Positions 1 to 64,000 of a DNA stretch of 64,000 bases are shown piece by piece; position 1 is the stretch's first letter; each line of letters opens with the position of its first letter. The notes beneath the pieces were generated by a model. That model made no database searches. It saw nothing but the letters and a program-made list of their open reading frames with translations, and had not been told where the DNA came from. The stretch lies in assembly GCA_040768665.1 (NCBI GenBank), contig JAXGMN010000031.1, forward strand, positions 36,369 to 100,368, written 5' to 3'. The position numbers and the translations under genes are program-made. The DNA comes from Thermoguttaceae bacterium (GTDB taxonomy: Bacteria; Planctomycetota; Planctomycetia; Pirellulales; Thermoguttaceae).

Positions 1-9
1 CCTGTCGCC

Positions 10-897
10 ATGCTCACCGACAACATCCTGGACCTGATCGGCAATACCCCCCTGATCCGGTTGAAGAACCAGAACGTTTTTGCCAAGGCCGAGTTTCTCA
101 ATCCCGGCGGAAGCATCAAGGACCGCGTCGCGCGGGCGATGCTGGAAGGAGCAGAGCGCGACGGACGGCTCAAGCCCGACTCGATTATCGTGGAGCCGAC
201 CAGCGGAAATACCGGCATCGGGGTGGCATTGGTAGGCCGGCTGAAGGGTTATCGCGTGCGGATCGTGATGCCCGAGGGAATGAGCGAGGAGCGAAAGAAG
301 CTGATCTTGGCCCTGGGAGCCGAACTTGTTCTCACGCCGGATGAGCTGAGCATCCCGGGCGCGGTCGAACGGGTCCGCGAAATTGCCGCCGACGACCCGC
401 GGGTGTTCGTGCCCCAGCAATTCGAGAATCCGGACAATCCCCGCTGTCACTACGAAGAAACGGCGCCGGAACTGTGGCGGCAGATGACCGGCGAGATCGA
501 CTGCTTCGTGGCAGGCGTCGGAAGCGGCGGCACGCTGCAGGGAGTCGGTTCGTTTTTGAAGGAGCATCATCCGCGCGTGAAGATCGTCGCGGTCGAGCCG
601 AAGAACGTTTCCGCACTGTTGGGCCATGAGCCGGGGCTGCACCAGATCCAAGGGATTGGCGACGGATTCATTCCGGCCGTGCTCGACGTCTCGCTGGTCG
701 ACGAGGTGATCGAGGTGAGCGACGAAGACGCCATCGAGACGACGCGGCAACTCGGCCGCGACAACGGCCTATTGGTGGGAATTTCGTCCGGCGCGAACGT
801 TTGGGCCGCGCGCCAACTGGCCAAGACGATCCGCGGAAACATCGCCACGATCCTGCCCGACCGCGCCGAGCGCTACTTCAGCACAGCTCTTCTGTAA
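10..897 (+). CDS. cysK: Cysteine synthase (O-acetylserine sulfhydrylase), PLP-dependent
   Basis: 295 aa. N-terminal GNTPLIRL and the PLP-lysine context SIKDR. Glycine-rich GSGGT loop. Length typical of CysK/CysM. CysK cannot be told from CysM here. Confidence 0.85.
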   Translation: MLTDNILDLIGNTPLIRLKNQNVFAKAEFLNPGGSIKDRVARAMLEGAERDGRLKPDSIIVEPTSGNTGIGVALVGRLKGYRVRIVMPEGMSEERKKLILALGAELVLTPDELSIPGAVERVREIAADDPRVFVPQQFENPDNPRCHYEETAPELWRQMTGEIDCFVAGVGSGGTLQGVGSFLKEHHPRVKIVAVEPKNVSALLGHEPGLHQIQGIGDGFIPAVLDVSLVDEVIEVSDEDAIETTRQLGRDNGLLVGISSGANVWAARQLAKTIRGNIATILPDRAERYFSTALL

Positions 898-906
898 ACC
901 ACCGTC

Positions 907-1815
907 ATGAACGAACAAGATCGACCTGTCGTTGTCGGGCTGGGCGAGTTGCTGTGGGACATTTTTCCCGACGTGCGGCGGCCCGGCGGTGCACCCGCCA
1001 ACGTCGCCTTCCAGGCCGAACAACTCGGTTGCCGCGGCACCGTCTGCTCGCGAGTCGGCCGGGATCCACTCGGCGACGAGCTTGTGAAGTTTCTCGCCGA
1101 CCAAGGGTTGTCCACCGCTTCCATTCAGCGGGATTCGGTACACCCGACCGGAACGGTCACGGTTGACACCAGTCGGCCCGACCACCCCGAGTACGTCATC
1201 CACGAGAACGTCGCCTGGGACCATCTCGTGCTGGATGAACATCTCAGACAACTCGCGCGGGAGGCTGCGGCGATCTGCTTCGGCACACTCGCGCAGCGCT
1301 CGCCAGAATCGCGTGTGACGATCCAGCAGGTGCTCGAAGAGGCTTCTTCCCAGTGCCTGCTCGTCTATGACGTCAACCTCCGGCAGCAATGGTACGATCG
1401 GGATTGGATTGAGGCCTCGCTCGAGAAAGCGCACTGCGTCAAACTGAACGCCGACGAAGTCCTCGTGCTGGCCGACTTGCTCCAGGTCGGCACGGCGGAC
1501 CATCGCGCGTTTGCCGAGGCGATCCGGCTGCGTTTCGACGTCGACGCGGTCTGCATCACCCGCGGCCCGGACGGCTGCCTGATGTCGGGGCCGGACATGG
1601 CGGTGGACTACCCCGGCATAAAGGTGAACGTGGTCGACGCCGTCGGGGCCGGCGATGCGTTTACCGCAGCGTGGATCCACGCCCGGCTGCTCGGCTGGGA
1701 CTTGGCGGCCCAGGCCTCATTCGCCAACCAGATCGGAGCCCTGGTGGCGAGCCGGCCGGGCGCCATGCCTCCGCTGGCAGACGAGTTCGCCGCGATAGCC
1801 AGGCGATTTCCATGA
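907..1815 (+). CDS. PfkB-family carbohydrate kinase (fructokinase / 2-keto-3-deoxygluconate kinase-like)
   Basis: 302 aa. N-terminal VVGLGELLWD with GGAPANVA. C-terminal DAVGAGDAFTAAW matches the PfkB signature 2. Lies 9 nt downstream of cysK. Confidence 0.8.
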   Translation: MNEQDRPVVVGLGELLWDIFPDVRRPGGAPANVAFQAEQLGCRGTVCSRVGRDPLGDELVKFLADQGLSTASIQRDSVHPTGTVTVDTSRPDHPEYVIHENVAWDHLVLDEHLRQLAREAAAICFGTLAQRSPESRVTIQQVLEEASSQCLLVYDVNLRQQWYDRDWIEASLEKAHCVKLNADEVLVLADLLQVGTADHRAFAEAIRLRFDVDAVCITRGPDGCLMSGPDMAVDYPGIKVNVVDAVGAGDAFTAAWIHARLLGWDLAAQASFANQIGALVASRPGAMPPLADEFAAIARRFP

Positions 1816-1832
1816 TGCGGAGATGAGCTCGC

Positions 1833-3296
1833 ATGCAACCAGGCACGCCGTTGTTGCTCGGGATCGACATCGGCACCGGTGGCGTGCGAGCCCTCGCTGC
1901 GACCCCGCAGGGCGACGTGATTGCCCAGGTCTCCCTGCCTTTCGACGAGTCCGGTGCTTTGCTCGACGGCAACCGTCACGAGCAGCCGCCGCAGGGCTGG
2001 TGGCGAACCGTCTGCGCGGCCACGAACAGGCTTATCGAGGAGATATCGTTCGCGGGCTGGCGCAAGGAGCAAATCGCCGCGGTCGCCATTGACGGGACCT
2101 CGGGCACCGTGGTCGCACTGGACCGCGCCGGGATCCCGCTCCGGCCCGCGCTGATGTACAACGATGGCCGCGCGACCGCCGAGGCCGCCGAACTGAACGT
2201 GCTTGCGGGTGACTTCTGCGACAAGCTTGGCTACCGCTTCACCGCCTCGTTTGCGCTGGCGAAAATCCTCTGGCTGCGGAACCACGAACCGGATCGTTTC
2301 TACCGGACAGCGACCTTCGTCCACCAGGCCGATTACATCGCCGGATTGCTCAGCGGCGTCGCCGGGGTCTCCGACTACAGCAACGCCTTGAAGACGGGAT
2401 ACGACCTGATTGAGGACTGCTGGCCATCCTGGTTTTCAAAGCTGTCCGACATCCAGCAGCGGCTCCCGCGAGTCGTTGCGCCGGGCGTCGGGGTTGGCCG
2501 AATTACCGCTTCGGCAGCCCAAAAAACCGGCCTTCCGGAGGCCGTGGCGGTTATTGCCGGTGCCAGCGACGGGACGGCCGCCTGTCTAGCATCGGGACTT
2601 CGGCGGGCGGGGGACTATAATACAACATTGGGGACCACCTTGGTTTTCAAGGGCGTCAGCCGCACCGTCTGCCGGCATCCCGAAGGGCTGGTCTATTGTC
2701 ACAAGCTGCCTGGCGGGCTGTGGCTTCCCGGGGCTGCCAGCAACACGGGGTGCGAATGGATGGGCCGGTGGTTCGAAGGTTGCGATCCGGCGGGGATGGA
2801 TGCCGAGGCTTCCGCGAAGCTCCCAAGTCGGTGCATCGCCTACCCGCTGGCTCGTCGCGGCGAGCGGTTTCCGATGCAATCCGACTCGGCCCAAGGATTC
2901 GTGGAGCCGGAGTCGGTTGTGTCGGTCGACCGCTACGCGGCTTGCCTGCAAGGGGTCGGCTTGTTCGAGCGGCTGTGCTACCAGGTATTGGACCAGGCGA
3001 CCGGTTCGGGCGGCGGTGAAGTATTCAGCACCGGGGGTGGAAGCCGTAGCGACGTGTGGATGCAGTGCCGGGCGGACGCGACCGGCCGCGTTGTGCACCG
3101 GCCCGCCTGCCCGGAATCGGCGTTTGGCGCGGCGGTGCTCGCCGGGGCAGGCACGTGCTTTCGCAGTGTCGGCGACGCCGTGGAAGCCATGGTGAAGTTG
3201 AGCGATACCTTTGTTGCCAGGCAGGAATTTTCGGGGCATTACGAAGACCTGTTCGGACGGTTCTGCGACGAGTTCAGGAAGCGGGGATATCTGTGA
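1833..3296 (+). CDS. FGGY-family carbohydrate kinase (xylulokinase/ribulokinase-like)
   Basis: 487 aa. N-terminal LLGIDIGTGGVRA (ATPase fold of the FGGY family). Central GTSGT motif. Length typical. Confidence 0.8.
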   Translation: MQPGTPLLLGIDIGTGGVRALAATPQGDVIAQVSLPFDESGALLDGNRHEQPPQGWWRTVCAATNRLIEEISFAGWRKEQIAAVAIDGTSGTVVALDRAGIPLRPALMYNDGRATAEAAELNVLAGDFCDKLGYRFTASFALAKILWLRNHEPDRFYRTATFVHQADYIAGLLSGVAGVSDYSNALKTGYDLIEDCWPSWFSKLSDIQQRLPRVVAPGVGVGRITASAAQKTGLPEAVAVIAGASDGTAACLASGLRRAGDYNTTLGTTLVFKGVSRTVCRHPEGLVYCHKLPGGLWLPGAASNTGCEWMGRWFEGCDPAGMDAEASAKLPSRCIAYPLARRGERFPMQSDSAQGFVEPESVVSVDRYAACLQGVGLFERLCYQVLDQATGSGGGEVFSTGGGSRSDVWMQCRADATGRVVHRPACPESAFGAAVLAGAGTCFRSVGDAVEAMVKLSDTFVARQEFSGHYEDLFGRFCDEFRKRGYL

Positions 3297-4672
3297 CCAT
3301 CTACAAGCCATGCGACATTCGCGGCCACGCCATGACCGAGCTCACGCCCGAACTCTATCACGGCTGGGGGCTGGCGCTCGGACAGCAGGTGCCGCCCGGG
3401 GCCAAGTTTGTCGTCGGCGGCGACGTGCGAATGTCGACGTCCAAGTTCCTCGGGGCCCTGGTGAACGGTCTCTGCCGGGCGGGAGTCGACGTCGTGGACC
3501 TCGGCACGTTGCCGACACCGATCGTTTACTACGCGAAGCACCGTCTGATGGCCGACGGTTGTGCGATCGTGACCGCCTCGCACAATCCACCCGACGACAA
3601 CGGGCTCAAATGGATGATCGGCGATCGTCCACCCTCCGAGGAGCAGGTAGGCCGACTGGAGACTGCCGGCGCCGCGGTCGCCGACGGCCGCAGTCGCCGG
3701 GAACCGCGACGGATCGACATTACGTTCGACTACGTCGCCTGGCTGCAGGAACAATGGAGTCAGCGTCAGCCCGTCCGGCTGCACGTGGTCCTCGATCCGA
3801 TGCACGGTTGCTGGGCGGGACGGGCACGCCGTTACCTGCACGCGATCTTTCCCCAACTGGTCGTTACCGCGATCCACGATACTCCGGACGCAGTCTTCGA
3901 CGGCCGCTGCCCCGATTCCTCCCGGCACGAATTGCTGGAGAAGCTCAGCGAGACGGTCGACCATCAGCGGGCCGATCTGGGAATCGCGTTCGACGGCGAC
4001 GGCGATCGGATCAGCGTGGTTGCCAATGACGGCGTGATTCTCCGCGCCGAGGAAACCACGGCAATTCTGCTGGAGAGTTTCGGCGAGGAGATCGCCGGGA
4101 AGCCGTTCGTCTACGACTTGAAGTTTTCCGAGCGTCTGCCCGAGTTCGCCAAGAGCCTCAAAGCGCAGCCGCTGGTCGAGCGAAGCGGTCACTCGTTTCT
4201 CCGCACGCGCATGCTCGAAAGCGGCGCACGGTTCGGCGCCGAGGTGAGCGGGCACTATTTCTACGGCGATCTCGAAGGCGGCGACGATGCACTCTACACG
4301 GCCTGCCGGTTGATCCACTACGCCGCCAGCACCGGTCGCTCGCTTTCCGAGCTGCGACGAACGTTTCCGGAAGTCTTTGTCACACCGGATCTTCGCGTGG
4401 CGGTCGAGCCGCAGCACCAGGCGAAGGTGCTCGAGCACGTCCGCTCGACGTGGAGCGAGTTCCCGCAAACGGCCGTCGACGGCGTCCGCGTTCAGTTTCC
4501 CGAGGGCTGGGCGCTTGTTCGGAGTTCGGTCACGCAACCGGCCATGACCTTCCGGTTCGAGGCTTCCAGTCTCCAGGCTCTTTACGGGCTCGTATGGAAA
4601 TTCTGCGATACCCTCCCGGACGTTGGCGATTCGCTTTGGACGCGTTATGAAGAGGCTATGGGCGGAGCATGA
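3293..4672 (+). CDS. Phosphomannomutase/phosphoglucomutase (alpha-D-phosphohexomutase)
   Basis: The ORF track starts this frame at 3056. The conserved N-terminus IYKPCDIRG (compare IFRAYDIRG of PMM/PGM) begins at an in-frame GTG at 3293, which overlaps the FGGY stop (GTGA). Active-site motif TASHNPPDDNGLK (phospho-Ser loop) is present. Mg loop FDGDGDR is present. Confidence 0.8.
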   Translation: MTIYKPCDIRGHAMTELTPELYHGWGLALGQQVPPGAKFVVGGDVRMSTSKFLGALVNGLCRAGVDVVDLGTLPTPIVYYAKHRLMADGCAIVTASHNPPDDNGLKWMIGDRPPSEEQVGRLETAGAAVADGRSRREPRRIDITFDYVAWLQEQWSQRQPVRLHVVLDPMHGCWAGRARRYLHAIFPQLVVTAIHDTPDAVFDGRCPDSSRHELLEKLSETVDHQRADLGIAFDGDGDRISVVANDGVILRAEETTAILLESFGEEIAGKPFVYDLKFSERLPEFAKSLKAQPLVERSGHSFLRTRMLESGARFGAEVSGHYFYGDLEGGDDALYTACRLIHYAASTGRSLSELRRTFPEVFVTPDLRVAVEPQHQAKVLEHVRSTWSEFPQTAVDGVRVQFPEGWALVRSSVTQPAMTFRFEASSLQALYGLVWKFCDTLPDVGDSLWTRYEEAMGGA

Positions 4673-6432
4673 ACGCTTCTCGATCCCATCCGAACCGTCT
4701 GAACTTTGGCTGCCCTCGCTGTATGACGCGGCTGGAGGCTCGATTGACTCAGGCGGGAATGCGCCGTCGCTGTCCGGTCTGCCACTGGGAGTTCACGATC
4801 CCGACCGCCGAACAAGTTGCAGCCCTCGCCCGGCGGAGCCAGTCGGAATACGCCCTTTCGCGCCCCGGCAATCGGCCGGTCCCGGAGTCGTCGGCCTACC
4901 AGACCTACCTTGCCGTGGTCTGCCGGGTTTGCGGAACGCGGATGTATGCCACACCGGAACAGGTCGGCGACGAGATGGAGTGCCCCGACTGCGGGACGTT
5001 CACCAAAGTTGCGCCGCCGGTTGTCGATCCTGCCGAGTCGTCGCCCCGCCCGGCCCCGGCTGAGGTTGAGGAAGACTATCCGATCTACCAAGGTGAGGCC
5101 CAGCCGCCGGCGGATCGCCGCGAGGTCCACCAGACTTATGTCCCCGTGATCTGCGGTGTTTGCCGCACGAGGATGCTTGCCACGTTGGACCAGGTCGGAC
5201 AGGAGATGATCTGCCCGGACTGTGGGACTCCTTCGATCGTCCCTCCGCCGGTTCCGAAGGAATCGAGCGGCCCGGCCGCGTCGGCGGAATCCGGCTCGCC
5301 GTACGGCATCGGCGTGTGGAACTGGTGGGAACTCGGCGTAAAGGCGCCCGCCGGTTCGAACGAGGTCGTCACCGTCTGTCCACTCTGCCACACGCGTCTG
5401 AACGTGTCAGCCGATGCTGCCGATCAATGGCTTGAGTGCCCGGACTGCGGAACGTCGTTCGATGCCGCGGGCCGGAAGGTGGAGCCCGTGAAGACTGAGC
5501 CGAATGAGAGCATGGCGGAAGAGACGGACGAGGAAGAGTATGGGATCGTCGCGCGCGAGGCCACGGCGGATCTCAGACCGGCCGTCTTTCCCGAATCCGA
5601 GTCCGCGGAGCCTCCTGCCGAGGACGAGCCCCGCACGCTGCGTTCGATTCAAGAAGAAGAGCCGGAACAAGCTCCGCGATGGCCGTTTCTCACCGGGGTG
5701 TTCAGCTTTCCGTTCTATTCCAACTCGCTTCTGTACTGGGTGGCGCTCTCGGTCGGGGCGATGGGCATTGCCGCGCTGGGGCGCGAGGCGTACCAGTTGA
5801 CGCAAGGCAGCGCGCTGGGGTGGGTCCTTAGTATCTTGTTTGGCGTGTTCGGCGGCCTTCTGGCCGTGATATGGGCCATCGGCGCATCGGCGATTGGCCT
5901 GGCGATTGTTCAAGATACGTCGGACGGCTACGACCGCATCGTCAATTGGCCCGAAGGGACGGTCTTCGAGTGGTTTCCCGAATTCCTCTTTGTCTTGAAC
6001 AGCGTGTCGCTTTCGCTGATTGCCGGACTGGCCCTCCGGGCGCTGCTGGGAGCGGACACGCAGCTTACGGGGATGGTCCTGGCGGCCACCGCTTATGTCT
6101 TGTTCCCTCTGTTGCTGATCTCGATGCTCGAGGGAGGAAGCCCCTGGAAGCCGTTTTCCTGGCCGATTTGGCGGACGCTGTTTACGGTCGTCTGGGCTTG
6201 GGGGCTGTTCTACGTGGAGACGGCGCTGATCGGTCTGGCGATCGTCCTTCCGGCGGGACTGCTGGCGGCAACGCACCCGATCGCAGCCGTACCGGGCATC
6301 GCGATAATCGTCGCCGCGATGATGATCTATTTCCGGCTGCTCGGAAGGCTCGTCTGGTACTGTGCCCAGCGGCTGCCCGACAAAGAGGAACCGGAGGACG
6401 AAGAATCGACCGCCGAGGAAGATTCGGAGTGA
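4669..6432 (+). CDS. Polytopic membrane protein with four N-terminal zinc-ribbon (CxxC...CPxC) repeats, function unknown
   Basis: 587 aa. Four consecutive ~60-aa units each carry CxxC-(15-17)-CPxCG. Example: VCRVCGTRMYATPEQVGDEMECPDCGT. They are separated by Pro-rich linkers. Then comes an acidic linker and at least 6 predicted TM helices, ending in an acidic tail. The start overlaps the PMM stop by 4 nt. Confidence 0.7.
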   Translation: MNASRSHPNRLNFGCPRCMTRLEARLTQAGMRRRCPVCHWEFTIPTAEQVAALARRSQSEYALSRPGNRPVPESSAYQTYLAVVCRVCGTRMYATPEQVGDEMECPDCGTFTKVAPPVVDPAESSPRPAPAEVEEDYPIYQGEAQPPADRREVHQTYVPVICGVCRTRMLATLDQVGQEMICPDCGTPSIVPPPVPKESSGPAASAESGSPYGIGVWNWWELGVKAPAGSNEVVTVCPLCHTRLNVSADAADQWLECPDCGTSFDAAGRKVEPVKTEPNESMAEETDEEEYGIVAREATADLRPAVFPESESAEPPAEDEPRTLRSIQEEEPEQAPRWPFLTGVFSFPFYSNSLLYWVALSVGAMGIAALGREAYQLTQGSALGWVLSILFGVFGGLLAVIWAIGASAIGLAIVQDTSDGYDRIVNWPEGTVFEWFPEFLFVLNSVSLSLIAGLALRALLGADTQLTGMVLAATAYVLFPLLLISMLEGGSPWKPFSWPIWRTLFTVVWAWGLFYVETALIGLAIVLPAGLLAATHPIAAVPGIAIIVAAMMIYFRLLGRLVWYCAQRLPDKEEPEDEESTAEEDSE

Positions 6433-6433
6433 C

Positions 6434-6856
6434 CTATTTGGCAGGCTGTTTCACCGGGGGGGCCGGCGCAGTGGGCCCCTCTTCGACGACCTTTGCCTGA
6501 GGCGACGCCGGATGGCAACAGCCCGCGGAAGTCTGCCGGCAAACCGGTGCACAGGTCCGCACGGGACCGCACGATCCGCAGCCGCACCCGAGGAAGTGCA
6601 TTTTCGGGCCGCAATCGGCGGCTCGAGCCAGCTTTTCTTCGCAGTAGCCGTCCCAGATATTCGTACAGCAGCGGCTCGGGCACGCACAGCACGCCGGTGC
6701 GAGGGCGCCATAAGCGGGCCCGCCGCATGGCTGGGCGGCGTAAGCCGCGAAAGCTGCATAGTTGGGTATCGGAGGCAGAACGGCTCCCGGGACCTCTTGG
6801 CCAACCGCCAAACCGGAAAGGGCCGTTGTTAAAATCAACGATCGAAACCAGTGCAT
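6434..6856 (-). CDS. Small cysteine-rich secreted protein (about 17 Cys), unknown function
   Basis: The ORF runs 6434..6913. The likely start is the Met of MHWFRSLILTTALSGLAVGQ (a signal-peptide-like hydrophobic stretch), which is preceded by a perfect AAGGAG Shine-Dalgarno. The mature part is rich in CC, CxC and GCGCGSCG runs. Confidence 0.55.
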   Translation of the reverse strand: MHWFRSLILTTALSGLAVGQEVPGAVLPPIPNYAAFAAYAAQPCGGPAYGALAPACCACPSRCCTNIWDGYCEEKLARAADCGPKMHFLGCGCGSCGPVRTCAPVCRQTSAGCCHPASPQAKVVEEGPTAPAPPVKQPAK

Positions 6857-7116
6857 GGAATTCTCCTTGATTGCCCACACATCGAAAAGGCTGCCCCGGA
6901 CGCACGCCGGCATCAGGGTTGGCCTTGGTGGGTGGAAACGTGGTCCACGTGACTCGCGGGTTGGTACCGCGGCGGCCGTTCTCTTAACCTATCTTCGGCC
7001 GGCGTGCGTCCAAGCAAAACATGCCCTTCAAACGCCCGCAAAGCAAACGCAGACGTTGCATTTTCGCAACTTTTCCCAGCCGGCTCATCCGACCGCGCTG
7101 TCGGAAACGATTGCGC

Positions 7117-7150
7117 GATAAGAAAATACGGCCTCTCCGTTTGAGGGCCT
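7117..7150 (-). terminator. Putative intrinsic terminator downstream of the dehydrogenase gene
   Basis: On the minus strand, GGCCCTCAAACGGAGAGGCC (imperfect GC-rich hairpin) is followed by GTATTTTCTTATC. Located ~100 nt after the stop at 7246. Confidence 0.35.
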
Positions 7151-7245
7151 TACCGTTGCACTCGTTGCGCGCAGCGAACCGGCGCGACGATTGCTGGCTG
7201 TACCGGTCGCCGCGGTTGTGTCGACATTAGGGACAAAGCCGGTGA

Positions 7246-8316
7246 CTACAGATTCTCCACCACCAGATCGCCGATCTCGCTGGTGGAGTATCCCATCTTG
7301 CCGGCCGCCTGACTTTTCATCTTGGTGCCGGTGACGGTCTGGATGGCTGTCATCACGCGCTGGGCGGCCTTCTCGTAGCCGCTGTGCTCCAGCAGCATGG
7401 CTATGGCGCTGATTGTGGCAATGGGGTTGATCACGCCCTTGCCGGTGTACTTGGGGGCGCTGCCACCCATCGGCTCAAACATGCTTGGCTTGCCGGGGTC
7501 GGGATTGATGTTGCCACCGGCGGCCACACCCATACCGCCCTGCAGAATACCAGCCAGATCGGTGATGATGTCGCCGAACATGTTCGTGGTGACGATCACG
7601 TCGTAGAACTCAGGGTTCTTGACCATCCACATGCAGCAGGCGTCAACGTGGTTGTAATCGGTCTCGATGTCCGGATACTCCCTGGCCACGTCCTGGAAGG
7701 TGCGCCACCAGAGGTCGTGTCCGAAGGTGAGCACGTTGGTCTTGGCAACCAATGTCAACCGCTTTTTCCTGTTCCGCTTGCGGGTGTAGTCGAAGGCCCA
7801 GCGGATGCAGCGCTCGCAGCCCTTGCGGGTATAAACGGCGGTCTGTGTGGCAACTTCGTCGGGAGTGCCCTTTTTCAGGAACCCGCCGATGCCGGTGTAC
7901 ATATCCTCGGTATTCTCGCGGACGACCACGAAATCGATGTCGTCGGGTCCCTTGTCTTTCAGGGGCGTCTCGACGCCAGGATACAGTTTCACCGGCCGGA
8001 GGTTGATGTACTGGTCGAACAAGAAACGAAGATTCAGAAGCAAGCCGCGCTCGAGGATTCCCGGGGCGACTTGTGGATGGCCGATGGCGCCCAGCAGTAT
8101 GGCGTCGAACCGGCTTAACTCCTCGGCCGCACCGTCCGGCAGGATCTCGCCCGTTTTCAGATAGCGGTCGCCGCCGTAGTCAAAGTCTTTGAGTTCGACC
8201 GCGATTTTCTCAAGTTTGGCCACCGCCTTGAGTACCTTGGCCCCCTCCGCGGCCACTTCGGGGCCGGTGCCATCGCCGCCGATAACGGCTACCTTCAGTG
8301 TACTGTTTGTGTTCAC
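7246..8316 (-). CDS. Isocitrate/3-isopropylmalate dehydrogenase family enzyme (most likely 3-isopropylmalate dehydrogenase)
   Basis: 356 aa. GTG start. N-terminal [15 protein letters not shown] (NAD-binding). [16 protein letters not shown] near the C-terminus is the family signature. Length fits LeuB. Tartrate or homoisocitrate dehydrogenase cannot be excluded. Confidence 0.75.
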
Positions 8317-8419
8317 GACTTGCTTCCAATCGCTGTTGGTACCGACAAACCAAACCGGCTATTCTATCAGCCCGAGTGGGGGTTCACAAGTTGCGGGGCG
8401 GATGGACGGGAGGTGGGCC

Positions 8420-8995
8420 TCAAAGCGCATGGGGAACGGCGACCGGTGAGTCCTGTGACCAGATCCCCCGGCCGGCGGACTTTGCCTCGTCCTCGGCTCG
8501 CCGGAAACGGGTCTTCATACTCGACGAGTAGCGGTAGCCGGTCTCGGCCGTAGCCAGTCCCGATCGCACGAGCTCCTCGTTGAGCATCCGATCGCCGACC
8601 CAGACGTAGGCCAGAAAACGCCCGTACCGATCGATCCGCTCCTTGTCGAACTGGAGCCGAACGGTACCGCTTCCGGCCGCAACGAAGTCCGTGGTGAACT
8701 GCGACGCTTCCGGCCCGAAGGGCTCGACGGGCGAATCGGGCTTGACGCTCTCCGGGGCGTCGACCCCGATCAATCGAACCCGCGCACCGCCGGCCAGCAG
8801 GAGTGTGTCGCCATCGACGACCCTCTCGACCGCGCAATTGCCTTCCGGAAGCGACTCGGGCGGAACGGGGTCTTGCCGGTCCTGCCAGACACGAAGCGCA
8901 ACGAGGGCGAGTATGGCGAGGGCGGCGATGAGGCCGCGCCGGCGGCGCGAGGAAATTCGCAATCGCGTCGGTGTTGGCGTGGATCGCTCCATCGT
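8420..8995 (-). CDS. Thermonuclease (staphylococcal nuclease, SNase-like) family protein with N-terminal membrane anchor or signal
   Basis: The start is chosen at the Met of MERSTPTPTRLRISSRRRRGLIAALAILALVAL (basic then hydrophobic). The SNase core VVDGDTLLL...RLIGVDAPE and the C-terminal GRGIW are present. Confidence 0.7.
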   Translation of the reverse strand, partial: TMERSTPTPTRLRISSRRRRGLIAALAILALVALRVWQDRQDPVPPESLPEGNCAVERVVDGDTLLLAGGARVRLIGVDAPESVKPDSPVEPFGPEASQFTTDFVAAGSGTVRLQFDKERIDRYGRFLAYVWVGDRMLNEELVRSGLATAETGYRYSSSMKTRFRRAEDEAKSAGRGIWSQDSPVAVPHAL

Positions 8996-9129
8996 GGCGG
9001 TCTTCACCGGGCGCCCCGGCAGTTTTGGCTGGCCAACAGTCGCGGTTCGCCGTTGGCGACCAGGAAAACCTGCTTCTTCTTGGCTTCGGGCGGTTTGGCA
9101 ATTGCCGGGATCTGGTAAGCGGCCATCGT

Positions 9130-9864
9130 TCATTTTGCTTCAGATCGCTTCACCCGGTCCCGAAGCCTGGCGATCGCGGCCATGAGTTCCTCCCGAGCGG
9201 CAGAGAGGCCCGCGAGCGTCTTCTCGCCCGGGCGATGGACGTAGTCGAGAATGATCTTCTCCGCGTCGACATACTCCCGGGCAACGTCGGCCACTTCGGA
9301 GGCGATGTCCAAGGGAATGCCGGTTACGCCGTTGGCGTCGCCGTGCAGGAGATCGCCCTGGTGCACGACCAGCCCCCCGACGCGGACCGGCAACCCTAGG
9401 TGGAGCAGGTGGCACCAGGCATGGGCACAAATGGTGGTCGCGGTGAACACGGGATAGCCCAAGGCCCTTACCTGGGGCAGGTCGCGGCCGCCGCCGGAGG
9501 TGATCAGGCCGACCGAGCCGTACGCCTGGTAAACGGAGCACATGATCTCGCCAAACGTTGCCCCGACGGGCGGGTCGTCGATATCCTGGAACACCATGAC
9601 CGCCGGCCCCGGGAGGTCTTCGAATCGCCGGACCTGGTCGTCGATCGTGCCGTACGCATCGCCGGATAGCGGCGGTCCGCCGGAGCGGAAGGCCGCCGTG
9701 CTGGCAAAGCCCACCATCGGCGGCATTTCCGGAAAGTTGGCGCGAATGCGTCCGTCCATGAAGCCGGTGTGGTGAGGCCGAACGTCGAACAGTTCGATCA
9801 CGTTGCAGATGGTCGGGGTATCGTACTGTGCCAGCTTGCTGAGCGTCTGGGCGGAAATCGGCAT
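9130..9864 (-). CDS. RraA-family protein (RraA / 4-hydroxy-4-methyl-2-oxoglutarate aldolase-like)
   Basis: 244 aa. HQGDLLHGDANGVTGIP matches the RraA-family GDxxxGDxxGVxxIP motif. Includes MVFQDIDDP. Confidence 0.65.
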   Translation of the reverse strand: MPISAQTLSKLAQYDTPTICNVIELFDVRPHHTGFMDGRIRANFPEMPPMVGFASTAAFRSGGPPLSGDAYGTIDDQVRRFEDLPGPAVMVFQDIDDPPVGATFGEIMCSVYQAYGSVGLITSGGGRDLPQVRALGYPVFTATTICAHAWCHLLHLGLPVRVGGLVVHQGDLLHGDANGVTGIPLDIASEVADVAREYVDAEKIILDYVHRPGEKTLAGLSAAREELMAAIARLRDRVKRSEAK

Positions 9865-10065
9865 GGTTGCCTCCGGGTGGCGGATCCGAAGTAGAGATGG
9901 CCGGACATTCGTTTCTTCCGGCCAACGTGGATTCTAGTCTGCGGTACGGCGATTGGACAACGGGTTCACGGAAAACGAAAGGACGCGTGTTGTACGGGCC
10001 TCGCCACACTTGTACACTCGACCTATCAGACCCGCGCCGCAATACCACGATGGAGAGAGGAAGCG

Positions 10066-11718
10066 ATGGGAACACTCGCCCTGGCAGCCTTATTGGTTTC
10101 CGCGCACACGTTCATCTACGATGCGGAAGTGCTGCCGAACGAGGCCTCGCCGCCGTGGTCGTTTCGGGAGACCGCGAACTGCTCGGTCGCTGTTGAAGAC
10201 GGGACTCTCCACGTCCGCGACGATGGCACGGCGCATGGCCAATTGCAGTTCATCAGCTATCCGTGGGAGGCGAGCGCGGGGCTGCCTCACAGCGTCGAAG
10301 CGAGGGTCCGCGTGGCGGAATGCTCCGGTCCGGCGGGAGTCGTCCTGCTGGCGGCGGACGGCGTTCGCGAGATCGGCCTGACCCTGTTTCCCGACCGGAT
10401 CGAGATCCACCGGCTCGAGGTCCGCGCCGACGTCAACCTCGCCGACGATTTCCACGCGGTTCGGCTCGAAATGGCCGGCGACGATGCCGCGGTGAAGGTC
10501 GATGGCCGGCTGGTGCTTGACCTGGCCGGCAAGTCGATTTGGGACGCTCACGATGACCGAAACCTTGTCGGCTTCGGCAGCCTGAGCTCTGCGGCCACTG
10601 GCGAAGCATGGTGGGACTCGGTAAGCTGGTCGGTCGAGCAGCCCGAGGTTTCGGTCTACCCGAACGCCGAGCACCATATCGTATTCAAGCAGGACGGTGT
10701 TTACGCCTGCTTTCCGAGCCTCTATCAATACGACGACGGCACGCTGGTAAGCAGTTTCGGTACGCGGGTGCACCGCAGCCACATCGACCCCACCGGCGGC
10801 TCCGCCCGGAGAGTCAGTCGCGACGGGGGCGTTACCTGGAGCGATGCCGGAGCTGATGTGCCGAGCTATAACCCGGCTGCGGTTCGCGCCGACGGCCATT
10901 TGGCACTGGCAAACGCCATCGGCTGGCGCTACACGGACGAACGCGAATCGGAACGGTTGAAGGCGGAGGGACGGACGGTTCGCGACGTTCGACCGGGCAC
11001 GGTGGCCTACCTGAGCGGCGCCCGCTCGATGGTCCGCAGTATTGGTGGTCAGGTGATTCGCCCGTGGACCGAAATCGAGGTGCCGCCGGGCGGAGGGATG
11101 ATGACGTTCCACCAGGCTGCCTACCTCAATCTTGGCGATGGGGTGCGCCTGGTGGGCATCTACGGCACGGGGCCGACGGGACGCCGCAGCGCGTTCGTGC
11201 TTAGGACGGAAGACGACGGGGAAACCTGGATGTGTCTGCCGATGGCCCCGGGCGACGAGCGGATGAGCTACAACGAGACCGCGTTGGGAGCCAATGCCGA
11301 CGGCCACGTGATTGCACTGATGCGGACTGCCGAATCGGTGGACAAGAAACAGGCCGGTAATCTCTACCAGGTAACGTCGACCGACCGCGGCAAGACCTGG
11401 TCCAAGCCTGTCAACACCGGCATCTGGGGCTATCCCGCTCACCTGCTCCGTTTACCCGACGGACGACTCATGGCGACTTACGGCTACCGCCGGGCGCCGA
11501 AGGGAATCCGCGCCTGCCTCAGTCGCGATGGAGGAAAAAACTGGGACCTCGATCATGAAATCATTCTCCGAGCCGACGGTTTTGGCAGCGGCAGCGATCT
11601 CGGGTATCCGATCACCACGCTCTTGTCCAACGGGGTGCTGGCGACGGTCTACTACTTCAACGGCGTCGACAACATCACGCACATTGCTCTGACCCGATGG
11701 AAGCCGCCCGCAAGGTAA
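10066..11718 (+). CDS. Secreted BNR-repeat glycosidase (sialidase-like beta-propeller) with N-terminal lectin-like domain
   Basis: 550 aa. Signal-like N-terminus. At least four BNR/Asp-box motifs (DGGVTWSD, DDGETWM, DRGKTWSKP, DGGKNWD). Confidence 0.7.
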   Translation: MGTLALAALLVSAHTFIYDAEVLPNEASPPWSFRETANCSVAVEDGTLHVRDDGTAHGQLQFISYPWEASAGLPHSVEARVRVAECSGPAGVVLLAADGVREIGLTLFPDRIEIHRLEVRADVNLADDFHAVRLEMAGDDAAVKVDGRLVLDLAGKSIWDAHDDRNLVGFGSLSSAATGEAWWDSVSWSVEQPEVSVYPNAEHHIVFKQDGVYACFPSLYQYDDGTLVSSFGTRVHRSHIDPTGGSARRVSRDGGVTWSDAGADVPSYNPAAVRADGHLALANAIGWRYTDERESERLKAEGRTVRDVRPGTVAYLSGARSMVRSIGGQVIRPWTEIEVPPGGGMMTFHQAAYLNLGDGVRLVGIYGTGPTGRRSAFVLRTEDDGETWMCLPMAPGDERMSYNETALGANADGHVIALMRTAESVDKKQAGNLYQVTSTDRGKTWSKPVNTGIWGYPAHLLRLPDGRLMATYGYRRAPKGIRACLSRDGGKNWDLDHEIILRADGFGSGSDLGYPITTLLSNGVLATVYYFNGVDNITHIALTRWKPPAR

Positions 11719-11864
11719 TGGCGGTTTTGCGAAGCGCCAGCGAGGCCGCACAGCGAGTTCCCCTTGCTTGCGCAGACCCCGTGCGTGCTCCGTCCCCTGC
11801 CGTGCCAGGGAATCATTCCCCCGCCATTGCTGCTGGGTGGCGCGTGAGGTAATTTAGAGGCCCT

Positions 11865-11962
11865 GACAAAACGGGGACAGGCACCTCGCCGGGACGTGTA
11901 TTCTGCGTGCCTTGCCGCTGTTTTGGCTCGGAGCCAGTCCCCGTTTTGTTAGGACCTTTTAT
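11865..11962 (+). promoter_or_regulatory. Long structured inverted repeat followed by a U-tract, lying between the BNR gene and the enolase-family gene. It may be a terminator or an attenuator-like leader.
   Basis: GACAAAACGGGGAC (11865-11878) pairs perfectly with GTCCCCGTTTTGT (11937-11949) across ~58 nt. The spacer contains smaller palindromes (GGCAC..GTGCC, GGCTCGGAGCC). CTTTTATAGAAATTT follows. Confidence 0.4.
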
Positions 11963-12002
11963 AGAAATTTGCCCGACGGGCTGCCTCGGGAGCATTGCTG
12001 CC

Positions 12003-13181
12003 GTGCGGATTGTTGAATTCTGCGTTCACCTGGTCAAACTGCCTTTGAAGCGAGAGATCAAGCACGCCTCGCATTCGCGACACCATAGCGCGAATCTGTT
12101 GGTCCGCTGCCGCCTGGCCGATGGGACGGAAGGTTGGGGCGAAGGAGTGCCTCGACCGTACGTCACCGGCGAGACTCCTGAAGGGGCCTTGGATCAGATG
12201 AAATCGACCCCGCTGATCGCGCAGTTCGATCGCGACTGCCGGGACTGGGACGATGTGGTTGCGGTCTGCGAACGATTTGAGCCGGCGGTCCACGAGGACG
12301 ACCCTCGCAAGTGCCGGAGCAATTCGCTTCGCTGTGCCGTCGAATTGAGCGTGCTGGACGCGTATGGCCGGCTGTTCGGCGAGCCGGTCGCGGCGGTTGC
12401 TCGGCGATACGCGCCCGCCGACTTGTTGGATCCAAAACCGATGGTCCGCTATTCGGGTGCCGTCATGGCCGAAGGCGACGTGGCGGAGCGGATCAGCGCG
12501 TTGAAGATGCGGGTCTACGGCTTTCGCGAGTGCAAAGTGAAGGTGGGGGTTGCGGGCGCCGACGATCGCAAGCGGCTCGCGAGGATACGTCGCTGGATCG
12601 GTCCGCGGATGGATCTGCGGATCGACGCGAACGAATCCTGGGATGAGGCCGAAGCGGCCGACAGGATTGAACCGCTGCTGCCGTACGGCATTTCCGCCGT
12701 GGAACAGCCACTGGCGCACGAACAGTTGGCCGCGATGCCCGAATTGCGTCGCCGGGTGCCGGTGCCTATGATGCTCGACGAGTCGCTGACGAGCATGGTC
12801 GACGCCCAGACCGCCGTTCGGCTGGGGGCATGCGACCTTTTCAATATCCGGCTCTCGAAATGCGGGGGTTTCCTGGCAAGTCTGCGCCTGGCGGCCTTTG
12901 CTCGCGGCGCGGGAATTGGATACCAGTTGGGATGCCATCCCGGAGAATCGGCCATCTTGTCGGCCGCCGGCCGTCACTGGGCATGCTCCGTTCGGGACAT
13001 CCGGTATCTGGAAGGGTCCTACGACCGGCACGTGCTTCGCGAACTGCTCACCCGGGAAGACATCACATTCGGCTACGGCGGCCGCGCCCCAGCGATTTCC
13101 GAGCCGGGATTGGGTGTGACCGTCCGCCCGGAGGTGCTCGATCCGCTGGTCGCCACGAAGCAAACCTATCGACTCGGTTGA
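12003..13181 (+). CDS. Enolase-superfamily enzyme, mandelate racemase / muconate lactonizing enzyme family (dipeptide epimerase / o-succinylbenzoate synthase-like)
   Basis: The ORF track starts at 11907, which is inside the upstream inverted repeat. The family-typical N-terminus (RIVEFCVHLVKLPLK) begins at an in-frame GTG at ~12003. Metal-ligand contexts are KVKVG, LRIDANESWD, VEQPL and MLDESL. Confidence 0.7.
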   Translation: MRIVEFCVHLVKLPLKREIKHASHSRHHSANLLVRCRLADGTEGWGEGVPRPYVTGETPEGALDQMKSTPLIAQFDRDCRDWDDVVAVCERFEPAVHEDDPRKCRSNSLRCAVELSVLDAYGRLFGEPVAAVARRYAPADLLDPKPMVRYSGAVMAEGDVAERISALKMRVYGFRECKVKVGVAGADDRKRLARIRRWIGPRMDLRIDANESWDEAEAADRIEPLLPYGISAVEQPLAHEQLAAMPELRRRVPVPMMLDESLTSMVDAQTAVRLGACDLFNIRLSKCGGFLASLRLAAFARGAGIGYQLGCHPGESAILSAAGRHWACSVRDIRYLEGSYDRHVLRELLTREDITFGYGGRAPAISEPGLGVTVRPEVLDPLVATKQTYRLG

Positions 13182-13184
13182 ACT

Positions 13185-14030
13185 ATGCTCCCGGCAGCAC
13201 GCTTGATTCATGTGACCGCCAACGACGGGTACCGGTTTGTGACGCACCTGTGGGAGCCGCCTCGCGCGGCGGCAAGGCTGGTCTTCCTGCACGGCATCAT
13301 CAGCCATGCCGGATGGTATCCCCGATGCTGCCGATACCTGGCCGAAGAGGGGTTTGAAGTGCACTTTCTCGACCGGCGAGGCTCCGGGCTGAATCTTGCC
13401 GATCGGGGCGATGTCGCGGCATGGGAGATCTGGCTCGACGACGTGGAAGACTACCTTGAGCAACTGCCCAGCGACATGCCGCGGCTGTTGTTCGGGATTA
13501 GTTGGGGAGGGGTGCTTGCTTGTGCGGTCGCCAGGCACCGGCCGGATCTGGTGGCCGGCATAGGACTTGTCTGTCCCGGGTTGTTTGCGAGGCAGGCCGC
13601 CAACGGGGTCCAGCGGACGGCGATTCGTCTGGCGGTGCGGGCGGGACTGGCGCGTCGACGGGTGGCGATTCCTTTGCAGGACCCCGCGTTGTTCACCCAA
13701 TCGCCAGCGTATCGAGAGTATATCCAGACCGACCCGCTGACGCTTCGAACCATCACCCTTCGATTTGCCGAAGCCAACCTTCGATTGGCGAAATACGCCA
13801 CCGAAGCGCCCGAAGAGATTCGCGTGCCGACGCTTCTGATGCTCGCCGGGCGGGACCCGATCGTCGACAACGCCAAAACCCGCCGTTTCGTCGAGCGAAT
13901 TGCCTGCAACGAGAAGTGGATCCTCGAGTATCCGCAAGCAGGGCACACGCTGGAGTTCGAGCCCGATCCGTCGGGGTTCTTCACAGACCTGTCCGGCTGG
14001 GCGAAACGGTTCGAGTCCGGCGCCTCGTAG
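13185..14030 (+). CDS. Alpha/beta-hydrolase (lysophospholipase / monoacylglycerol lipase-like)
   Basis: 281 aa. HG oxyanion context LVFLHGIISHAGWY. Nucleophile elbow GISWGG (GxSxG). Lies 4 nt after the previous gene. Confidence 0.7.
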   Translation: MLPAARLIHVTANDGYRFVTHLWEPPRAAARLVFLHGIISHAGWYPRCCRYLAEEGFEVHFLDRRGSGLNLADRGDVAAWEIWLDDVEDYLEQLPSDMPRLLFGISWGGVLACAVARHRPDLVAGIGLVCPGLFARQAANGVQRTAIRLAVRAGLARRRVAIPLQDPALFTQSPAYREYIQTDPLTLRTITLRFAEANLRLAKYATEAPEEIRVPTLLMLAGRDPIVDNAKTRRFVERIACNEKWILEYPQAGHTLEFEPDPSGFFTDLSGWAKRFESGAS

Positions 14031-14044
14031 CGGTACGACGCCGG

Positions 14045-15451
14045 TCAGTTGGTCTCCGCGAATGTGCCGCCCAGACTGGCGGTGGGGTCGTCGGTCAGCG
14101 GCACGAACGGCTGCTGTTCGAGGAAGCTCACGAGCTTCTGCGACGCGCCCGGCTCTTGGAGCTTCCGCAGGGCCTTCGTTTCGATTTGCCGAACGCGTTC
14201 CCGCGTCACCGAAAAGATCTTGCCGATTTGCGAAAGCGTATAGCAGTGGCCGTCGGCTAACCCGTAGCGATGGCGAATGATCTCCCGCTCGCGGTAATCG
14301 AGCAGTTTCAGGGCATCGGCGATTCGTGACCGGAGGAGTTCCCGATTCATCTCGTCGAGCGGATCGTCCTGGCGGTGGTCACGAAGCAGATCGCCGATGC
14401 TGCACTCGTCCTGCCCGACCACCGGCTGATCGAGAGACAGCGGGGGACGATTCATCCGCAGGGCCCGGTTTGCTTTGGCCACCGAGACGTCGGCCGCTTT
14501 GGCCATGTCTTCGACCGAGGGTTCCGAGCTATTCTCCTGGACGAGCGACTGATTGATCGAGCGGACCTTGCTCATCGTCTCGATCATGTGGATGGGTACT
14601 CGGATCGTCCGGCTCTGGTCGGCAATCGCCCGGGTAATCGCCTGGCGGATCCACCAGGTGGCGTAGGTGGCGAACTTGTAGCCGCGAGAACACTCGAACT
14701 TGTCGACCGCTCGCATCAGCCCGGTGTTCCCTTCCTGGATCAGGTCGAGGAAGCTGAGTCCGCGGTTCCGGTAGCGTTTGGCAATCGAAACGACCAGACG
14801 GAGATTTCCGGCGGCGAGGAAGCGTCGGGCATCCTTGAGCCGCCGGTCGACCCTCTCCACGCGAGCCACACGCTTCCGCAACGTCGAGGGGCTTTCAAGC
14901 GTCGCTACCATCAACCGGCGAAGTTGTCGGCGGAGATCGCGGGCGGACTGGTGATTCTGGTCGCGATCGGCCAGTTGCCGGCCCAGGCGGTCCATCTCGC
15001 CCGAGATCTGCTTGAGTTCATCCAGCAGCGGCTGAATCTGCTGAGACCGCAAGCCGAACTCCTCGAGCAGAACGGCAGCCTTGGCCCTGCGGCAAGTCAG
15101 GCGCCGCCAGGCTTCGCGCCGCTTTGCTGGGGAAGTCGAGCGGCTGATGGCAACCGCGAAATCGCGGCGGTTTTCCGCGAGCAGGTGCCGAATGGTGCGG
15201 AGGTTTGGCTCCATCAAGGCAACCATCCGCTGTTTTTGGGGGACATCGGTCATCGAAACGTCCAAGGCCCGCTCGATTCGCTCTTCGCCATCGGCAATAC
15301 TTTCAAGCAACCGAACGGCTGCGGCAAGCGCGTAGTCCGTGGCGAGCACGCCCTCCCGGTAGCGCTTGCGAAGAAGCTCAATCCGCGTGGCTGCGGCGAT
15401 TTCCTCGCGACGCGTCAACAAGGGCGTATCGCTCATCTGTTCCAGATACAT
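14045..15451 (-). CDS. RNA polymerase sigma-70 family factor (RpoD-like, group 1/2)
   Basis: Region 1.2 [21 protein letters not shown]. Region 2 [56 protein letters not shown]. Region 4.2 [27 protein letters not shown]. The ORF track extends to 15607. The start is placed at the Met of MYLEQ. An upstream GTG is possible. Confidence 0.8.
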
Positions 15452-15840
15452 GCGAACCGCGCCGACTTCAAGATTTTCCACGCGTGGCTCCTCAATTCCG
15501 ATATGCGTGACGTGTTTCGCTGCGCACGGCGAACCTGGGCATAAGCGCGCCTGGGAAACCGAGGCCGACCGGCGACACCGCGACCGCGCACCACCGTGCG
15601 TGACCACCTTGCGGCAAAGGCCGGCACCGGAAAATTAGATGAGTTGACTCGGACTGCCGTAGCCGGTGCCGCCCAGGACAGTGCCGCAGATGCCTCTCTC
15701 TACTGCAAATACGCAGGGCTTCCGGAAAGGGTTGCACGAAAACGACGTTATTTGCCGCTTTTCTCCGTCGTATTTTCGGGTGGGTATATGCCGGTCAAGG
15801 TGCACATTTGCGCGGAGAAGATTCTGGCTGACCTGTCAAT

Positions 15841-17577
15841 TTGGTGAATATTTTCCGGTTCTGTCAGGTTTTCCGAAAAAATGAGATGCGACAACCAAAA
15901 AAGACTTTAAGGGCGGCTAGCTTGGGGGCCGATAATGAGCCGCAGACCATGATTGGTCGTTTCAGAGCCATGCGGGGGGGCACCCGTTTCCTGGCGAGTC
16001 GAAATTCCATGGCGCTAGCAAAACAGATTTGCAACGCGGGTCGGCAACGGTCGGTCAGATTCCATGTCGCAGTAGGGGTTCTGTTCATTCTGGCCGGCGC
16101 CGGTTTGGGACCTGCGGGAGCCGATGCCCAGCAGGCGGCCTCGCGGACCCCTCCGTGGCAACGTACGCCCACCACCCAATCAGTTCGCATAGTCGGGGCG
16201 GAGACGGCCACGGTGCCCACTGCGGTACCTGCAACCTCCACGCCACGCGCCGCGGCGCCTTCGACGACGAGCAGAAGCTTCACTCGCGCGCGGCAGGCGT
16301 CACAGATCACCTACTCAGACGCAGACGCTGTCGTCGAGGCCGCTCCGGGCGAGGTCTACTACGAAGGCGACCCTTCGATCGCCAACTCCATTACGATGCC
16401 AGGGCCCGTGACGTCCGGCTGCACCGATTGCGGGACTCCCGGAATGGGCGTTCCCGGCATGGGAATCGGCGAAGCGTTCTGGGGCGCCGGCGACGTGTAC
16501 GACAGCGGCGCGGCTTTCGTCCCATGGTGGGGGTTCGCCCCCGGGCGACTCTGGGTGCGTGGCGAGTCGCTGCTTTGGTGGACGGAAGGCACTCGCTTGC
16601 CGCCGCTGGTGACGACCAGCCCTCAAGGAACGGACCAAGAAGATGCGGGAGTCCTGCCGGATGCAACGATCCTTTTCGGCGACCAGGAAGTCAACGACGG
16701 CAGCCGTTCGGGCGGGCGGATCAGTTTCGGGCTGCGGCCGAATGAGTGCAGCCCTTGGGGAATCGAGACGAGCTACATGCGGCTCGGCTCGGAGTCGACG
16801 TCCTTCTTCGCAGAAGGCCAAAACGGCAGACCGATCCTGGCCCGGCCTTATTTCGACATCGAGGCGAATGAAGCCGCCGCGGCTCTCATCTCGTTCCAGG
16901 GCGAAGAAAACAGCTTCCAAGGGGAGGTTTCAGCCCTGGCGGCCGTCACTTTCCAGGGACTCGAACTGCTCATGCGGCGCCGGGTCTCCGACTGGTGCAC
17001 GGGAAGCTTCGACTTCATAGCAGGCTGGCGTTACTGGCGGTTGGACGACGATCTGATCATTGGCCAGGATGTCGACCGTCTGACCACTCCACAGGCAAAC
17101 ATCCAAGTGACCGACCGCTTCCTCACCGAGAACCGATTCAACGGTGGTGAAATCGGCTTCGTCACCGAGACGCAGTGGTGCCGATGGTCGTTCGGCGCAC
17201 TGCTCAAAGTTGGCATCGGCACCACCGATTCCCGTGTGACCATCGCCGGAACCACGGTCGTCGACGACGTTACGGACAACTACGGGTTGCTCGCCTTGCC
17301 GTCGAACATCGGCGTGTACAGTGATGACGAGTTTGCCATGGTTCCGGAGTTCGGCCTCACGGTGGGCTACGATTTGACGTGCAGACTGCGGGCGACGTTC
17401 GGCTATACGCTCATCTACTGGGGCGGGGTTGCCCGCGCGGCGGACCAGGTCAGCCTGGATCTGAACATTCCGAACGACAACGACCGGCAGGTCGGGCTTG
17501 CCCGTCCGGAGTTCCCGTTTGCAAGAACCGACTTCTGGGCCCAGGGTCTCAATTTCGGCCTGGAGTACCGCTTCTAA
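15841..17577 (+). CDS. Outer-membrane beta-barrel protein, candidate member of the planctomycete BBP7-type family (family-level guess from general features)
   Basis: The signal peptide MALAKQICNAGRQRSVRFHVAVGVLFILAGAGLGPAGADA sits internally, so the true start is probably 15886 or 16009. Ser/Thr/Pro-rich linker. The C-terminal half has alternating aromatic/hydrophobic residues and ends in ...GLNFGLEYRF with a terminal Phe, typical of OM barrels. Confidence 0.5.
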   Translation: MVNIFRFCQVFRKNEMRQPKKTLRAASLGADNEPQTMIGRFRAMRGGTRFLASRNSMALAKQICNAGRQRSVRFHVAVGVLFILAGAGLGPAGADAQQAASRTPPWQRTPTTQSVRIVGAETATVPTAVPATSTPRAAAPSTTSRSFTRARQASQITYSDADAVVEAAPGEVYYEGDPSIANSITMPGPVTSGCTDCGTPGMGVPGMGIGEAFWGAGDVYDSGAAFVPWWGFAPGRLWVRGESLLWWTEGTRLPPLVTTSPQGTDQEDAGVLPDATILFGDQEVNDGSRSGGRISFGLRPNECSPWGIETSYMRLGSESTSFFAEGQNGRPILARPYFDIEANEAAAALISFQGEENSFQGEVSALAAVTFQGLELLMRRRVSDWCTGSFDFIAGWRYWRLDDDLIIGQDVDRLTTPQANIQVTDRFLTENRFNGGEIGFVTETQWCRWSFGALLKVGIGTTDSRVTIAGTTVVDDVTDNYGLLALPSNIGVYSDDEFAMVPEFGLTVGYDLTCRLRATFGYTLIYWGGVARAADQVSLDLNIPNDNDRQVGLARPEFPFARTDFWAQGLNFGLEYRF

Positions 17578-17604
17578 ATAACTCGCCGGGGAGGGTGGCA
17601 ATCC

Positions 17605-17639
17605 ATCGGTGCGGCAGGCCGCCGGTCTGCCGCACCGAT
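17605..17639. terminator. Perfect 13-bp stem hairpin between convergent genes
   Basis: ATCGGTGCGGCAG-gccgccggt-CTGCCGCACCGAT. Confidence 0.4.
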
Positions 17640-17663
17640 TGCGTGTTATCTCTGAACCTAAGC

Positions 17664-17706
17664 CAGCAGCCCGGCTGCTCCAAAGCAGCCGGGCTGCTGT
17701 TTGATA
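17664..17706 (+). terminator. Intrinsic terminator of the OM-barrel gene
   Basis: Perfect 15-bp stem CAGCAGCCCGGCTGC-tccaaa-GCAGCCGGGCTGCTG followed by TTTGAT. Confidence 0.5.
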
Positions 17707-17747
17707 GGGCATGGGTAGGCGGACACGGAGCGGTCCCCCTGCAGGTC

Positions 17748-20700
17748 TTATTGGTTCCAGTCGCCGATTAGTTCGAGGACGTAGTCGATCGTCTGCCGCT
17801 CCACGGTGTCGTCGCCGCCGGCTTCGGAGATCGCCTGCATACGTTCGAAAGCGATCAGCTCGGCAAGGTAGTTGACGCCCGAGACGGTCGCCTTGTTGCC
17901 CGTGGCCGTGAGGTCGTCGTCACCGGTCGAATCGTAGACGATGGCGTTGTCGTCGCCGCCTTTGCCGTCGGCCTTCATCTCCTCGGCCCCGAAGACCTCG
18001 ACCATGTAACCGGCCCCGCGGAGCACGCCGTAACCGGGCCTGATCCGCGCCTCGTCGGCGCCGGCCTTGCCGTTGAGAGTCACCTTGTCGTTGCCGCCGA
18101 GGGCGTCGAGCATGAAGACGTCGACCTCGTCGGCGGAATAGGTCGTTGTCTTGCCGTTGACGACCACCGTGTGTGAATTCGCTCCCGCAGTGAACTGGAT
18201 GTCGTCGTTGCTCGAAGTCCCGGTAATCTTGACCTTCTTGATCCCGGTGAAGCTCGAGAAAACCTCCTCGCAGCCAGGCGTCGAGTTGAGGAAAAGGCGG
18301 ATGCCGACATACTGCGGATTGATGCCGGCCTCTGCGAAATTGTTGTCGGTAATGTGCGAGCCCGATTCCAGGACGATATTGGTAATTGAATTCCCGTTGG
18401 CGGTTCCACCCCCGCTGCCGGCCTCGGCCTTGCCGTCGCGGAACTTTGCGGGCTGGGTCTCGACGACTTCGTACGTGCCGGCCGGGATATCCTTGAACAG
18501 GTAGAAACCATCGGGGCCGGTCTTGACCGTTGCCACGTCGGACCATGTGGCGGTGTCGCCGGTGCCGGTCTTCTGCCGGAGTTTCACCGTCACGCCCGCC
18601 AGGCCCATATCGCCCTGGGTGCCGTTGCCGGGTCCGGCGTAGCCGTCCTGGCCGTCGCCCTCCATGTAAACGATTCCGGAGAGGCTGCCGCTGCCGACAA
18701 GAACCGAGATCGTCTCCTGATCGGTCTTTGCGCCGCCCGAGCCGGTGTTGCCCTTATCATTGGCCGTCACCTTGAGACTGTCGCTGCCGGCGTAGTTGGC
18801 GTTGGGCTTATATTTCAGGCCATTGGTGGCGGCCAGAGTGGCGTTGATCTTGGCCACCGTTCCCTTGAGGACCACTTTGGCGGTGCCGTTGCCGCTGACA
18901 CCGCCGGCTGCCACGCCCCCGCTCACGTTCGTCAGCACGGTCAATGTGCCGTGGCTCACCTCGAGCGTGACCTCGATTTCGCCGGTTCCCGCATCGGCAT
19001 CCGAAACGGAGATCCCGGTGATCTCTCGCTCCCCGTTCTTCGGTGCGACGACCGAGGCCGGCACGGTGAGCACGGGCGCGGCATTCACACCGGTGACGGT
19101 GATGGCAACCGTCTCCTGATCGGTCTTCGCGCCGCCGGTGCCGGTATTGCCCTTGTCGTCGGCCTTCACTTTGAGGCTATCGGCTCCGGTGTACGTGGCG
19201 GCCGACTTGTACTTCAGGCCATTGGTCGCGGCCAGCGTGGCATTAACCTGGGAAAGCGTTCCTGTGAGAACGATCTTGGCGGTGCCGTTGCCGCTGACAC
19301 CGCCGGCCGCCACGCCGCCGCTGACGTTGGTCAGCACGGTCAGCGTGCCGTGGCTCACCTCGAGCGTGACCTCGATCGCACCCGTCGCGGCATCCGGATC
19401 GGCGATGCTGATGCCGGAAATCGCCAGATCGGTGTTCTGGGCGATCGTTTTCGCGCCGGGCACGGTCACGACAGGCGCCTGGTTGGCCGTGGTTACCGTG
19501 ATCGAGAGATTTTTCGTCGCCGTCTTGGCGCCGCCCGACCCGGTATTGCCCTGATCGTTCACCGTAACTGCAAGCGTGTTGGGCGTGGTCGACTCGGTCG
19601 TGCCGCGATACTTCAGCCCGCCCGAGGCGGCCAGGGTGGCGTTGATCTTGGCCACTGTGCCGGTCAACGTTACGGTCCCGGTTCCATTGCCCTGGATATC
19701 CGCCGTGGCAAGACCGCCCGAAACGTCGGTCCGGAGCGTGAGACTGCCATGGCCAATGGCAAGCGTGACGACGACGTTGGCGGTGCCGGCATCGACGTCG
19801 GCGATGCTCACGCCGGAGACTGCCAGGTCGGTGTTGGGCGCGACGGCGAGTGCCGAGGGAACCGTGACCTGCGGAGCGTCGTTGACCGCGCTGAGCGTAA
19901 TGGAGACGGTCCCGCTGCCGCTCTGCGCCCCGCCGGTACCGGTATTGCCCAGATCGTTGGCCATCACGCTTAGCGTGGCGGTCGTGGTGTTGTTGGTCAG
20001 CCCCTTGTACTTTACTCCCTGGGCGTTGGCCAGTGTGGCGTTGATCTTCGCCCGGCTGCCGGTCAGCGTTACCGATGAGGTGCCATTGCCGGAGATATTC
20101 GAACCGGTAAGACCGCCAGAAACGTCGTTCTTGACGGTCAGGGTGCCGTGTGTCACGGTCAGCGTGACACGGATATCCGAAGAACCGGCATCGGCGTCGG
20201 CGATGCTGATGCCGGTGATGTACTTGTCGGTGTCTTCCGTGGCGCTCTGGGTTCCGGGAACGGTCACCACCGGGGCCTGGTTGGCGCCGGCCACGGTAAT
20301 TGGCAGATCCTTGATGGTCGTTTTCGCGACGCCGGAGCCGGAGTTGCCTTGGTCGTTGGCCGTGATGGTGAGCGTTTCGGGGCCGGTATAGCCGGTCGTG
20401 CCGCGGTACTTGAGCCCGGCCGAGGCATCCAGCGTGTTCTTGATCTTGGCCAACGAGCTCGTCACGGTCACCGTGCCCGTGCCGTTGCCGACCACGTCAG
20501 CCGCCACCAGGCCACCCGTCACGTCGGTCTTGAAGGTCAGCGTGCCGTGGTCGACCTCGAACTTGACCTCGACCGTCGCGCTGCCGGCGTCGGCGTCGGT
20601 GATGCTGATCCCGGAGAGCACAAGTTCCGCCCCCGACGGCACCGCCTGTTCGCCGGGGATCGTGATCACCGGGGCGTCGTTGACCGCCGTGACGGTAATC

Positions 20701-22625
20701 GCGATCTGCTCGGCATCGCTCTTGGCGCCGCCGGGACCGGTGTTGCCCTGGTCGTTTGCCGTGACAGCCAGGGAGTCGGCGCCGACATAATCGGCCTGTC
20801 CCCGGTAGACCAGCCCCTGGGACGCAGCCAGCGTGTTATTGATCTGGGCCAGCGAACCGGTGAGAACGACCGACCCGGTGCCGTTGCCCTGGATCTTTGC
20901 GGCGGTCAGTCCGCCGGAGACGTTGTCCTTCACCGTCAGCGTACCGTGGGCGACCGCCAGCGTGACGCGGATTTCGGCCGAAGCGGCGTCGGGATCGTGG
21001 ATGCTGATCCCGGCGATCGCCAGGTCGGTGTCCTCCGCCACGGTTTGTGCGGTCGGAACGGTGACGACCGGAGGCTGGTTCGCGGCGACAACAGTGATCG
21101 TTACGGGTTTCTGGACGCTCTTGGCTCCGCCGGAACCGGTGTTCCCCTTGTCGTCTACAGCGATAGTGAGCGTTTCCGATCCGGTATAGTTCGTGTCGCT
21201 GACGTATTTCAGCCCTTGCGAGTCCGCCAGAGTGGCGTTGATTTGGGCGATCGTACCGGTCAGGGTGACCGTCTTCGTATGATTGCCCTGGATGTCGTCA
21301 GCGGTCAGCCCACCGGTGACGCCGGTTTTTACCGTGAGCGTCCCCTGAGCGACCTCGAGGGTTACCTCGACGTCGGCGGTGTTCGCGTCCACGTCGGCGA
21401 CGCTGATTGGGGTCACAAACAGATCCGCGCCGGTGCCGACGGAGAGGCTGGTGGGAGCCGCGATGCTCGGAGAATCGTTCACGGCCGCCACGGTGATGGC
21501 AACCTGCTTGGTTTGGCTTTTCGCGCCGCCCGCGCCGGTGTTCCCTTGGTCATTGGCCGTGACCGTCAGGCTGACATTGCCGTTGAAATCGGCGTTGGGT
21601 ACCGTGTAGGCGACGTTGGCGTCCAGGGTCGCGTTGATTTGCGACACGGTTCCGGTAAGCGTTACGATGCGCGACCCGTTGCCGCTGACCGCAGCACCGC
21701 CGCTGACCGTTTGCACGGCAAGCGTGCCGGAATTGGTGGGAATCGCCAGCGTGACCACGATCTGGCTCGTCCCCGCGTCCGGGTCCTCCACGCTGATGCC
21801 GCTGACCGTCGCCGTGGCATTGGCCGCCTCGTTCACGTTCGGACCCGTGACCGGCACGGTGACCTGCGGCGCGTCGTTGGCGTCAGTCAGCGTGATCGTC
21901 AGCGACGCGCTGTCGTCGGGCGTCTGGCCGATGGCCGGATCGTCGATGGAGACGGTCACGTCGAGTTGCGGATTCGTCTCGAAGTCGAGCGGGGCGCCCG
22001 CTTTCAGGTACAGGGCAACAGAACCATCGAGTTCGAACAGGTCGGCGTCGGCGCCGCTGAGCGACAGCGAATTGTTTCCCTCGCCGTCGTCGACGATCGC
22101 GAGGTCGGCCACTTTGCGCCGGACCGACATATCGGTATCTTCCGATAGCGTGGTTGTGGTGTTCACCAGGTCGATGGTCGGCGGAGCATTCGTCGCGGAG
22201 TCGTTGTCGGTGATCGCCACCGTGACGTCGTCGATCTCGATGCCGTCGTAGCTGGCGTCCTCGCTGGTCGCGGTGTGCGCGATGATGCCGTTGTGGTCGC
22301 CTTCCACGTCGGTGTCATCGATTGCCGAAACCGTCACCTCCTGCACCTGGTCCCAATTGTCCGGAGTGAACGTCAGCGATTCCGGAGAAACGTCCAACTG
22401 GCCATCCGGTGTGAGCGTGATCACCACGTTGGCGGCCGGCTCGGCGTCGAGCACAACCTCATACGCGGCAGTGACGCCGCTCTCGCTGACTTCGACACCC
22501 CCTGTCGGCTCAGTGATTACCACAGCCAGCAGGGTCCGCTGTTCGAGCGGTTCACATCGCAGGTGGCGGTTCAGAGAACGGCTGACGTTGCAGTTGCGGC
22601 GGAGAAGGCGGGACAACGACTTCAT
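17748..22625 (-). CDS. Giant secreted/surface repeat protein: basic N-terminal leader, about 10-11 tandem ~98-aa cadherin-like/Ig-like repeats (each ending VNDAP or ANQAP), SdrD-B-like domain and a conserved Gly/Asp-rich C-terminal module
   Basis: 1625 aa. Leader MKSLSRLLRRNCNVSRSLNRHLRCEPLEQRTLLAVV. Tandem repeats of the pattern NDAP-VT-P...GISI.D.DAG....V.V.LAV.HGTLT...GNGT..V.LTG.....INATLA...GL.Y.....G.D.L.V.ANDQGNTG.GGAK. C-terminal SGIVYMEGDGQDGY...AGTYEVVETQP (SdrD-B-like). Then GGNDKVTLNG, GKGGDDNAIVYDSTGDDDLT and AGGDDTVE, which are beta-roll-like. Ends WNQ. Confidence 0.8.
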   Translation of the reverse strand: MKSLSRLLRRNCNVSRSLNRHLRCEPLEQRTLLAVVITEPTGGVEVSESGVTAAYEVVLDAEPAANVVITLTPDGQLDVSPESLTFTPDNWDQVQEVTVSAIDDTDVEGDHNGIIAHTATSEDASYDGIEIDDVTVAITDNDSATNAPPTIDLVNTTTTLSEDTDMSVRRKVADLAIVDDGEGNNSLSLSGADADLFELDGSVALYLKAGAPLDFETNPQLDVTVSIDDPAIGQTPDDSASLTITLTDANDAPQVTVPVTGPNVNEAANATATVSGISVEDPDAGTSQIVVTLAIPTNSGTLAVQTVSGGAAVSGNGSRIVTLTGTVSQINATLDANVAYTVPNADFNGNVSLTVTANDQGNTGAGGAKSQTKQVAITVAAVNDSPSIAAPTSLSVGTGADLFVTPISVADVDANTADVEVTLEVAQGTLTVKTGVTGGLTADDIQGNHTKTVTLTGTIAQINATLADSQGLKYVSDTNYTGSETLTIAVDDKGNTGSGGAKSVQKPVTITVVAANQPPVVTVPTAQTVAEDTDLAIAGISIHDPDAASAEIRVTLAVAHGTLTVKDNVSGGLTAAKIQGNGTGSVVLTGSLAQINNTLAASQGLVYRGQADYVGADSLAVTANDQGNTGPGGAKSDAEQIAITVTAVNDAPVITIPGEQAVPSGAELVLSGISITDADAGSATVEVKFEVDHGTLTFKTDVTGGLVAADVVGNGTGTVTVTSSLAKIKNTLDASAGLKYRGTTGYTGPETLTITANDQGNSGSGVAKTTIKDLPITVAGANQAPVVTVPGTQSATEDTDKYITGISIADADAGSSDIRVTLTVTHGTLTVKNDVSGGLTGSNISGNGTSSVTLTGSRAKINATLANAQGVKYKGLTNNTTTATLSVMANDLGNTGTGGAQSGSGTVSITLSAVNDAPQVTVPSALAVAPNTDLAVSGVSIADVDAGTANVVVTLAIGHGSLTLRTDVSGGLATADIQGNGTGTVTLTGTVAKINATLAASGGLKYRGTTESTTPNTLAVTVNDQGNTGSGGAKTATKNLSITVTTANQAPVVTVPGAKTIAQNTDLAISGISIADPDAATGAIEVTLEVSHGTLTVLTNVSGGVAAGGVSGNGTAKIVLTGTLSQVNATLAATNGLKYKSAATYTGADSLKVKADDKGNTGTGGAKTDQETVAITVTGVNAAPVLTVPASVVAPKNGEREITGISVSDADAGTGEIEVTLEVSHGTLTVLTNVSGGVAAGGVSGNGTAKVVLKGTVAKINATLAATNGLKYKPNANYAGSDSLKVTANDKGNTGSGGAKTDQETISVLVGSGSLSGIVYMEGDGQDGYAGPGNGTQGDMGLAGVTVKLRQKTGTGDTATWSDVATVKTGPDGFYLFKDIPAGTYEVVETQPAKFRDGKAEAGSGGGTANGNSITNIVLESGSHITDNNFAEAGINPQYVGIRLFLNSTPGCEEVFSSFTGIKKVKITGTSSNDDIQFTAGANSHTVVVNGKTTTYSADEVDVFMLDALGGNDKVTLNGKAGADEARIRPGYGVLRGAGYMVEVFGAEEMKADGKGGDDNAIVYDSTGDDDLTATGNKATVSGVNYLAELIAFERMQAISEAGGDDTVERQTIDYVLELIGDWNQ

Positions 22626-22878
22626 GGGAGCTTATCCTCGGGTGACACTTGATGGAGCAGGCTGCACCACTTGTGAGACCACCCCTAATGGGGCAGTCTG
22701 AACGAGCGATCCAGCAGCTCGGTACTCTGTTCCAGGGAGTGGTGAGCCTGAGCGGGTCGAACGGACAATGGGAGAAGTTAGCTCGGCGGTGGTGGTGCGA
22801 GGACAACGACCTGTGTGAAGTGCCTCTTCAGTGGTCTGATCGCCTACTCGCCCGCCCGTGAGCGTGTGCTAAGACTTC

Positions 22879-22907
22879 ATGCTAATCTCGATTTAGAAGC
22901 GCAACAA
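22879..22907 (-). promoter_or_regulatory. Sigma70-like promoter of the cadherin-repeat giant gene (conserved with the paralog promoter)
   Basis: Minus-strand sense TTGTTG-N17-TAGCAT. The same architecture and ~55 nt of flanking sequence are conserved upstream of the second giant gene. Confidence 0.45.
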
Positions 22908-23004
22908 CCTGCGAAAGTTCCCGATTTTGGTGCTGTTTGCCGTCGAGAAGCCGGCTGTAGGGATTATTCGCCGCGGAGCGCGGGCGAGAGTCTGCTGGAG
23001 ACTT

Positions 23005-23023
23005 CCCGGCAAGCGGGACCTGC
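23005..23023. repeat. Half copy of the intergenic palindromic repeat family (GGCAAGCGGGACCT arm)
   Basis: CCCGGCAAGCGGGACCTGC matches an arm of the repeat at 41587-41609. Confidence 0.35.
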
Positions 23024-23068
23024 GAGCCGGCAGGGAAACGAGTCGGAAAAGCCCGCCTCGAACCTGGC

Positions 23069-26000
23069 CTACGGTTGATCCCAGCCGCCTTCGAGCATCA
23101 GCACGAAGTCGATCGCGTCTTGCTCTGCGGTGTCGTTCCCTCCCAACTCGGATACGGCCCGGACCCGCTCGAAGGCAATCAATTCGGCAAGGTAATCGCC
23201 ATAGTCGATCGTCGCCTTGTTATCGCCGGCGGCCAGATCGTCGCTGCCCGCGGAGTCGAAAATGACGGCAGTGTCGTTGGTGCCCCCTTTGCCGTCGATC
23301 TTGAGGGTCTCCGCATTGAGAGCCTCCACCATGTAGTTCGAGCCCTTGAGGCTGCCCCATGCTCGCATGGACTCCGCCTGGTCAACTCCCGCGGCACCGT
23401 TCAGTGTAACGCTGTCCTCACCGCCTCCGGCATCGATCGTGAAGACGTCTACCTCGCTGGCGGTATAGGTCGTCGCCTTGCCGTTGACGGTGACCGTGTG
23501 GGAATTCGTCCCGGCAGTGAAAACGATCGTGTCGGCCCCCGAGGTTCCCTCGATGAACACCTCCTTGACGCCGAGATGATCGCGGATGATGGTCCGCGAG
23601 GAGGGTGTGGAGTTGAGGAACAGGCGGATCGAGATCGACTCAGGCTCGATGTTGGTTTCCGCGAAGAGGTAGTCTTCGCCGTGTTCGCCGGCAGCCAATT
23701 CGATGTCGGTGATCTTGTTGTTCTCGGCCGTCCCGCCCGCTGTGCCGACAGTCTCCTTGCCGTCGGCGAAGTCGTTCGGCTGCGTTTCGAGAACCTGATA
23801 GGTTCCGGCCGGCAGGTTATCGAATAGGAAAACCCCGTCCGGCCCCGTGGTAACGGGTGCAACGCCAGCGACGTCTTCGTAAGTTCCGTCCTGCGAGTTT
23901 TTCTTCTGGAGCTTGACTGTGACGCCCGGCAATCCCATCTCGGTCGGCAAACCGTCGGCATCGAGATCGCGGACGCCATCGTTGTCGGTGTCGAGCCAGA
24001 CATAACCGGAAAGACTGCCGTTGCCATCGTCGTCGGCGATATTCACCGTGGCGCTCTGCTGAGTGCCTACGGTGTAACCCGTGCCGGATTGCAGCGTGAG
24101 CACCGCCGTCTCGGACGCCTCGATTGCAGAGTCGTTGAGCACGTCGAGCGTCACATCAACCGAGGATTGGCCGGCGGGGATGGTTACGGTGGTTCCCGTC
24201 ACGTCCGTCGTTCCGACCTTGAGCACGTAGTCACTTCCCGTGCCGCGCGTGGCGGTTCCGCTGACGGCAAACGTGACGTTTAACGCACTGGTCGTTGAAC
24301 CGGTTCGCGTAATACGGAAGGTCCCATCGTTCGACGGTTCCGCCGCGGCGGCATCGGTCGCGGTGACGGTCACGACCGCGGCTTCGTCGTCGGCGATGTT
24401 CACCGTGGCGCTCTGCTGGGTGCCTACGGTGTAGCCGGTGCCCGACTGAAGGGTCAACACGGCCGTTTCCGATGTTTCGGCCGCCGTATCATCGAGCACG
24501 TCGAGCGTCACGTCGACGAAGGATTGGCCGGCGGGGATCGTCACGGTGGTTCCGTCACGTCCGCCGTTCCGACCTTGAGCACGTAGTCGTTTCCGTGCCA
24601 GCGTGGCAGTTCCGCTGGCGGCGAACGTGACGTTTAACGCACTGGTCGTTGAACCGGTTCGCATAATACGGAAGGTCATCGTTCGACGGTTCCGCCGCGG
24701 CGGCATCGGTCGCGGCCAATCGTGACGACCGGTGTATCGTCGTCGACGATATTCACCGTGGCGGCTCTGCTGAGTGCCTACGGTGTAACCCATCGCCAGT
24801 TGCAGGGCGAGCACCGCCGTCTCGGACGCCTCGATTGCAAAGTCGTCGAGCACTTCCAGGGTCACATCGACGAAGGATTGGCCGGCGGGGATTGTCACGG
24901 TCGTTCCCGTCACGTCGGTGGTACCAACCTTGAGCACGTAGTCGTCGCCCGTGCCGAGCGTGGCGGTTCCGCCGGCGGTGAACGTGACGGTCAGCGCCGC
25001 TTCCGTCGAGCCCGTCCGCGAAATCCGGTAAGTGCCGTTGTTCGACGGCTCTGCCGCGGTTGCGTCGGTGGCCGTGATCGTGACGACCGCCGCATCATTG
25101 TCATTGTCGTCCTCGATCTGGACGGTCGCACTGTCTTCGTCGCCTACCGTGTAACCGGTGCCCGATTGCAGGGTGAGCACGGCCGTTTCGGAATCCTCGA
25201 CCGCCACGTCGTCGATCACCTCCAGGACGACGTCGACCGACGCCTGCCCCGCCGGGATCGCGACGGAGGTCCCGGTCAACACCGTGCCGCCGACGCGGAG
25301 GAAATAGTCGTCTCCCGTGCCGCGAGTGGCGGTGCCGCCGACGCCGAAATTGACCGTGAGCGATCCCTGGGTGGAACCGACGCGGGTGATGCGGTAGGTG
25401 CCGTCGTCTGCCGGTTCCGCTGCGTTGGGATCGACTGCCGCAATGGTCACCACCGGCGGGTCGTCGTCGGCGATGGTCACCGTGGCACTGCCCGCGGTGC
25501 CGACGGTGTACTGCCCCGCCTGAAGCGACAGGATAGCCGTCTCCTGGCTCTCCGCCACGTCGTCGTCAGCCACTTCGAGCGTCACGTCGATGAATGTCTC
25601 GCCGGCGGGAATTATTACAGTCGTATCGGTCAACTCCGTGTCGCCCACTTTGAGAACGTAATCGTTTTCCGTTCCCTGCTCGGCGGTTCCGCCGACGGCG
25701 AAGGTTACTGTCAGCGGCGACTCCGTGGAACCGGTTCGCGCGATGCGATATACGCCGCCGTTGGACGGTTCCGCCGCGTCCGGATCGGTCGCCGAGATGG
25801 TCACAAGGTCGTTATCGGCGATGTTCACGGTGGCTGTGTCCAGCGAGCCCACCGTGTAGCCGGTCGCCGCCTGCAGGGTCAGCACGGCGGTCTCAGGAGG
25901 TTCCTGCAACGAGTCGTCGACCACCTCCAGCGTGACATTCAGGGAGTCCTCCCCGGCGGCCAGGTTGAGCGTTGTACCGGTAACCTCCGTGCCATCGACT

Positions 26001-26614
26001 TTGAGTACGTAGTCATCTTCCTCGCCTCGCTCGGCGGTTCCGCCGATGACAAATTCCACGCTCAGCGCCGCTTCCGTGGAACCGGCCCGCCGAATCTGGT
26101 ATGTCCCATGATTGGATGGTTCCCCGGCACTGGAATCCGCTGCAATGACGGTCAGCACAGGCGGATCATTGTCGGCAATGTTGATGGTGGCGCTGTCGGA
26201 TGTGCCGATCGTATAGCCGGTGCCCTCTTCGAGCGTCATCACGGCGGTCTCGGTAAACTCTGCCGTGGCGTTATCAACGGCCTCGAGGGCAACGTCCACG
26301 GAAGCCTGGCCCGCCGGGATGGTAATGGTCGATCCACTTACCTCCGTGCCCCCCACCTTGAGCAGGTAGTCGGTGCCGCGACTGGCCGATCCGCCGATGC
26401 TGAATTCGACGTCCAACGCGGCCTCCAAGTCGTCGGTTCGCGTAATCTGGAACGTCCCGTTGTCGCTCGGTTCGGCAGCTTCGCCGTCGGTCGCTGTGAT
26501 CGAAACGACTACGGCCAAGAGCGAGCGTTCTTCCAAAGGTTCGCATAGAAGACGTCGGCAGCGAAGGGGATGGCTGACGCGGTTGCGGCGGTGCAGACGA
26601 GAACCTGTTTTCAT
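23069..26614 (-). CDS. Giant secreted/surface protein: same N-terminal leader, ~9 Calx-beta repeats, SdrD-B-like domain and the same conserved C-terminal module. One internal repeat is frame-garbled.
   Basis: The start is placed at the Met of MKTGSRLHRRNRVSHPLRCRRLLCEPLEERSLLAVV (GGAAGG Shine-Dalgarno 7 nt upstream). The ORF track extends to 26689. Calx-beta units have the pattern ATD..AAEPSN.GT.RI.RTGST..L.V.F.VGGTA..G..DY.L..G.T..T...V.IPAG...VDV.L.V.DD...E..ETAVL.LQ.G.GYTVG...ATV.I.DD. The C-terminal ~330 aa align along their length with the C-terminus of the 17748..22625 protein. Region ~24540-24790 reads as a repeat with several indels. Confidence 0.75.
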   Translation of the reverse strand: MKTGSRLHRRNRVSHPLRCRRLLCEPLEERSLLAVVVSITATDGEAAEPSDNGTFQITRTDDLEAALDVEFSIGGSASRGTDYLLKVGGTEVSGSTITIPAGQASVDVALEAVDNATAEFTETAVMTLEEGTGYTIGTSDSATINIADNDPPVLTVIAADSSAGEPSNHGTYQIRRAGSTEAALSVEFVIGGTAERGEEDDYVLKVDGTEVTGTTLNLAAGEDSLNVTLEVVDDSLQEPPETAVLTLQAATGYTVGSLDTATVNIADNDLVTISATDPDAAEPSNGGVYRIARTGSTESPLTVTFAVGGTAEQGTENDYVLKVGDTELTDTTVIIPAGETFIDVTLEVADDDVAESQETAILSLQAGQYTVGTAGSATVTIADDDPPVVTIAAVDPNAAEPADDGTYRITRVGSTQGSLTVNFGVGGTATRGTGDDYFLRVGGTVLTGTSVAIPAGQASVDVVLEVIDDVAVEDSETAVLTLQSGTGYTVGDEDSATVQIEDDNDNDAAVVTITATDATAAEPSNNGTYRISRTGSTEAALTVTFTAGGTATLGTGDDYVLKVGTTDVTGTTVTIPAGQSFVDVTLEVLDDFAIEASETAVLALQLAMGYTVGTQQSRHGEYRRRRYTGRHDWPRPMPPRRNRRTMTFRIMRTGSTTSALNVTFAASGTATLARKRLRAQGRNGGRDGTTVTIPAGQSFVDVTLDVLDDTAAETSETAVLTLQSGTGYTVGTQQSATVNIADDEAAVVTVTATDAAAAEPSNDGTFRITRTGSTTSALNVTFAVSGTATRGTGSDYVLKVGTTDVTGTTVTIPAGQSSVDVTLDVLNDSAIEASETAVLTLQSGTGYTVGTQQSATVNIADDDGNGSLSGYVWLDTDNDGVRDLDADGLPTEMGLPGVTVKLQKKNSQDGTYEDVAGVAPVTTGPDGVFLFDNLPAGTYQVLETQPNDFADGKETVGTAGGTAENNKITDIELAAGEHGEDYLFAETNIEPESISIRLFLNSTPSSRTIIRDHLGVKEVFIEGTSGADTIVFTAGTNSHTVTVNGKATTYTASEVDVFTIDAGGGEDSVTLNGAAGVDQAESMRAWGSLKGSNYMVEALNAETLKIDGKGGTNDTAVIFDSAGSDDLAAGDNKATIDYGDYLAELIAFERVRAVSELGGNDTAEQDAIDFVLMLEGGWDQP

Positions 26615-26706
26615 GGCAGTTTGCCTTCCTGCGCGCGATTTCCGAGGAACTGGTTCAGAAGTGGGCACAAATGACCAATCGCCGGCCAACGCCGGGTCAA
26701 GATTTC

Positions 26707-26735
26707 ATGCTAGTCTCGGTCAATCGGCGCAGCAA
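26707..26735 (-). promoter_or_regulatory. Sigma70-like promoter of the Calx-beta giant gene
   Basis: Minus-strand sense TTGCTG-N17-TAGCAT, inside a ~55-nt block conserved with 22870-22925. Confidence 0.45.
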
Positions 26736-26807
26736 GCTGCGCAAAGTCCACTTATGGAGCAAAAGAAGGCCGCCGCCATGCCTATAGCGATTGTGGCGGC
26801 TGTGCCA

Positions 26808-26830
26808 GAGTAGGTCCCGCTTGCCCGCAG
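26808..26830. repeat. Partial copy of the intergenic repeat family (GTAGGTCCCGCTTGCC core)
   Basis: GAGTAGGTCCCGCTTGCCCGCAG. Confidence 0.4.
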
Positions 26831-26979
26831 TGCCAAGGGCTGGCTAGATCGGTTTTCCCGTATCCAACGGTCATTCGGCATGGTACGCTGGTCGGGTATG
26901 GGCGGGACGCCGTTGTCCCGTCGGCAATCGATTCTCTCATCCCGACCGCTGATCATGACTGCCAGGGGATGCCTTTGAA

Positions 26980-28242
26980 ATGAAACACAACACATTCGCA
27001 ACCCGCCGCCAATTTCTTGCCACGGCAGCGACTGCTGCCGGCACGGTTCTGCTGCCCCGTTTCAACGGACTCGCCGAGACGGATGGAGTCGGCAAAACGG
27101 ATCACTTTTGGTATCGGCTTGCGCCGCCCGACGGCCCGTACATCGATTCGCAGCGCGACAACAAGGCCTTTGCATTCGGTAACGGAAAGGTCTGGCTCTC
27201 CGAAGACAACGCCAAGACATGGGCCCACAGCGCCCCGTTTGCCGATGCCGAAGACATTATGTTCAGCAGCATCCTGAGCAACGGAAACATCGTCTTCGCC
27301 ACGCGAACGAAGATCTACGTGAGCACCGATCATCTCCGAAGTTACCGAGAGCTGACGGTCAAGGATCGCGACGGCCGCCCGTACCTGCCGCACACCCCGA
27401 TCGATCCCAAGCGACCGGGATCGTATTTCTATTCGATCGATGGGATCCACACCTTCGAAACCGATGGCGGGGAAATGCTGATCTGGGGCAACTACTGCAA
27501 TGTTGCGCACGGCGCGGTGCCGGTGAACATCTACTACTCGACCGACCAGGGCGAGACGGTGAAGATCGCGTACGCGTTCGGGCGGAATCCCGATTTCCAG
27601 CAGAAGGGCGCCGACCCCGCAAGCTTGCTCGGCGATCCGGCGAACCCGGTGATTTGCCGCCATGTCCATTCGGTGTCGTACAACCCGGCGGAGAAGGCCT
27701 TCTATGCCTGCACGGGTGACCTCGACCGCGGCAAAGGGAAGGAATGCCACTGGCTGCGCGGCACGTACGACGCGGCGGCGGACTCGTGGGACTGGCGGGT
27801 GCTGGTGTCGTCGGACGCCAACTCGCGCTACAAATCCGGCGGCATCAACTTCGTCGACGGCCAGGTCTATTGGGTCGCCGATGCCAACGGTCCCAAGGCT
27901 CCCGACGAGGCTTACGACCGCGGGATTTTCCGCTGCGATCCGGCGAACCTGGCGGACAAGGCGAAGCACACGCGGATTTTCGACGCCCAGTACGAATTGG
28001 CTACGATGACCATCGACGACCGAATCATCGTGGTCCCGGAATACGGCAACGCCAACCCGTGCGAGACCGGTTTCCTCTTCTCACCCGACCTCGGCAAGAC
28101 CTGGGCAAAGTACGACTTGAAGCAGTTCGGCGACCGTTCGGGTGTGCGCGTGAACCGGCGGAACAGCGACGGCTGGTTCCGCATCTGCCTGCGGGAGAGA
28201 TGGATGAACCGGGCCGAAGTGCTCTTCCTCAAACCGGTATGA
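26980..28242 (+). CDS. Tat-exported BNR-repeat glycosidase (sialidase-like beta-propeller)
   Basis: 420 aa. Twin-arginine signal TRRQFLATAATAAG. Asp-box motifs SEDNAKTWA, STDQGETVK and SPDLGKTWAKYD. Confidence 0.7.
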   Translation: MKHNTFATRRQFLATAATAAGTVLLPRFNGLAETDGVGKTDHFWYRLAPPDGPYIDSQRDNKAFAFGNGKVWLSEDNAKTWAHSAPFADAEDIMFSSILSNGNIVFATRTKIYVSTDHLRSYRELTVKDRDGRPYLPHTPIDPKRPGSYFYSIDGIHTFETDGGEMLIWGNYCNVAHGAVPVNIYYSTDQGETVKIAYAFGRNPDFQQKGADPASLLGDPANPVICRHVHSVSYNPAEKAFYACTGDLDRGKGKECHWLRGTYDAAADSWDWRVLVSSDANSRYKSGGINFVDGQVYWVADANGPKAPDEAYDRGIFRCDPANLADKAKHTRIFDAQYELATMTIDDRIIVVPEYGNANPCETGFLFSPDLGKTWAKYDLKQFGDRSGVRVNRRNSDGWFRICLRERWMNRAEVLFLKPV

Positions 28243-28717
28243 TCATGCGCCCTTTACTCCCGACAATGTGACCAAGAGACTCGACCAGTTTCACTTTTCT
28301 AACGATCCGCCAGCGAATAACGATGCTGAGGAGAAGGGGGCATCGTTGGCGGATAAACCGCGTGAGCTGATCAAAGGAGGGCTTGGGGACCGTTGAACAA
28401 CATCTGACGGCAAACGACGTAGCAGCGTGGACGCACTTGCCCCGACTGTCTAGAGTCGGAAGGGAGCGTCCATTCATTGGGGAGGCGCTGTAGCGGAGGA
28501 ACCTTGGGGTCCTGCCGCACGAGGCGGCAGGGGTCCGGAACGGTTGTCGGTGATGAATGCCAGCTTCCGAACCTCATTCACCCGTGGAACGAGCCCACGG
28601 AGGTTTTTATGAAACAGCGCGCGACGACAGGCATGCGGCCGAACACCCGATGGTTTCTCCTCTCCATTTGCAGGCCTATGACGATCAGCGTACTTTTCAG
28701 CGAGGGGTGATGGTGCC

Positions 28718-30982
28718 ATGAGAGTTTCATCGGTCGTATGCCTCTTTCGAGGCGCGGCGGCAATGGCGATGGTCTGGCTTCTGCCGGAGGCGTTCGCCGT
28801 GGGGGAAGTCCCCGCAGAATTGCGGCCTTGGCTCGTCGAGCAGACGTGGCAGCGCGATACGGATGGACCGGTCCTGTCGCTGGGCGAGCCGGACGAATTC
28901 GACGACAGGCATGTCTTCGCGCCGGCCGTTGCTTTGGAAGATGGCGTGTACCGGCTGTGGTACTGCGGGTCGCGCGGCGAGGTCCACGAGCGGGTATTTC
29001 AACTGGGGCTGGCCAGCAGCCGAGACGGGCGAGCGTTCACCCGGGATCCGGAAAATCCCGTGTTCTCGTTTGGCGACGGAAAGAACTCGGTGCTTACGCC
29101 GACACTGCTTCGTGGGCCGGACGGTTCGACGCTCTGCGAGGACGGAAAACTGCGGATGTGGTTCAGTTCGACGTGCTTCCAAGAGCCAAGCACGCTGCAT
29201 ACGCTGCACGAGACGGCGAGCGAAGACGGCGTTCGGTGGTCGAGGCCGTCGGACCCGCTATTGAAAGACGTTTACGCGCCGACGGTGATCAAGACGGGCC
29301 GAACGTACCAGATGTGGTATACCGACGTTTCGTCCGAGCCGTGGATCATTCGCCATGCGACGAGCGCCGACGGGCGGAAGTGGCGAGTGACGCACGAGCC
29401 GTCGCTGGTGGCAGATCAGCAGTGGGAAAAGGGAAATCTGTTCTATCCGACGGTGCTGAAGATCGGCGGGGCGTATCTGATGTGGTATGGCAGCTACTGG
29501 ACGGCCAGAAGCGATACGACGGCGCTGGGATTCGCCGTGAGCCTGGATGGGATGAAGTGGTACAAGTACGTCGGCAATCCGGTATTTCGGCCCGATCCGA
29601 ACCGCCCGTGGGAGTCGCACTATGTGACCAGCCAATCGATCCTTCGGCGGGCGGACGGCAGCCTCCGCATGTGGTATGCCAGCCGCAAGGCGCCGCCGTT
29701 TGTCAACAAGTACTTCGCGATCAATACCGCACGATGGGCGAATCCACCGGAAAAGAATGCTGCAGACGATCGCGTGGCAGAACATTTCACCGGCCGAGAG
29801 GCGTTTCTGAGCTGGCAGCGAAGCACGCGTCAGCGGATTGCCGAGATGCTGGGGATTCCGCGGCGGCGCGTGCCCTTGGAAGCGGAGAAGCGGGGAGAGT
29901 TCGAACAGGACGGCATCGTGATCGAGAAGTGGGTGTTCACGGCGGAACCGGGCTCGCGCGTGCCGGCGGTGCTCTATCGGCCCGCGTCTTTTGCCGAGCC
30001 GATACCGGCAATCGTGCTGACGTTCGGCCACGGCGGGAGCAAGAGCCAGTGGCAGTACAACTTCACGGGGCAGTTGTACGCGCGGATGGGCCTGGCCTGC
30101 CTTGCACTGGACCCGATCGGCGAGGAAGAGCGGCATATCGAGGCCCGCCTGGGAACGCGTGCCCACGATCCTCGAAGTGTCCACGAGCATGCGGACGGCG
30201 CCGGCCGGCTGATCATGGGCAAGCTGGTGTTTGATACGATGCGGGGCGTCGATCTGTTGTGCACGCGCGAGGACGTCGACCATGAGCGAATCGGGGTGGC
30301 GGGGAATTCGCTTGGCGGAGCGAAGGCGAGTTGGATGGCGGCGCTGGAGCCGCGGCTGAAGATGGCGATCGTTTCCGGCTGGGCGTATTCCGACGTCGGG
30401 CTGAGGTCGAAGTACTGTACGAAGGCCCCGAACCAGCGGATGCGGGAGCTTTTGGGCTGGGCCGAGTACGCGGCCTTGGCGGCTCCGGGGTGCGCGATGT
30501 TGGTGATGAACGGCGATGCCGACGTGATCATCGATACCGACGGCGACGGCACGGCTTGGGCCGATACCACGGCTGCGGTCGAAGCGGCCGCCAAGGTGTA
30601 TGCGATGTTCGGGGCCGCCGGCAAGATCGGCGTGTGGTACGAGTCGGGAGGCGGTCACCGGCCGTATATGGTTCAGAAGGAGGCACTCGTGTGGATTCAC
30701 CGGCATCTTGGCACACCCGGCTGGACCTTGGAGGAAATCCGGAAGCTGCCGACCGTGAATTCCGGGCAGTGGTGCGACGCGCACGGCATCCGGCTGGAAT
30801 CGCTCTATGGGATTCCGCTGCACCAGCGGGGCACCAGACTTCCGGACCTGCAGTTGCGTCCGATCGGGCGCGAGAGGCTCGCATGCCTGAAAGAGTCGGA
30901 ACGGGGTTCGGAGGCGTATACGCTGGAAGGCTGGCTGGAAAGGATCAACCGCGCAAGCGGTGCCTCTGCGGCCCGGCCGTAA
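28718..30982 (+). CDS. Secreted bifunctional protein: N-terminal five-bladed beta-propeller glycoside-hydrolase-like domain (GH43/GH32/GH130-like fold) fused to a C-terminal alpha/beta-hydrolase esterase (acetyl-xylan-esterase / dienelactone-hydrolase-like)
   Basis: 754 aa. Signal peptide. Five recurrences of ...DG..W.R...P..(L/M)W(Y/F).. (LWYCGS, MWFSST, MWYTDV, MWYGSYW, MWYASRK). The C-terminal half has HGGSKSQW and the nucleophile elbow GNSLGG. Confidence 0.65.
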   Translation: MRVSSVVCLFRGAAAMAMVWLLPEAFAVGEVPAELRPWLVEQTWQRDTDGPVLSLGEPDEFDDRHVFAPAVALEDGVYRLWYCGSRGEVHERVFQLGLASSRDGRAFTRDPENPVFSFGDGKNSVLTPTLLRGPDGSTLCEDGKLRMWFSSTCFQEPSTLHTLHETASEDGVRWSRPSDPLLKDVYAPTVIKTGRTYQMWYTDVSSEPWIIRHATSADGRKWRVTHEPSLVADQQWEKGNLFYPTVLKIGGAYLMWYGSYWTARSDTTALGFAVSLDGMKWYKYVGNPVFRPDPNRPWESHYVTSQSILRRADGSLRMWYASRKAPPFVNKYFAINTARWANPPEKNAADDRVAEHFTGREAFLSWQRSTRQRIAEMLGIPRRRVPLEAEKRGEFEQDGIVIEKWVFTAEPGSRVPAVLYRPASFAEPIPAIVLTFGHGGSKSQWQYNFTGQLYARMGLACLALDPIGEEERHIEARLGTRAHDPRSVHEHADGAGRLIMGKLVFDTMRGVDLLCTREDVDHERIGVAGNSLGGAKASWMAALEPRLKMAIVSGWAYSDVGLRSKYCTKAPNQRMRELLGWAEYAALAAPGCAMLVMNGDADVIIDTDGDGTAWADTTAAVEAAAKVYAMFGAAGKIGVWYESGGGHRPYMVQKEALVWIHRHLGTPGWTLEEIRKLPTVNSGQWCDAHGIRLESLYGIPLHQRGTRLPDLQLRPIGRERLACLKESERGSEAYTLEGWLERINRASGASAARP

Positions 30983-31184
30983 TGTCGGGTAGTGCGGGGG
31001 TTTGGGTAGGCTGCGTTTTGACCGGAAGCCCGCCGTGACGCTCTGGGCGACTTGACCGTGGCCAAAACCTTCCTTGGTTGCTTCATGGGAAGTTAAGCGC
31101 GGCTGACCGGGTGGGGGGCCCGAGAGAAAGGCCGGCCTCGTGGTTCATTTTCCAGGCGACAGACAATAGAATCGGCCAGTGAGG

Positions 31185-31290
31185 GTGAGTGGGTTCCGCT
31201 TGCCCGAGCATGACCCGGGAGCAAGGTCCCGGTCGCCAAGTCTGGTAGGTCCCGCTTGCCGGAGACCTACCGGTGGCGGAACCTATTGGT
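31185..31290. repeat. Composite copy of the intergenic palindromic repeat family
   Basis: GTGGGTTCCGCTTGCCCGAGC (31189-31209), then GGTAGGTCCCGCTTGCCGGAGACCTACCGGTGG (31244-31276), in which GGTAGGTC and GACCTACC form a hairpin. Shares the core and the ACCTACCGGTGG tail with 41528-41615. Confidence 0.5.
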
Positions 31291-31319
31291 CGTAACCGCT
31301 TATTGCAAGGAGCAATTCC

Positions 31320-32681
31320 ATGGGTATCCGTTTGGAGGTCATTCAGTATTTCGATGAGGCGAACCGATCGCTGGTGCAGAGGATCCCGGCGGACGGGTCG
31401 GCCGACATCAAACTCGGGGCTCAATTGATCGTGCAGGAGAACCAAGAGGCGATCTTTTTTCGCGATGGGAAAGCGCTCGACCGGTTCAGCCCGGGGCGCT
31501 ACACGCTCACGACGGCGAACCTGCCGCTCATCACGCGACTGTTGACGATTCCGTGGGAGAAGTCGCCGTTCCAGTGTCTGGTCTACTTCATCGGCAAGCA
31601 GACCTTTCTCGATCAGAAATGGGGCACGCGCCAGCCGATCACGTTCCGCGACGCCGACTTCGGCATGGTGCGGCTACGGAGCTTCGGCAAGTTCTCGTTC
31701 CGCGTCGCCGACGCGGCGGTGTTGGTCAATACCCTGGTCGGCACGCAGGGAAAGTACTCGACGGACCAGGCCACCGCGTTCCTCAAGGACCTGATCGTCG
31801 CGCGGATGACCGATCTGCTGGGCACGCTGGGTCTGAGCCTGCTCGATCTGCCTTCGCGTTACGACGAGATCGCCTCCGGCACGCGGGCCAAGGTGAGCGA
31901 GGAGTTCGGCAAGTACGGGCTGGAGCTGGTCGATTTTTTCATCAACGCCATCACGCCGCCGGAAGAGGTGCAGAAGGCGATCGACGCACGGAGCTCGATG
32001 GGAGCCGTCGGCGATCTGAACGCGTTCATGAAGTTCCAGGCGGCCAACAGCATGTCGAAGCTGGCCGAGCAGGGATCAGGTGGCGGAGGAGCGATGGGGA
32101 TGGGAATGGGTGCCGGGTTCGGGATGATGATGCCGGGCATGATTCAGCAGGCGATGGCCGGCGGCGCGGGCCCACAGCCGGCGTCGCCCTCAGCGCCGCG
32201 GCCACAGCCCGCGCCGACTCCTGCCGCCGCAAGCGGAGCCGCCGGCCTCAACTTCGATGACTTGGCTCCGGTCACTTCGGACCCCAAGGCGATGGTCCGC
32301 TCCGTGGCCCGGGCTGCCGGCTACTCGGTGTCCGAGTCGGGCGAAAGCTGGGAGATAACGGTTCCCGTCGGCGCGACCCGCAAGCAGAAGGTCCACGTCG
32401 ACTACGGCCAATCGGATCGCGAGGGACACGCGATGGTCAGCTTCTGGTCGGTCTGCGGTCCGGCGGCCGAGAACAACGCGATGGCGCTGTTGCGTTACAA
32501 CGCCTCGATGCTGCACGGCGCGTTTGCCGTCAAGATGCTGGACGGGGGCCCGGCCGCAGTGCTTCAGGCCAATCACCTGGCCGAAGCACTCGATCCGCTG
32601 GAAATCAGCCGGACGCTCTCCGCGATCGCCTGGCAGGCCGACACGGTCGAGGAAAAGCTCGTTGGCAGCGACGAGTATTGA
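31320..32681 (+). CDS. SPFH/Band-7-like domain protein (COG4260-like, no TM) with a Gly/Met-rich linker and a C-terminal YbjN-like domain
   Basis: 453 aa. N-terminal beta-rich region then a coiled helical region typical of SPFH proteins lacking a membrane anchor. Low-complexity [21 protein letters not shown] followed by [20 protein letters not shown]. The last ~130 aa (PKAMVRS...WEITVPVG...HVDYGQ...[13 protein letters not shown]...[17 protein letters not shown]) resemble the YbjN putative-sensory-transduction-regulator fold. These are motif-level assignments. Confidence 0.5.
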
Positions 32682-32691
32682 GGAGGCGCGG

Positions 32692-34170
32692 ATGCGATTC
32701 ACCTTGGCAACCCGGATCTCGACAGCCGTGGTCGGCGTGGTCGCACTCGCCTTGATGACGAGCGGAGTCGCGCTCTATTCGTCTCGGAATATCAACGATC
32801 TTCTGACGACAACAATCCATAAGAACCTTCCCAGTGTGAGAGCCGCGGAAGAGCTCGAAATTGCACTTTTGGAGCAGCGGGGCATGGTCGGCTCCTACAT
32901 CCTGGACGGTGGGAATCGCGAGTGGCTCGAGGGGCTTCCCGAACGGGAACTCAGCTTCCGCCACTGGCTGGATCAGGCGCGTGCTACGGCCCATACGCCG
33001 AGCGAGCACGCGATCCTCGACGATCTGATGGAGGTCTATCTCCGGTACGACGCCAAGCGCGACCGGGTGATTGAATTGTATGAAGCCGGAGAGACTTCGC
33101 AGGCGAGGGAGATCCTCCTGGGCGACGTCTATGCATTGTACCACCGTGCATATGAGCTCTGCGAGGCGTTCATCAGGGCGAACATTGACTCCGTCGACCA
33201 GTCGGTCGCCTCGGCCACCCGTCAAACGCGCGACGCCGCGCTGCTCACCGTGTTGGCGGTGGTCGTTACGACGGCATTGGGGCTGTTTCTCCTGTGGCTT
33301 TTTTTCGTCGGTGTGCTGCTTCCCCTGCGGCGGATGATCGCCGAGGCAAAGGAGTATGCCGGTGACCGCGCCGGATCCAACGGCGACGAGTTGCGTGCGA
33401 TGGGCGATTATCTGAAGCTGCTCATGTCGGACATGGCCGTGACCAGGAGCAGCCTGGAAGCGAGCGAGGCCAGGCTCTCCAGCGCGGAGAAGTTGGCTTC
33501 GGTCGGCAAGCTCGCCGCCGGCGTCGCCCACGAGATTCGGAATCCGCTCACCGCGATCAAGATGTGGCTCTATTCGATCCGCGGAAGCGTGGCGTCCGAC
33601 GCGGAACTGGACCGAAAGCTTGCCATCGTGTCCGAAGAAATCACCCGACTGGAAAACATCGTCCACGATTTCCTCGAGTTCTCGCGCCCGGCCCCGCTGA
33701 AGCTGGTCCGACACGATCTCCGCTCGATCGTCGGCACCACGTTGGATCTGCTCCGCTGCCGGTTTGAAGAGGCCGGCATTCAGCTCATCTGGGCGTTACC
33801 TCCCGAACCGGTCTGGGTATCGGCCGACTCGGAACAGCTTCGCCAGGTGCTGATCAACCTGGCAAACAACGCGATCGACGCCACGCCGGCGGGCGGCGAA
33901 GTCCGCGTGGAAGTCGGAATGGAATCGGCCGGCCAGATAGGTCCCATGGGGATAGTTCGCATGCGGGACACGGGCGGCGGAATGCCCGACGACGTCCGGG
34001 AGCAGATCTTCGACCCATTTTTCACCACTAAGGAAGGCGGGACCGGTCTCGGGCTCAGCATTGCTGCGCAGATCGTCGCTCGCCACCAGGGACGGCTCCT
34101 CTTAGAGTCCACATCGGACCGCGGCACGACGCTGTCGATCTCAATCCCTCTGGCGGAGCAAGACGGATGA
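32692..34170 (+). CDS. Sensor histidine kinase (two TM helices flanking a ~170-aa periplasmic helical sensor; HisKA + HATPase_c)
   Basis: The start is at the Met of MRFTLATRISTAVVGVVALALM, 11 nt after the SPFH stop. The ORF track begins at 32524. H-box HEIRNPLTAI. N-box NLANNAIDA. G-boxes DTGGGMP and GGTGLGLSIA. Confidence 0.85.
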   Translation: MRFTLATRISTAVVGVVALALMTSGVALYSSRNINDLLTTTIHKNLPSVRAAEELEIALLEQRGMVGSYILDGGNREWLEGLPERELSFRHWLDQARATAHTPSEHAILDDLMEVYLRYDAKRDRVIELYEAGETSQAREILLGDVYALYHRAYELCEAFIRANIDSVDQSVASATRQTRDAALLTVLAVVVTTALGLFLLWLFFVGVLLPLRRMIAEAKEYAGDRAGSNGDELRAMGDYLKLLMSDMAVTRSSLEASEARLSSAEKLASVGKLAAGVAHEIRNPLTAIKMWLYSIRGSVASDAELDRKLAIVSEEITRLENIVHDFLEFSRPAPLKLVRHDLRSIVGTTLDLLRCRFEEAGIQLIWALPPEPVWVSADSEQLRQVLINLANNAIDATPAGGEVRVEVGMESAGQIGPMGIVRMRDTGGGMPDDVREQIFDPFFTTKEGGTGLGLSIAAQIVARHQGRLLLESTSDRGTTLSISIPLAEQDG

Positions 34171-35588
34171 GCAAAATCCTCGTTGTCGACGATGAGCGGA
34201 GTGTGCTGGCGGCGTTCCACGAAATCCTCAAGGACCGGGGGCACGAGGTGGTCACGGCGACTCGTGGCGAAGAGGCTCTCGACGCCATTCAGGCCCGGGA
34301 CTTCGAGCTTGTGGTGATGGACGTTCACCTACCGGGCATCAGCGGGCTGGAGGCGCTGCGGCGGATCAAGTCGCTGCGTCCGAAGCTACCGATCATCATG
34401 ATGACGGGGCGGGGCACGATGAATACGGCCATCGAGGCGACAAAGACCGGTGCCTTTGACTACCATCTCAAGCCGCTCGATCCCGCGGAGATCCTGCGTA
34501 CGATCGATAAGGCCCTGGAAAGTTCTCGGCTCGCCAGGCAGCCGGTCGTTTTCGATACGGACGCGTCCACCGCCGGCGGTGACGCCATGATCGGCCAGAG
34601 CCCCGCCATGCAGGAGGTCTACAAGACGATCGGCCACGTCGCAGCTACGGACGCCACGGTCCTCGTCCGGGGCGAATCGGGCACCGGCAAGGAATTGGTC
34701 GCGCGGGCGGTCTATCAGCACAGCGGCCGCAGCCGGGCTCCGCTGCTGGTGGTCAATTGTGCAGCGATTCCGGAAACACTCTTGGAAAGCGAGTTGTTCG
34801 GCCACGAGCAGGGCGCATTTACCGGCGCTCAGTTCCGCCGCATCGGCAAGTTCGAGCAGGCGGACGGCGGAACGATTTTTCTCGACGAAATCGGGGATAT
34901 TCCGCTTGCGGTCCAGGCCAAGATCCTGCGGGTTCTGCAGGAGAAGACCTTTGATCGCCTGGGGAGCAACGACACTCAACGCACCGACGTGCGCGTGATC
35001 GCGGCGACAAATCGCGATCTGGACGGCGCGATTGCCCGTGGAGAGTTCCGCGAAGATCTCTATCACCGGCTCAACGTGGTCACCATCCGCCTGCCGCCGC
35101 TTCGCGAACGGCGCGAAGACATTCCCCGGCTGGTGGACTATTTCTTGGCCCGGCTGGCCGACGAACTCAAGACGCCCAAGCCCATCGTGTCGAAAGAGGC
35201 GCTGGAACTCCTGGAGGCCTATCCATGGCCGGGAAATGTCCGAGAACTCAGCCACGCGATTCAGCGTGCGATGATCTTTACCCACGGACATCCGATTCAG
35301 GCGGCGGACCTTTCGTCCGTTTTGGAGCATCGCCCCGGCGACCTCGCGCAGTCCGAACTGCTGGCCGACGACGAGCTGGCGAAGGCGCTGGTAGTGCGGT
35401 ATCTCGCCTCGCACGGCGGGGAAGGGGCTCATGAGCGGCTTCTCGGCATGGTGGAGAAACACCTGCTTGCTGAAGCACTCCGCAGGACGCAAGGCAACCA
35501 GACGCACGCCGCCCGTCTGCTCGGCCTGGCAAGGCCCACCCTCCACGCCAAGATGCAGAAACACGGCCTGCGCGAGGAGGGGATTTAG
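34167..35588 (+). CDS. Sigma-54-dependent response regulator (NtrC family: REC + AAA+ + HTH)
   Basis: 473 aa. Overlaps the kinase stop (ATGA). REC ILVVDDE. Walker A GESGTGKE. GAFTGA sigma54-contact motif. Arginine finger region. C-terminal Fis-type HTH QTHAARLLGLARPTLHAKM. Confidence 0.85.
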   Translation: MSKILVVDDERSVLAAFHEILKDRGHEVVTATRGEEALDAIQARDFELVVMDVHLPGISGLEALRRIKSLRPKLPIIMMTGRGTMNTAIEATKTGAFDYHLKPLDPAEILRTIDKALESSRLARQPVVFDTDASTAGGDAMIGQSPAMQEVYKTIGHVAATDATVLVRGESGTGKELVARAVYQHSGRSRAPLLVVNCAAIPETLLESELFGHEQGAFTGAQFRRIGKFEQADGGTIFLDEIGDIPLAVQAKILRVLQEKTFDRLGSNDTQRTDVRVIAATNRDLDGAIARGEFREDLYHRLNVVTIRLPPLRERREDIPRLVDYFLARLADELKTPKPIVSKEALELLEAYPWPGNVRELSHAIQRAMIFTHGHPIQAADLSSVLEHRPGDLAQSELLADDELAKALVVRYLASHGGEGAHERLLGMVEKHLLAEALRRTQGNQTHAARLLGLARPTLHAKMQKHGLREEGI

Positions 35589-35846
35589 ACCGCCGATGTC
35601 CGTTTCCTGACGATGCGTCAGACGCCAGACACCGACGTGACCAGAATTGTCGCATTCTGTTCACGCATTGCGGTGCGAATGTGGCACCGCTGTTCAGCTT
35701 GGTGCGATCCTGTCGGATTTCCCAACAGCGGCACGCCGCTTGCTGCCTCACTGGACCCGCTCGGTTTGACGGTCTACACGAACTGACGCGACATTCTGAC
35801 CGACTGGTCGGGGGCATCACATCAACGGAGTGAGAGGAGTAGCAGA

Positions 35847-36191
35847 ATGCGGATCCGAATCAAGATCCTGAACGATGACCTCAAGTGCGTCGACTTCCAT
35901 TCGGAAGATCTCCCGATTCTCGTGGGAAGCATTGCCGACGCAAATATCTGTGTGGCCGATCCACTGGTCGATCCGCTGCACTGCATGATCGACGGCAACC
36001 GGGGCAGTCTGACCGTCCTCGCGTTGAGCAGCAAATCGGCGACCCTGTTGAACGGAGAACGGATCAGCGAGGCCGAGCTGTCGTCGGGCGACTGCCTGAC
36101 CCTCGGAGCCACCTGTCTGTTGGTCGACTTCGCCCCGCCTCAGCAGCGAGGTGGAGAATACAGAGCCCGCGCGGCAGTTGGTTCCCGCTGA
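35847..36191 (+). CDS. FHA-domain protein
   Basis: 114 aa. GAGAGGAG Shine-Dalgarno. ILVGSIADANICVADPLVDPLHCMI...SKSATLLNGERI...GDCLTLG fits the FHA pattern (G-R...vS..Ha.i....S.NGT.vNg..i...l..gD.i.lG). Confidence 0.55.
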   Translation: MRIRIKILNDDLKCVDFHSEDLPILVGSIADANICVADPLVDPLHCMIDGNRGSLTVLALSSKSATLLNGERISEAELSSGDCLTLGATCLLVDFAPPQQRGGEYRARAAVGSR

Positions 36192-36225
36192 ACGCGTGCC
36201 ATGCGCATGCCTGGAGAATGCTTCG

Positions 36226-36375
36226 ATGAGGAGAAGAGTGCTGGTCGCCGACGACAGCAGCAACATTCGCGAGTACTGCCGGGAAGTGCTCGAGCAGGCA
36301 GGCTACCACGTGGTCACCGTCAAGGACGGCGTGGAAGCACTCGAAACGATTAAGGAAGACCCTCCCGACGTTGTC
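36226..36375 (+). pseudogene. Truncated receiver (CheY-like REC) domain gene, paralog of the complete REC gene at 49868..50323
   Basis: MRRRVLVADDSSNIREYCREVLEQAGYHVVTVKDGVEALETIKEDPPDVV parallels MNTLLFADDRKNIREFCKHELEEEGYRVIVARDGREAVRLVQEEHPDLAILD. REC-like sequence stops after ~50 codons, exactly where the converging antiporter gene ends (36378). The remaining frame reads antisense of that gene. Confidence 0.55.
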
Positions 36376-36377
36376 CA

Positions 36378-38144
36378 TCACATCAGCAGCACCAACAGCC
36401 CCAGCCAGATCGACAGCAGCGCTGCCGCGAACGTCGTTCCTCGCAGCAGCCATGCCTCCACGCCCGCCGTGGCCCTCGCCATGCGGGAGACGTTGCCGCG
36501 GATCTCGCCGGCGCTTTTCCTCAACGCCTCCACGCTCGTCAGGATCTCTCGGACACCGTGCCAGGGCACCCGCAACCCTGGCCCCAAGGATTCCAGCAGC
36601 ACGACCACGTCGCCCGCGGGCACCGACACGGTCCGCCACGAGCGTCTTCGTGAAGACAGCAGCCAGAGCCCCGCGATCGCCACTCCGACCGACACGGGCC
36701 AGACCGCCGTCCAGAGCTTGGCGGGCGAGACGAGCAGGTCGGCGACCGAGACCGCGGCGCCCCAGGGCCAAAGCGGAACCGCCAGCAAGACCGCGGCCAA
36801 GAGGGCTGCCCACGGGACGAACAGACCCTTTGCCTCGTGGGCTGCGTGCGTCTCGGATCGCGGCCAGACGATCACCAGGAAACGGACCATCAAGAGGGTC
36901 GTGGCGACCGTGCCCAAGGTGAGCAGCAAGACCAACACATCCAGCCAGAAGCCGGGAGCGCCGGCGACGGCCAATTTGAGCAGGCTCTTGGCAATCGCCC
37001 CGCTGGTCAGGGGCGCTCCGGCAAGAGACAGGGCGCCGAGCAGGAGCCCCGCTGCCGTCAACCGCCGCATCCAGATCCCGTCTGCCGCGTCCGACACCGC
37101 CACCCCAAGAAACAACGCCCCCTTGGCAAGGCCATGGTGCAGCGCGAACAGAGAAACGGTCGTGACCACCACGGGCGCCGCCAGTTCGCCCGCGAGCCCC
37201 AGGCCGATGGCCGCGATCATCCAGCCCATCTGGCTCACGCTGGAATAAGCCAGCACCGTCTTGGGGTTGGTCTGCGTCAGACCGATGGCAACGCCGTAAA
37301 AAGCCCCGGCAATTCCGGCGGCAATGCACAGATGCGCCCAAGGCTCCAGGCCCGGCACTCCCAGGGGCAACAGCCGGAGCCATCCGATCAGTCCGGCTTT
37401 GATCATCGCCCCGCTGAGGACCGCACTGGCCGGCGCCGGTGCGGCGGGATGGGCCAACGGAAGCCAGAAGTGCAGCGGCAGCAAACCGGCCTTGATCCCC
37501 AGTCCCACCAGCGCCAAGGCCAGAATCAGGTCGCGTAGGGGAGACCGGGCGACGGCGGCAGGCAATCCGTCAAAGTAGGTGTTGCCCGCTGCCGCCGCGG
37601 CCAAGACGAATGCGGCGAACAGGGCCATCTCGCCCACCACCACCAGCACCAGGTAGATCCGTCCCGCGCGGATCGCTTCCTCGTCGCGGTTGTAGACTAC
37701 CAGTCCATAGGACGCGAAGCTCATCAGGGCGAAGAACGAATAGAAGCTGACCATGTCCTGGGCCACCACCAGGCCCAGATTGCCGCTCATCGCCAGGAGA
37801 TAGAAGAAGAGGAAACGGTGGCGTCGCGGATCGTGGGCCAAGTAGCTGCCCGCCGATAGCCCCGCCGTCAGCCAGAGGACCGACGTGAGGAACAGAAACG
37901 CCCGCGCGGTCTCGTCGATCCCCAACCGGCTGCCCAGCAGCAGCCAGGGGACGTCGGCTGAGATCGGACCGAGCGGCAGAACGGCGAGGATCAGCATGGG
38001 CAGGGCCGACCAGGGCGCCAACGACATCGCCCTCGCACGCCAACGGCGAATCAGCAGGCCCCAGGCGACCGCCAGCGGCAAGCCCGTGCCGAAAAGCCAG
38101 GTCAGTCCGCTCGATGCGGCCGTTTCCATCCAGCTTGGCGTCAT
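36378..38144 (-). CDS. Mrp/Mnh antiporter large subunit, MrpA/MrpD (NuoL/ND5)-like (third of three)
   Basis: The start is at the Met of MTPSWMETAASSGL, overlapping the upstream gene by 4 nt. The ORF track extends to 38591. Polytopic. Conserved GLLPLHFWLPLAHPAAPAPASAVLSGAMIKAG motif (compare [22 protein letters not shown] of NuoL/MrpA/D). Confidence 0.75.
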   Translation of the reverse strand: MTPSWMETAASSGLTWLFGTGLPLAVAWGLLIRRWRARAMSLAPWSALPMLILAVLPLGPISADVPWLLLGSRLGIDETARAFLFLTSVLWLTAGLSAGSYLAHDPRRHRFLFFYLLAMSGNLGLVVAQDMVSFYSFFALMSFASYGLVVYNRDEEAIRAGRIYLVLVVVGEMALFAAFVLAAAAAGNTYFDGLPAAVARSPLRDLILALALVGLGIKAGLLPLHFWLPLAHPAAPAPASAVLSGAMIKAGLIGWLRLLPLGVPGLEPWAHLCIAAGIAGAFYGVAIGLTQTNPKTVLAYSSVSQMGWMIAAIGLGLAGELAAPVVVTTVSLFALHHGLAKGALFLGVAVSDAADGIWMRRLTAAGLLLGALSLAGAPLTSGAIAKSLLKLAVAGAPGFWLDVLVLLLTLGTVATTLLMVRFLVIVWPRSETHAAHEAKGLFVPWAALLAAVLLAVPLWPWGAAVSVADLLVSPAKLWTAVWPVSVGVAIAGLWLLSSRRRSWRTVSVPAGDVVVLLESLGPGLRVPWHGVREILTSVEALRKSAGEIRGNVSRMARATAGVEAWLLRGTTFAAALLSIWLGLLVLLM

Positions 38145-39637
38145 AGGTTGAGTTCTCTCGTCGCGATGACTTTCGCCCAGGCCAGCGGACTGATCTCCAT
38201 GCCCGCCAGTAGTCCGACGGCCAAGGCAACCACCGCCGTGGTGACCGGCGGGACCAGAAGCCACAGTCCGACCTCCGGCCGCTCCCGTTCGCCCGTCTCC
38301 ATCGACGGCCACGGGCCGGGCCGGAACCATGCGGCGTAGAGGATCGGCAGAAAGTAGGCGGAATTGAGCAGGCTGCTGGCCACGAGGACGCCGATCACCC
38401 AGGACTGCGACGCCTCCCACGCGCCCAACGCGAGATACCACTTGGTGACGAATCCCGCCATCGGCGGCGCGCCGATCATGCCCAGCGCCCCCAGCGTAAA
38501 CGCGGCCATCGTCCAGGGCATCTGCCGCGCAACGCCGTCCATCTCGCTGACGCGGTGGATTCCCAGGCGTTCGGCCAGGTTGCCGGCGCAAAGGAAGAGC
38601 GTGATCTTCATCAAGCCCTGGTGGACCAGGTGGACTACGCCGCCGATCACGGCCAGCGGAGTTCCCATGGCCACGCCCAGGACGATGTACGAGACCTGGC
38701 TGATGGTTGAATATGCCAGCCGCTTCTTGAGATCGTCCTGCACCAGCGCCCGCAGCGATCCGTAAAGAACCGTTGCCGAGGCGATCACCGCCAGCGGCGT
38801 AAGCAGATCCAATTCGCGGGCGAACTCCAATCCGTAGACGTCGCTGACGACCCGCACGATCCCGAAGGCCCCGGCCTTGACCACGGCCACGGCGTGCAAC
38901 AGCGCGCTGACCGGCGCCGGAGCCACCATCGCTTGGGGCAGCCAGCCGTGCAGCGGCACCAGCGCCGCCTTGACGCCGAAGCCGCCAATCAGCAGTGCGA
39001 AAATGATCTTCAGCGAGGGCAGATGGCGTGCGTCCACCGTGGCCAGGACTCCCCGCTCAATGAAGGCCAGCTCGCCGGTGAGCGAATAGAGCCACGCCAC
39101 CGCAACCAGAAGCACAACGCTGGCGCTGAGCGTGTACATCAGGTAAACCCGGCCGGCGTCGAGGGCCTTCTTGGTGCCGCGATGGACGACCAGCGGATAC
39201 GTAGTTAGTGTGAGGATCTCATAGAAGACCAGGAAGGTCAGCAGGTCGCCGGCGAGGGCGATTCCCACGGTCGAACTGACGCACACGCTGAAATATCCGA
39301 AAAACCGGCTGCGGTTCGGCGAGCCTTCCAGGTAGCCGATGGCATAGACGGTCGTCACCAGCCAGAGAAAGGCCGAGAGGGTGACAAACAGCATCGGCAG
39401 AGGATCGGCGCGGAGCGTGAGGTCAAGTCCCGGCAGAAACGGCATGCTCGCCGCATAGACGTGTTCGTTAGCCACGCCCCAAAGCATGACGCACACCAGC
39501 AGGAGCTTCACGATTGCGCCGCACAGGTTGAGCACCGTTCGCAGCGCGTGAAACTCCTCACGAAGGGTGAAAATGATCAGCCCGGGTATGAGTGAGCTGA
39601 GCAACAGCAGGATAGGAAGCAAAAAGCCCCAGTTCAT
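38141..39637 (-). CDS. Mrp/Mnh antiporter subunit D (NuoL/M/N)-like (second)
   Basis: The start is at the Met of MNWGFLLPILLLL. Motif LVPLHGWLPQAMVAPAPVSALLHAVAVVKAG. 4-nt overlaps on both sides. Confidence 0.75.
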   Translation of the reverse strand: MNWGFLLPILLLLSSLIPGLIIFTLREEFHALRTVLNLCGAIVKLLLVCVMLWGVANEHVYAASMPFLPGLDLTLRADPLPMLFVTLSAFLWLVTTVYAIGYLEGSPNRSRFFGYFSVCVSSTVGIALAGDLLTFLVFYEILTLTTYPLVVHRGTKKALDAGRVYLMYTLSASVVLLVAVAWLYSLTGELAFIERGVLATVDARHLPSLKIIFALLIGGFGVKAALVPLHGWLPQAMVAPAPVSALLHAVAVVKAGAFGIVRVVSDVYGLEFARELDLLTPLAVIASATVLYGSLRALVQDDLKKRLAYSTISQVSYIVLGVAMGTPLAVIGGVVHLVHQGLMKITLFLCAGNLAERLGIHRVSEMDGVARQMPWTMAAFTLGALGMIGAPPMAGFVTKWYLALGAWEASQSWVIGVLVASSLLNSAYFLPILYAAWFRPGPWPSMETGERERPEVGLWLLVPPVTTAVVALAVGLLAGMEISPLAWAKVIATRELNL

Positions 39638-41121
39638 CGCAGGGTCTCGGCAATCGTGTCCAAAGGAAGCGGGGCTGCGATTTCGAGGAGGTCGGCCAGA
39701 GGCGCCGCGGCCATTCCCAGTAGGGCGGCGGTGACTCCCAAGGCGACGGCAGCCGCGTCCATCCGCCAGGGACGCGGCGGGCCTTCCGCCTCCTGGTCTT
39801 CGGCAGCCATCATCGCCCGGCTCCAGAATCGGAACAAGTAGCCGGCCGTCAGAAGTCCTCCGGCGACAATGGCGACTGCCCATCCCCACTGCCCGCTCTG
39901 AATGGCCGCGGTGAGCATCATCCACTTCCCGGCAAACCCGCCGCTGGGCGGCAGGCCCATCAGGCTGACGCTGGCCAGGGCGAAGGCGGTCACCGGCCCC
40001 GGGAGTCGCTGTCCGATTCCTATCAGTCCATCAAGACGGTCGTGCCCCGCCGCGTTCTGAATCGAGCCGGTCGCCAGGAAGATGGCCGCCTTGGCCAGGG
40101 CGTGGGAGAGGGCGATGCAAACGGCTCCGGCCAGCGCGAGTTGCCGCATGCCGGGCAACGACACCAGCGGGAACATGAGAAACAGGTAGCCCAACTGCGC
40201 CACGGTCGAGTAGGCAACCAGCAGTTTCAACCGCTCGGCCCGAAACGCTTGAATCGATCCCCAGACGATCGCCCCGGCGCCGAGCAGGCCCAGCAGTTGC
40301 CCGCCCTCGGAGAGCGTCGCTGCCGGAAACACCTCCAGCCACAGCCGCACGATCATATAAAAAGCCCCCTTCACGACTAGCGCCGACAGCAGGGCGCTGA
40401 CCGGGGCGGGCGCGTTGGCGTGGGCTGGCGGCAGCCAGAAGTGCAGCGGGAATAGGGCGGCTTTGATCAGCAAGCCCGCAACCATCATCGCCGCCGCCAT
40501 CTGGCCGCGAGGCTCGGCGGCGAGCCTCGCGCCGAGCGCCGCCAGGTCGAGGACGCCAAATGCTCCGTACAACAGCGCAACGCCCATCAGGTACAAAAGC
40601 GAGCCGAGCAGTCCCACGATCAGGTACCGCAGGGCAGCGACGATCGCTTCGGTGGTGCCGGCCAGAGCGATCAGCCCGATCGACGCCAGCGTGAGCAGTT
40701 CCAGCGTCACGTAGAGGTTGAAGACGTCGGCCGAGAGGAACAGCGCATTGAGCGACGCCCAGAGCAGAAAGAACAGCGGCCAGAACGTGCCCGCCGTCTC
40801 GTCCGCCCCCTGGTGCGCCCCGCCGCGGAAATAACCCGGGGCATAGAAGGCCACGGCCGATCCGACCACGGTGGTGGCCATCAGCATGACCAGCGACAGG
40901 CCGTCGGCGTAGAGTTCGATGCCCAGCGGGCTCCCCCAGCCACCCAGCGCATAACGAATGGGGCCATGCAGGATCACTTGCCGGCCCAGGCCAAGTAACA
41001 GTGCGGCCATCCCCAGCGGCGCGGCGACGGCAAGCAGGTTCACCAACCGCCGCCCGCCGAGATACGCAATCAGGCCGAGCGCCAAAGGCAGTGTGATCAG
41101 GCCCACGCCCCAATGGTCCAT
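39634..41121 (-). CDS. Mrp/Mnh antiporter subunit D (NuoN/ND2)-like (first)
   Basis: 495 aa. MDHWGVGLITLPLALGLIAYLGG. Motif LFPLHFWLPPAHANAPAPVSALLSALVVKGAF. Confidence 0.75.
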   Translation of the reverse strand: MDHWGVGLITLPLALGLIAYLGGRRLVNLLAVAAPLGMAALLLGLGRQVILHGPIRYALGGWGSPLGIELYADGLSLVMLMATTVVGSAVAFYAPGYFRGGAHQGADETAGTFWPLFFLLWASLNALFLSADVFNLYVTLELLTLASIGLIALAGTTEAIVAALRYLIVGLLGSLLYLMGVALLYGAFGVLDLAALGARLAAEPRGQMAAAMMVAGLLIKAALFPLHFWLPPAHANAPAPVSALLSALVVKGAFYMIVRLWLEVFPAATLSEGGQLLGLLGAGAIVWGSIQAFRAERLKLLVAYSTVAQLGYLFLMFPLVSLPGMRQLALAGAVCIALSHALAKAAIFLATGSIQNAAGHDRLDGLIGIGQRLPGPVTAFALASVSLMGLPPSGGFAGKWMMLTAAIQSGQWGWAVAIVAGGLLTAGYLFRFWSRAMMAAEDQEAEGPPRPWRMDAAAVALGVTAALLGMAAAPLADLLEIAAPLPLDTIAETLR

Positions 41122-41192
41122 GTCAGCCGCTCCTCTCGTTGTGCGGTTTCGCCGCGCGGCTTTCCCTTCCGGCCGAAGGCTCGCCGCGATCT

Positions 41193-41522
41193 TCAGGAAA
41201 AGTGGTCTCTCCCGTCACCGCGTGCAGGCGGCAGATCAGGGCCAGGGCCAAGGCGGTTGCGGCGGACGGCCACCACAATCCCGGTTAACACCAGCGCGTG
41301 CGGCACCGGATCCGGCAGAATTTTCTCCGCGGCAAGTTGCAGCCGGCTGGGATAGGCCAGCGCCACCAGCAGCATGAACACGCCGGTGCCCATCACGTTC
41401 AACGCGAGCACTTTGCGGACCAACTGCGAGAGCACCAAGGCCCCGAACAGCCCGATCCCAAAAAGCGCCACCGCCACCAGGCTGTAGAGCACGGCCGGAT
41501 TCATGTTCGGTTCTCCTGTCAA
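41193..41522 (-). CDS. Mrp/Mnh antiporter subunit C (NuoK-like)
   Basis: MNPAVLYSLVAVALFGIGLFGALVLSQLVRKVLALNVMGTGVFMLLV. Small 3-TM NuoK/MnhC pattern. The start may be the internal Met at 41504. Confidence 0.7.
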   Translation of the reverse strand: MTGEPNMNPAVLYSLVAVALFGIGLFGALVLSQLVRKVLALNVMGTGVFMLLVALAYPSRLQLAAEKILPDPVPHALVLTGIVVAVRRNRLGPGPDLPPARGDGRDHFS

Positions 41523-41527
41523 GAAAT

Positions 41528-41615
41528 GGTACCAATGGGCGACAGAAGTAGGTTCCGCTTGCCGAGCGGGCCCATTGGGGCGAGGTCCCGCTCGGCAAGC
41601 GGGACCTACCGGTGG
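41528..41615. repeat. Full copy of the intergenic palindromic repeat family, lodged between mnhB-like and mnhC. It supplies the mnhB-like stop codon.
   Basis: Nested inverted repeats. ACCAATGGGC pairs with GCCCATTGG. GTAGGTTCCGCTTGCCGAGCGGG (41548-41570) pairs with CCCGCTCGGCAAGCGGGACCTAC (41587-41609; 22 of 23). Tail CGGTGG as in the 31185 copy. Confidence 0.55.
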
Positions 41616-42364
41616 TCATCCTTCTCCTCATTCTCTCGGAAATCTTGGTGCCGCTGGCGGCCCGATTGGCCCGATAGCACGCCGGCTAGCAGGACGATGA
41701 AAATGGCGCCCACCGAGAGCATCGCCGCGGCCTCGATCACGAGGATCCACGCCTTGGCTGATTCCGCAGGGTATTCCAGAAAACGCCTGCCCGCGGCGAG
41801 CATTCCCAGACCGATGCCCCCGAACGTCGCCAGGCCCAGAATCACGGCGACGTGCAGTTTGCGGCCGCGGAACCAGCGGGCGACCGGGGCTCCGGCCAGC
41901 AACAGCAGCACGCCGCCGCCGCCCAGCGCCGCACCCGCCTGAAAAGCCCCGCCGGGCCGGTCGGCACCGATCCACAGCAGGTATCCGGCCACCAGCACGA
42001 CGATCGGCACCACGGCCGCCGCCAGGGCCGCCAGCAACGGTGGCGGGGCGGCCGGCGCGGCGGCGAACCAGTCCTGCCGCCACACCGCCTGAACGCCCAT
42101 CGCCGCCAGCACGAGGACCGCGACTTCCAGCAGCGTGTCGTAGGCGCGGAAGTTAAGCAGCACCCCCGTCACCGGATTCGAAACGCCGCCGGCGGCCACG
42201 AGTCCTTGTCTCGCGTCGCTATCCTGAAAGCGGGCCGTCAGACCGGCCGGTTGCTCCGGCAGCGTCAGCACGCTCCAGGCCACCATTCCGCTGAGCGTCG
42301 CCGTCAAGGCGGCCGCAGCCAACGTGCCCGGCGTTGCCCGCAGCGGCAGATCGTTTGTCCTCAT
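41606..42364 (-). CDS. MnhB-domain protein (MbhE-like) fused to an MrpB-like region
   Basis: NPVTGVLLNFRAYDTLLEVAVLVL (MnhB domain signature). Downstream GADRPGGAFQAG (compare MrpB AGHxxPGGGFxGG) plus TM helices. The true start is probably internal (Met of MVAWS, ~42286). The last ~25 codons and the stop lie in the repeat element. Confidence 0.6.
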   Translation of the reverse strand: MRTNDLPLRATPGTLAAAALTATLSGMVAWSVLTLPEQPAGLTARFQDSDARQGLVAAGGVSNPVTGVLLNFRAYDTLLEVAVLVLAAMGVQAVWRQDWFAAAPAAPPPLLAALAAAVVPIVVLVAGYLLWIGADRPGGAFQAGAALGGGGVLLLLAGAPVARWFRGRKLHVAVILGLATFGGIGLGMLAAGRRFLEYPAESAKAWILVIEAAAMLSVGAIFIVLLAGVLSGQSGRQRHQDFRENEEKDDHR

Positions 42365-42638
42365 GGTCTTCCTCCTTACGAGTCTCCGGTCCCAACGAGC
42401 TCTCCAGCCGGCGGGCGGCCCCCAGCAGCAGAGCCCCTGTCAGGCCGGCGCCGATGGCCACTTCGGCCAGAGCGATGTCGGGCGCACTCAGCCGGGCCCA
42501 AGCCAGTGCGACCAGCAGGCTGAACGAGATGAACAGCGAGACCGCCGTGAACAGCCGCCGCGTCGCCAGGCACTTCCAGGCGAGCCAGACGAGCATCAGG
42601 CTCAAGGTCGCGTCGAACGCCCACAGCAGGACCGTCAT
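42219..42638 (-). CDS. DUF4040-type (MbhD-like) membrane subunit
   Basis: LSAPDIALAEVAIGAGLTGALLLGAA matches the DUF4040 core normally found inside MrpA. Here it is a separate ORF, as in Mbh/Mbx-type clusters. Its 3' end overlaps the next ORF in another frame, so the exact end is uncertain. Confidence 0.55.
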   Translation of the reverse strand: MTVLLWAFDATLSLMLVWLAWKCLATRRLFTAVSLFISFSLLVALAWARLSAPDIALAEVAIGAGLTGALLLGAARRLESSLGPETRKEEDHEDKRSAAAGNAGHVGCGRLDGDAQRNGGLERADAAGATGRSDGPLSG

Positions 42639-42991
42639 CGCTTCTCCCAGGCGGGGATCCCCAGGTCCCGCGCCGACTTGGCCACCAGGTTACACACCGT
42701 GGCGCTGGCAGCCAGGGCCAGGATCCACACCGAGAGTACCTTCAACGCCACCAGCCACGACGCCGATTGCATCGCCAGTCCGATGGCAACCAGCCCCAGT
42801 CCCAGGTTGTCGGCCTTCGTCAGGGCGTGCAATCGGGTGTAAACGTCGGGAAAGCGGAGCAGGCCAACGGTGCCGGCCGCGAAGAAACCGATCCCCGCCA
42901 GACACAAAACGATCGCGATCCCGTCGGCAATTACGGTCCACATCGGCTCACTCCTCCCGGCGGCCTGCGGGGTCGCCGGCCATCCGGACAA
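42635..42991 (-). CDS. Mrp/Mnh antiporter subunit G
   Basis: MWTVIADGIAIVLCLAGIGFFAAGTVGLLRFPDVYTRLHALTKADNLGLGLV is the MnhG/PhaG signature. The start is either the first Met (42991) or the Met of MWTV (42943). Confidence 0.7.
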   Translation of the reverse strand: MSGWPATPQAAGRSEPMWTVIADGIAIVLCLAGIGFFAAGTVGLLRFPDVYTRLHALTKADNLGLGLVAIGLAMQSASWLVALKVLSVWILALAASATVCNLVAKSARDLGIPAWEKR

Positions 42992-43220
42992 AGGCGGTTC
43001 CGGTGACGGCCGCCAGCCCGGCGAAAACCAGTGCCACGTCTCTCAGGGCCGCCGCGTCAAAGACCTCGGCCAGCAGCAACAGGATGGCAACGCCCGTGGT
43101 TCCGAACATCAGCACCGCCAACATGCGGTCTGCGGGCGTGGGCCCGCGAATCACGCGGACCATGCCGGCAGCCACCATCGCCAGGAGCACCACGGCCATT
43201 CCCAGAAGGATCGCGTTCAT
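42948..43220 (-). CDS. Mrp/Mnh antiporter subunit F
   Basis: The 90-aa MNAILLGMAVVLLAMVAAGMVRVIRGPTPADRMLAVLMFGTTGVAILLLLA is found in the C-terminal part of the 316-aa track ORF. The ATGA overlap with mnhE is at 43217-43220. Confidence 0.65.
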   Translation of the reverse strand: MNAILLGMAVVLLAMVAAGMVRVIRGPTPADRMLAVLMFGTTGVAILLLLAEVFDAAALRDVALVFAGLAAVTGTAFVRMAGDPAGRREE

Positions 43221-43813
43221 GGGGAAATATCCAGTCCGTATAAGGCGGCCACTGCCAATTCCAGTTTCCGAAGTTGCTCTTCGAACGGTCCGCCGACGTT
43301 TAGGGCGTGTACGAGGATCCGGTCGGACTGGAAGTCGGCGGTGAGTGTTCCGGGCAACAGGCTCGTCGTGCTGGCGAAAAGCCATCGCGGGGTGCCCGGC
43401 GGCAACCGCATCGAATAGACGCAGAAGCCGGGCTTCAGCGGCAGGTCTCCCGGAGTCATCGCGCGGCGGGCCACGTCGGCGCCGGCGACCAATGAGCTTT
43501 TCAGGAAAAAGGCGACGAACCGGATCATTCCGATCAACCGCCAGCGGAATTTCGGCAACGGCCTCAGCCAAAAGCTCATCACGACCGCAGCGAGAACCGC
43601 CGGGCCGCCAACGATCCAGGAGGCGGCCTCGCCCGAGGTCAGGCCGAGCCAGATGAGAGCGAACATCGCAATGCGGAGGGCCGCGTGGAGGATCTGCTCC
43701 AGGACTTCTTTCGGCGCTCGTTGTGCTGCCACGGCTTCCTCCGCTCCCGCCCATGCAGGCAACGCCCTCCGTGGCGTTCCGCGGAGGACGGGTGGTCGTC
43801 TTGCTTCCCTCAT
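43217..43813 (-). CDS. Mrp/Mnh antiporter subunit E
   Basis: C-terminal PGTLTADFQSDRILVHALNV...EEQLRKLE fits the MnhE signature (PGTLSvD...L.vH.ld). Start uncertain. The ORF track extends to 43891 and a non-ATG start is possible. Confidence 0.6.
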   Translation of the reverse strand: MREARRPPVLRGTPRRALPAWAGAEEAVAAQRAPKEVLEQILHAALRIAMFALIWLGLTSGEAASWIVGGPAVLAAVVMSFWLRPLPKFRWRLIGMIRFVAFFLKSSLVAGADVARRAMTPGDLPLKPGFCVYSMRLPPGTPRWLFASTTSLLPGTLTADFQSDRILVHALNVGGPFEEQLRKLELAVAALYGLDISP

Positions 43814-43927
43814 GCGGAACACCACGGAGGACGTTCCGTACAGCCTGTGTACCCTGGACGCCGAACGCATGCAGCGTCGATCCCCGGGCACTCATCACTC
43901 CCCCGACGCCTGGTCTCTAGGTCCAGG

Positions 43928-45092
43928 TCACGTTTCCCCGCCAGAGAGGATGACGCCCGCGGATGTCGGCCTCCACCTGCCTCCACCAGAGCGCTTCCAC
44001 GATCTGTTTTGCCGTGTCGCTGCACTCTCGGGCGCGCTCGGAGTCGCCCAGCCGCTGGTAAGCCTCGGCGAGCCCCTCCCAGGCCGGCGCGTACACGCGA
44101 TCGGTTTCAATGCAGTGCTGAAATTCCCGGCGGGCCTCTTCGGGCAGCCCCTTTTCCAGGAGTTCTTCGCCGAGTTTGAAGTGGGATCGGACATCGGCGA
44201 TCTCCTCGTCGATCCGCAGCCGAATGGCGTTTTCCGCCTTGAAGCTAAGCAGAGAGCAAGGCATCGCACTGGCGACCCGGCCGGTCACGTGACCCAGCAG
44301 GATACGCGTGAACCCGGTCTTCGCCCCCGAACCCATGACCAGCAGTTTCGCCGCGATTCTCTCGGCTGCGGCAAGGATTTCCGCCGGAGGATCTCCCAGC
44401 CGCACTTCCTTCTCCCAACGGACATTGTGGAAATCGAATTGTCCCAAGAACGCCTCGAAACGACGCCGCTGGTCTTCCTCGTAGGCATTCTGCGCCTCCT
44501 GGCTGACTAGGCCGGAAAACGACCAGAACGTGGTTACCGGCTGAATCACCGTGAGCACCGTAAGCCTGGCGTCGAGATTCCTTGCCAAGTGGATGGCATT
44601 GCTCAACGCGCGGCGCGAAGGAGCGGAGAAGTCAACCGCGCAGACGATCGAATCCAGCGAGACCGGCTGCCCCGGCTTCACGACCCACACCGGTTTGGCC
44701 GAGTGGCGGAGGACTCGCTCCGCCGTGAGGCCCAGGGCCGATGGATCGTCACCGCCCGCGCTGCGGGCGATCACGATCACGTTGGCATCGCGCTCGTTGG
44801 CCTGGCGGAGAATGCCCTCGAAATCGCTGCCCTCCTCGACAATCGGCTCGGCCATCCTCACCCCTTCCCCCCGCAACTTCGAGGCAAGCTCGTTCAGTCG
44901 TTCGAGACTCCTCTCACGGGCCAGTCGCATGACCAGCGCGGCATCCGAAAGCCCCTCCGGCGCCGGTGGAAGCACGTTCAACAGCAGCACCTCGGACTGA
45001 AACGTCCGGCCGAGCGCCGATGCGGTGGCCAGCACGTCGTCGACGCCGGTTTGGAAGTCGGTGGCGACAAGTATTGTTTGCATAAGTCTCAT
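43928..45092 (-). CDS. Tandem universal stress protein (UspA x2) with C-terminal TPR-like helical region
   Basis: Two Usp units. ILVATDFQTG...VIVIARSAGGDDPSALGLTAERVLRHSAKPVWVV and IVCAVDFSAPS...LLVMGSGAKTGFTRILLGHVTGRVASAMPCSLL. The tail WEGLAEAYQRLGDSERARE is TPR-like. Confidence 0.75.
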
Positions 45093-45660
45093 GATGTTGC
45101 CTCCGCATCGCCCGGCCCTGCTGGCCCTGAAAGAGACAATGGATATTGGAGAAGAACCATGCGATTTTCTGCGTTTACCGACGCGGCTCCCTCAAATGGA
45201 TTATAGACGATTTGATTCCGCGGGCAATTGACCACCTTGTGCCGGACGTTGGCCGGTGGCGGCTGGGTGGTCTGATCAAGGAAAGGGACGGGCACCGCAA
45301 GAGTGGGTTGCCGGAGCGAATCGAGACGGTCTTGCGGATCCAGCCCCCCGCTTTTCATCACCCCAGGGGTCAGGGGCAATCCGCGCTTACGGCCGGCGGC
45401 CCAACACGTGGCGCGATAGCGGCGCGTCAGGCCGCCGCGCGAGTAGCTGGTAATGTCTTGACTGCGTACAATCGTCAATGACGGCAGCCACGTTCCACAT
45501 CGGGGAGGCCGGCATCGAGATGCGCTGTGCCACTTCGCGTGCCCTCGACGCAAGAAAGGGGGCAGTCCCGCCAGGGTGGGCATAAGCGGGCCCGATGTCG
45601 CGGCCTTCGTGGCAGCTTGCGCCGCGGCTTTTGAGTTAAGTCCCGAAAGGAGTTGGATAG

Positions 45661-47507
<1,847 letters not shown>

Positions 47508-47534
47508 TCTGTTATCACTTCACTCACGACCGCC

Positions 47535-48410
47535 ATGATCACATCCGACGAACGGCCTGCCACGGCGCCGCCGGCTCCGACCATTACGCTCGACGCCTAC
47601 TCGCCGGAGCAGATCGCGGAGCGCGTGGAACGCCAGGGCGTATACAAGAGCAGATTGCCGCCGTTCACCATGACGATGCTGGCGATCGTGGGAGGGGGAT
47701 TCATTGGCCTCGGCGCGATGTTCCAAATCGCCGTCCTCGCCGATCCCGACCTGAACGCCGGATGGAGCCGCATGATCGGCGGTGTGGCATTTGCCACGGG
47801 CTACCTGATCGCCATGACCGCCGGCGCCGAAGTGTTCACCTCGAACAACCTCACTGTGATGAGTTGGGCAGCCCGCAAACTCAGCACCATGCGGCTCCTG
47901 CAGAGTTGGCTCGTCGTGCTGCTGGGCAACGCCGTGGGAGCCGGCGGACTGGCCCTGGTCATCGTTCTTTCCGGGCACATGGCCATGCACGAGGGAGCCG
48001 TGGGGCGGGTCGCAGTTCAGATCGCGGCGGCGAAGGGCTCGGAATCCTTCCTCTACGCCTTTTTCGGCGGGATTATCGGTAACCTGCTCATCTGCGTCGC
48101 CGTTTGGATCGCCATGGCGGGGCGATCGGTCACGGACAAGTTTTTCGCGCCGCTTCTGCCGATTGCCGCCCTGTCGATCGGAGGCTTCGAGCACTGCGTG
48201 GGCAACATTTACTACATGTGCAGCGGCCTGCTCACCGTGGCTGTGCAGCCGGGGCTGTATCCAGACGGCAGCGCACTCGACACCTGGCGCGCCATGCACA
48301 ACCTGTTTGCAGTCACCTGCGGAAACATCTTCGGCGGGGGAGTGATGGTCGCGTTGGTCTACCACGTGATCTATCGCCGCTTGGTCGAGCAATGGAGCGA
48401 CCCGTCGTAG
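47535..48410 (+). CDS. Formate/nitrite transporter family (FNT: FocA/NirC-like) channel
   Basis: 291 aa, 6 TM. The characteristic FNT loops FATGYLIAMTAGAEVFTSNN and GGFEHCVGNIYYM are present (compare AGAELFTGN and FEHSIANMY). Confidence 0.8.
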   Translation: MITSDERPATAPPAPTITLDAYSPEQIAERVERQGVYKSRLPPFTMTMLAIVGGGFIGLGAMFQIAVLADPDLNAGWSRMIGGVAFATGYLIAMTAGAEVFTSNNLTVMSWAARKLSTMRLLQSWLVVLLGNAVGAGGLALVIVLSGHMAMHEGAVGRVAVQIAAAKGSESFLYAFFGGIIGNLLICVAVWIAMAGRSVTDKFFAPLLPIAALSIGGFEHCVGNIYYMCSGLLTVAVQPGLYPDGSALDTWRAMHNLFAVTCGNIFGGGVMVALVYHVIYRRLVEQWSDPS

Positions 48411-48566
48411 AGAGGCCGCGGGATGAATCGCCGTTCACGCCTCCTTAGCCTCCAGTAGTTGCTGAGGTGGCCGGCCTTGGCGTCGCCCAGCAGGAAGATC
48501 GTCTTCGACTTTTTGGAGAGCGGGTTTTCCACGACGGAATACCCCGGCCGGTCGCCTTACGATCTG

Positions 48567-49406
48567 TCACATCCCAACAAAGAGAGGGCAATCTGCATTC
48601 CGGATAATATGCAGCATTGTAGTTTCACGAAGAATCTTCGCAAGCCAACTGTCCGCACTGGAGCCTAACACCACCATGTCCGCGTCCCATTCGGCAGCCT
48701 CAGCCAGGATTTCCTCTTTCGGATCTCCCGGCCGATACCGGGTCTCCGGCTCGTAACCGTGAGCCCGGCAGTAAACGACCGCATCGGTCAACATCGGTTT
48801 CGCCTGATCCTCCGGATGGCCGCAAACGAGAATCCGCAGCATCGCGCTTGGCCAAAGTCGAAAACGCATAAACTGCTGCATCGATTCGGCAGATTGCACG
48901 GAACCGCTGTAGGCCACCAGCACGCGGCGAACTGGGCGGACCCGATTGGAGACCGCGATCAGGGGTCGCACGCCTCCCTCAATCAACTCCCGAAGGAACC
49001 TTGCCGGTTCCACGTCGGAGTCACCGAGGATCTTGTACTCAAACATGCTTCTCAGTCCGAATACGGCCAAGTCGTGGTAGCGAGCATATTCGATCATCAG
49101 GTGGAACGGGCTCCCTTGCTCGCGATAGATCGTGATGGGCACGCCCTGATCACTGCAGTGCTGCTTCAGCACGTCAAGCGAGTCTTCAATTTGTTCCCGA
49201 GTGACCTCGAGACGATCTTCGCACAAATCCGCCATCGCGACGGCGCTCTCCAACGGAACGCGCCCAACGCGACAGATGCGGCTCTCATCAAGCACGGTCA
49301 CGGCCGTCAGGCTCGCACCGCTCCGTCGTGCGATCTCGACGGCGAACTGAATGGCGACACCGGAGAACGGCGTGCCGCCAATTCCCAGCAGAATTCGACG
49401 GATCAT
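48567..49406 (-). CDS. Tandem universal stress protein (UspA x2)
   Basis: 279 aa. ILLGIGGTPFS...LAVFGLRS and RVLVAYSGSVQS...MVVLGSSADSWLAKILRETTMLHIIRNADCPLFV. Confidence 0.75.
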   Translation of the reverse strand: MIRRILLGIGGTPFSGVAIQFAVEIARRSGASLTAVTVLDESRICRVGRVPLESAVAMADLCEDRLEVTREQIEDSLDVLKQHCSDQGVPITIYREQGSPFHLMIEYARYHDLAVFGLRSMFEYKILGDSDVEPARFLRELIEGGVRPLIAVSNRVRPVRRVLVAYSGSVQSAESMQQFMRFRLWPSAMLRILVCGHPEDQAKPMLTDAVVYCRAHGYEPETRYRPGDPKEEILAEAAEWDADMVVLGSSADSWLAKILRETTMLHIIRNADCPLFVGM

Positions 49407-49834
49407 GACTCACACCTCCTTCTGACCTCAATATCGACCTTCAGTTGTTCGGGGCGGTCCGAGCGTGATGCGTTGAGCACCTCCATGGCAGCGGAATATG
49501 CCAACTGGCGGTCATAGTGCGACCTGGAATAGCCCTGCACGATCACCTGTCCCTCCAAGGTCTCGATGCGCAAGGAGCTAATTCGATCGCGGGTTCGCAG
49601 GCGAATCCGACGCTCCAGGCGTTGCGCGAAATCAGTGCGACTGCCATTCGCGTGCGACGCCGAAGGACCAGGTTCGGCTGTCTGCTCCAGTATCTCCCGG
49701 CGATGCACGGGGACATCGAACGGCGCCGATATCCCCAGGCGGACTCTCTTCCCGCCTACGGCCACGACGCCGATCGTCACGCCATGCTTGGGCAGTACGA
49801 TTTCTTCCCCTGTCTTGCGGCTAAAAACGAGCAT
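49403..49834 (-). CDS. CsrA/RsmA-like RNA-binding protein with ~90-aa C-terminal extension
   Basis: The N-terminal 55 aa MLVFSRKTGEEIVLPKHGVTIGVVAVGGKRVRLGISAPFDVPVHRREI align with CsrA (MLILTRRVGE..I.IGD.V.VTVL.V.GNQVRIG..AP..V.VHREEI). It is then 143 aa long instead of ~65. ATGA overlap with the downstream usp gene. Confidence 0.65.
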   Translation of the reverse strand: MLVFSRKTGEEIVLPKHGVTIGVVAVGGKRVRLGISAPFDVPVHRREILEQTAEPGPSASHANGSRTDFAQRLERRIRLRTRDRISSLRIETLEGQVIVQGYSRSHYDRQLAYSAAMEVLNASRSDRPEQLKVDIEVRRRCES

Positions 49835-49867
49835 CGTTGCTACTCCTTCTCCATGTGACTTGGTCTC

Positions 49868-50323
49868 TTAACGGCTCTGGGCCTGTGCGCCTTCCTCCGT
49901 TGTGGGCCAATCTCCCACGTGCGGCATCCGAGGCGGCAATCCCGAGCGAAAAACGTCGTTGGCTTCGCGGTTAGACAGAAGCCTGACGACCGTCCGTTTT
50001 AACTCACCCAGATCCTCGCTTTTCTCGACGCAGGCGTTCGCAAACCGACTCCGTGAGTCAGTAACACAATCCTCGTCGTTGGCCGTGAAGAAGATGATCG
50101 GGATGGCCGGGTCGATGGCCTTGATCCGCTCCACGGCTTCGAGGCCGCCCGCTCTGGGCATACAGATGTCCAGAATCGCCAGGTCGGGATGTTCCTCCTG
50201 TACCAAGCGAACGGCTTCTCGTCCGTCTCGTGCAACGATCACCCGGTAGCCTTCTTCCTCCAATTCGTGCTTGCAGAACTCGCGTATGTTCTTCCTGTCA
50301 TCAGCGAACAGAAGCGTATTCAT
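49868..50323 (-). CDS. Stand-alone response-regulator receiver (CheY-like) protein
   Basis: 151 aa. LFADDRKNIRE (phospho-acceptor acidic pair context). LAILDICMP (Asp). IIFFTAND (Thr). Lys region. No output domain. Confidence 0.8.
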   Translation of the reverse strand: MNTLLFADDRKNIREFCKHELEEEGYRVIVARDGREAVRLVQEEHPDLAILDICMPRAGGLEAVERIKAIDPAIPIIFFTANDEDCVTDSRSRFANACVEKSEDLGELKRTVVRLLSNREANDVFRSGLPPRMPHVGDWPTTEEGAQAQSR

Positions 50324-50738
50324 CGTTTGCCAGCCTTATTGTCGTAGTGCCCTCTGCCTTGCTTCTCTTGCGACGCACGAGGCTTTGGAGTACCAGGTAA
50401 GCGCCGTCGTCTGCCGCCAGAACCGACACGAGCAATTCGACCTGCGCCTAGCTCGGCGTGTAATCGCCCATCCACTCCGTCCGTTGCTCGTGAAAACCTT
50501 CGTGTCGCATGGCACGGTGCCGCCGTCTTGGGCAAGTCAGTTAAGAATTCTCCTCGATGGTTTGTTCTGAGGCCGGACACGATTGAGGGCAATTTGCGTG
50601 CCGCAACCGGGAGTGAGTCGGGTCGCGGCACCGCAAGTCGTTCACGGCCAACAAGATAATCTCGCCGGCTCCGGAGACTACCGGGGCACGGAACTGCGAT
50701 AAACGTCCGCTACTCGACCGCGCGTCAGGAACCTGGCA

Positions 50739-51290
50739 CTAACCCTGCGCGCTCCCGCCCTCGCCGTGAAGGCGGTGCTTCTGCATCTTCGCGTGAAGCG
50801 TCGGACGAGGTATGCCCAGCAGTCGGGCGGCGTGGGTTTGGTTCCCCTTGGCCCGGCGTAGGGCCTCGGTCAGAAGCAGCTTTTCGACCTTTCCAAGGAA
50901 TTGGTCGTAAGCTCGCGGACCGTCGTGCGAGCTGAGATAGCGCCATACCACCTCGGCCAGCGTCTCGTCGTCTTTGGCAAACGGCTCGCTCGCCCTCCCC
51001 TCATCCACAGGCTCAAAGAGCGAACGCAAATCCGCCGCTTGGATGGCATGACCGCGCGTAAAAATCATCGTGCGGTGGATGCAGTGCTGAAGTTCCCTCA
51101 CGTTCCCGGGCCAGGGATGACTCTTAAGTAATTCCAAGGCGTCCTCGGAGAGCACAGGTCTGTCGGCGCCCAGTTCTTCCGCAAAGCGATTCAAGAAGAG
51201 ATCGACCAACTTCGGAATGTCTTCCTTGCGCTCCCGAATCGGAGGAATGTGGATGGTCGCCACGTTCAGCCGGTCCGATCGTCTTCTGGA
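50739..51290 (-). pseudogene. Remnant C-terminal third of an NtrC-family sigma54 regulator (paralog of 34167..35588), lacking REC and Walker motifs
   Basis: ...RLNVATIHIPPIRERKEDIPKLVDLFLNRFAEEL...WPGNVRELQHCIHRTMIF...GNQTHAARLLGIPRPTLHAKMQKH aligns with residues ~300-473 of the intact regulator at ~60% identity. No upstream REC or AAA+ sequence is present. Confidence 0.65.
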
Positions 51291-52188
51291 TCGAGAACAA
51301 CCACATCTTGATCGCCGTGAGCGGATTGCGCAGCTCGTGGGCCACGCTGGCCGCCAGCTTTCCTACCGAGGCCAGTTTCTCCGCACTCATCAAGCGTCTC
51401 CTGGTCTGTTCCAGCACGGCACGCCCGCTGCTCACCTCCGACATCAGGGTTCGCAGGTATTCACCCACAGCCTGCAACTCATCCTCTTGCGTTCCAACGC
51501 CCTTCGAAGTCGTACAACCTGCCGCCGCGCGCGCCTCGGCGGCAATGCTCCGCAGGGGAAGGACCACACCGCGGAGAAACAGCCAAAGCAGCCCCATTCC
51601 GATCGCGATGGTCGCGCTGACGAAGGCTGCCGCCAGCCACGTCGCCGACCTGATTCGGCGAGCCCCAGTTTCAATTGCCGCATCGACAAAACGCTCGTTG
51701 GCGGCAATGACATCTCTGCAGAGGGAGAACGCTCGCTCGTAGAGGTCCGCCAGGTCATGCACCAAAATCATTGTGGCTTCCGTTGCCTCACCCCTATCAT
51801 AGAGCGACAACATTTCATCCCGCTTGGCATCGTAGTCGTGATAGACGTGATCCAAATCCCGCATTAAGGCCGCTTCTTCCGGCGTGTGTGCGGTCGATTG
51901 CGCCAGACCCAGCCACTTGTCGAACTCGGCTTTCCAGCGATGCAATTCCCGCAAATGATCGGGCCTACCGCGATCCAGGATATACGCGGACACGATCGCC
52001 CCCTGTCGCAGGAACGCGATTTCCAGTTCGTTGGCGGCGCGCACGCTGGACGCGTTGTTGGTGAGCACCTCTTGCATCAGGTTTCCGACCGCCCACATCG
52101 ACAGTAGCGTCAGAAGGCTGCTGGCTGCCGCCAGGGCAACGACCCCTATGATGGCTATTGAAAACCTGGTCCCCAGTGTAAGTCGCAT
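51124..52188 (-). pseudogene. Remnant N-terminal part of a sensor histidine kinase (paralog of 32692..34170): TM-sensor-TM-HAMP-like-H-box, no ATPase domain
   Basis: MRLTLGTRFSIAIIGVVALAA...SVRAANELEIAFLRQGAIVSAYILD...HELRNPLTAIKMWLFSIQKT, then non-kinase sequence. About 55% identical to the intact kinase through the H-box. A +1 frame change at ~51280-51290 joins it to the regulator remnant. Confidence 0.65.
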
Positions 52189-52528
52189 GAGACACCTCCA
52201 GCCCACGGATAGCTAAACCTTGGCGGCTGTGGTGCGTCCCAAGCGTGCCGCGAGGGAACCGCCAATCTGTGTAATCTAAACCAGGCAGCCCAGCCAAGCG
52301 AAGCCCTTCCTGGTGGCACTTGGTCCTGTGCCACCACGAAGGTGAGCACTACCGCGACGGGTTGAACATACACAAAAATCGTTTCATTCAAGAATGTCTT
52401 CGGACCTGCAGGTTCCGAGAACAGCCTGCCTTGATCGTGCGTACCGGTTATGGAGAGATCTTGCCACGCTGGCCGGCTATGCGCTGAATATTCCTGGAAC
52501 CAGTTCTCACAGTTCGTATCGTGGGCCC

Positions 52529-53947
52529 ATGAGTGCAAGCACAAGATCCATCGGCAGAGTGTACGCAGTCATCGCCGGTGTGACCGCGACGGCCGTTGTC
52601 AGTAGCGTCGTGGGCTTGTTCGCCTCTTGGCAGATTGCGGATCTCTTCCACACTGCAGTGACCGACAACATCCCGAGTATGCTCGCGGCGGAAGAACTGG
52701 AAATCGCGCTGTTGGAGCAACGCGGGTTGGTGTCCTCGTACTTGATGGACGGGGCGAACAAGCAGTGGCTCGAAGAGTTGGACAACGTCACCCGCGAGTT
52801 CGATCATTGGTTAAACCGGGTTCGTGACACCGTTCGCACCCACGAGCAAGAACGAATCCTCAATGAGCTGCGGATGGTGTTTCGCGATTACCAGGGCAAG
52901 CGGAAAGAGGTGGTGCAACTACATGACCGGGGAGAACCGGAACAGGCCAGGGGCGTGCTCTTGCAGGACGTCGAACCATTGTATCGGCGGGCCCACCAGT
53001 TGTGCGAGGATTTCACCACGGCGACCCAACATTATGTCGACCGCGAAATCGAGGCCGGTCACAGGCACATCCGGCGAGTCACTTGGGCGGTTGGCGCGTA
53101 CATGATCGTGACCGTGGGCCTCGGGGTCGCTTTGGTTCGCGCGTTTGCCCGGCGGTTTCGCGCAGAGCAGGCAAGAAGCAGATACGAAGCACACCTGGCG
53201 GCGGCACAACAGATCCAGGAGCACTTGTTGCCCGGCGCGACTCCTGAGATTCGCGGCTTCGATATCCATTCCGTCTGGCATCCTGCCGAGTTCGCCGCCG
53301 GAGACTACTATGACTATCTTCGATTTCCCGACGGGACAGTGGGAGTTGTTATTGGCGATGTAAGCGGGCACGGCGTCGGCCCCGCCCTGTTGATGGCTTC
53401 GGTGCGCGCCTATCTCCGCGTGTTCGCGGAACGGACCACCGACATCGCCCACATCCTCGATTCCGCGAATGCGGTGTTTTCACGAGACGTGCATAACGGC
53501 CGCTTCGTCACGATCCTGCTGGGACGTCTCGACCCTGATCGCAGAACGTTCACCTACGCCAGCGCCGGCCATCCCATGGGTTACGTGCTCGGCGCCTCCG
53601 GAGACGTAAAATCGCGATTGGAGAGCACGGGGATGCCGTTGGGGATCGACTCAGACGTCAGTTATCCCACTGCAACGGCGGTCGCTCTCTCGCCGAACGA
53701 TGTCGTCCTCCTTGTCAGCGACGGTGTGTTGGAGGCGAGTTCACCAGACGGCGAACTCTTCGGCGTCCGCCGTTTGCTGGAGGTGGTGCGGGCTCATCGC
53801 CACAGTCGCGCCAGGGAGATCGCAGAGAGCATTTACCACGCGATTTGCGCATTTTCCCGCTCAGGTGAATTGGCCGACGATGTCACAGCGACAGTGCTCA
53901 AGGTTGATCCACTAAGCGATCCATACTGTCGGGGGCCGGATGCGTAG
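52529..53947 (+). CDS. Membrane sensor protein-serine phosphatase (paralogous TM-sensor-TM module fused to PP2C/SpoIIE-type phosphatase)
   Basis: The start is at the Met of MSASTRSIGRVYAVIAGV. The ORF track begins at 52394. The sensor MLAAEELEIALLEQRGLVSSYLMDGANKQWLEEL...DYQGKRKEVVQLHDRGEPEQARGVLL parallels the kinase sensor. The PP2C half has FAAGDYYDY, GDVSGHGVGPALLMA and LLVSDGV. Confidence 0.75.
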   Translation: MSASTRSIGRVYAVIAGVTATAVVSSVVGLFASWQIADLFHTAVTDNIPSMLAAEELEIALLEQRGLVSSYLMDGANKQWLEELDNVTREFDHWLNRVRDTVRTHEQERILNELRMVFRDYQGKRKEVVQLHDRGEPEQARGVLLQDVEPLYRRAHQLCEDFTTATQHYVDREIEAGHRHIRRVTWAVGAYMIVTVGLGVALVRAFARRFRAEQARSRYEAHLAAAQQIQEHLLPGATPEIRGFDIHSVWHPAEFAAGDYYDYLRFPDGTVGVVIGDVSGHGVGPALLMASVRAYLRVFAERTTDIAHILDSANAVFSRDVHNGRFVTILLGRLDPDRRTFTYASAGHPMGYVLGASGDVKSRLESTGMPLGIDSDVSYPTATAVALSPNDVVLLVSDGVLEASSPDGELFGVRRLLEVVRAHRHSRAREIAESIYHAICAFSRSGELADDVTATVLKVDPLSDPYCRGPDA

Positions 53948-54479
53948 TCTGACCGCCAACCAAGACCAGGTTCCCTCCCGAGGAATGACTCCGTGAAAGA
54001 CCTAATCAAACCACGGATCGTTCTGCCTTGATGAGCGGTGATGACTTGTGAACACTGATCCCACGGTCCGCGTTCCCAGCGACAGAAGTTTGCCCCGCCT
54101 GACTCCACATCGAGCCCCCGTAAGCATGAATCGGTGCAGCCCTGGCGGTGCAGGCAGCGCGCGTCGATTAGACGGCTGCTGTCGAACATGCCGATGGGTT
54201 GGGCGACCCCGGCAGACGTCCGCGCGGATTGGGGGCGACTATCGCATCAGAATCGCCATCGCCCTGGTATTGTCTGCGGCGGGAGGGATAATGGTGGCTG
54301 CGGTTGGTCGTGCCATAATAGCGCGAATCTCGGTATTTCACTGCACGATCAACAACCAGGAACCGGTGCTCGTGGGAACGGGAAAGACGTCAACCCGTAT
54401 CGAGGAGATCATGCCGGCAGCTCGATTTGTCTCACTGGCGGCGCCGTGGATTCAGGCCTGAGAAAGGAGGAGAAAGTAC

Positions 54480-55574
54480 ATGAAATGGTCGTGGAAGCTC
54501 GGTGAGTTTCGTGCAATCGGCGTGTACATGCATGCCACGTTCTTGATCCTAATCGCCTTCGTGGTCTTCAGCCACTGGTCCGCCGGCCACAGCGTCGGCA
54601 AAACGCTGGAGGGTGTCGGTTTCATCCTCGCACTGTTCTCCTGCGTGTTGCTGCACGAGTTCGGCCATGCGCTGATGGCTGCCAAGTTCGGCATCAAGAC
54701 TCGCGACATTACATTGCTGCCGATCGGCGGTGTGGCACGCCTGGAGCGGATGCCGGAGGAGCCGCTTCAGGAATTCTGGGTCGCGTTGGCGGGACCAGCC
54801 GTGAACGTGGTGATTGCGGCTGGTTTGTACCTCTGGTTGGTATTCAGTGCAACATTTGCCCCTCTGGAACAACTGACCGTAACCGCGGGGCCGTTTCTGG
54901 AGCGGCTGTTGGTGGTGAACGTGATCCTGGTCGTATTCAACATGTTGCCCGCCTTTCCGATGGACGGGGGGCGCGTGATGCGGGCGCTGCTCGCCACGCG
55001 GATGGAGTACACACGCGCCACACAACTCGCCGCTGCCACCGGCCAGGCGATGGCCCTTGTGTTCGGCTTGCTCGGGTTTTTTTTCAATCCCTTCTTGTTG
55101 TTCATCGCCCTGTTCGTCTGGATCGGCGCCGCCCAGGAGGCGAGCATGGCCCAGATGAAATCATCGTTGGGCGGCATTCCGGTGCTGCACGCGATGATCA
55201 CCGATTTTCGGGCGATTTCGCCGGACGACCCGCTTTCCGTCGCCGTGGAGCAGCTTCTGGCCGGTTCGCAGCAGGACTTCCCCGTCTTGGAAGACGACCG
55301 CGTGGTGGGAATCCTCACCCGGCAGAACCTGCTTGCCGGCTTGGCACGCGGCGGCCCGCAGACGCCCGTGGGGGAATCGATGCAGCGAGAATTCGAAACG
55401 TCCGAGGCGGCGGAGATGCTCGAAACCGTCTTCCGCCGGCTGCAGAGTTGCCAATGCCATACCGTGCCCGTGCTTCGCCGAGGTGAATTGGTCGGTCTAG
55501 TGACGATGGACAACGTTGGCGAGTTCATCGCCATTCAGGCGGCAATGGACAATCGAAAGTCATCCTTCGGATAG
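54480..55574 (+). CDS. Site-2 protease family (M50) zinc metalloprotease with C-terminal tandem CBS domains
   Basis: 364 aa. HEFGHAL (HExxH) in the first TM region. NMLPAFPMDGGRV (LDG motif). The C-terminal half has two CBS-like units (VLHAMITDFRAISPDDPLSV... and VPVLRRGELVGLVTMDNV). Confidence 0.8.
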   Translation: MKWSWKLGEFRAIGVYMHATFLILIAFVVFSHWSAGHSVGKTLEGVGFILALFSCVLLHEFGHALMAAKFGIKTRDITLLPIGGVARLERMPEEPLQEFWVALAGPAVNVVIAAGLYLWLVFSATFAPLEQLTVTAGPFLERLLVVNVILVVFNMLPAFPMDGGRVMRALLATRMEYTRATQLAAATGQAMALVFGLLGFFFNPFLLFIALFVWIGAAQEASMAQMKSSLGGIPVLHAMITDFRAISPDDPLSVAVEQLLAGSQQDFPVLEDDRVVGILTRQNLLAGLARGGPQTPVGESMQREFETSEAAEMLETVFRRLQSCQCHTVPVLRRGELVGLVTMDNVGEFIAIQAAMDNRKSSFG

Positions 55575-55580
55575 AGGCTT

Positions 55581-56261
55581 ATGTCTGCGGACCCAACCCC
55601 TTCGTCCCCTTCCGCCCTGCCTCGGCGCGTCACGCTGACGCTGCAGGCCATCATCGGTCTCGGGGGTATCCTGGAACTGTATAACCAACAATGGCTGGCT
55701 GCGGCGATCGTCGCCGGAATCCTGCTGCTGACGACCCTGCCGGTGTTTCTCGCGCGCGGAGCAAAGATCGTCATTCCGCCGCAGTTCGAACTGCTCGCCA
55801 TCGCCTTCCTATTCGCGTCACTGTACCTCGGCGAGCGGCGCGATTTCTACGTCCGCTTCTGGTGGTGGGACCTGGCGCTGCACTCGACATCAGGCGTACT
55901 GCTTGGGATCCTCGGATTCCTGTTGGTCTACGTTCTGAATCAGAATCCTCGGATCGATCTGCACATGCAGCCGGCGTTCGTTGCAATCTTCGCTTTTTGC
56001 TTCTCGATGACCGTTGGCGCGCTGTGGGAAATCTTTGAATTTGCAATGGACCAGTTCTTCGGAACGAACATGCAGAAGCCGATGTTCGGCGACCCGTCCG
56101 GCCTGACCGACACGATGTGTGACTTGATCGTGGATGCACTCGGCACGTTGGCGGTCGTGAGCTACGGATATCAGTACCTGCGGCGCGGGAGGCCGTCCCT
56201 AATTCAACGCTGGATCCGCCGGTTCATCGATGCCAACCCGCGATTGTTTTCCCGGCGATAG
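55581..56261 (+). CDS. Integral membrane protein of unknown function (~5 TM)
   Basis: 226 aa. Hydrophobic segments. Conserved-looking YVRFWWWDLALHSTSG. No recognisable catalytic motif. Confidence 0.45.
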   Translation: MSADPTPSSPSALPRRVTLTLQAIIGLGGILELYNQQWLAAAIVAGILLLTTLPVFLARGAKIVIPPQFELLAIAFLFASLYLGERRDFYVRFWWWDLALHSTSGVLLGILGFLLVYVLNQNPRIDLHMQPAFVAIFAFCFSMTVGALWEIFEFAMDQFFGTNMQKPMFGDPSGLTDTMCDLIVDALGTLAVVSYGYQYLRRGRPSLIQRWIRRFIDANPRLFSRR

Positions 56262-56344
56262 GCGCCTCTCAAAAGACTGCTTGGAAACCCGGCCGATATA
56301 GACTGGCGTCCGCCAATCGGCTAAGCTGGCAGCGCGTTCCGAAT

Positions 56345-57976
56345 TTGAAATCGGCAACCGCAATGCAGCCAAGGGAGTCGACCATGAGAAGTCTCGCCGT
56401 TTGTTTCCTCGGTCTGGTTTGTTCTAACGCTGAGATTGCCGCCTTCGGCGCCTACGACGTCCAACAGTACGGAGCGGCGGCCGATGGAGAGACGCTGTGC
56501 ACGGAAGCCCTCCAGAAAGCGATCGACGATGCCGCGGCGCACGGCGGCGGCACCGTCTTCTTTCCGGCCGGCCGGTACCTTTCCGGCACCCTTTGGATGA
56601 AAAGCCACGTCACCCTGGAGCTCGACGCCGGCGCAGTGCTCCTGGGCAGCCGGAATCCAAAGGACTATCCCCAAAGACTCCCCAAAATCCGCTCCTACAC
56701 CGATCGGTACGTGCGACAGGCTCTCATCGCGGGCGAGGACCTCGAGCGCGTGGCCATCCGCGGACGAGGCACAATCGACGGCCAGGGAGCAGCCTTCCGC
56801 TGGAAGGAATATGAGAACCGCCCCTACCTCGTCCGCTTCGTCGGCTGCCGCGACGTGCTCGTCGAAGGGATCACGCTTGAGAGTTCGGCCATGTGGATGC
56901 AGCACTACCTGGCCTGCGACCGTGTGAGAATCCGCGGCGTGCGAGTCTTCAACCACGTCGGCTACAACAACGACGGCCTGGATATCGACGGCTGCCACGA
57001 TGTCTGCGTGTCGGACTGCATTTTCGATTCCGACGACGACGCGCTCTGCCTGAAAAGCACTCTCGACCGGGCCTGCGAAAACGTGACCATCAGCAACTGC
57101 GTGCTCAGCAGCCACTGCAATGCACTGAAGATGGGCACCGAGTCGAACGGCGGGTTCAAGAACATCACCATCACGAATTGCACGATCTGTACGCCTCGCT
57201 ACTCGAAGTCGACCTACGGCCGCCAGACCGGAATCAGCGGCGTTGCCCTGGAAATCGTCGACGGGGGCACACTCGACGGCGTCAACGTGTCGAACCTGTC
57301 GATCGACGGCGTGGCCGTGCCGATCTTTCTCCGCCTGGGCAACCGCGCCCGGCCTTTCACGCCCGACGGGCCCAAACCGGCCGTGGGCCGTTTCCGCAAC
57401 GTCAACATCAGCAACGTCGTGGCCAGCGGCGCCTCGCCGATCGGCTGCTCGATCACCGGCTTGCCCGAGCAGAGTATCGAAGGGGTCTCGCTGTGCAACG
57501 TTCGGCTTACGTTCGCCGGGGGCGGCAGTTCGGATCTCGCCGCTGCCTCGGTCGCCGAACGGGCCGAACAGTATCCCGAAGCCACCATGTTCGGCACGCT
57601 CCCGGCCTACGGCTTCTATTGCCGCCATGTCCGGGGACTGCGGCTGCAGAACGTCCGCCTGCAGACGGCCGAAGAGGACGGGCGGCACGCGATCGCCTGC
57701 GATGACGTTTCCGGCCTGACCATCTCCGGACTGGAAGCCTCCGGTCCCGCGGCCGGTCCCGCATTGATCCGCCTGACCGATACCACGGCCGGCCTCGTCA
57801 CCGAGTCACGGCCGATCGGCCCCGTCGGCACGATGCTCCGCCTGGAAGGCCCGGCCACGCGCCAAATCACGCTGGTGGGCAACGACCTGGCGGGCGTCAC
57901 GCGCGTGGCGGATGCCGACGACGACGTTCCCGAGGACGCCCTGTTTCAAACGGCCAACCGGCTGCAGGGGCAGTAG
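56345..57976 (+). CDS. Glycoside hydrolase family 28 (polygalacturonase / exo-polygalacturonosidase-like, right-handed beta-helix)
   Basis: Signal peptide. The probable start is the Met of MRSLAVCFLGLV at 56384. YDVQQYGAAADGETLCTEALQKAIDDAA. GH28 catalytic contexts NNDGLDIDGC and CIFDSDDDALCLKS. Repeated beta-helix N-I-T-I/V rungs. Confidence 0.75.
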   Translation: MKSATAMQPRESTMRSLAVCFLGLVCSNAEIAAFGAYDVQQYGAAADGETLCTEALQKAIDDAAAHGGGTVFFPAGRYLSGTLWMKSHVTLELDAGAVLLGSRNPKDYPQRLPKIRSYTDRYVRQALIAGEDLERVAIRGRGTIDGQGAAFRWKEYENRPYLVRFVGCRDVLVEGITLESSAMWMQHYLACDRVRIRGVRVFNHVGYNNDGLDIDGCHDVCVSDCIFDSDDDALCLKSTLDRACENVTISNCVLSSHCNALKMGTESNGGFKNITITNCTICTPRYSKSTYGRQTGISGVALEIVDGGTLDGVNVSNLSIDGVAVPIFLRLGNRARPFTPDGPKPAVGRFRNVNISNVVASGASPIGCSITGLPEQSIEGVSLCNVRLTFAGGGSSDLAAASVAERAEQYPEATMFGTLPAYGFYCRHVRGLRLQNVRLQTAEEDGRHAIACDDVSGLTISGLEASGPAAGPALIRLTDTTAGLVTESRPIGPVGTMLRLEGPATRQITLVGNDLAGVTRVADADDDVPEDALFQTANRLQGQ

Positions 57977-58025
57977 ACGCCGCCATCCGTGTGCCGGTCG
58001 GCAAAAACGTTGGAGCGAATCCAAA

Positions 58026-59093
58026 ATGACTCCTCGCGAACGTGTCCTTGCCGCATTGGCCCGCACCCAGCCCGATCACACCCCGTGCGACTATTTCGCG
58101 ACACCGGAAATCCATCGGGCCCTGTGCGAGCATTTCGGGGTGAGCACCGACGCCGAAGTGCGGCAGCGGCTGGGCACGGACATCCGCTACATCGAGCCGC
58201 CATACACCGGCCCGCCGCTGCCGACCTTTGACGACGGGTCGACGATGAACCTGTGGGGCATTCGTCGCCGACCGATGGCCAATGAATACGGCGAATACGC
58301 CGAGCCGGTCGGGCTTCCGTATGCCGGTTGGACGTCCGTCGAAGAGGCGGAGCGGTTCGCCTGGCCCGATCCCGACTGGTTCGACTACGAGGCAATCCCC
58401 GCGCTGTGCGCCCGTCAGCCGGACCTGGCGACTGCCGCCGGCAGTTTCCACGTGCAGGACTTCATCAACAGCGTGGCGATGGGGCGAGGCGTGGAGCAGG
58501 TGCTGCTGGATATCGCTGCGGAAGACCCGGTCTACCTGTTCATAGTCGAAAAGCGCCATCAGTTTTACCTTCGCCATATTGAACGGATTCTCGACGCTGC
58601 CGGCGGACGGATCGATCTCGTGCTGGCCGGCGACGATTTCGGCGGCCAGCGGGGGCCGCTTATTTCGCCGACTGCCTTCGAGCGTCTGTTTGCGCCGAAG
58701 AAGAAGGATCTCTTCGATTTGGTGCATTCTTTCGGCGCCAGGGTCACCCATCACTGTTGCGGCTCCAGCCGCCGCTTGATACCGCACTTCATCGCCTGCG
58801 GCATGGACGCCCTACAGACGATCCAGCCGCAGGCCGCCGGAATGAACCCCTACGAGCTGAAAAAGGAATTCGGCGACCGGATTACTTTGCACGGAGCGGT
58901 CGACGTGCAGGGCTGGCTGCAGCGGGCCACTCCCACAGAGATCGCGGCCGAGGTCAGCCGCCTCATCGACGAGGTGGGCGACGGCGGCGGATTCATTCTT
59001 GCCCCCTGCCATCATATTCAACCCGATACTCCGCTGGAAAACGTGCTGGCGGTGTACGGCACGGTCGCCCGCCGCCGTGGACGGGAGATCTGA
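58026..59093 (+). CDS. Uroporphyrinogen-decarboxylase (URO-D) family protein (methyltransferase/decarboxylase-like TIM barrel)
   Basis: The start is at the Met of MTPRERVLAALARTQPDHTPCDY, the canonical URO-D-family N-terminus (ERvlaAl.g...D..P). The ORF track begins at 57912. Confidence 0.6.
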   Translation: MTPRERVLAALARTQPDHTPCDYFATPEIHRALCEHFGVSTDAEVRQRLGTDIRYIEPPYTGPPLPTFDDGSTMNLWGIRRRPMANEYGEYAEPVGLPYAGWTSVEEAERFAWPDPDWFDYEAIPALCARQPDLATAAGSFHVQDFINSVAMGRGVEQVLLDIAAEDPVYLFIVEKRHQFYLRHIERILDAAGGRIDLVLAGDDFGGQRGPLISPTAFERLFAPKKKDLFDLVHSFGARVTHHCCGSSRRLIPHFIACGMDALQTIQPQAAGMNPYELKKEFGDRITLHGAVDVQGWLQRATPTEIAAEVSRLIDEVGDGGGFILAPCHHIQPDTPLENVLAVYGTVARRRGREI

Positions 59094-59157
59094 ACCTATT
59101 CGGCGTACTCTTCGGCCATCATCAGGCTGCTCCTGCCGAGGTCGGTTGACACCCGAT

Positions 59158-60096
59158 TCAATAGCCCAATGTCGTTCGGACGAACTCGCGGCTGATCTTG
59201 AGGCTTTCGCGGAGCGGCCGCGTGGGCTTGAAGTTGCGCTCGTGGGCCAATTCGATCACCGCATCGCCCCGGAAGTTGATCTCGCGCAGGGCTGCGCCGA
59301 TTGCCGCGTAATCCATGTCACCTTCGCCCATCGCCTCGGACCAACGGCCGTCGGCCTTCTGATCGCGAAGATGGAGGAAGACAATTTGCCGGCCGTACCG
59401 CCGAATAAAGGCGACCGGGTCGACGCCGCCTCGCACGAGCCAGTTGAGGTCCGGGCCGAGCTTCACGTCGGGGATCCGCTGCAACGTGCCCTTCAGGTCG
59501 TGCAGGTCGTCGACGACTTCATAGGTGTGGTTATGCAGGTTGAGCACGACGCTGTGCGTGCTGCACAAGGCAATCATCTTCCGGAGCACGTCGGCTTGGG
59601 CATCCAACTGTTCGGGCGTCTTGCGCCCGGGAGCGTGGCCCACGGACGTGCCGAGCGTCCGCCCGCCCAGCCTGGCCAGCCGCGTGACGACCCGTTCTGC
59701 ATCCTCGAGGACTTCATGGTGCTTTGTGCGATCCCACATAGCTCCGCCGAACGACGTGCCGATCACCGGCAGCCCATGTTTCTCAACGAGCTCGCCGATC
59801 CGCTGGACGCTGTCGTCCGGCCGGAGAGCGGTATGCATGAGTTCAATTCCTGCCATACCGGCGTATTTCATATCGGCAAAGATCGCGGGCAGCACCGGGG
59901 TAATATCGTACTCGGGTTGTGTGGCCGCATAGACCCACGGGTGCGCCCCGACGACAACCTTGGCCGCGGCGAGGAACTCCTGCGCCGCGTTCAGAGCACT
60001 CCCGGCCCCCGCGGCGCACATCGCGGCCGCCGACGCAAGAAACCGGCGCCGAGAAAAGCCGCGGAGTCCTGAAAGCGAAGGATCATGATATGACAT
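59158..60096 (-). CDS. Tat-exported sugar-phosphate isomerase/epimerase (xylose-isomerase-like TIM barrel) family protein
   Basis: The start is at the Met of MSYHDPSLSGLRGFSRRRFLASAAAMCAAGAG (twin-arginine). AP-endonuclease-2/xylose-isomerase-like barrel pattern (GMAGIEL, VVLNLHNH, FLHLRD, AVIELAHE). Confidence 0.6.
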   Translation of the reverse strand: MSYHDPSLSGLRGFSRRRFLASAAAMCAAGAGSALNAAQEFLAAAKVVVGAHPWVYAATQPEYDITPVLPAIFADMKYAGMAGIELMHTALRPDDSVQRIGELVEKHGLPVIGTSFGGAMWDRTKHHEVLEDAERVVTRLARLGGRTLGTSVGHAPGRKTPEQLDAQADVLRKMIALCSTHSVVLNLHNHTYEVVDDLHDLKGTLQRIPDVKLGPDLNWLVRGGVDPVAFIRRYGRQIVFLHLRDQKADGRWSEAMGEGDMDYAAIGAALREINFRGDAVIELAHERNFKPTRPLRESLKISREFVRTTLGY

Positions 60097-60236
60097 GGCG
60101 ACAACTCCGTGAAAGGATCTCTCTTCGTCCTTCGCCAGCATAGCCGTTCGACCCGCATGCGCATAGTAGCCACCGCTGTTGGACGTGCCAAAACTCGCCG
60201 TTCGCCCGGCGACTCCCAAAGAGGCCACCACGGCAA

Positions 60237-60686
60237 TCATTCGGACTTGATGCTGTGTAGTGGTCTTTTCTCCGAAAGAGAGAAATTGCCTCCGGCGAGA
60301 AACTTTCCGGTGGCTGTGGCTTTAACTTGCTGATCCTGGATGAGTTCCGATTTGAGTACGTAAAGGGGGGCCATGGATTGGTGTACCCATGCCCGGACCG
60401 TCGCCCGCCGCCCTGTAGCCACGGGATGGCGGAATCTCACCGCCAATTCGGCGGTCACACCCTCGCATCCGAGAGCAAATAGGCAGTTGGTCATGGCGCC
60501 GTCGAGGAGGCTCGAAATCATTCCGCCGTGAAGGACATCCGGATAGCCCTGGAGGTAATCGGGACAATCGAATTCCGCTTGCAGGCTCCCATCGGCGCGA
60601 GGGACGAACTTCAGTCGCAGCCCTGAGACGTTGCGCGAGGAACAGACGACGCACTCGGGATGCGCGCGGCTACGCAATTCTTCCAT
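60237..60686 (-). CDS. Hotdog-fold thioesterase (PaaI/YbgC-like)
   Basis: 149 aa. LHGGMISSLLDGAMTNCLFA is the PaaI-type thioesterase core. 4-nt overlap with the upstream gene. Confidence 0.65.
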   Translation of the reverse strand: MEELRSRAHPECVVCSSRNVSGLRLKFVPRADGSLQAEFDCPDYLQGYPDVLHGGMISSLLDGAMTNCLFALGCEGVTAELAVRFRHPVATGRRATVRAWVHQSMAPLYVLKSELIQDQQVKATATGKFLAGGNFSLSEKRPLHSIKSE

Positions 60687-60691
60687 GAGAT

Positions 60692-61261
60692 TCAGCCCGC
60701 TCCTGCGTCATGAAGAGTGTTTGTCGCGGCTTGTTCCCGCGGGCCGAGGGACACCTGCCGTCGGCGGGATGCTTTTCGATGCGGGCGGCTGTCTCTGCGT
60801 AGCGCCGACAATCCCATTAGGAGCGTCCCGCATGCGGCGACCGCTAACCAGAGAAGCTTCCAGCGCCGGTTGTCACGGACAGCCTCCGCGAACAGCTTGT
60901 CCCACGCAGAGAGATTGCGATCCGGGCCCTTGCGGAGTTCTTGCCAGGCAGCCCAGGTCTGAACCGGAGAGAGGGCGTGGGGGTCGGCAAGGCGGGGCCG
61001 TACCCAGTGGAGATAGAGGGCCAGGCCGAGAGCGGTCGCTGTAAGCAGGGCGCCGAGCAGTATCGTTGCCTGTCGAAATCCCCAGCGAGCTTCACTCCCT
61101 TGATCCGAACGTGTGCGGGCCATCTCCAACTGCCGGATCGCCTGCATCGACGGCACTTCGAGCTGACTTCCGCAAGGGCAGGTGATTGTTTCGCCAGCCT
61201 GGCTCGGCTCCACGACGAGCTTGCGGCCACATGCACATGGGAGAAGGTACTTCGCGCTCAC
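60692..61261 (-). CDS. Zinc-ribbon plus two-TM membrane protein, unknown function
   Basis: N-terminal CACGRKLVVEPSQAGETITCPCGSQLEV (CxC..CPCG ribbon). Two hydrophobic helices. Confidence 0.45.
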   Translation of the reverse strand: MSAKYLLPCACGRKLVVEPSQAGETITCPCGSQLEVPSMQAIRQLEMARTRSDQGSEARWGFRQATILLGALLTATALGLALYLHWVRPRLADPHALSPVQTWAAWQELRKGPDRNLSAWDKLFAEAVRDNRRWKLLWLAVAACGTLLMGLSALRRDSRPHRKASRRRQVSLGPREQAATNTLHDAGAG

Positions 61262-62472
61262 GCCGCCGCCTTCCTTTCCGGGATCGGATAGACTTTGGGC
61301 TTGTAGGGATGGTTACGTTTGCGGAGGACCTTGGCATGGCGGATCGTGTCGGCCGGAGGGACGTAGACGTTTGGAAACGGATTGATCCTGAGCGACTCCG
61401 GTGTCGGAGGATCGCGACGCTGGAGCTTCGCCAACACATCCAGTCCACGGACAATACGGCCGAAGACCGTATGGTTGCCGTCGAACTGCTTCATCGGCAG
61501 AAACGCGAGATAGAACTGCGATCCGCCGGTATGGGGACCGCGATGAAGCATGCCGAGACTGCCGCGGAAGTGGACACGGTGGTCGGATCGATAGCACTCG
61601 CACTCGATGACGTGGCCGGGCCCGCCGCTTCCATCTCCTTTGGGGCAACCGGCCTGGGCCATCGATCGCGGAAGAACGCGAAAGAAGGGGAGACCGTCGT
61701 AGAAGCCCTGGCCGACGAGCGCGATAAAGTTGGCCACCGTGTTGGGTGCTTCTTTTTCGAACAGTTCCAGTTCGATGTTACCCTGCGTCGTTTCCAACAG
61801 CACGCGAGGCAGATCGCCGGCCATCCGTTCGCTCGTACGGAGCTTCTCCTCACGGCGCCATGCCTCCTGGTAATAGGGGATTTCCCCAAGGTACTGCTTT
61901 CCCAGATCGCTGAGGGCGTGGCTTTCTTCCGCCCTCTTGAGATGCTGTTCGGCGAGATCGAACTGCCCGACGACAAAAGCGGCTTGCCCGGCGAGGTCGT
62001 GAAGCACGCGGGGCTGGAACCGGCCACAGCGGAGTTCGTGGTCGAGCAGGAGCTGAGCCATACGGAGGGATTGCTCGTACTGCTCGGTTTCGGCGAGCAT
62101 CACCGCCACACCGGCGAGAAAATCGGCCAGGTCAGTGTTTTCTTCCGGCTCTTCGACGCAGGCGAGCGTTGCCGCATCGATCAGTTGCTCCTCGAGGGCC
62201 TTGCCGTCTTCAACCAACGCGGCGTACTGCTCTTTTAAACGCGATCGCCTCTCTTCGCTGCCAATCCGGAAGTCTCTATCGAGCCTCTGAAGCTCTCCGA
62301 CGAGCGTCTGCCACTGGTGGAAGAGGCGGTCGAACTGCGCCCGCTCGGTGCTGCACGCGATGGCTTCCGGGACGGCGACTGCAGGGCCGCCCGGCGTTGC
62401 GGGACGGCAACCGGCGTCGAGCATTAGCGCGAGCCCGAGAGCGCAACCGAGTGTCGTTGGCACGAATCTCAT
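61258..62472 (-). CDS. Lipoprotein peptidyl-prolyl cis-trans isomerase (cyclophilin type) with N-terminal helical extension
   Basis: Lipobox-like MRFVPTTLGCALGLALMLDAGC. C-terminal cyclophilin core GNIELELFEKEAPNTVANFIALV...GFYDGLPFFRV...GSQFYLAF...HTVFGRIVRGLDVL. Confidence 0.8.
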   Translation of the reverse strand: MRFVPTTLGCALGLALMLDAGCRPATPGGPAVAVPEAIACSTERAQFDRLFHQWQTLVGELQRLDRDFRIGSEERRSRLKEQYAALVEDGKALEEQLIDAATLACVEEPEENTDLADFLAGVAVMLAETEQYEQSLRMAQLLLDHELRCGRFQPRVLHDLAGQAAFVVGQFDLAEQHLKRAEESHALSDLGKQYLGEIPYYQEAWRREEKLRTSERMAGDLPRVLLETTQGNIELELFEKEAPNTVANFIALVGQGFYDGLPFFRVLPRSMAQAGCPKGDGSGGPGHVIECECYRSDHRVHFRGSLGMLHRGPHTGGSQFYLAFLPMKQFDGNHTVFGRIVRGLDVLAKLQRRDPPTPESLRINPFPNVYVPPADTIRHAKVLRKRNHPYKPKVYPIPERKAAA

Positions 62473-64000
62473 GGTTCCGATGCGATGGGAGCCGATTCCA
62501 CTGCATCGTGCGACGCAGTTATGCTACCGGGCTGCAGCTTGAGCTGCTCGAAACCCAGAAGCCTCGCACTGTTGAAGATTACCAGGGCGGCTCCCACGTT
62601 GTGCAGCAGCGCGCCCAACAGGGGACTGATCAGCCCGATCGAGGCAAGCCAGACGAAGATCAGCGAACTGCCGGCGCCTAGCAGAATATTCTCGTGAATC
62701 GTTGTGCGGGTCCGGCGGGAAAGCCGAACGGCCAGAGGCAAGCGGTTGAGATCGTGCGCCAGCAGGGCGACGTCTGCGCTCTTCAGCGCGATGTCCGACG
62801 CGCCGGCGCCCAGGGCAACGCCGACGTCGCCGCGGGCAAGCGCGAGGGCGTCGTTCACACCGTCGCCGACAACCATCACCACCCGGCCGGAATCGCTCTG
62901 GTTGGCGACTACCTCGAGCTTCTGCTCCGGCAGCACTTCGGCAACGACGTCGCCGATCGCCAGATCGCGGCCGATCCGTTCGGCGACTTCTTGCCGGTCG
63001 CCGGTCAAAAGGATCGACCGCTGAAGCCCGAGCGAGCGGAGCATAGCGACCGCCTCTTTGGCATCCGGCCGCGGGCGGTCCGACAGAAGGAGGCAACCGA
63101 CTGTCTCGGCTTCTCCGCCGGCGATGCGGCCGAGCCACACGATCGGGCCGGCATGCTCGGGGTTCTCGGGGAGCGGAATTCCCTCCTCGACCAGCCACTC
63201 GCGGCGGCCGAGGAGCCGAATCTCACCGTCGGCCGTGAAGCGAATACCTTTTCCTGCGATTTCTTCGATCTTCCTGCCGGCGTGATTCGGCTCCATTGCC
63301 AACCCGGCCGACTCGGCCGCCATTACGACAGCGCGCGAGGCGGGATGCCGAGAGCCTGCCGCACAATCGAGGGCTTGCGTCAACAGTTCCGCGGTGCTGT
63401 ATCCGTTCATGGCAGCGGCCCGCGAAAGCTCCAGGCGGCCGAATGTAAGTGTGCCGGTCTTGTCAAAAATCACCGTATCGACATCCGCCATCGATTCGAG
63501 GAATCGGGCATTCTTGATGAGGATCCCCAGGCGGGAGGCGGCCGCCAGCGCGGCGACCATCGCGCTTGGGCCGGCGAGGACCAGGGCACCGGGACAGCCG
63601 ACCACCAGCACTGCAATCGCCCGCGACAGATCGCGGCTGATGAAGAGCACCACGGCAGCGACCGTCAGGATGATCGGCACGTAGTAGCCGGCGTATTGCT
63701 CGATGAGTCGCATGACGGGTGTCTTGGATTGCTCGGCTTCGTGGAGCAATTCGACCACGCGGCCCAAGGCGGTCTGCGAACCGGTGCGCGTCACGCGGAC
63801 GCGGAGCAGGCCGGTCAGATTGACGGAACCGGCGAAGACGGTGCCGCCGGGGGCGATTTCTTCGGGGGCCGACTCGCCGGTGATCGACGACTGGTCGACG
63901 GCGGAACTGCCGTCGAGCACCTCGCCGTCAGCCGCAATCACATCGCCGGGATGCAGCAGCATGACGTCGCCGGGGTTGAGAAGCTGCGGGTCGACGTCGC
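62469..64000 (-). CDS. P1B-type heavy-metal-translocating P-type ATPase (5' part lies beyond the window end)
   Basis: Actuator TGES (SITGESAPEE). TM6 motif reads CPG (VVGCPGALVLAGPSA) where CPC/CPx is usual. Phosphorylation site FDKTGTLT. HP motif SRHPASRAV. Hinge VGDGVNDALALARGDVGVALG. The ORF is open to coordinate 64000. Confidence 0.85.
   Translation of the reverse strand, partial: DVDPQLLNPGDVMLLHPGDVIAADGEVLDGSSAVDQSSITGESAPEEIAPGGTVFAGSVNLTGLLRVRVTRTGSQTALGRVVELLHEAEQSKTPVMRLIEQYAGYYVPIILTVAAVVLFISRDLSRAIAVLVVGCPGALVLAGPSAMVAALAAASRLGILIKNARFLESMADVDTVIFDKTGTLTFGRLELSRAAAMNGYSTAELLTQALDCAAGSRHPASRAVVMAAESAGLAMEPNHAGRKIEEIAGKGIRFTADGEIRLLGRREWLVEEGIPLPENPEHAGPIVWLGRIAGGEAETVGCLLLSDRPRPDAKEAVAMLRSLGLQRSILLTGDRQEVAERIGRDLAIGDVVAEVLPEQKLEVVANQSDSGRVVMVVGDGVNDALALARGDVGVALGAGASDIALKSADVALLAHDLNRLPLAVRLSRRTRTTIHENILLGAGSSLIFVWLASIGLISPLLGALLHNVGAALVIFNSARLLGFEQLKLQPGSITASHDAVESAPIASEP

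Follow-up and report, generated by a model that had tools for sequence, protein, structure and literature searches.

Gene content and order of the operon

Nine genes on the minus strand, in the order mrpE, mrpF, mrpG, MbhD, a fused MbhE+MnhB gene (B), mrpC and three large antiporter-type genes (D1, D2 and D3), occupy positions 36378–43732 of the 64,000-nucleotide stretch of DNA analysed here (the window). By Pfam and NCBIfam, the Mrp subunit families are complete within this one co-oriented block, and the Pfam families and coordinates confirm the gene content and order claimed in a preliminary description of the sequence. That description also held that adjacent genes overlap by 4 nt at almost every junction; an ATGA overlap is in fact present at only four of eight (E/F, G/MbhD, D1/D2 and D2/D3), the other junctions including a 4-nt gap at F/G, a gap of about 100 nt at B/C and a 146-nt overlap between MbhD and B. 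Every reading frame except mrpC is intact and under purifying selection, with dN/dS values of 0.10–0.35 for every gene in comparison with L015, an 84%-identical relative.

MrpE (43217–43732; PF01899, E = 2.8e-23) comprises 171 residues from the GTG at 43732, with an alternative start at ATG 43666, and its orthologue in L015 has 172. It is followed by MrpF (42948–43220; 90 residues, PF04066, dN/dS 0.10), which carries the motif GPTPADR, and MrpG (42635–42943; 102 residues, PF03334, E = 1.2e-22). The MbhD/DUF4040 subunit (42219–42638; PF13244, E = 1.3e-17) is equivalent to TM17–19 of MrpA. Its dN/dS is 0.23 in codons 1–91 against 4.5 in the tail; function resides in roughly the first 91 codons, and the last 48 are unconstrained read-through overlapping B. 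The 252-residue B protein (41606–42364), whose ribosome-binding site and ATG are kept in L015, combines PF20501 (residues 26–97) with PF04039 (residues 111–224), making it the counterpart of the MrpA end plus MrpB, or of MbsE. The likeness to archaeal MBH/MBS membrane arms noted previously thus holds for the small subunits: MbhD finds its top PDB match in MbhD (6cfw_D), and B in MbsE (6u8y_E), followed by MrpB, MbhF and MbhE. The translations also contain GPxxDR in MrpF, an MrpG motif, ‘APDIALAE’ in MbhD and ‘FRAYDTLLE’ in MbhE, all of which we take to be Mrp motifs.

No full-length MrpA is encoded, its equivalent being split over D3, MbhD and the N-terminal half of B. The domain split proposed in the preliminary description is therefore borne out, with a separate MbhD, MbhE fused to an MrpB-like MnhB and no full-length MrpA, and the operon is not a standard group 2 Mrp with an intact MrpA but falls into a third group that had already been described. 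Group 3 Mrp systems, which have several mrpD genes and no full-length mrpA, are a published class, and the operon fits it (PMC5703873, PMC8415708). We consider it probable that these nine genes encode a stand-alone group 3 Mrp (CPA3) monovalent-cation/proton antiporter.

The three large subunits

The three large subunits are of the antiporter type, as previously described, and belong to PF00361, but the third is not a plain MrpD and has a predicted NuoL/MrpA-N-like tail. D1 (39634–41121; 495 residues, PF00361 E = 1.4e-48, top NCBIfam match MrpD NF009306) is of the MrpD/MbhH type, scoring 177 bits against MbhH and 168 bits against MrpD in the PDB, and conserves the glutamate of TM5 together with the lysines of TM7, TM8 and TM12. 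D2 (38141–39637; 498 residues, PF00361 E = 1.4e-62, PF00662) scores 162, 154, 141 and 138 bits against MbhH, MrpD, MrpA and NuoL, respectively, and its sequence leans toward the MrpA/NuoL/NdhF cores. It is the most conserved large subunit, with 62–67% identity to orthologues from other phyla. MbhH is the top PDB match for each of D1, D2 and D3, and each is orthologous across the related loci, the three being old lineages.

D3 (36378–38144; 588 residues, PF00361, top NCBIfam match HyfB) is the divergent member. Its AF2 model has a pLDDT of 86, the tail reaching only about 50 (low confidence). NdhF, MrpA and NuoL lead its Foldseek results with full-length matches, including a superposition on MrpA (7qru_A) at E = 4.9e-18 and TMq 0.75. 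Residues 516–560 are amphipathic and flanked by hydrophobic segments at 474–497 and 566–588, and the C-terminus is predicted to form a TM15–amphipathic helix–TM16 tail like that of NuoL and the N-terminal part of MrpA. The TM7, TM8 and TM12 lysines are retained across all three large subunits. The position of the TM5 glutamate in D3 is occupied by alanine or threonine in all eight orthologues compared, and A139 is present at a level of at least 90% in 50 sequences. As this glutamate is canonical in pumping subunits, D3 may not conduct protons.

Flanking sequence and related loci

Directly upstream of the operon lies the tandem-Usp/TPR gene already noted in the preliminary description (43917–45092, minus strand; PF00582 in two stretches, E = 2.8e-45, with C-terminal TPR families). 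It is syntenic in L015, with a dN/dS of 0.17. No terminator-like site was found between this gene and mrpE, and the single promoter-like site, at 45227–45200, is no better than expected by chance; the tandem Usp gene is possibly co-transcribed with the operon. The intervening spacer holds an inverted repeat of roughly 21–24 bp (43763–43833, minus strand) that folds as an RNA hairpin, the predicted energy of 43725–43920 being −93.6 kcal/mol (z = −2.47). A 21-nt pattern taken from one arm matches the whole window at the two arms only, and Rfam gave no credible family for the hairpin. L015 has a spacer shorter by about 100 nt, to which the hairpin stretch does not align.

At the other end, the stop codon of D3 (36378–36380) abuts a response-regulator receiver gene on the plus strand that is reduced to a stump of 50 codons (36226–36375; MRRRVLVADD...PPDVV), which lies outside the Mrp system and whose remainder is absent from the window. 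Homology to L015 and L016 ends at the last D3 codons, where the truncated receiver gene starts; in both relatives a gene for an Na_H_Exchanger+TrkA_C protein sits directly downstream of the operon in place of the stump. The sequence comparison indicates that a rearrangement exactly at the D3 stop codon removed this ancestral Na+/H+ exchanger gene, leaving D3 short of two ancestral C-terminal codons and with an immediate stop. Flanking signalling genes are indeed present, as previously described, but on the D3 side they are there because of this junction. A second deletion scar, at about 51.27 kb, joins a histidine-kinase stump to an NtrC C-terminus.

MrpC (41124–41504, minus strand; NuoK-like) is a protein of 126 residues when repaired by taking out one base, and in this form it matches PF00420 (E = 2.3e-17). 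As assembled, three-frame translation of the DNA reveals a +1-nt frameshift at about 41262, after which the reading frame stops at 41193. The site reads gtcCGCCgca here and gtcAG-Cgca in L015, whose mrpC encodes an intact 126-residue protein. Downstream of the frameshift, an alignment read by eye gave seven synonymous against two non-synonymous differences from L015 in the repaired frame. Because these differences are mostly synonymous, the lesion either arose very recently or is an artefact of sequencing or assembly.

The layout had been regarded as unusual, which it is not: besides matching published group 3 systems, it recurs at 12 further loci spread over several phyla, colinear up to an MbhD–B gene fusion. 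The operon is thus an unremarkable representative of a type that has received little study, and its layout has been annotated before. The carriers are a close relative, a MAG of the Gemmataceae, MAGs of Alpha- and Gammaproteobacteria (Thiogranum and Ectothiorhodospiraceae among them) and two genomes of 7–9 Mb, one of which encodes a protein attributed by NCBI to Candidatus Entotheonella factor. Ectothiorhodospiraceae and Thiogranum are mostly groups of saline or alkaline habitats. Neighbours of the related loci are ion-homeostasis or stress genes: Usp (L002, L004, L007, L010, L015 and L018), the hibernation factor S30AE and BON, besides the exchanger of L015 and L016.

The earlier statement that hydrogenase and catalytic subunits are lacking holds for the whole window, where none of the NuoB/C/D/H/I, NiFe-hydrogenase or ferredoxin families was found among about 60 ORFs scanned and all unannotated stretches are too short for a redox module. 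A NuoH/MbhM-type coupling subunit is absent from the operon in all loci whose gene content was read. Furthermore, no redox module was found in the flanks of 11 related loci (as far as 10 kb on contigs of sufficient length), and no redox families were found among genes called up to about 10 kb from L013, L015, L017 and L018, or among the 25 most frequent of 84 flank families at eight proteobacterial loci.

Proposed function and comparison with known systems

By analogy with solved Mrp, MBH and MBS structures, MrpE, MrpF, MrpG and the MnhB half of B would form the Na+(K+) translocation module, with MbhD, the MbhE half of B and MrpC as a NuoJ/K-like connector. From this connector D1, D2 and D3 would extend as a proton-conducting arm comparable to NuoN/M/L of complex I, with D3 at the end and its tail strapping the arm together. 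The tail would take the role of the N-terminal part of MrpA in group 1/2 systems and close the stand-alone Mrp. The proton-motive force could then drive protons inward through the arm, and electrostatic coupling would link this flow to the export of cations at the E/F/G/B end. With three proton-path subunits rather than two, the H+/Na+ ratio could be higher, an advantage at high pH or salt. The operon lies among stress genes and probably shares expression or regulation with the tandem Usp gene upstream. The locus is best read as encoding a Na+(K+)/H+ antiporter that is associated with stress and has three pumps in its proton arm, for which we infer ion specificity and direction by analogy. This was one of two readings offered in the preliminary description, and the comparative data favour it.

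The other, a membrane arm whose catalytic module is unlinked, so that redox chemistry rather than the proton-motive force drives pumping, we regard as highly improbable. The MBS arm of P. furiosus does share the gene order E-F-G-D-(E+F)-C-H and the fusion of MbhE with MbhF, the database rankings of B, D1, D2 and D3 are headed by MbsE and MbhH, and the part of this genome inspected is 64 kb. However, known complexes encode the membrane anchor MbhM/NuoH together with the arm; neither this subunit nor the redox families were found in the window or, within the limits given above, around related loci, where the repeated neighbours are Usp, the hibernation factor and Na+/H+ exchangers rather than electron-transfer genes. 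In addition, the predicted MrpA-type closing tail of D3 would occupy the site at which MBH binds its redox module (PMC8415708). It is also rather unlikely that this particular copy is decaying or inactive. The mrpC frameshift costs the NuoK-like subunit its last transmembrane helix, the D3 3′ end was clipped by the deletion or rearrangement that took the exchanger gene, the window contains another deletion scar and both the B/C and the Usp/E spacer carry additional insertions. Against this, the remaining reading frames are intact under purifying selection, the frameshift is recent or artefactual, D3 loses only two residues before its new stop, and the NCBI assembly is of uncertain quality, so that the junction may be a chimeric join.

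There is a somewhat greater, though still small, chance that the complex is functional yet not a Na+ extruder, and instead imports Na+ while expelling H+, exchanges K+ or Ca2+, or mainly captures protons or balances charge in dormancy. The group 3 Mrp of P. furiosus is proposed to take Na+ in and pump H+ out (PMC8415708), a Thermomicrobium Mrp catalyses Ca2+/H+ antiport (PMC5703873), and Usp, BON and a ribosome hibernation factor recur as neighbours. On the other hand, the only assayed bacterial group 3 system among those reviewed, mrpCD1D2EFGAB of Aphanothece halophytica, endows E. coli with Na+/H+ antiport and tolerance to salt (PMC5703873), and the carriers include Ectothiorhodospiraceae, Thiogranum and the haloalkalitolerant ‘Ca. 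Nitrospira alkalitolerans’ (PMC7784846).

The system has all seven subunit functions of group 1/2 Mrp complexes (Anoxybacillus 6z16, B. pseudofirmus 7qru, Dietzia 7d3u); D3 superposes on MrpA and D1 matches MrpD. It differs from them in its three-way split of MrpA, one extra antiporter-like subunit, a permuted gene order and a D3 that lacks the TM5 glutamate. The stand-alone mrpEFGBB′CD of P. furiosus shares the gene order and likewise lacks both a full-length MrpA and a redox module, the C-terminal domains of MrpA being small separate genes; it influences how growth responds to pH, and its coupling ion is Na+ (Haja et al., 2021, PMC8415708). That system has a single MrpD and lacks a NuoL-like closing subunit, compared with three large subunits including D3 here. 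Its fusion joins MbhD to MbhE, with MbhF on its own; in the present operon it is MbhD that stands alone and MbhE that is joined to MbhF. In the MBS (6u8y) and MBH (6cfw) complexes of the same organism, MbsD and MbsE (an MbhE+MbhF fusion) are the top structural-database matches of MbhD and B. MBH has one antiporter-like subunit and MBS two, the second being MbsH′ with TM15–16 (PMC8415708, Table 2), against three here, while MbsM/MbhM and the J, K, L and N subunits have no equivalents here or at related loci.

The A. halophytica order is a circular permutation of the present one, with a short ‘A’, a B and more than one MrpD; compared by published gene order, it has two large subunits where there are three here (PMC5703873). 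Three serial antiporter-like subunits, with a lateral amphipathic helix on the last, are also found in the complex I arm (NuoL/M/N with NuoK/J/A). The NuoK-like subunit is common to both, but where complex I has NuoH, NuoA and the Q-module, this operon has the Mrp E/F/G/B cation module. The idea that the length of the lateral helix tracks the number of pumps applies to both. In the ‘green complex I’, NuoL is replaced by two MrpD-like subunits (PMC9040806). As far as its published gene table and annotation go, the group 3 Mrp of ‘Ca. N. alkalitolerans’ (NSPALKALI_v1_30027–30035; Daebeler et al., 2020, PMC7784846, Table S3, Fig. S8) resembles the present operon in having mrpE, F and G, one intervening gene (30030), B, C, D and two more mrpA/D genes, NuoL-like and NuoM-like, in that order, and its nhaB, a single-gene Na+/H+ antiporter, adjoins the operon just as the Na_H_Exchanger gene does in L015 and L016.

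Gene content and layout of the operon

ORF listing, start-codon inspection and translation place the operon genes and a Usp gene in one co-oriented block on the minus strand. A Usp-Usp-TPR gene (43917-45092) stands at its head, followed by mrpE (43217-43732, PF01899), mrpF (42948-43220, PF04066), mrpG (42635-42943, PF03334), an MbhD/DUF4040 gene (42219-42638, PF13244), gene B (41606-42364), whose 252-aa product carries an MbhE domain (PF20501) and then an MnhB domain (PF04039), and mrpC (start at 41504, PF00420 after a 1-nt repair). The block closes with three large antiporter-type subunits matching PF00361, namely D1 (39634-41121, 495 aa), D2 (38141-39637, 498 aa) and D3 (36378-38144, 588 aa). 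Every Mrp subunit type is encoded in this single operon and all Pfam matches exceed the gathering score; NCBIfam returned the same families with every match under the equivalog cut-off, which points to recognisable yet divergent family members. The permuted cluster with three large pumps described in the preliminary account is borne out, in content and order, by the ORFs, their translations and the Pfam matches. Its statement that almost every junction has a 4-nt overlap holds for four of the eight (ATGA at E/F, G/MbhD, D1/D2 and D2/D3), but F and G are separated by 4 nt, B and C by ~100 nt, and the MbhD ORF overlaps B by 146 nt in a different frame.

In a Gemmataceae MAG (L013) the MbhD, MbhE and MnhB parts are joined in a single 332-aa protein, which raised the possibility that a frameshift has split a single MbhD-B gene here. 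We rejected this for the present lineage: L015, a close relative, keeps the ribosome-binding site and start codon (ATG) of B, substitutions in the B frame are synonymous, and dN/dS against L015 is 4.5 for the 48-codon MbhD tail vs 0.23 for codons 1-91. The tail is read-through under no constraint. Two genomes of 7-9 Mb (L017 and L018) have an identical MbhD/B split. The MbhD subunit has its best matches in MbhD and MbsD, and B matches best to MbsE, the subunit of the P. furiosus sulfane reductase in which MbhE and MbhF are fused.

All operon genes are under purifying selection (dN/dS 0.10-0.35 against L015). The GC content of 0.65-0.67 in the block vs ~0.62 in the flanks, together with nearest named relatives in Proteobacteria at ~50% identity, prompted us to consider horizontal transfer of the block; this was dropped, as the Gemmataceae copy is just as distant and membrane-protein codon bias could explain both the GC difference and the strong AT skew. 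In the spacer between the Usp gene and mrpE (43763-43833, minus strand) lies a near-perfect inverted repeat of ~21-24 bp forming a long hairpin, which occurs once in the window and is absent from L015; it may act as an operator or attenuator, or may affect RNA stability. Since antiporter genes can be preceded by Na+ or Li+ riboswitches, the leaders were searched for known RNAs, but an Rfam scan of 35500-46000 gave a single match, a sub-threshold and spurious one to a miRNA family, which was this hairpin. Promoter and terminator scans performed no better than on shuffled sequence.

Classification and genomic neighbourhood

In groups 1 and 2 of the Mrp antiporters, MrpA (~770-960 aa) combines a NuoL-like core with DUF4040 and MnhB and the genes run A(B)CDEFG; in group 2, MrpB is additionally fused to MrpA. 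Group 3 (Swartz 2005; Ito 2017; Haja 2021), as defined in reviews, has no mrpA, one or more mrpD and an irregular gene order (PMC5703873; PMC8415708). The operon conforms to the latter: its largest antiporter-like protein, at 588 aa, contains neither DUF4040 nor MnhB, there are three PF00361 genes, the MrpA-equivalent domains are spread over three genes in a permuted order, and NCBIfam MrpA equivalogs score far below their cut-offs. The earlier claim of split DUF4040 and MnhB domains with no intact MrpA was therefore correct.

Systems of this kind have precedents. The stand-alone Mrp of P. furiosus, mrpEFGBB'CD, has no energy-input module; its deletion alters the pH dependence of growth and its coupling ion is Na+ (PMC8415708). 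Aphanothece mrpCD1D2EFGAB confers Na+/H+ antiport in E. coli (PMC5703873). For Ca. Nitrospira alkalitolerans, the entries of Table S3 run mrpE, F, G, tag 30030, B, C, D, "mrpA/D (nuoL)" and "mrpA/D (nuoM)", with nhaB two tags beyond, and the authors name the locus a group 3 Mrp (PMC7784846). The architecture in the window is therefore already published as an annotation, while no assay or structure of a three-pump member was found in the literature covered by our search.

The layout is also widespread. Scanning a genome collection with D3 gave 12 loci at 43-52% identity, in Alpha- and Gammaproteobacteria MAGs (including Thiogranum and Ectothiorhodospiraceae) and one Syntrophaceae MAG, and tblastn with ten window proteins found colinear E-F-G-MbhD-B-C-D1-D2-D3 wherever the contig was long enough. 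A protein search returned hundreds of D3 orthologues of 575-600 aa, with source names including Gemmataceae, Candidatus Entotheonella factor, Desulfobacterales, Binatia and Rubrobacteraceae; their generic labels ("complex I subunit 5 family protein", "formate hydrogenlyase subunit 3/MnhD") are misleading. D1, D2 and D3 are each orthologous across loci, with identities of 62-67% for D2, the highest, 50-58% for D1 and 44-52% for D3; the set of three is therefore old and did not arise by local duplication. The operon is also carried by complete genomes, GCA_964656655.1 and GCA_964656695.1 among them.

Families of hydrogenase, NuoB/C/D/H/I, the NuoH/MbhM anchor and ferredoxin are absent from the ~60 ORFs scanned across the 64-kb window, and no gap in the window is big enough for a redox module. 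The reported lack of catalytic subunits beside the cluster therefore stands, and it extends to relatives. In the gene tables of L013, L015, L017 and L018 the operon stands alone, with no redox genes among those called within ~10 kb, and the window's layout is shared, up to the MbhD/B fusion in L013. Nor do redox families appear among the 25 most frequent flank families of eight further loci. To this extent, the window and the examined loci showed neither the NuoH/MbhM anchor nor the NuoB/C/D/I-like genes, of NiFe-hydrogenase descent, that accompany the membrane arm in MBH, MBS, Mbx, Ech and Fpo.

Among 71 ORFs flanking eight proteobacterial loci, the commonest Pfam families were LysR regulators (5), then Usp and the S30AE hibernation factor (3 each), and Na_H_Exchanger occurred once; the neighbours in L018 are Usp, BON and S30AE. 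In a gammaproteobacterial MAG (L002, 3934-4602) mrpE and mrpF are separated by a Usp-like gene within the operon, and tandem Usp follows D3 directly in three other loci (L004, L007 and L010); the Usp link therefore recurs, in varying positions. Other window genes include three further Usp-domain genes or domains, a formate/nitrite transporter, two-component genes, a P-type ATPase, a match to the BBP7 porin family and a baeRF-family (bacterial archaeo-eukaryotic release-factor-like) gene. The last (45661-46809, plus strand) is divergent to the Usp-mrp block, a placement kept in L015 (912-2063). The BBP7 match, to a planctomycete family, agrees with the planctomycete origin supposed in the preliminary account. 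Two very large repetitive surface-protein genes, of 1625 and 1206 aa, occupy 17748-26689 (minus strand); they encode cadherin-like, Calx-beta, SdrD_B and SpaA domains and contain internal DNA repeats of 65-70% identity.

Lesions and possible rearrangements in this copy

The reading frame of mrpC changes at ~41262, and the ORF as assembled closes with 23 unrelated residues, while the +1 frame encodes a typical third MrpC helix and stops 1 nt ahead of the D1 ATG. At 41255-41270 (minus strand) the window reads gtcCGCCgca vs gtcAG-Cgca in L015 (84% identical), in which mrpC is intact at 126 aa; the window thus has one extra base, and the resulting shift costs the protein the end of its third helix. 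Downstream of the lesion, differences from L015 are mostly synonymous in the repaired frame (alignment read by eye), which points to a very recent mutation or a sequencing or assembly error. In the Logan assembly of L015, D1 and D2 (6067-8663) are split into calls of 365, 59 and 369 aa, so that assembly, too, seems to contain frameshifts or indel errors.

The last codons of D3 mark the end of homology to L015 (84%) and to a second close relative, L016 (92% nucleotide identity). Past that point D3 runs on for two codons in both relatives, and beyond a spacer comes a Na_H_Exchanger+TrkA_C gene, of which the window holds no copy. In its place the window has codons 1-50 of a response-regulator receiver gene (36226-36375, plus strand), cut at 36375 and directly abutted by the D3 stop codon (36378-36380); a search of the window for the remainder of the receiver gene found none. 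The span 36226-36380 marks a breakpoint left by a deletion or rearrangement, or else a chimeric join in the assembly. The signalling genes noted beside the cluster are indeed present next to D3, but they are products of the rearrangement or join and do not reflect an ancestral linkage. With mrpC frameshifted and D3 ending at a breakpoint, this copy may not be functional.

A second deletion scar lies at 50739-52206 (minus strand). Here, in a gene pair paralogous to the histidine kinase/NtrC genes of 32524-35588, the N-terminal part of the kinase (4HB sensor and half of HisKA) is joined directly to the AAA-lid and HTH_8 end of the activator, with ~2 kb missing in between. Around it, a segment of ~9 kb (46810-55766) separates the baeRF gene from a DUF2238-homologous ORF (55581-56261), two genes that adjoin in L015. 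This segment comprises two more Usp genes, the formate/nitrite transporter, a single-domain response regulator, the kinase/NtrC remnant, a SpoIIE-type phosphatase and an M50/CBS peptidase.

The three large subunits and the proposed mode of action

We compared bit-score profiles of the large subunits against PDB chains and NCBIfam models. All three have MbhH (6cfw_H) as their best sequence match. D1 is plainly MrpD-like (MbhH 177 bits, MrpD 168 bits), the scores of D2 against the MrpA, NuoL and NdhF cores almost equal its MrpD score, and D3 is divergent, with a top score of 97 bits. An AlphaFold2 model of D3 built from 50 orthologues has a mean pLDDT of 86, with a confident 14-helix core (pLDDT >90), helices at 474-498, 512-539, 547-566 and 569-587, and low-confidence helices in the C-terminal 80 residues (tail pLDDT ~50). 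In a Foldseek search of the PDB with D3, NdhF, MrpA and NuoL came out on top, above MrpD and with full-length alignments. Residues 516-560 have a mean hydrophobicity near zero and a helical hydrophobic moment of 0.45-0.55, and are bracketed by hydrophobic segments at 474-497 and 566-588. The ranking and this amphipathic stretch are consistent with the TM15-lateral helix-TM16 layout of an Mrp or complex I terminal subunit, in a tail whose geometry is predicted; the low pLDDT of that tail and the best sequence match, to MbhH, speak against it. Among the charged proton-path residues, the canonical TM5 glutamate is present in D1 and D2 (11/11 orthologues each); in D3 the position is alanine or threonine in 8/8 orthologues, with A139 in at least 90% of 50 sequences. 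All three subunits keep the lysines of TM7, TM8 and TM12 in their orthologues, bar a single exception at TM8 of D1.

The reading with the best support is a group 3 Na+(K+)/H+ antiporter that stands alone and is driven by the pmf. In it the roles of MrpA would be split among D3, MbhD and B's N-terminal half, and a further MrpD-type subunit would bring the proton arm to three units. From the solved structures of Mrp, MBH, MBS and complex I we infer the order of the subunits in the membrane, a strap role for the D3 helix, the cation, the direction of transport and a higher H+/Na+ ratio. Of the two readings offered by the preliminary description, the antiporter is the one retained. The other, a membrane arm awaiting a catalytic module, has little in its favour: the loci whose genes were read all lack a coupling subunit, redox genes do not recur near the operon, and D3 would sit where MBH binds its redox module. 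Nor is the locus unusual, as was thought, since it belongs to a known, widespread and experimentally neglected subtype.

It is conceivable, though we consider it unlikely, that the nine-gene, three-pump operon represents a mechanistically distinct Mrp subclass, a free-standing counterpart of the entire complex I antiporter arm. D1, D2 and D3 would then resemble NuoN, NuoM and NuoL with a NuoK/J-like connector, and D3, in which loss of the TM5 glutamate is conserved, would chiefly clamp the complex through its lateral helix or form a modified proton gate. If so, the H+/Na+ stoichiometry would be unlike that of two-pump Mrp, and the operon could serve as a simple bacterial model for pump addition to complex-I-type machines.

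For annotation purposes, the right label for the block is group 3 Mrp antiporter, not hydrogenase or complex I fragment. The findings leave current views standing, in a copy that itself bears lesions, and their value for bioenergetics is modest: a widespread, stand-alone system with three antiporter-like subunits, the terminal one without the canonical TM5 glutamate. An intact orthologue would lend itself to work on how ion stoichiometry in the Mrp/complex I superfamily depends on pump number. A related idea comes from work on "green" and five-pump complex I, in which the lateral helix of MrpD-like subunits varies in length with the number of pumps (PMC9040806). The feature that may interest specialists is the conserved three-pump design, with a terminal subunit that lacks the TM5 glutamate and is predicted to bear a lateral helix.

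Follow-up and report, generated by a model that had tools for sequence, protein, structure and literature searches.

A GTAG-tagged REPIN at the mnhB-mnhC junction of a Thermoguttaceae bacterium, a member of a probably RAYT-spread REP family of Planctomycetia

Described REP systems and the planctomycete repeat

The closest described counterparts of the repeat analyzed here are the REPIN-RAYT systems, namely the REPINs of P. fluorescens SBW25 and the REP/BIME elements of E. coli with their transposase TnpA_REP (4ER8). In the REPIN concept (PMC3116915, PMC3337134) two short REPs in inverted orientation form one long hairpin, and the planctomycete repeat is built likewise. Both further have a 5' GTAG at the foot of the hairpin, an extragenic location, multiple copies, tandem clusters, no target-site duplication and a Y1/HUH transposase gene between matching units (PMC3116915, PMC3337134, PMC3479197). 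For TnpA_REP, requirements for GTAG and CT have been described (PMC3479197). The planctomycete unit has a different sequence, and its stem of 9-10 bp is perfect, whereas the E. coli REP hairpin is imperfect and bulged. In contrast to known REPINs, some planctomycete copies carry GTAG on either strand and are completely symmetric. Moreover, the planctomycete 26-mer is common to three orders, whereas known REPs usually belong to one species or genus.

A GTAG REP super-family was defined by Di Nocera et al. 2013; its 24 families include GTAG-20 and GTAG-21 of Rhodopirellula baltica, and its termini often donate a TAG stop to the flanking ORF (PMC3733652). The repeat studied here resembles this super-family in the GTAG tag, the stem-loop (6-13 bp in the super-family), dimers of opposite orientation, TAG donation and presence in Planctomycetes. 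In a comparison by eye, the peptides listed for intragenic copies of GTAG-20 and GTAG-21 looked unlike translations of the planctomycete unit. GTAGGTC and GGTCCCGC are absent from the supplementary text of the same paper, and a text search located GGTCCCGCTTGCC in no searchable paper. The planctomycete unit may nonetheless equal one of these families.

Two other systems are comparable in part. Insertion sequences of the IS200/IS605 group (IS608, ISDra2) likewise combine a single-stranded DNA hairpin and a 5' tetranucleotide with a Y1/HUH enzyme and lack target duplications (PMC3479197, PMC6006769), but the planctomycete hairpins are dispersed alone and are not the ends of multi-copy transposase-carrying elements. 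Operon-internal stabilisers or terminators, exemplified by the malE-malF REP of E. coli, share the G+C-rich hairpin just after a stop codon in a polycistronic setting; unlike intrinsic terminators and stabilisers, the planctomycete element has no T-run and is symmetric and probably mobile.

Altogether, we read the repeat as a GTAG-tagged REPIN, a passenger spread by a RAYT, and its REP family as one that is particular to the class Planctomycetia and widespread there; we put the probability of this reading at roughly 0.88. The family is apparently undescribed yet of a well-known kind and leaves the established picture of REPs unchanged.

The doublet at the mnhB-mnhC junction

The window, i.e. 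the whole stretch of 64,000 nucleotides that was analyzed, carries the element at positions 41548-41609. A 26-nt unit with the layout GTAG-GTCCCGCT-TGCCG-AGCGGGACC occurs there twice in opposite orientation. Unit 1 (41584-41609, minus strand) matches the family consensus GTAGGTCCCGCTTGCCGAGCGGGACC at 26 of 26 positions, and the T directly following it yields the conserved 3' CT. Unit 2 (41548-41573, plus strand; GTAGGTTCCGCTTGCCGAGCGGGCCC) matches at 24 of 26 positions and is slightly decayed; both units start with GTAG. The spacer between them (41574-41583, ATTGGGGCGA on the plus strand) is, with its 10 nt, short against the 5-119 nt found in other genomes.

Each unit by itself gives a small hairpin (-18 kcal/mol for unit 1 as RNA), and the two jointly give a 26-bp hairpin, in either single strand of the DNA or in the mRNA. 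Two inverted REPs making one long hairpin, the hallmark of a REPIN, are thus present at 41548-41609. The arms (41548-41573 and 41584-41609) are complementary at 24 of their 26 positions (92%), and the inner pair of 23 nt with 22 matches that had been noted in the preliminary description corresponds to their initial 23 nt. A 78-nt region around the element folds far beyond shuffled sequences, with -53.7 kcal/mol and z = -8.9 as RNA and with -31 to -32 kcal/mol and z of about -8 as single-stranded DNA; the z-scores of the doublet range from -7.7 to -8.9. The 9-nt outer pair described earlier exists as well, formed by CCAATGGGC (41532-41540) and the complementary GCCCATTGG (41570-41578), but it does not enclose the inner pair. 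It brackets unit 2 alone, and because 41570-41578 covers part of the spacer together with the last bases of the left inner arm, it competes with the long hairpin and the two are mutually exclusive; the minimum-energy folds do not use it. No direct repeat was found at the edges of the element, where AGAA stands on one side and CGGT on the other.

The element lies within an operon for a sodium/proton antiporter of the Mrp/Mbh type, encoded on the minus strand. The gene for the MbhE/MnhB-like subunit (41606-42364, minus strand; PF04039 and PF20501, and homologues) ends inside the repeat, as had been proposed: its stop codon TAG (41608-41606, minus strand) is the TAG within the GTAG of unit 1. The following MnhC-like gene (41193-41504, minus strand; PF00420) has a start homologous to the annotated start in the relative L108 and its own Shine-Dalgarno sequence, AGGAGA at 41512-41517, 7 nt upstream of the ATG at 41504 and 30 nt downstream of the hairpin. 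The repeat does lie between mnhB and mnhC, but the gap of 80 nt given previously does not hold, since it measures 101 nt to ATG 41504 and shrinks to about 83 nt only with a start at the TTG further upstream (41522).

The same junction was compared in three relatives. In L107 (MnhB 95% identical) the doublet is present and the contig breaks within it. L108 (MnhB 87% identical) has no repeat, a TGA stop and a gap of 20 nt between mnhB and mnhC in an intact operon, and L109 (MnhB 79% identical) has one degenerate unit at the orthologous site. The TGA of L108 lies 39 nt upstream of the repeat-borne stop of the window; relative to it, the MnhB-like protein of the window has a C-terminal extension of 13 codons (QDFRENEEKDDHR; 41609-41647, minus strand), which is poorly conserved in L109. 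A copy of the repeat occupies the mnhB-mnhC junction, and mnhB has no stop codon of its own where the repeat-less relative stops. The repeat breaks up a junction that is tight in a relative, and the stoichiometry of the subunits may change. Of the two relatives, L108 without the repeat is nearer to the window than L109 with its unit, so L108 may have lost the element rather than kept an empty site. A diverged duplication of the L108 junction was also considered, but the 35 nt on each side of the window element showed about 60% identity in a MAFFT alignment, which is the level of unrelated flanks.

Further copies were sought in the window with the 16-mer GTAGGTCCCGCTTGCC. Allowing up to three mismatches, seven matches were obtained, at 41548(+), 41594-41609(-), 31189(+), 31245(+), 26810(+), 23008(-) and 17487(+), against 0.76 expected; none of 100 shuffles reached seven. 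The three-mismatch match at 17487-17502 (plus strand) lies in the coding ORF 15832-17577, is probably due to chance and was excluded as a member. A decayed and nested REP cluster (31189-31288, plus strand; fold z = -3.9), with an esterase-like gene on one side and an SPFH/Band-7 gene on the other, comprises a GTGG-variant unit at 31189, a collapsed palindrome GTAGGTCCCGCTTGCCGGAGACCTAC at 31245-31270 and the terminal remnant GCGGAACCTAT. The exact 16-mer at 26810-26825 (plus strand) is a half-unit remnant in a divergent intergenic region, and a further half-unit with GCAG for GTAG (23008-23023, minus strand) lies 46 nt past the stop of the repeat-protein gene 23069-26704; both have lost the ability to fold. 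All four sites of the preliminary description are therefore real, although two of its copies are non-folding half-units and a third is a decayed cluster. With a single intact doublet alongside three sites that have decayed, all four intergenic, in its 64 kb, the REP family may be inactive in the lineage of the window.

The family in Planctomycetia and its RAYT genes

Occurrence of the motif in this window only had been named beforehand as the finding that would speak against a dispersed family. The exact 23-mer was found at no fewer than 106 loci in 39 species-level genomes, all of them Planctomycetota and spanning three orders of Planctomycetia (Gemmatales, Pirellulales and Planctomycetales), with up to 17 loci within one genome among the matches listed. 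Local duplication of one segment, the other point raised against a family, is excluded because the flanks of the copies are unrelated. Viral contigs, searched for the unit as a vector of its wide spread, gave no match. One match assigned to ‘Candidatus Kuenenia’ lies on a contig with 54.7% G+C. Kuenenia genomes have about 41% G+C, and the match was set aside as evidence for the class Brocadiia, being probably a binning error.

The unit has the consensus 5'-GT-AGGTCCCGCY-TGCCG-RGCGGGACCT-3', with a stem of 9-10 bp and a loop of 5 nt, and folds as single-stranded DNA with -12.5 kcal/mol (z = -5.8). The foot of the hairpin includes the AG of the conserved GTAG, which pairs with the conserved 3' CT. 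Across 176 units the conservation of GTAG amounts to about 99%, that of the 3' C and T to 75% and 82%, respectively. Covariation was assessed in 93 distinct units that had been picked solely by GTAG+N8+TGCCG. In this sample 87.5% of the cells pair, double changes occur at eight of nine pairs and 98 cells are compensatory, a level that none of 500 shuffles matched and that compares with at most 36 compensatory cells in slid controls. The stem foot admits G-U-type pairs on the GTAG strand only (24 of 93 units at pair 4-26). Other than A...T bases that merely extend the palindrome, no flanking bases are conserved.

Where units neighbour each other, inverted doublets with GTAG pointing outward dominate, with spacers that are related within but not between genomes. 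Degenerate singlets occur as well, such as the single unit of L109 and the half-units of the window, and in L026 at least 13 copies follow in a row, whole units being repeated in tandem together with their flanks. Out of 112 clusters, 102 lie outside coding sequence (77 intergenic, 25 in the 5' slack of ORFs), with ORF calls covering 76% of the DNA. The flanking genes are tandem in 28 cases, convergent in 21 and divergent in 5. In related genomes the repeat thus shows what characterizes a REP of the GTAG super-family, i.e. a palindromic stem-loop unit that with 26-27 nt falls into the range of 20-40 bp for such REPs, a 5' GT[AG]G and many extragenic copies, preferentially near the 3' ends of genes.

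The arrangement seen at mnhB recurs in the family. Of 94 units, 19 end a co-oriented coding ORF with the TAG of their GTAG, compared with five out-of-frame read-throughs. Pfam domains were detected in 14 of 18 ORFs ending at a repeat TAG, and often no more than about 10 residues separate the domain from the C-terminus. As an explanation of this excess of stops, GTAG was considered as the insertion target. In E. coli GTAG is part of the recognized element and cleavage takes place at CT (PMC3479197), and the only empty site available, that of L108, has TGA as stop codon, 39 nt upstream; the idea is for these reasons kept only within the low-probability case discussed below.

Genes for a matching transposase are present in related genomes. 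Loci L093 and L102 encode proteins of 208 and 211 amino acids that score 26.0 and 25.0 bits with Pfam Y1_Tnp (cut-off 23). With the NCBIfam model REP_Tyr_transpos (NF047646; cut-off 80), L093 lies above the threshold (81.3) and L102 below it (73.9). The sole PDB relative of these proteins is TnpArep (4ER8), with whose HUH and Y motifs PTHLH or PTHVH and YI..NP align. HUH and tyrosine motifs together with the family score identify L093 and L102 as RAYTs, and many RAYT homologues carry the JGI name RayT. In nearly all cases, the RAYT is found on one contig per protein cluster. No RAYT gene was detected by tblastn in the 64-kb window.

The canonical unit stands on both sides of the RAYT genes of L093 and L102. 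Next to RAYT genes, a variant unit is often paired with a canonical one as a heterodimer, a feature that departs from known REPINs. The flanks of the RAYT gene in L115 are exact 26-mers. Among metagenomic relatives with at least 54% identity and readable flanks, 22 of 22 had GTAGGT hairpins on the readable sides, and with related genomes and metagenome contigs taken together this holds for 24 of 24 RAYT genes with readable flanks. More distant RAYTs are flanked by different GTAG hairpins. The REP-like character suggested in the preliminary description is thereby substantiated: the repeat consists of GTAG-tagged REPs in REPIN arrangement, and in related genomes a cognate RAYT is flanked by matching hairpins.

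Competing readings and possible consequences

Among the alternatives, a host-selected cis-regulatory RNA holds up best, acting as an attenuator, a 3'-end stabiliser or a brake on termination, with the RAYT link being secondary. Such a role would fit the near-invariance of the 26-mer over three orders, the strong bias towards stop codons and the 3' ends of genes, and the strand-bound tolerance of G-U-type pairs at the stem foot; E. coli REPs are known to stabilise upstream mRNA and to stall ribosomes near stops (PMC12306157). We consider this reading unlikely. Both orientations of the unit are found, most units form symmetric doublets, the copies of the window decay freely and L108 has an intact operon at its empty site. 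Base-specific recognition by the RAYT would explain the constancy of the sequence equally well, and the hairpins co-vary with RAYT divergence. Rfam 15 gave no match at gathering thresholds over the whole window, and at the element only generic miRNA-hairpin models produced weak scores (14-25 bits against gathering thresholds of 70-93). A scan for terminators and promoters returned no site at the hairpin, whose tail CUUCUGUCGCC has no T run. The earlier suggestion of an sRNA or attenuator family is thus not upheld.

A classical MITE, i.e. a deletion derivative of an insertion sequence with a DDE transposase, terminal inverted repeats, cut-and-paste movement and target-site duplications, is very improbable, even though the doublet resembles a short core bounded by terminal inverted repeats and the copies are dispersed. 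Target-site duplications were found neither at the window element nor in 116 clusters, whose flanks scored 7.06 on average compared with 6.50 for unrelated ones, and the A...T bases next to the units are conserved only as an extension of the palindrome. Each would-be terminal repeat already makes a hairpin of its own, tagged by a 5' GTAG, and the gene found between such units encodes a Y1/HUH RAYT and not a DDE transposase. The term MITE, used in the preliminary description next to REP, is therefore dropped in its strict sense.

The two remaining readings are negligible: a degenerate CRISPR repeat, or some other operator array bound by a protein, as the palindromic repeat of about 29 nt and the consecutive copies of L026 might suggest, is rejected because the ‘spacers’ of L026 are mutually identical, as in a tandem duplication of units with flanks, and copies elsewhere are solitary or inverted doublets; a chance palindrome or local duplication of one intergenic segment, for which the partial state of three of the four window sites could speak, is already refuted by the excess of matches over shuffles and by exact copies with unrelated flanks in 39 other genomes.

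Under the preferred reading of a RAYT-spread REPIN, the element would be non-coding and, above all, a passenger of selfish or commensal nature. If the system works like E. coli TnpA_REP, the RAYT (HUH/Y1), encoded once elsewhere in the genome, would bind the single-stranded hairpin and its GTAG, cut at CT and move or copy the doublet in trans. Within the operon, the gap of 101 nt and the hairpin of -54 kcal/mol would uncouple translation of mnhC, which keeps its Shine-Dalgarno sequence, from that of mnhB. Effects of REPs on operon mRNA are plausible from E. coli, where REPs stabilise upstream mRNA (PMC12306157) and those up to 15 nt from a stop stall ribosomes (Liang et al. 2015, cited after PMC12306157). 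Correspondingly, the hairpin could act in the mRNA as a barrier to 3'-exonucleases or as a target of double-strand RNases, and termination of MnhB may be slowed since its stop codon sits in the hairpin foot.

The near-identity of the 26-mer over three orders exceeds the usual species- or genus-level specificity of REPs, so that an additional function for the host is conceivable. REP and RAYT might have been co-opted class-wide, with the repeat serving as a hairpin that embeds stop codons, or the RAYT might target (G)TAG stops, in either case as an ancient partnership with a role at the level of the host. We hold this to be rather unlikely. If true, a co-opted hairpin would tune translation termination and the stability of mRNA 3' ends, and co-option or stop targeting would represent an unusually ancient, vertically maintained REPIN-RAYT partnership. 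In planctomycete genomes and MAGs, the repeat units account for contig breaks, as in L107, which ends inside one, and for odd C-terminal extensions, TAG stops and long operon-internal ‘intergenic’ gaps. As its unit sequence is constant over three orders, the family is a useful test case for the persistence of REPIN-RAYT systems and the constraints acting on them.

The repeat in the mnhB-mnhC junction and its copies in the window

The 16-mer core GTAGGTCCCGCTTGCC, searched with up to three mismatches, matched the window (63% G+C) seven times against 0.76 matches expected by chance, a number reached by none of 100 dinucleotide-preserving shuffles. Six of these matches fell in the four repeat sites named in the preliminary description: 41548 (plus strand) and 41594-41609 (minus), 31189 and 31245 (both plus), 26810 (plus) and 23008 (minus). 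The seventh, at 17487, has three mismatches, lies within a coding-like ORF and is probably due to chance. The fullest copy, hereafter the element, is an inverted repeat of two 26-nt arms (41548-41573 and 41584-41609), complementary at 24 of 26 positions and separated by 10 nt. The predicted RNA fold of its region was far more stable than that of shuffled sequence (-53.7 kcal/mol, z = -8.9), and folding as single-stranded DNA gave -31 to -32 kcal/mol (z about -8). The other three sites (23008, 26810 and 31189-31288) are all intergenic; the half-units at 23008 and 26810 have lost their folding, and 31189-31288 is a nested, decayed cluster.

The two nested pairs described earlier could be confirmed only in part. 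A 9-nt 'outer pair' is present (41532-41540 and 41570-41578), but the nesting was wrong, as the second of its arms shares nucleotides with the inner arm and the spacer. The pairings are thus in competition, and the outer pair is not used in the minimum-energy folds. The complementarity is exact and joins the element's flank to the spacer and an arm end, bracketing the plus-strand unit only. It may be a trace of the origin of the second unit, since a related contig (L109) carries just one unit and lacks a spacer of this kind; no mechanism offers a clean explanation.

The element lies in an Mrp/Mbh-type antiporter operon on the minus strand, in the order Usp-TPR gene, MnhE, MrpF-like ORF, MnhG, MbhD-like ORF, MbhE/MnhB (41606-42364), repeat, MnhC (41193-41504) and three PF00361 antiporter-type subunits. 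The repeat had been proposed to supply the mnhB stop codon, and indeed the frame ends at TAG 41608-41606, within the GTAG of the minus-strand unit. The start codon of mnhC is ATG 41504, preceded at a distance of 7 nt by AGGAGA; it corresponds by homology to the start annotated in a relative, which sets the intercistronic gap at 101 nt. A pyrimidine stretch (UUUCUU; 41518-41526, minus strand) lies 3-4 nt upstream of this Shine-Dalgarno sequence (41512-41517), with CUCUUC as its counterpart in L109 (about 985-1000). It may pair with AGGAGA, weakly and in one minimum-energy fold, and this is possibly a coincidence.

Several other repeats were observed in the window. REP remnants occupy the gaps before and after a repetitive minus-strand ORF (23069-26704, about 1212 codons, repeats of about 354 nt, SdrD_B/SpaA-like matches). 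A second such ORF (17748-22631, minus strand, about 1628 codons) contains at least seven 399-nt tandem repeats with a weak Cadherin-domain match. An unrelated long palindrome (11858-11957; 33-nt arms, 82% complementary, 34 nt apart) is located in the gap before an ORF starting near 11853-12000, and neither of its arm cores, ACAAAACGGGGAC and GTCCCCGTTTTGT, occurred in any of the 159 loci fetched for comparison. Inverted repeats about 18 kb apart (33481-33580 and 51288-51387, 100 nt, 82%; 33289-33347 and 51533-51591, 59 nt, 78%) resemble a diverged pair of paralogous genes in opposite orientation.

A conserved GTAG unit in Planctomycetia

Each arm is itself palindromic, GT-AGGTCCCGCT-TGCCG-AGCGGGACCT, and forms a hairpin unit with a 9-10 bp stem, a 5-nt loop and a 5' GTAG, the AG of which pairs with a 3' CT. 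Among 176 non-redundant units from other genomes GTAG was conserved in about 99%, the 3' C in 75% and the 3' T in 82%, and the base preceding GTAG was A in 60%. Covariation was analyzed in a sample not selected for pairing, namely all matches to GTAG+N8+TGCCG alone in all fetched DNA (93 distinct sequences). The stem was paired in 87.5% of cells, both-sided changes occurred in eight of nine stem pairs, and 98 cells were compensatory, a level reached by none of 500 shuffles, with slid controls at 36 or fewer. Recurrent variants kept GTAGGTCC, the loop and GGACC and exchanged the inner stem compensatorily (e.g. CCCGCC-TGCCG-GGCGGG, CCAGCC-TGCCG-GGCTGG, CCCTTC-TGCCG-GAAGGG).

The motif is also widespread beyond the window. 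A scan for exact GTAGGTYCCGCTTGCCGAGCGGG in one genome per species (185,579 species) yielded at least 106 loci in at least 39 genomes, a single genome holding up to at least 17. Among the matches listed, all were labelled Planctomycetota, including Pirellulaceae, Thermoguttaceae and Lacipirellulaceae (Pirellulales), Gemmataceae (Gemmatales) and Planctomycetaceae (Planctomycetales). The only listed match outside class Planctomycetia was an 8-kb stretch of a 'Candidatus Kuenenia' contig (JAYTAK010000724.1, L079). Kuenenia genomes have about 41% G+C, against which its 54.7% seems too high, and the label is probably a binning error. No unit with GTAGGTYCCGCTTGCCGAGCGGG was found in viral contigs.

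Adjacent units predominantly form inverted doublets in which GTAG faces outward and 5-119 nt separate the two units; the second common arrangement is a solitary, fully symmetric 29-mer. Spacers are related within a genome (e.g. those of 27-29 nt in MAG JADHUC01 and of 28-29 nt in MAG CAZURK01) but not between genomes, as copying of entire doublets would predict. One locus (L026, 750-1380) carries at least 13 units in tandem, immediately upstream of an ORF that begins at 1426; symmetric single hairpins alternate with doublets, the flanks repeat along with the units, and the intervening sequences are identical.

The distribution is extragenic: with ORF calls covering 76% of the DNA examined, 77 of 112 clusters were intergenic, 25 lay in the 5' slack of stop-to-stop ORFs, one over a 3' end and nine in ORFs. 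The flanking gene pairs comprised 21 convergent, 28 tandem and five divergent cases; the elements thus favour the 3' ends of genes and stay clear of divergent promoters. Cluster flanks showed no target-site duplication. The nine clusters well within long coding-like ORFs (L005 1221-1297, L050 4677-4819, L095 1096-1180, L040 2521-2546, L089 3638-3663, L106 4228-4253 and others) may be in-frame REP insertions in proteins, of the kind reported for Opitutus terrae in PMC3733652, or gene-call artefacts.

Cognate RAYT transposases

A motif screen over all ORFs of the fetched loci gave two candidates for a REP-associated tyrosine transposase (RAYT), in L093 (1594-2217) and L102 (3608-2976); the 64-kb window itself encodes no RAYT gene. 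Both proteins exceed the cut-off of Pfam Y1_Tnp, and the NCBIfam equivalog 'REP-associated tyrosine transposase' scored 81.3 bits for L093 and 73.9 bits for L102 (cut-off 80). Their sole PDB relative is 4ER8, E. coli TnpA_REP bound to REP, with which the HUH and tyrosine motifs align. Both genes are flanked on both sides, in the same orientation, by heterodimers consisting of one to five variant GTAG hairpins (GTAGGTCCAGCCTGCCGGGCTGGAC or GTAGGTCCCTTCTGCCGGAAGGGACC), a spacer and one inverted canonical unit (L093 1464-1569 and 2226-2415; L102 2872-3000 and 3620-3760). The two RAYTs are 60% identical, yet the identical unit flanks both.

A metagenome scan with the alignment of these proteins gave 50 loci. 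All 22 with a relative of at least 54% identity and readable flanks had GTAGGT-type hairpins on the readable sides, and in one (L115) exact canonical 26-mers flank the RAYT on both sides. Relatives at 31-47% identity are accompanied by other GTAG hairpins, e.g. GTAGGGCGGACTTCAGTCCGCC; enzyme and hairpin thus change together, and the RAYT association is established in related genomes. A protein search gave 614 homologues at an E-value of 1e-10 or better, many bearing the JGI name 'REP element-mobilizing transposase RayT' and nearly all found on one contig only.

The REP-like interpretation of the preliminary description is supported, and we assign a probability of about 0.88 to the element being a GTAG-REP doublet (REPIN) of a Planctomycetia-wide, RAYT-associated family. 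E. coli TnpA_REP binds the hairpin and reads the 5' GTAG base-specifically on single-stranded DNA, A3 and G4 directing cleavage at a CT (PMC3479197). By analogy, the planctomycete RAYT would bind the unit hairpin and 5' GTAG as single-stranded DNA and cleave at the conserved CT, which, right at the 3' hairpin foot opposite AG, is the obvious candidate site. What moves in trans would be the doublet as a whole (PMC3116915, PMC3337134).

Stop-codon donation and history of the insertion site

Three related contigs reached via MnhB homologues revealed that the site is polymorphic. L107 (MnhB 95% identical) has the same tail and unit and breaks off after 9 nt of the spacer, as assemblies typically do at repeats. 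In L108 (87%) the repeat is absent, mnhB stops at TGA and mnhC starts 20 nt on. L109 (79%) has a tail of the same kind that stops at the TAG of its only unit, a degenerate one. At the position of the L108 TGA the window has the codon CAA, and its frame extends 13 codons (QDFRENEEKDDHR) to the TAG of the repeat. Conservation between the window and L109 is much lower in this tail than elsewhere in the protein, which is compatible with a fortuitous extension. L109 bears the repeat but is more distant from the window than L108, which may represent either a preserved empty site or loss of the element. The end of L107 (6756-6789) and those of L060, L056 and L097 are MAG or metagenome contig ends in or beside a unit; evidently the family breaks short-read assemblies.

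Stop-codon donation is a trait of the repeat family, and GTAG REPs have already been described as often lending a TAG stop to an adjacent ORF (PMC3733652). In 19 of 94 units near the end of a co-oriented coding-like ORF, the TAG of GTAG was the stop of that ORF; every other offset occurred at most four times, and only five ORFs continued into the unit in a different frame. Pfam domains were in frame in 14 of 18 ORFs ending at the unit TAG, often reaching to within about 10 residues of the C-terminus, and hence these genes are complete, not truncated.

In the Mrp operon, where the element sits inserted and donates the mnhB stop, the insertion would have turned a 20-nt junction into one of 101 nt with a -54 kcal/mol hairpin, so that mnhC would have to start translation from its own Shine-Dalgarno sequence. 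The hairpin may stop 3' exonucleases or draw double-strand RNases. No T-run follows it, which makes simple intrinsic termination unlikely. With the stop codon in its foot, the hairpin may also slow termination, by analogy with E. coli, where ribosomes stall at REPs lying no more than 15 nt from a stop (Liang et al. 2015, cited after PMC12306157).

REPs, REPINs and RAYTs are already well described, and planctomycete GTAG REPs (families GTAG-20 and GTAG-21 of R. baltica) are reported in PMC3733652. The present unit sequence occurs in no searchable paper nor in the supplementary text of PMC3733652, and it is treated here as a putative new family of known REP type. One feature goes beyond the ordinary, as an identical 26-mer is common to three orders of Planctomycetia. 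This constancy could simply mirror a conserved RAYT-DNA interface, with a modest chance that a host-level role lies behind it. Class-wide co-option of the unit at stop codons is unlikely.
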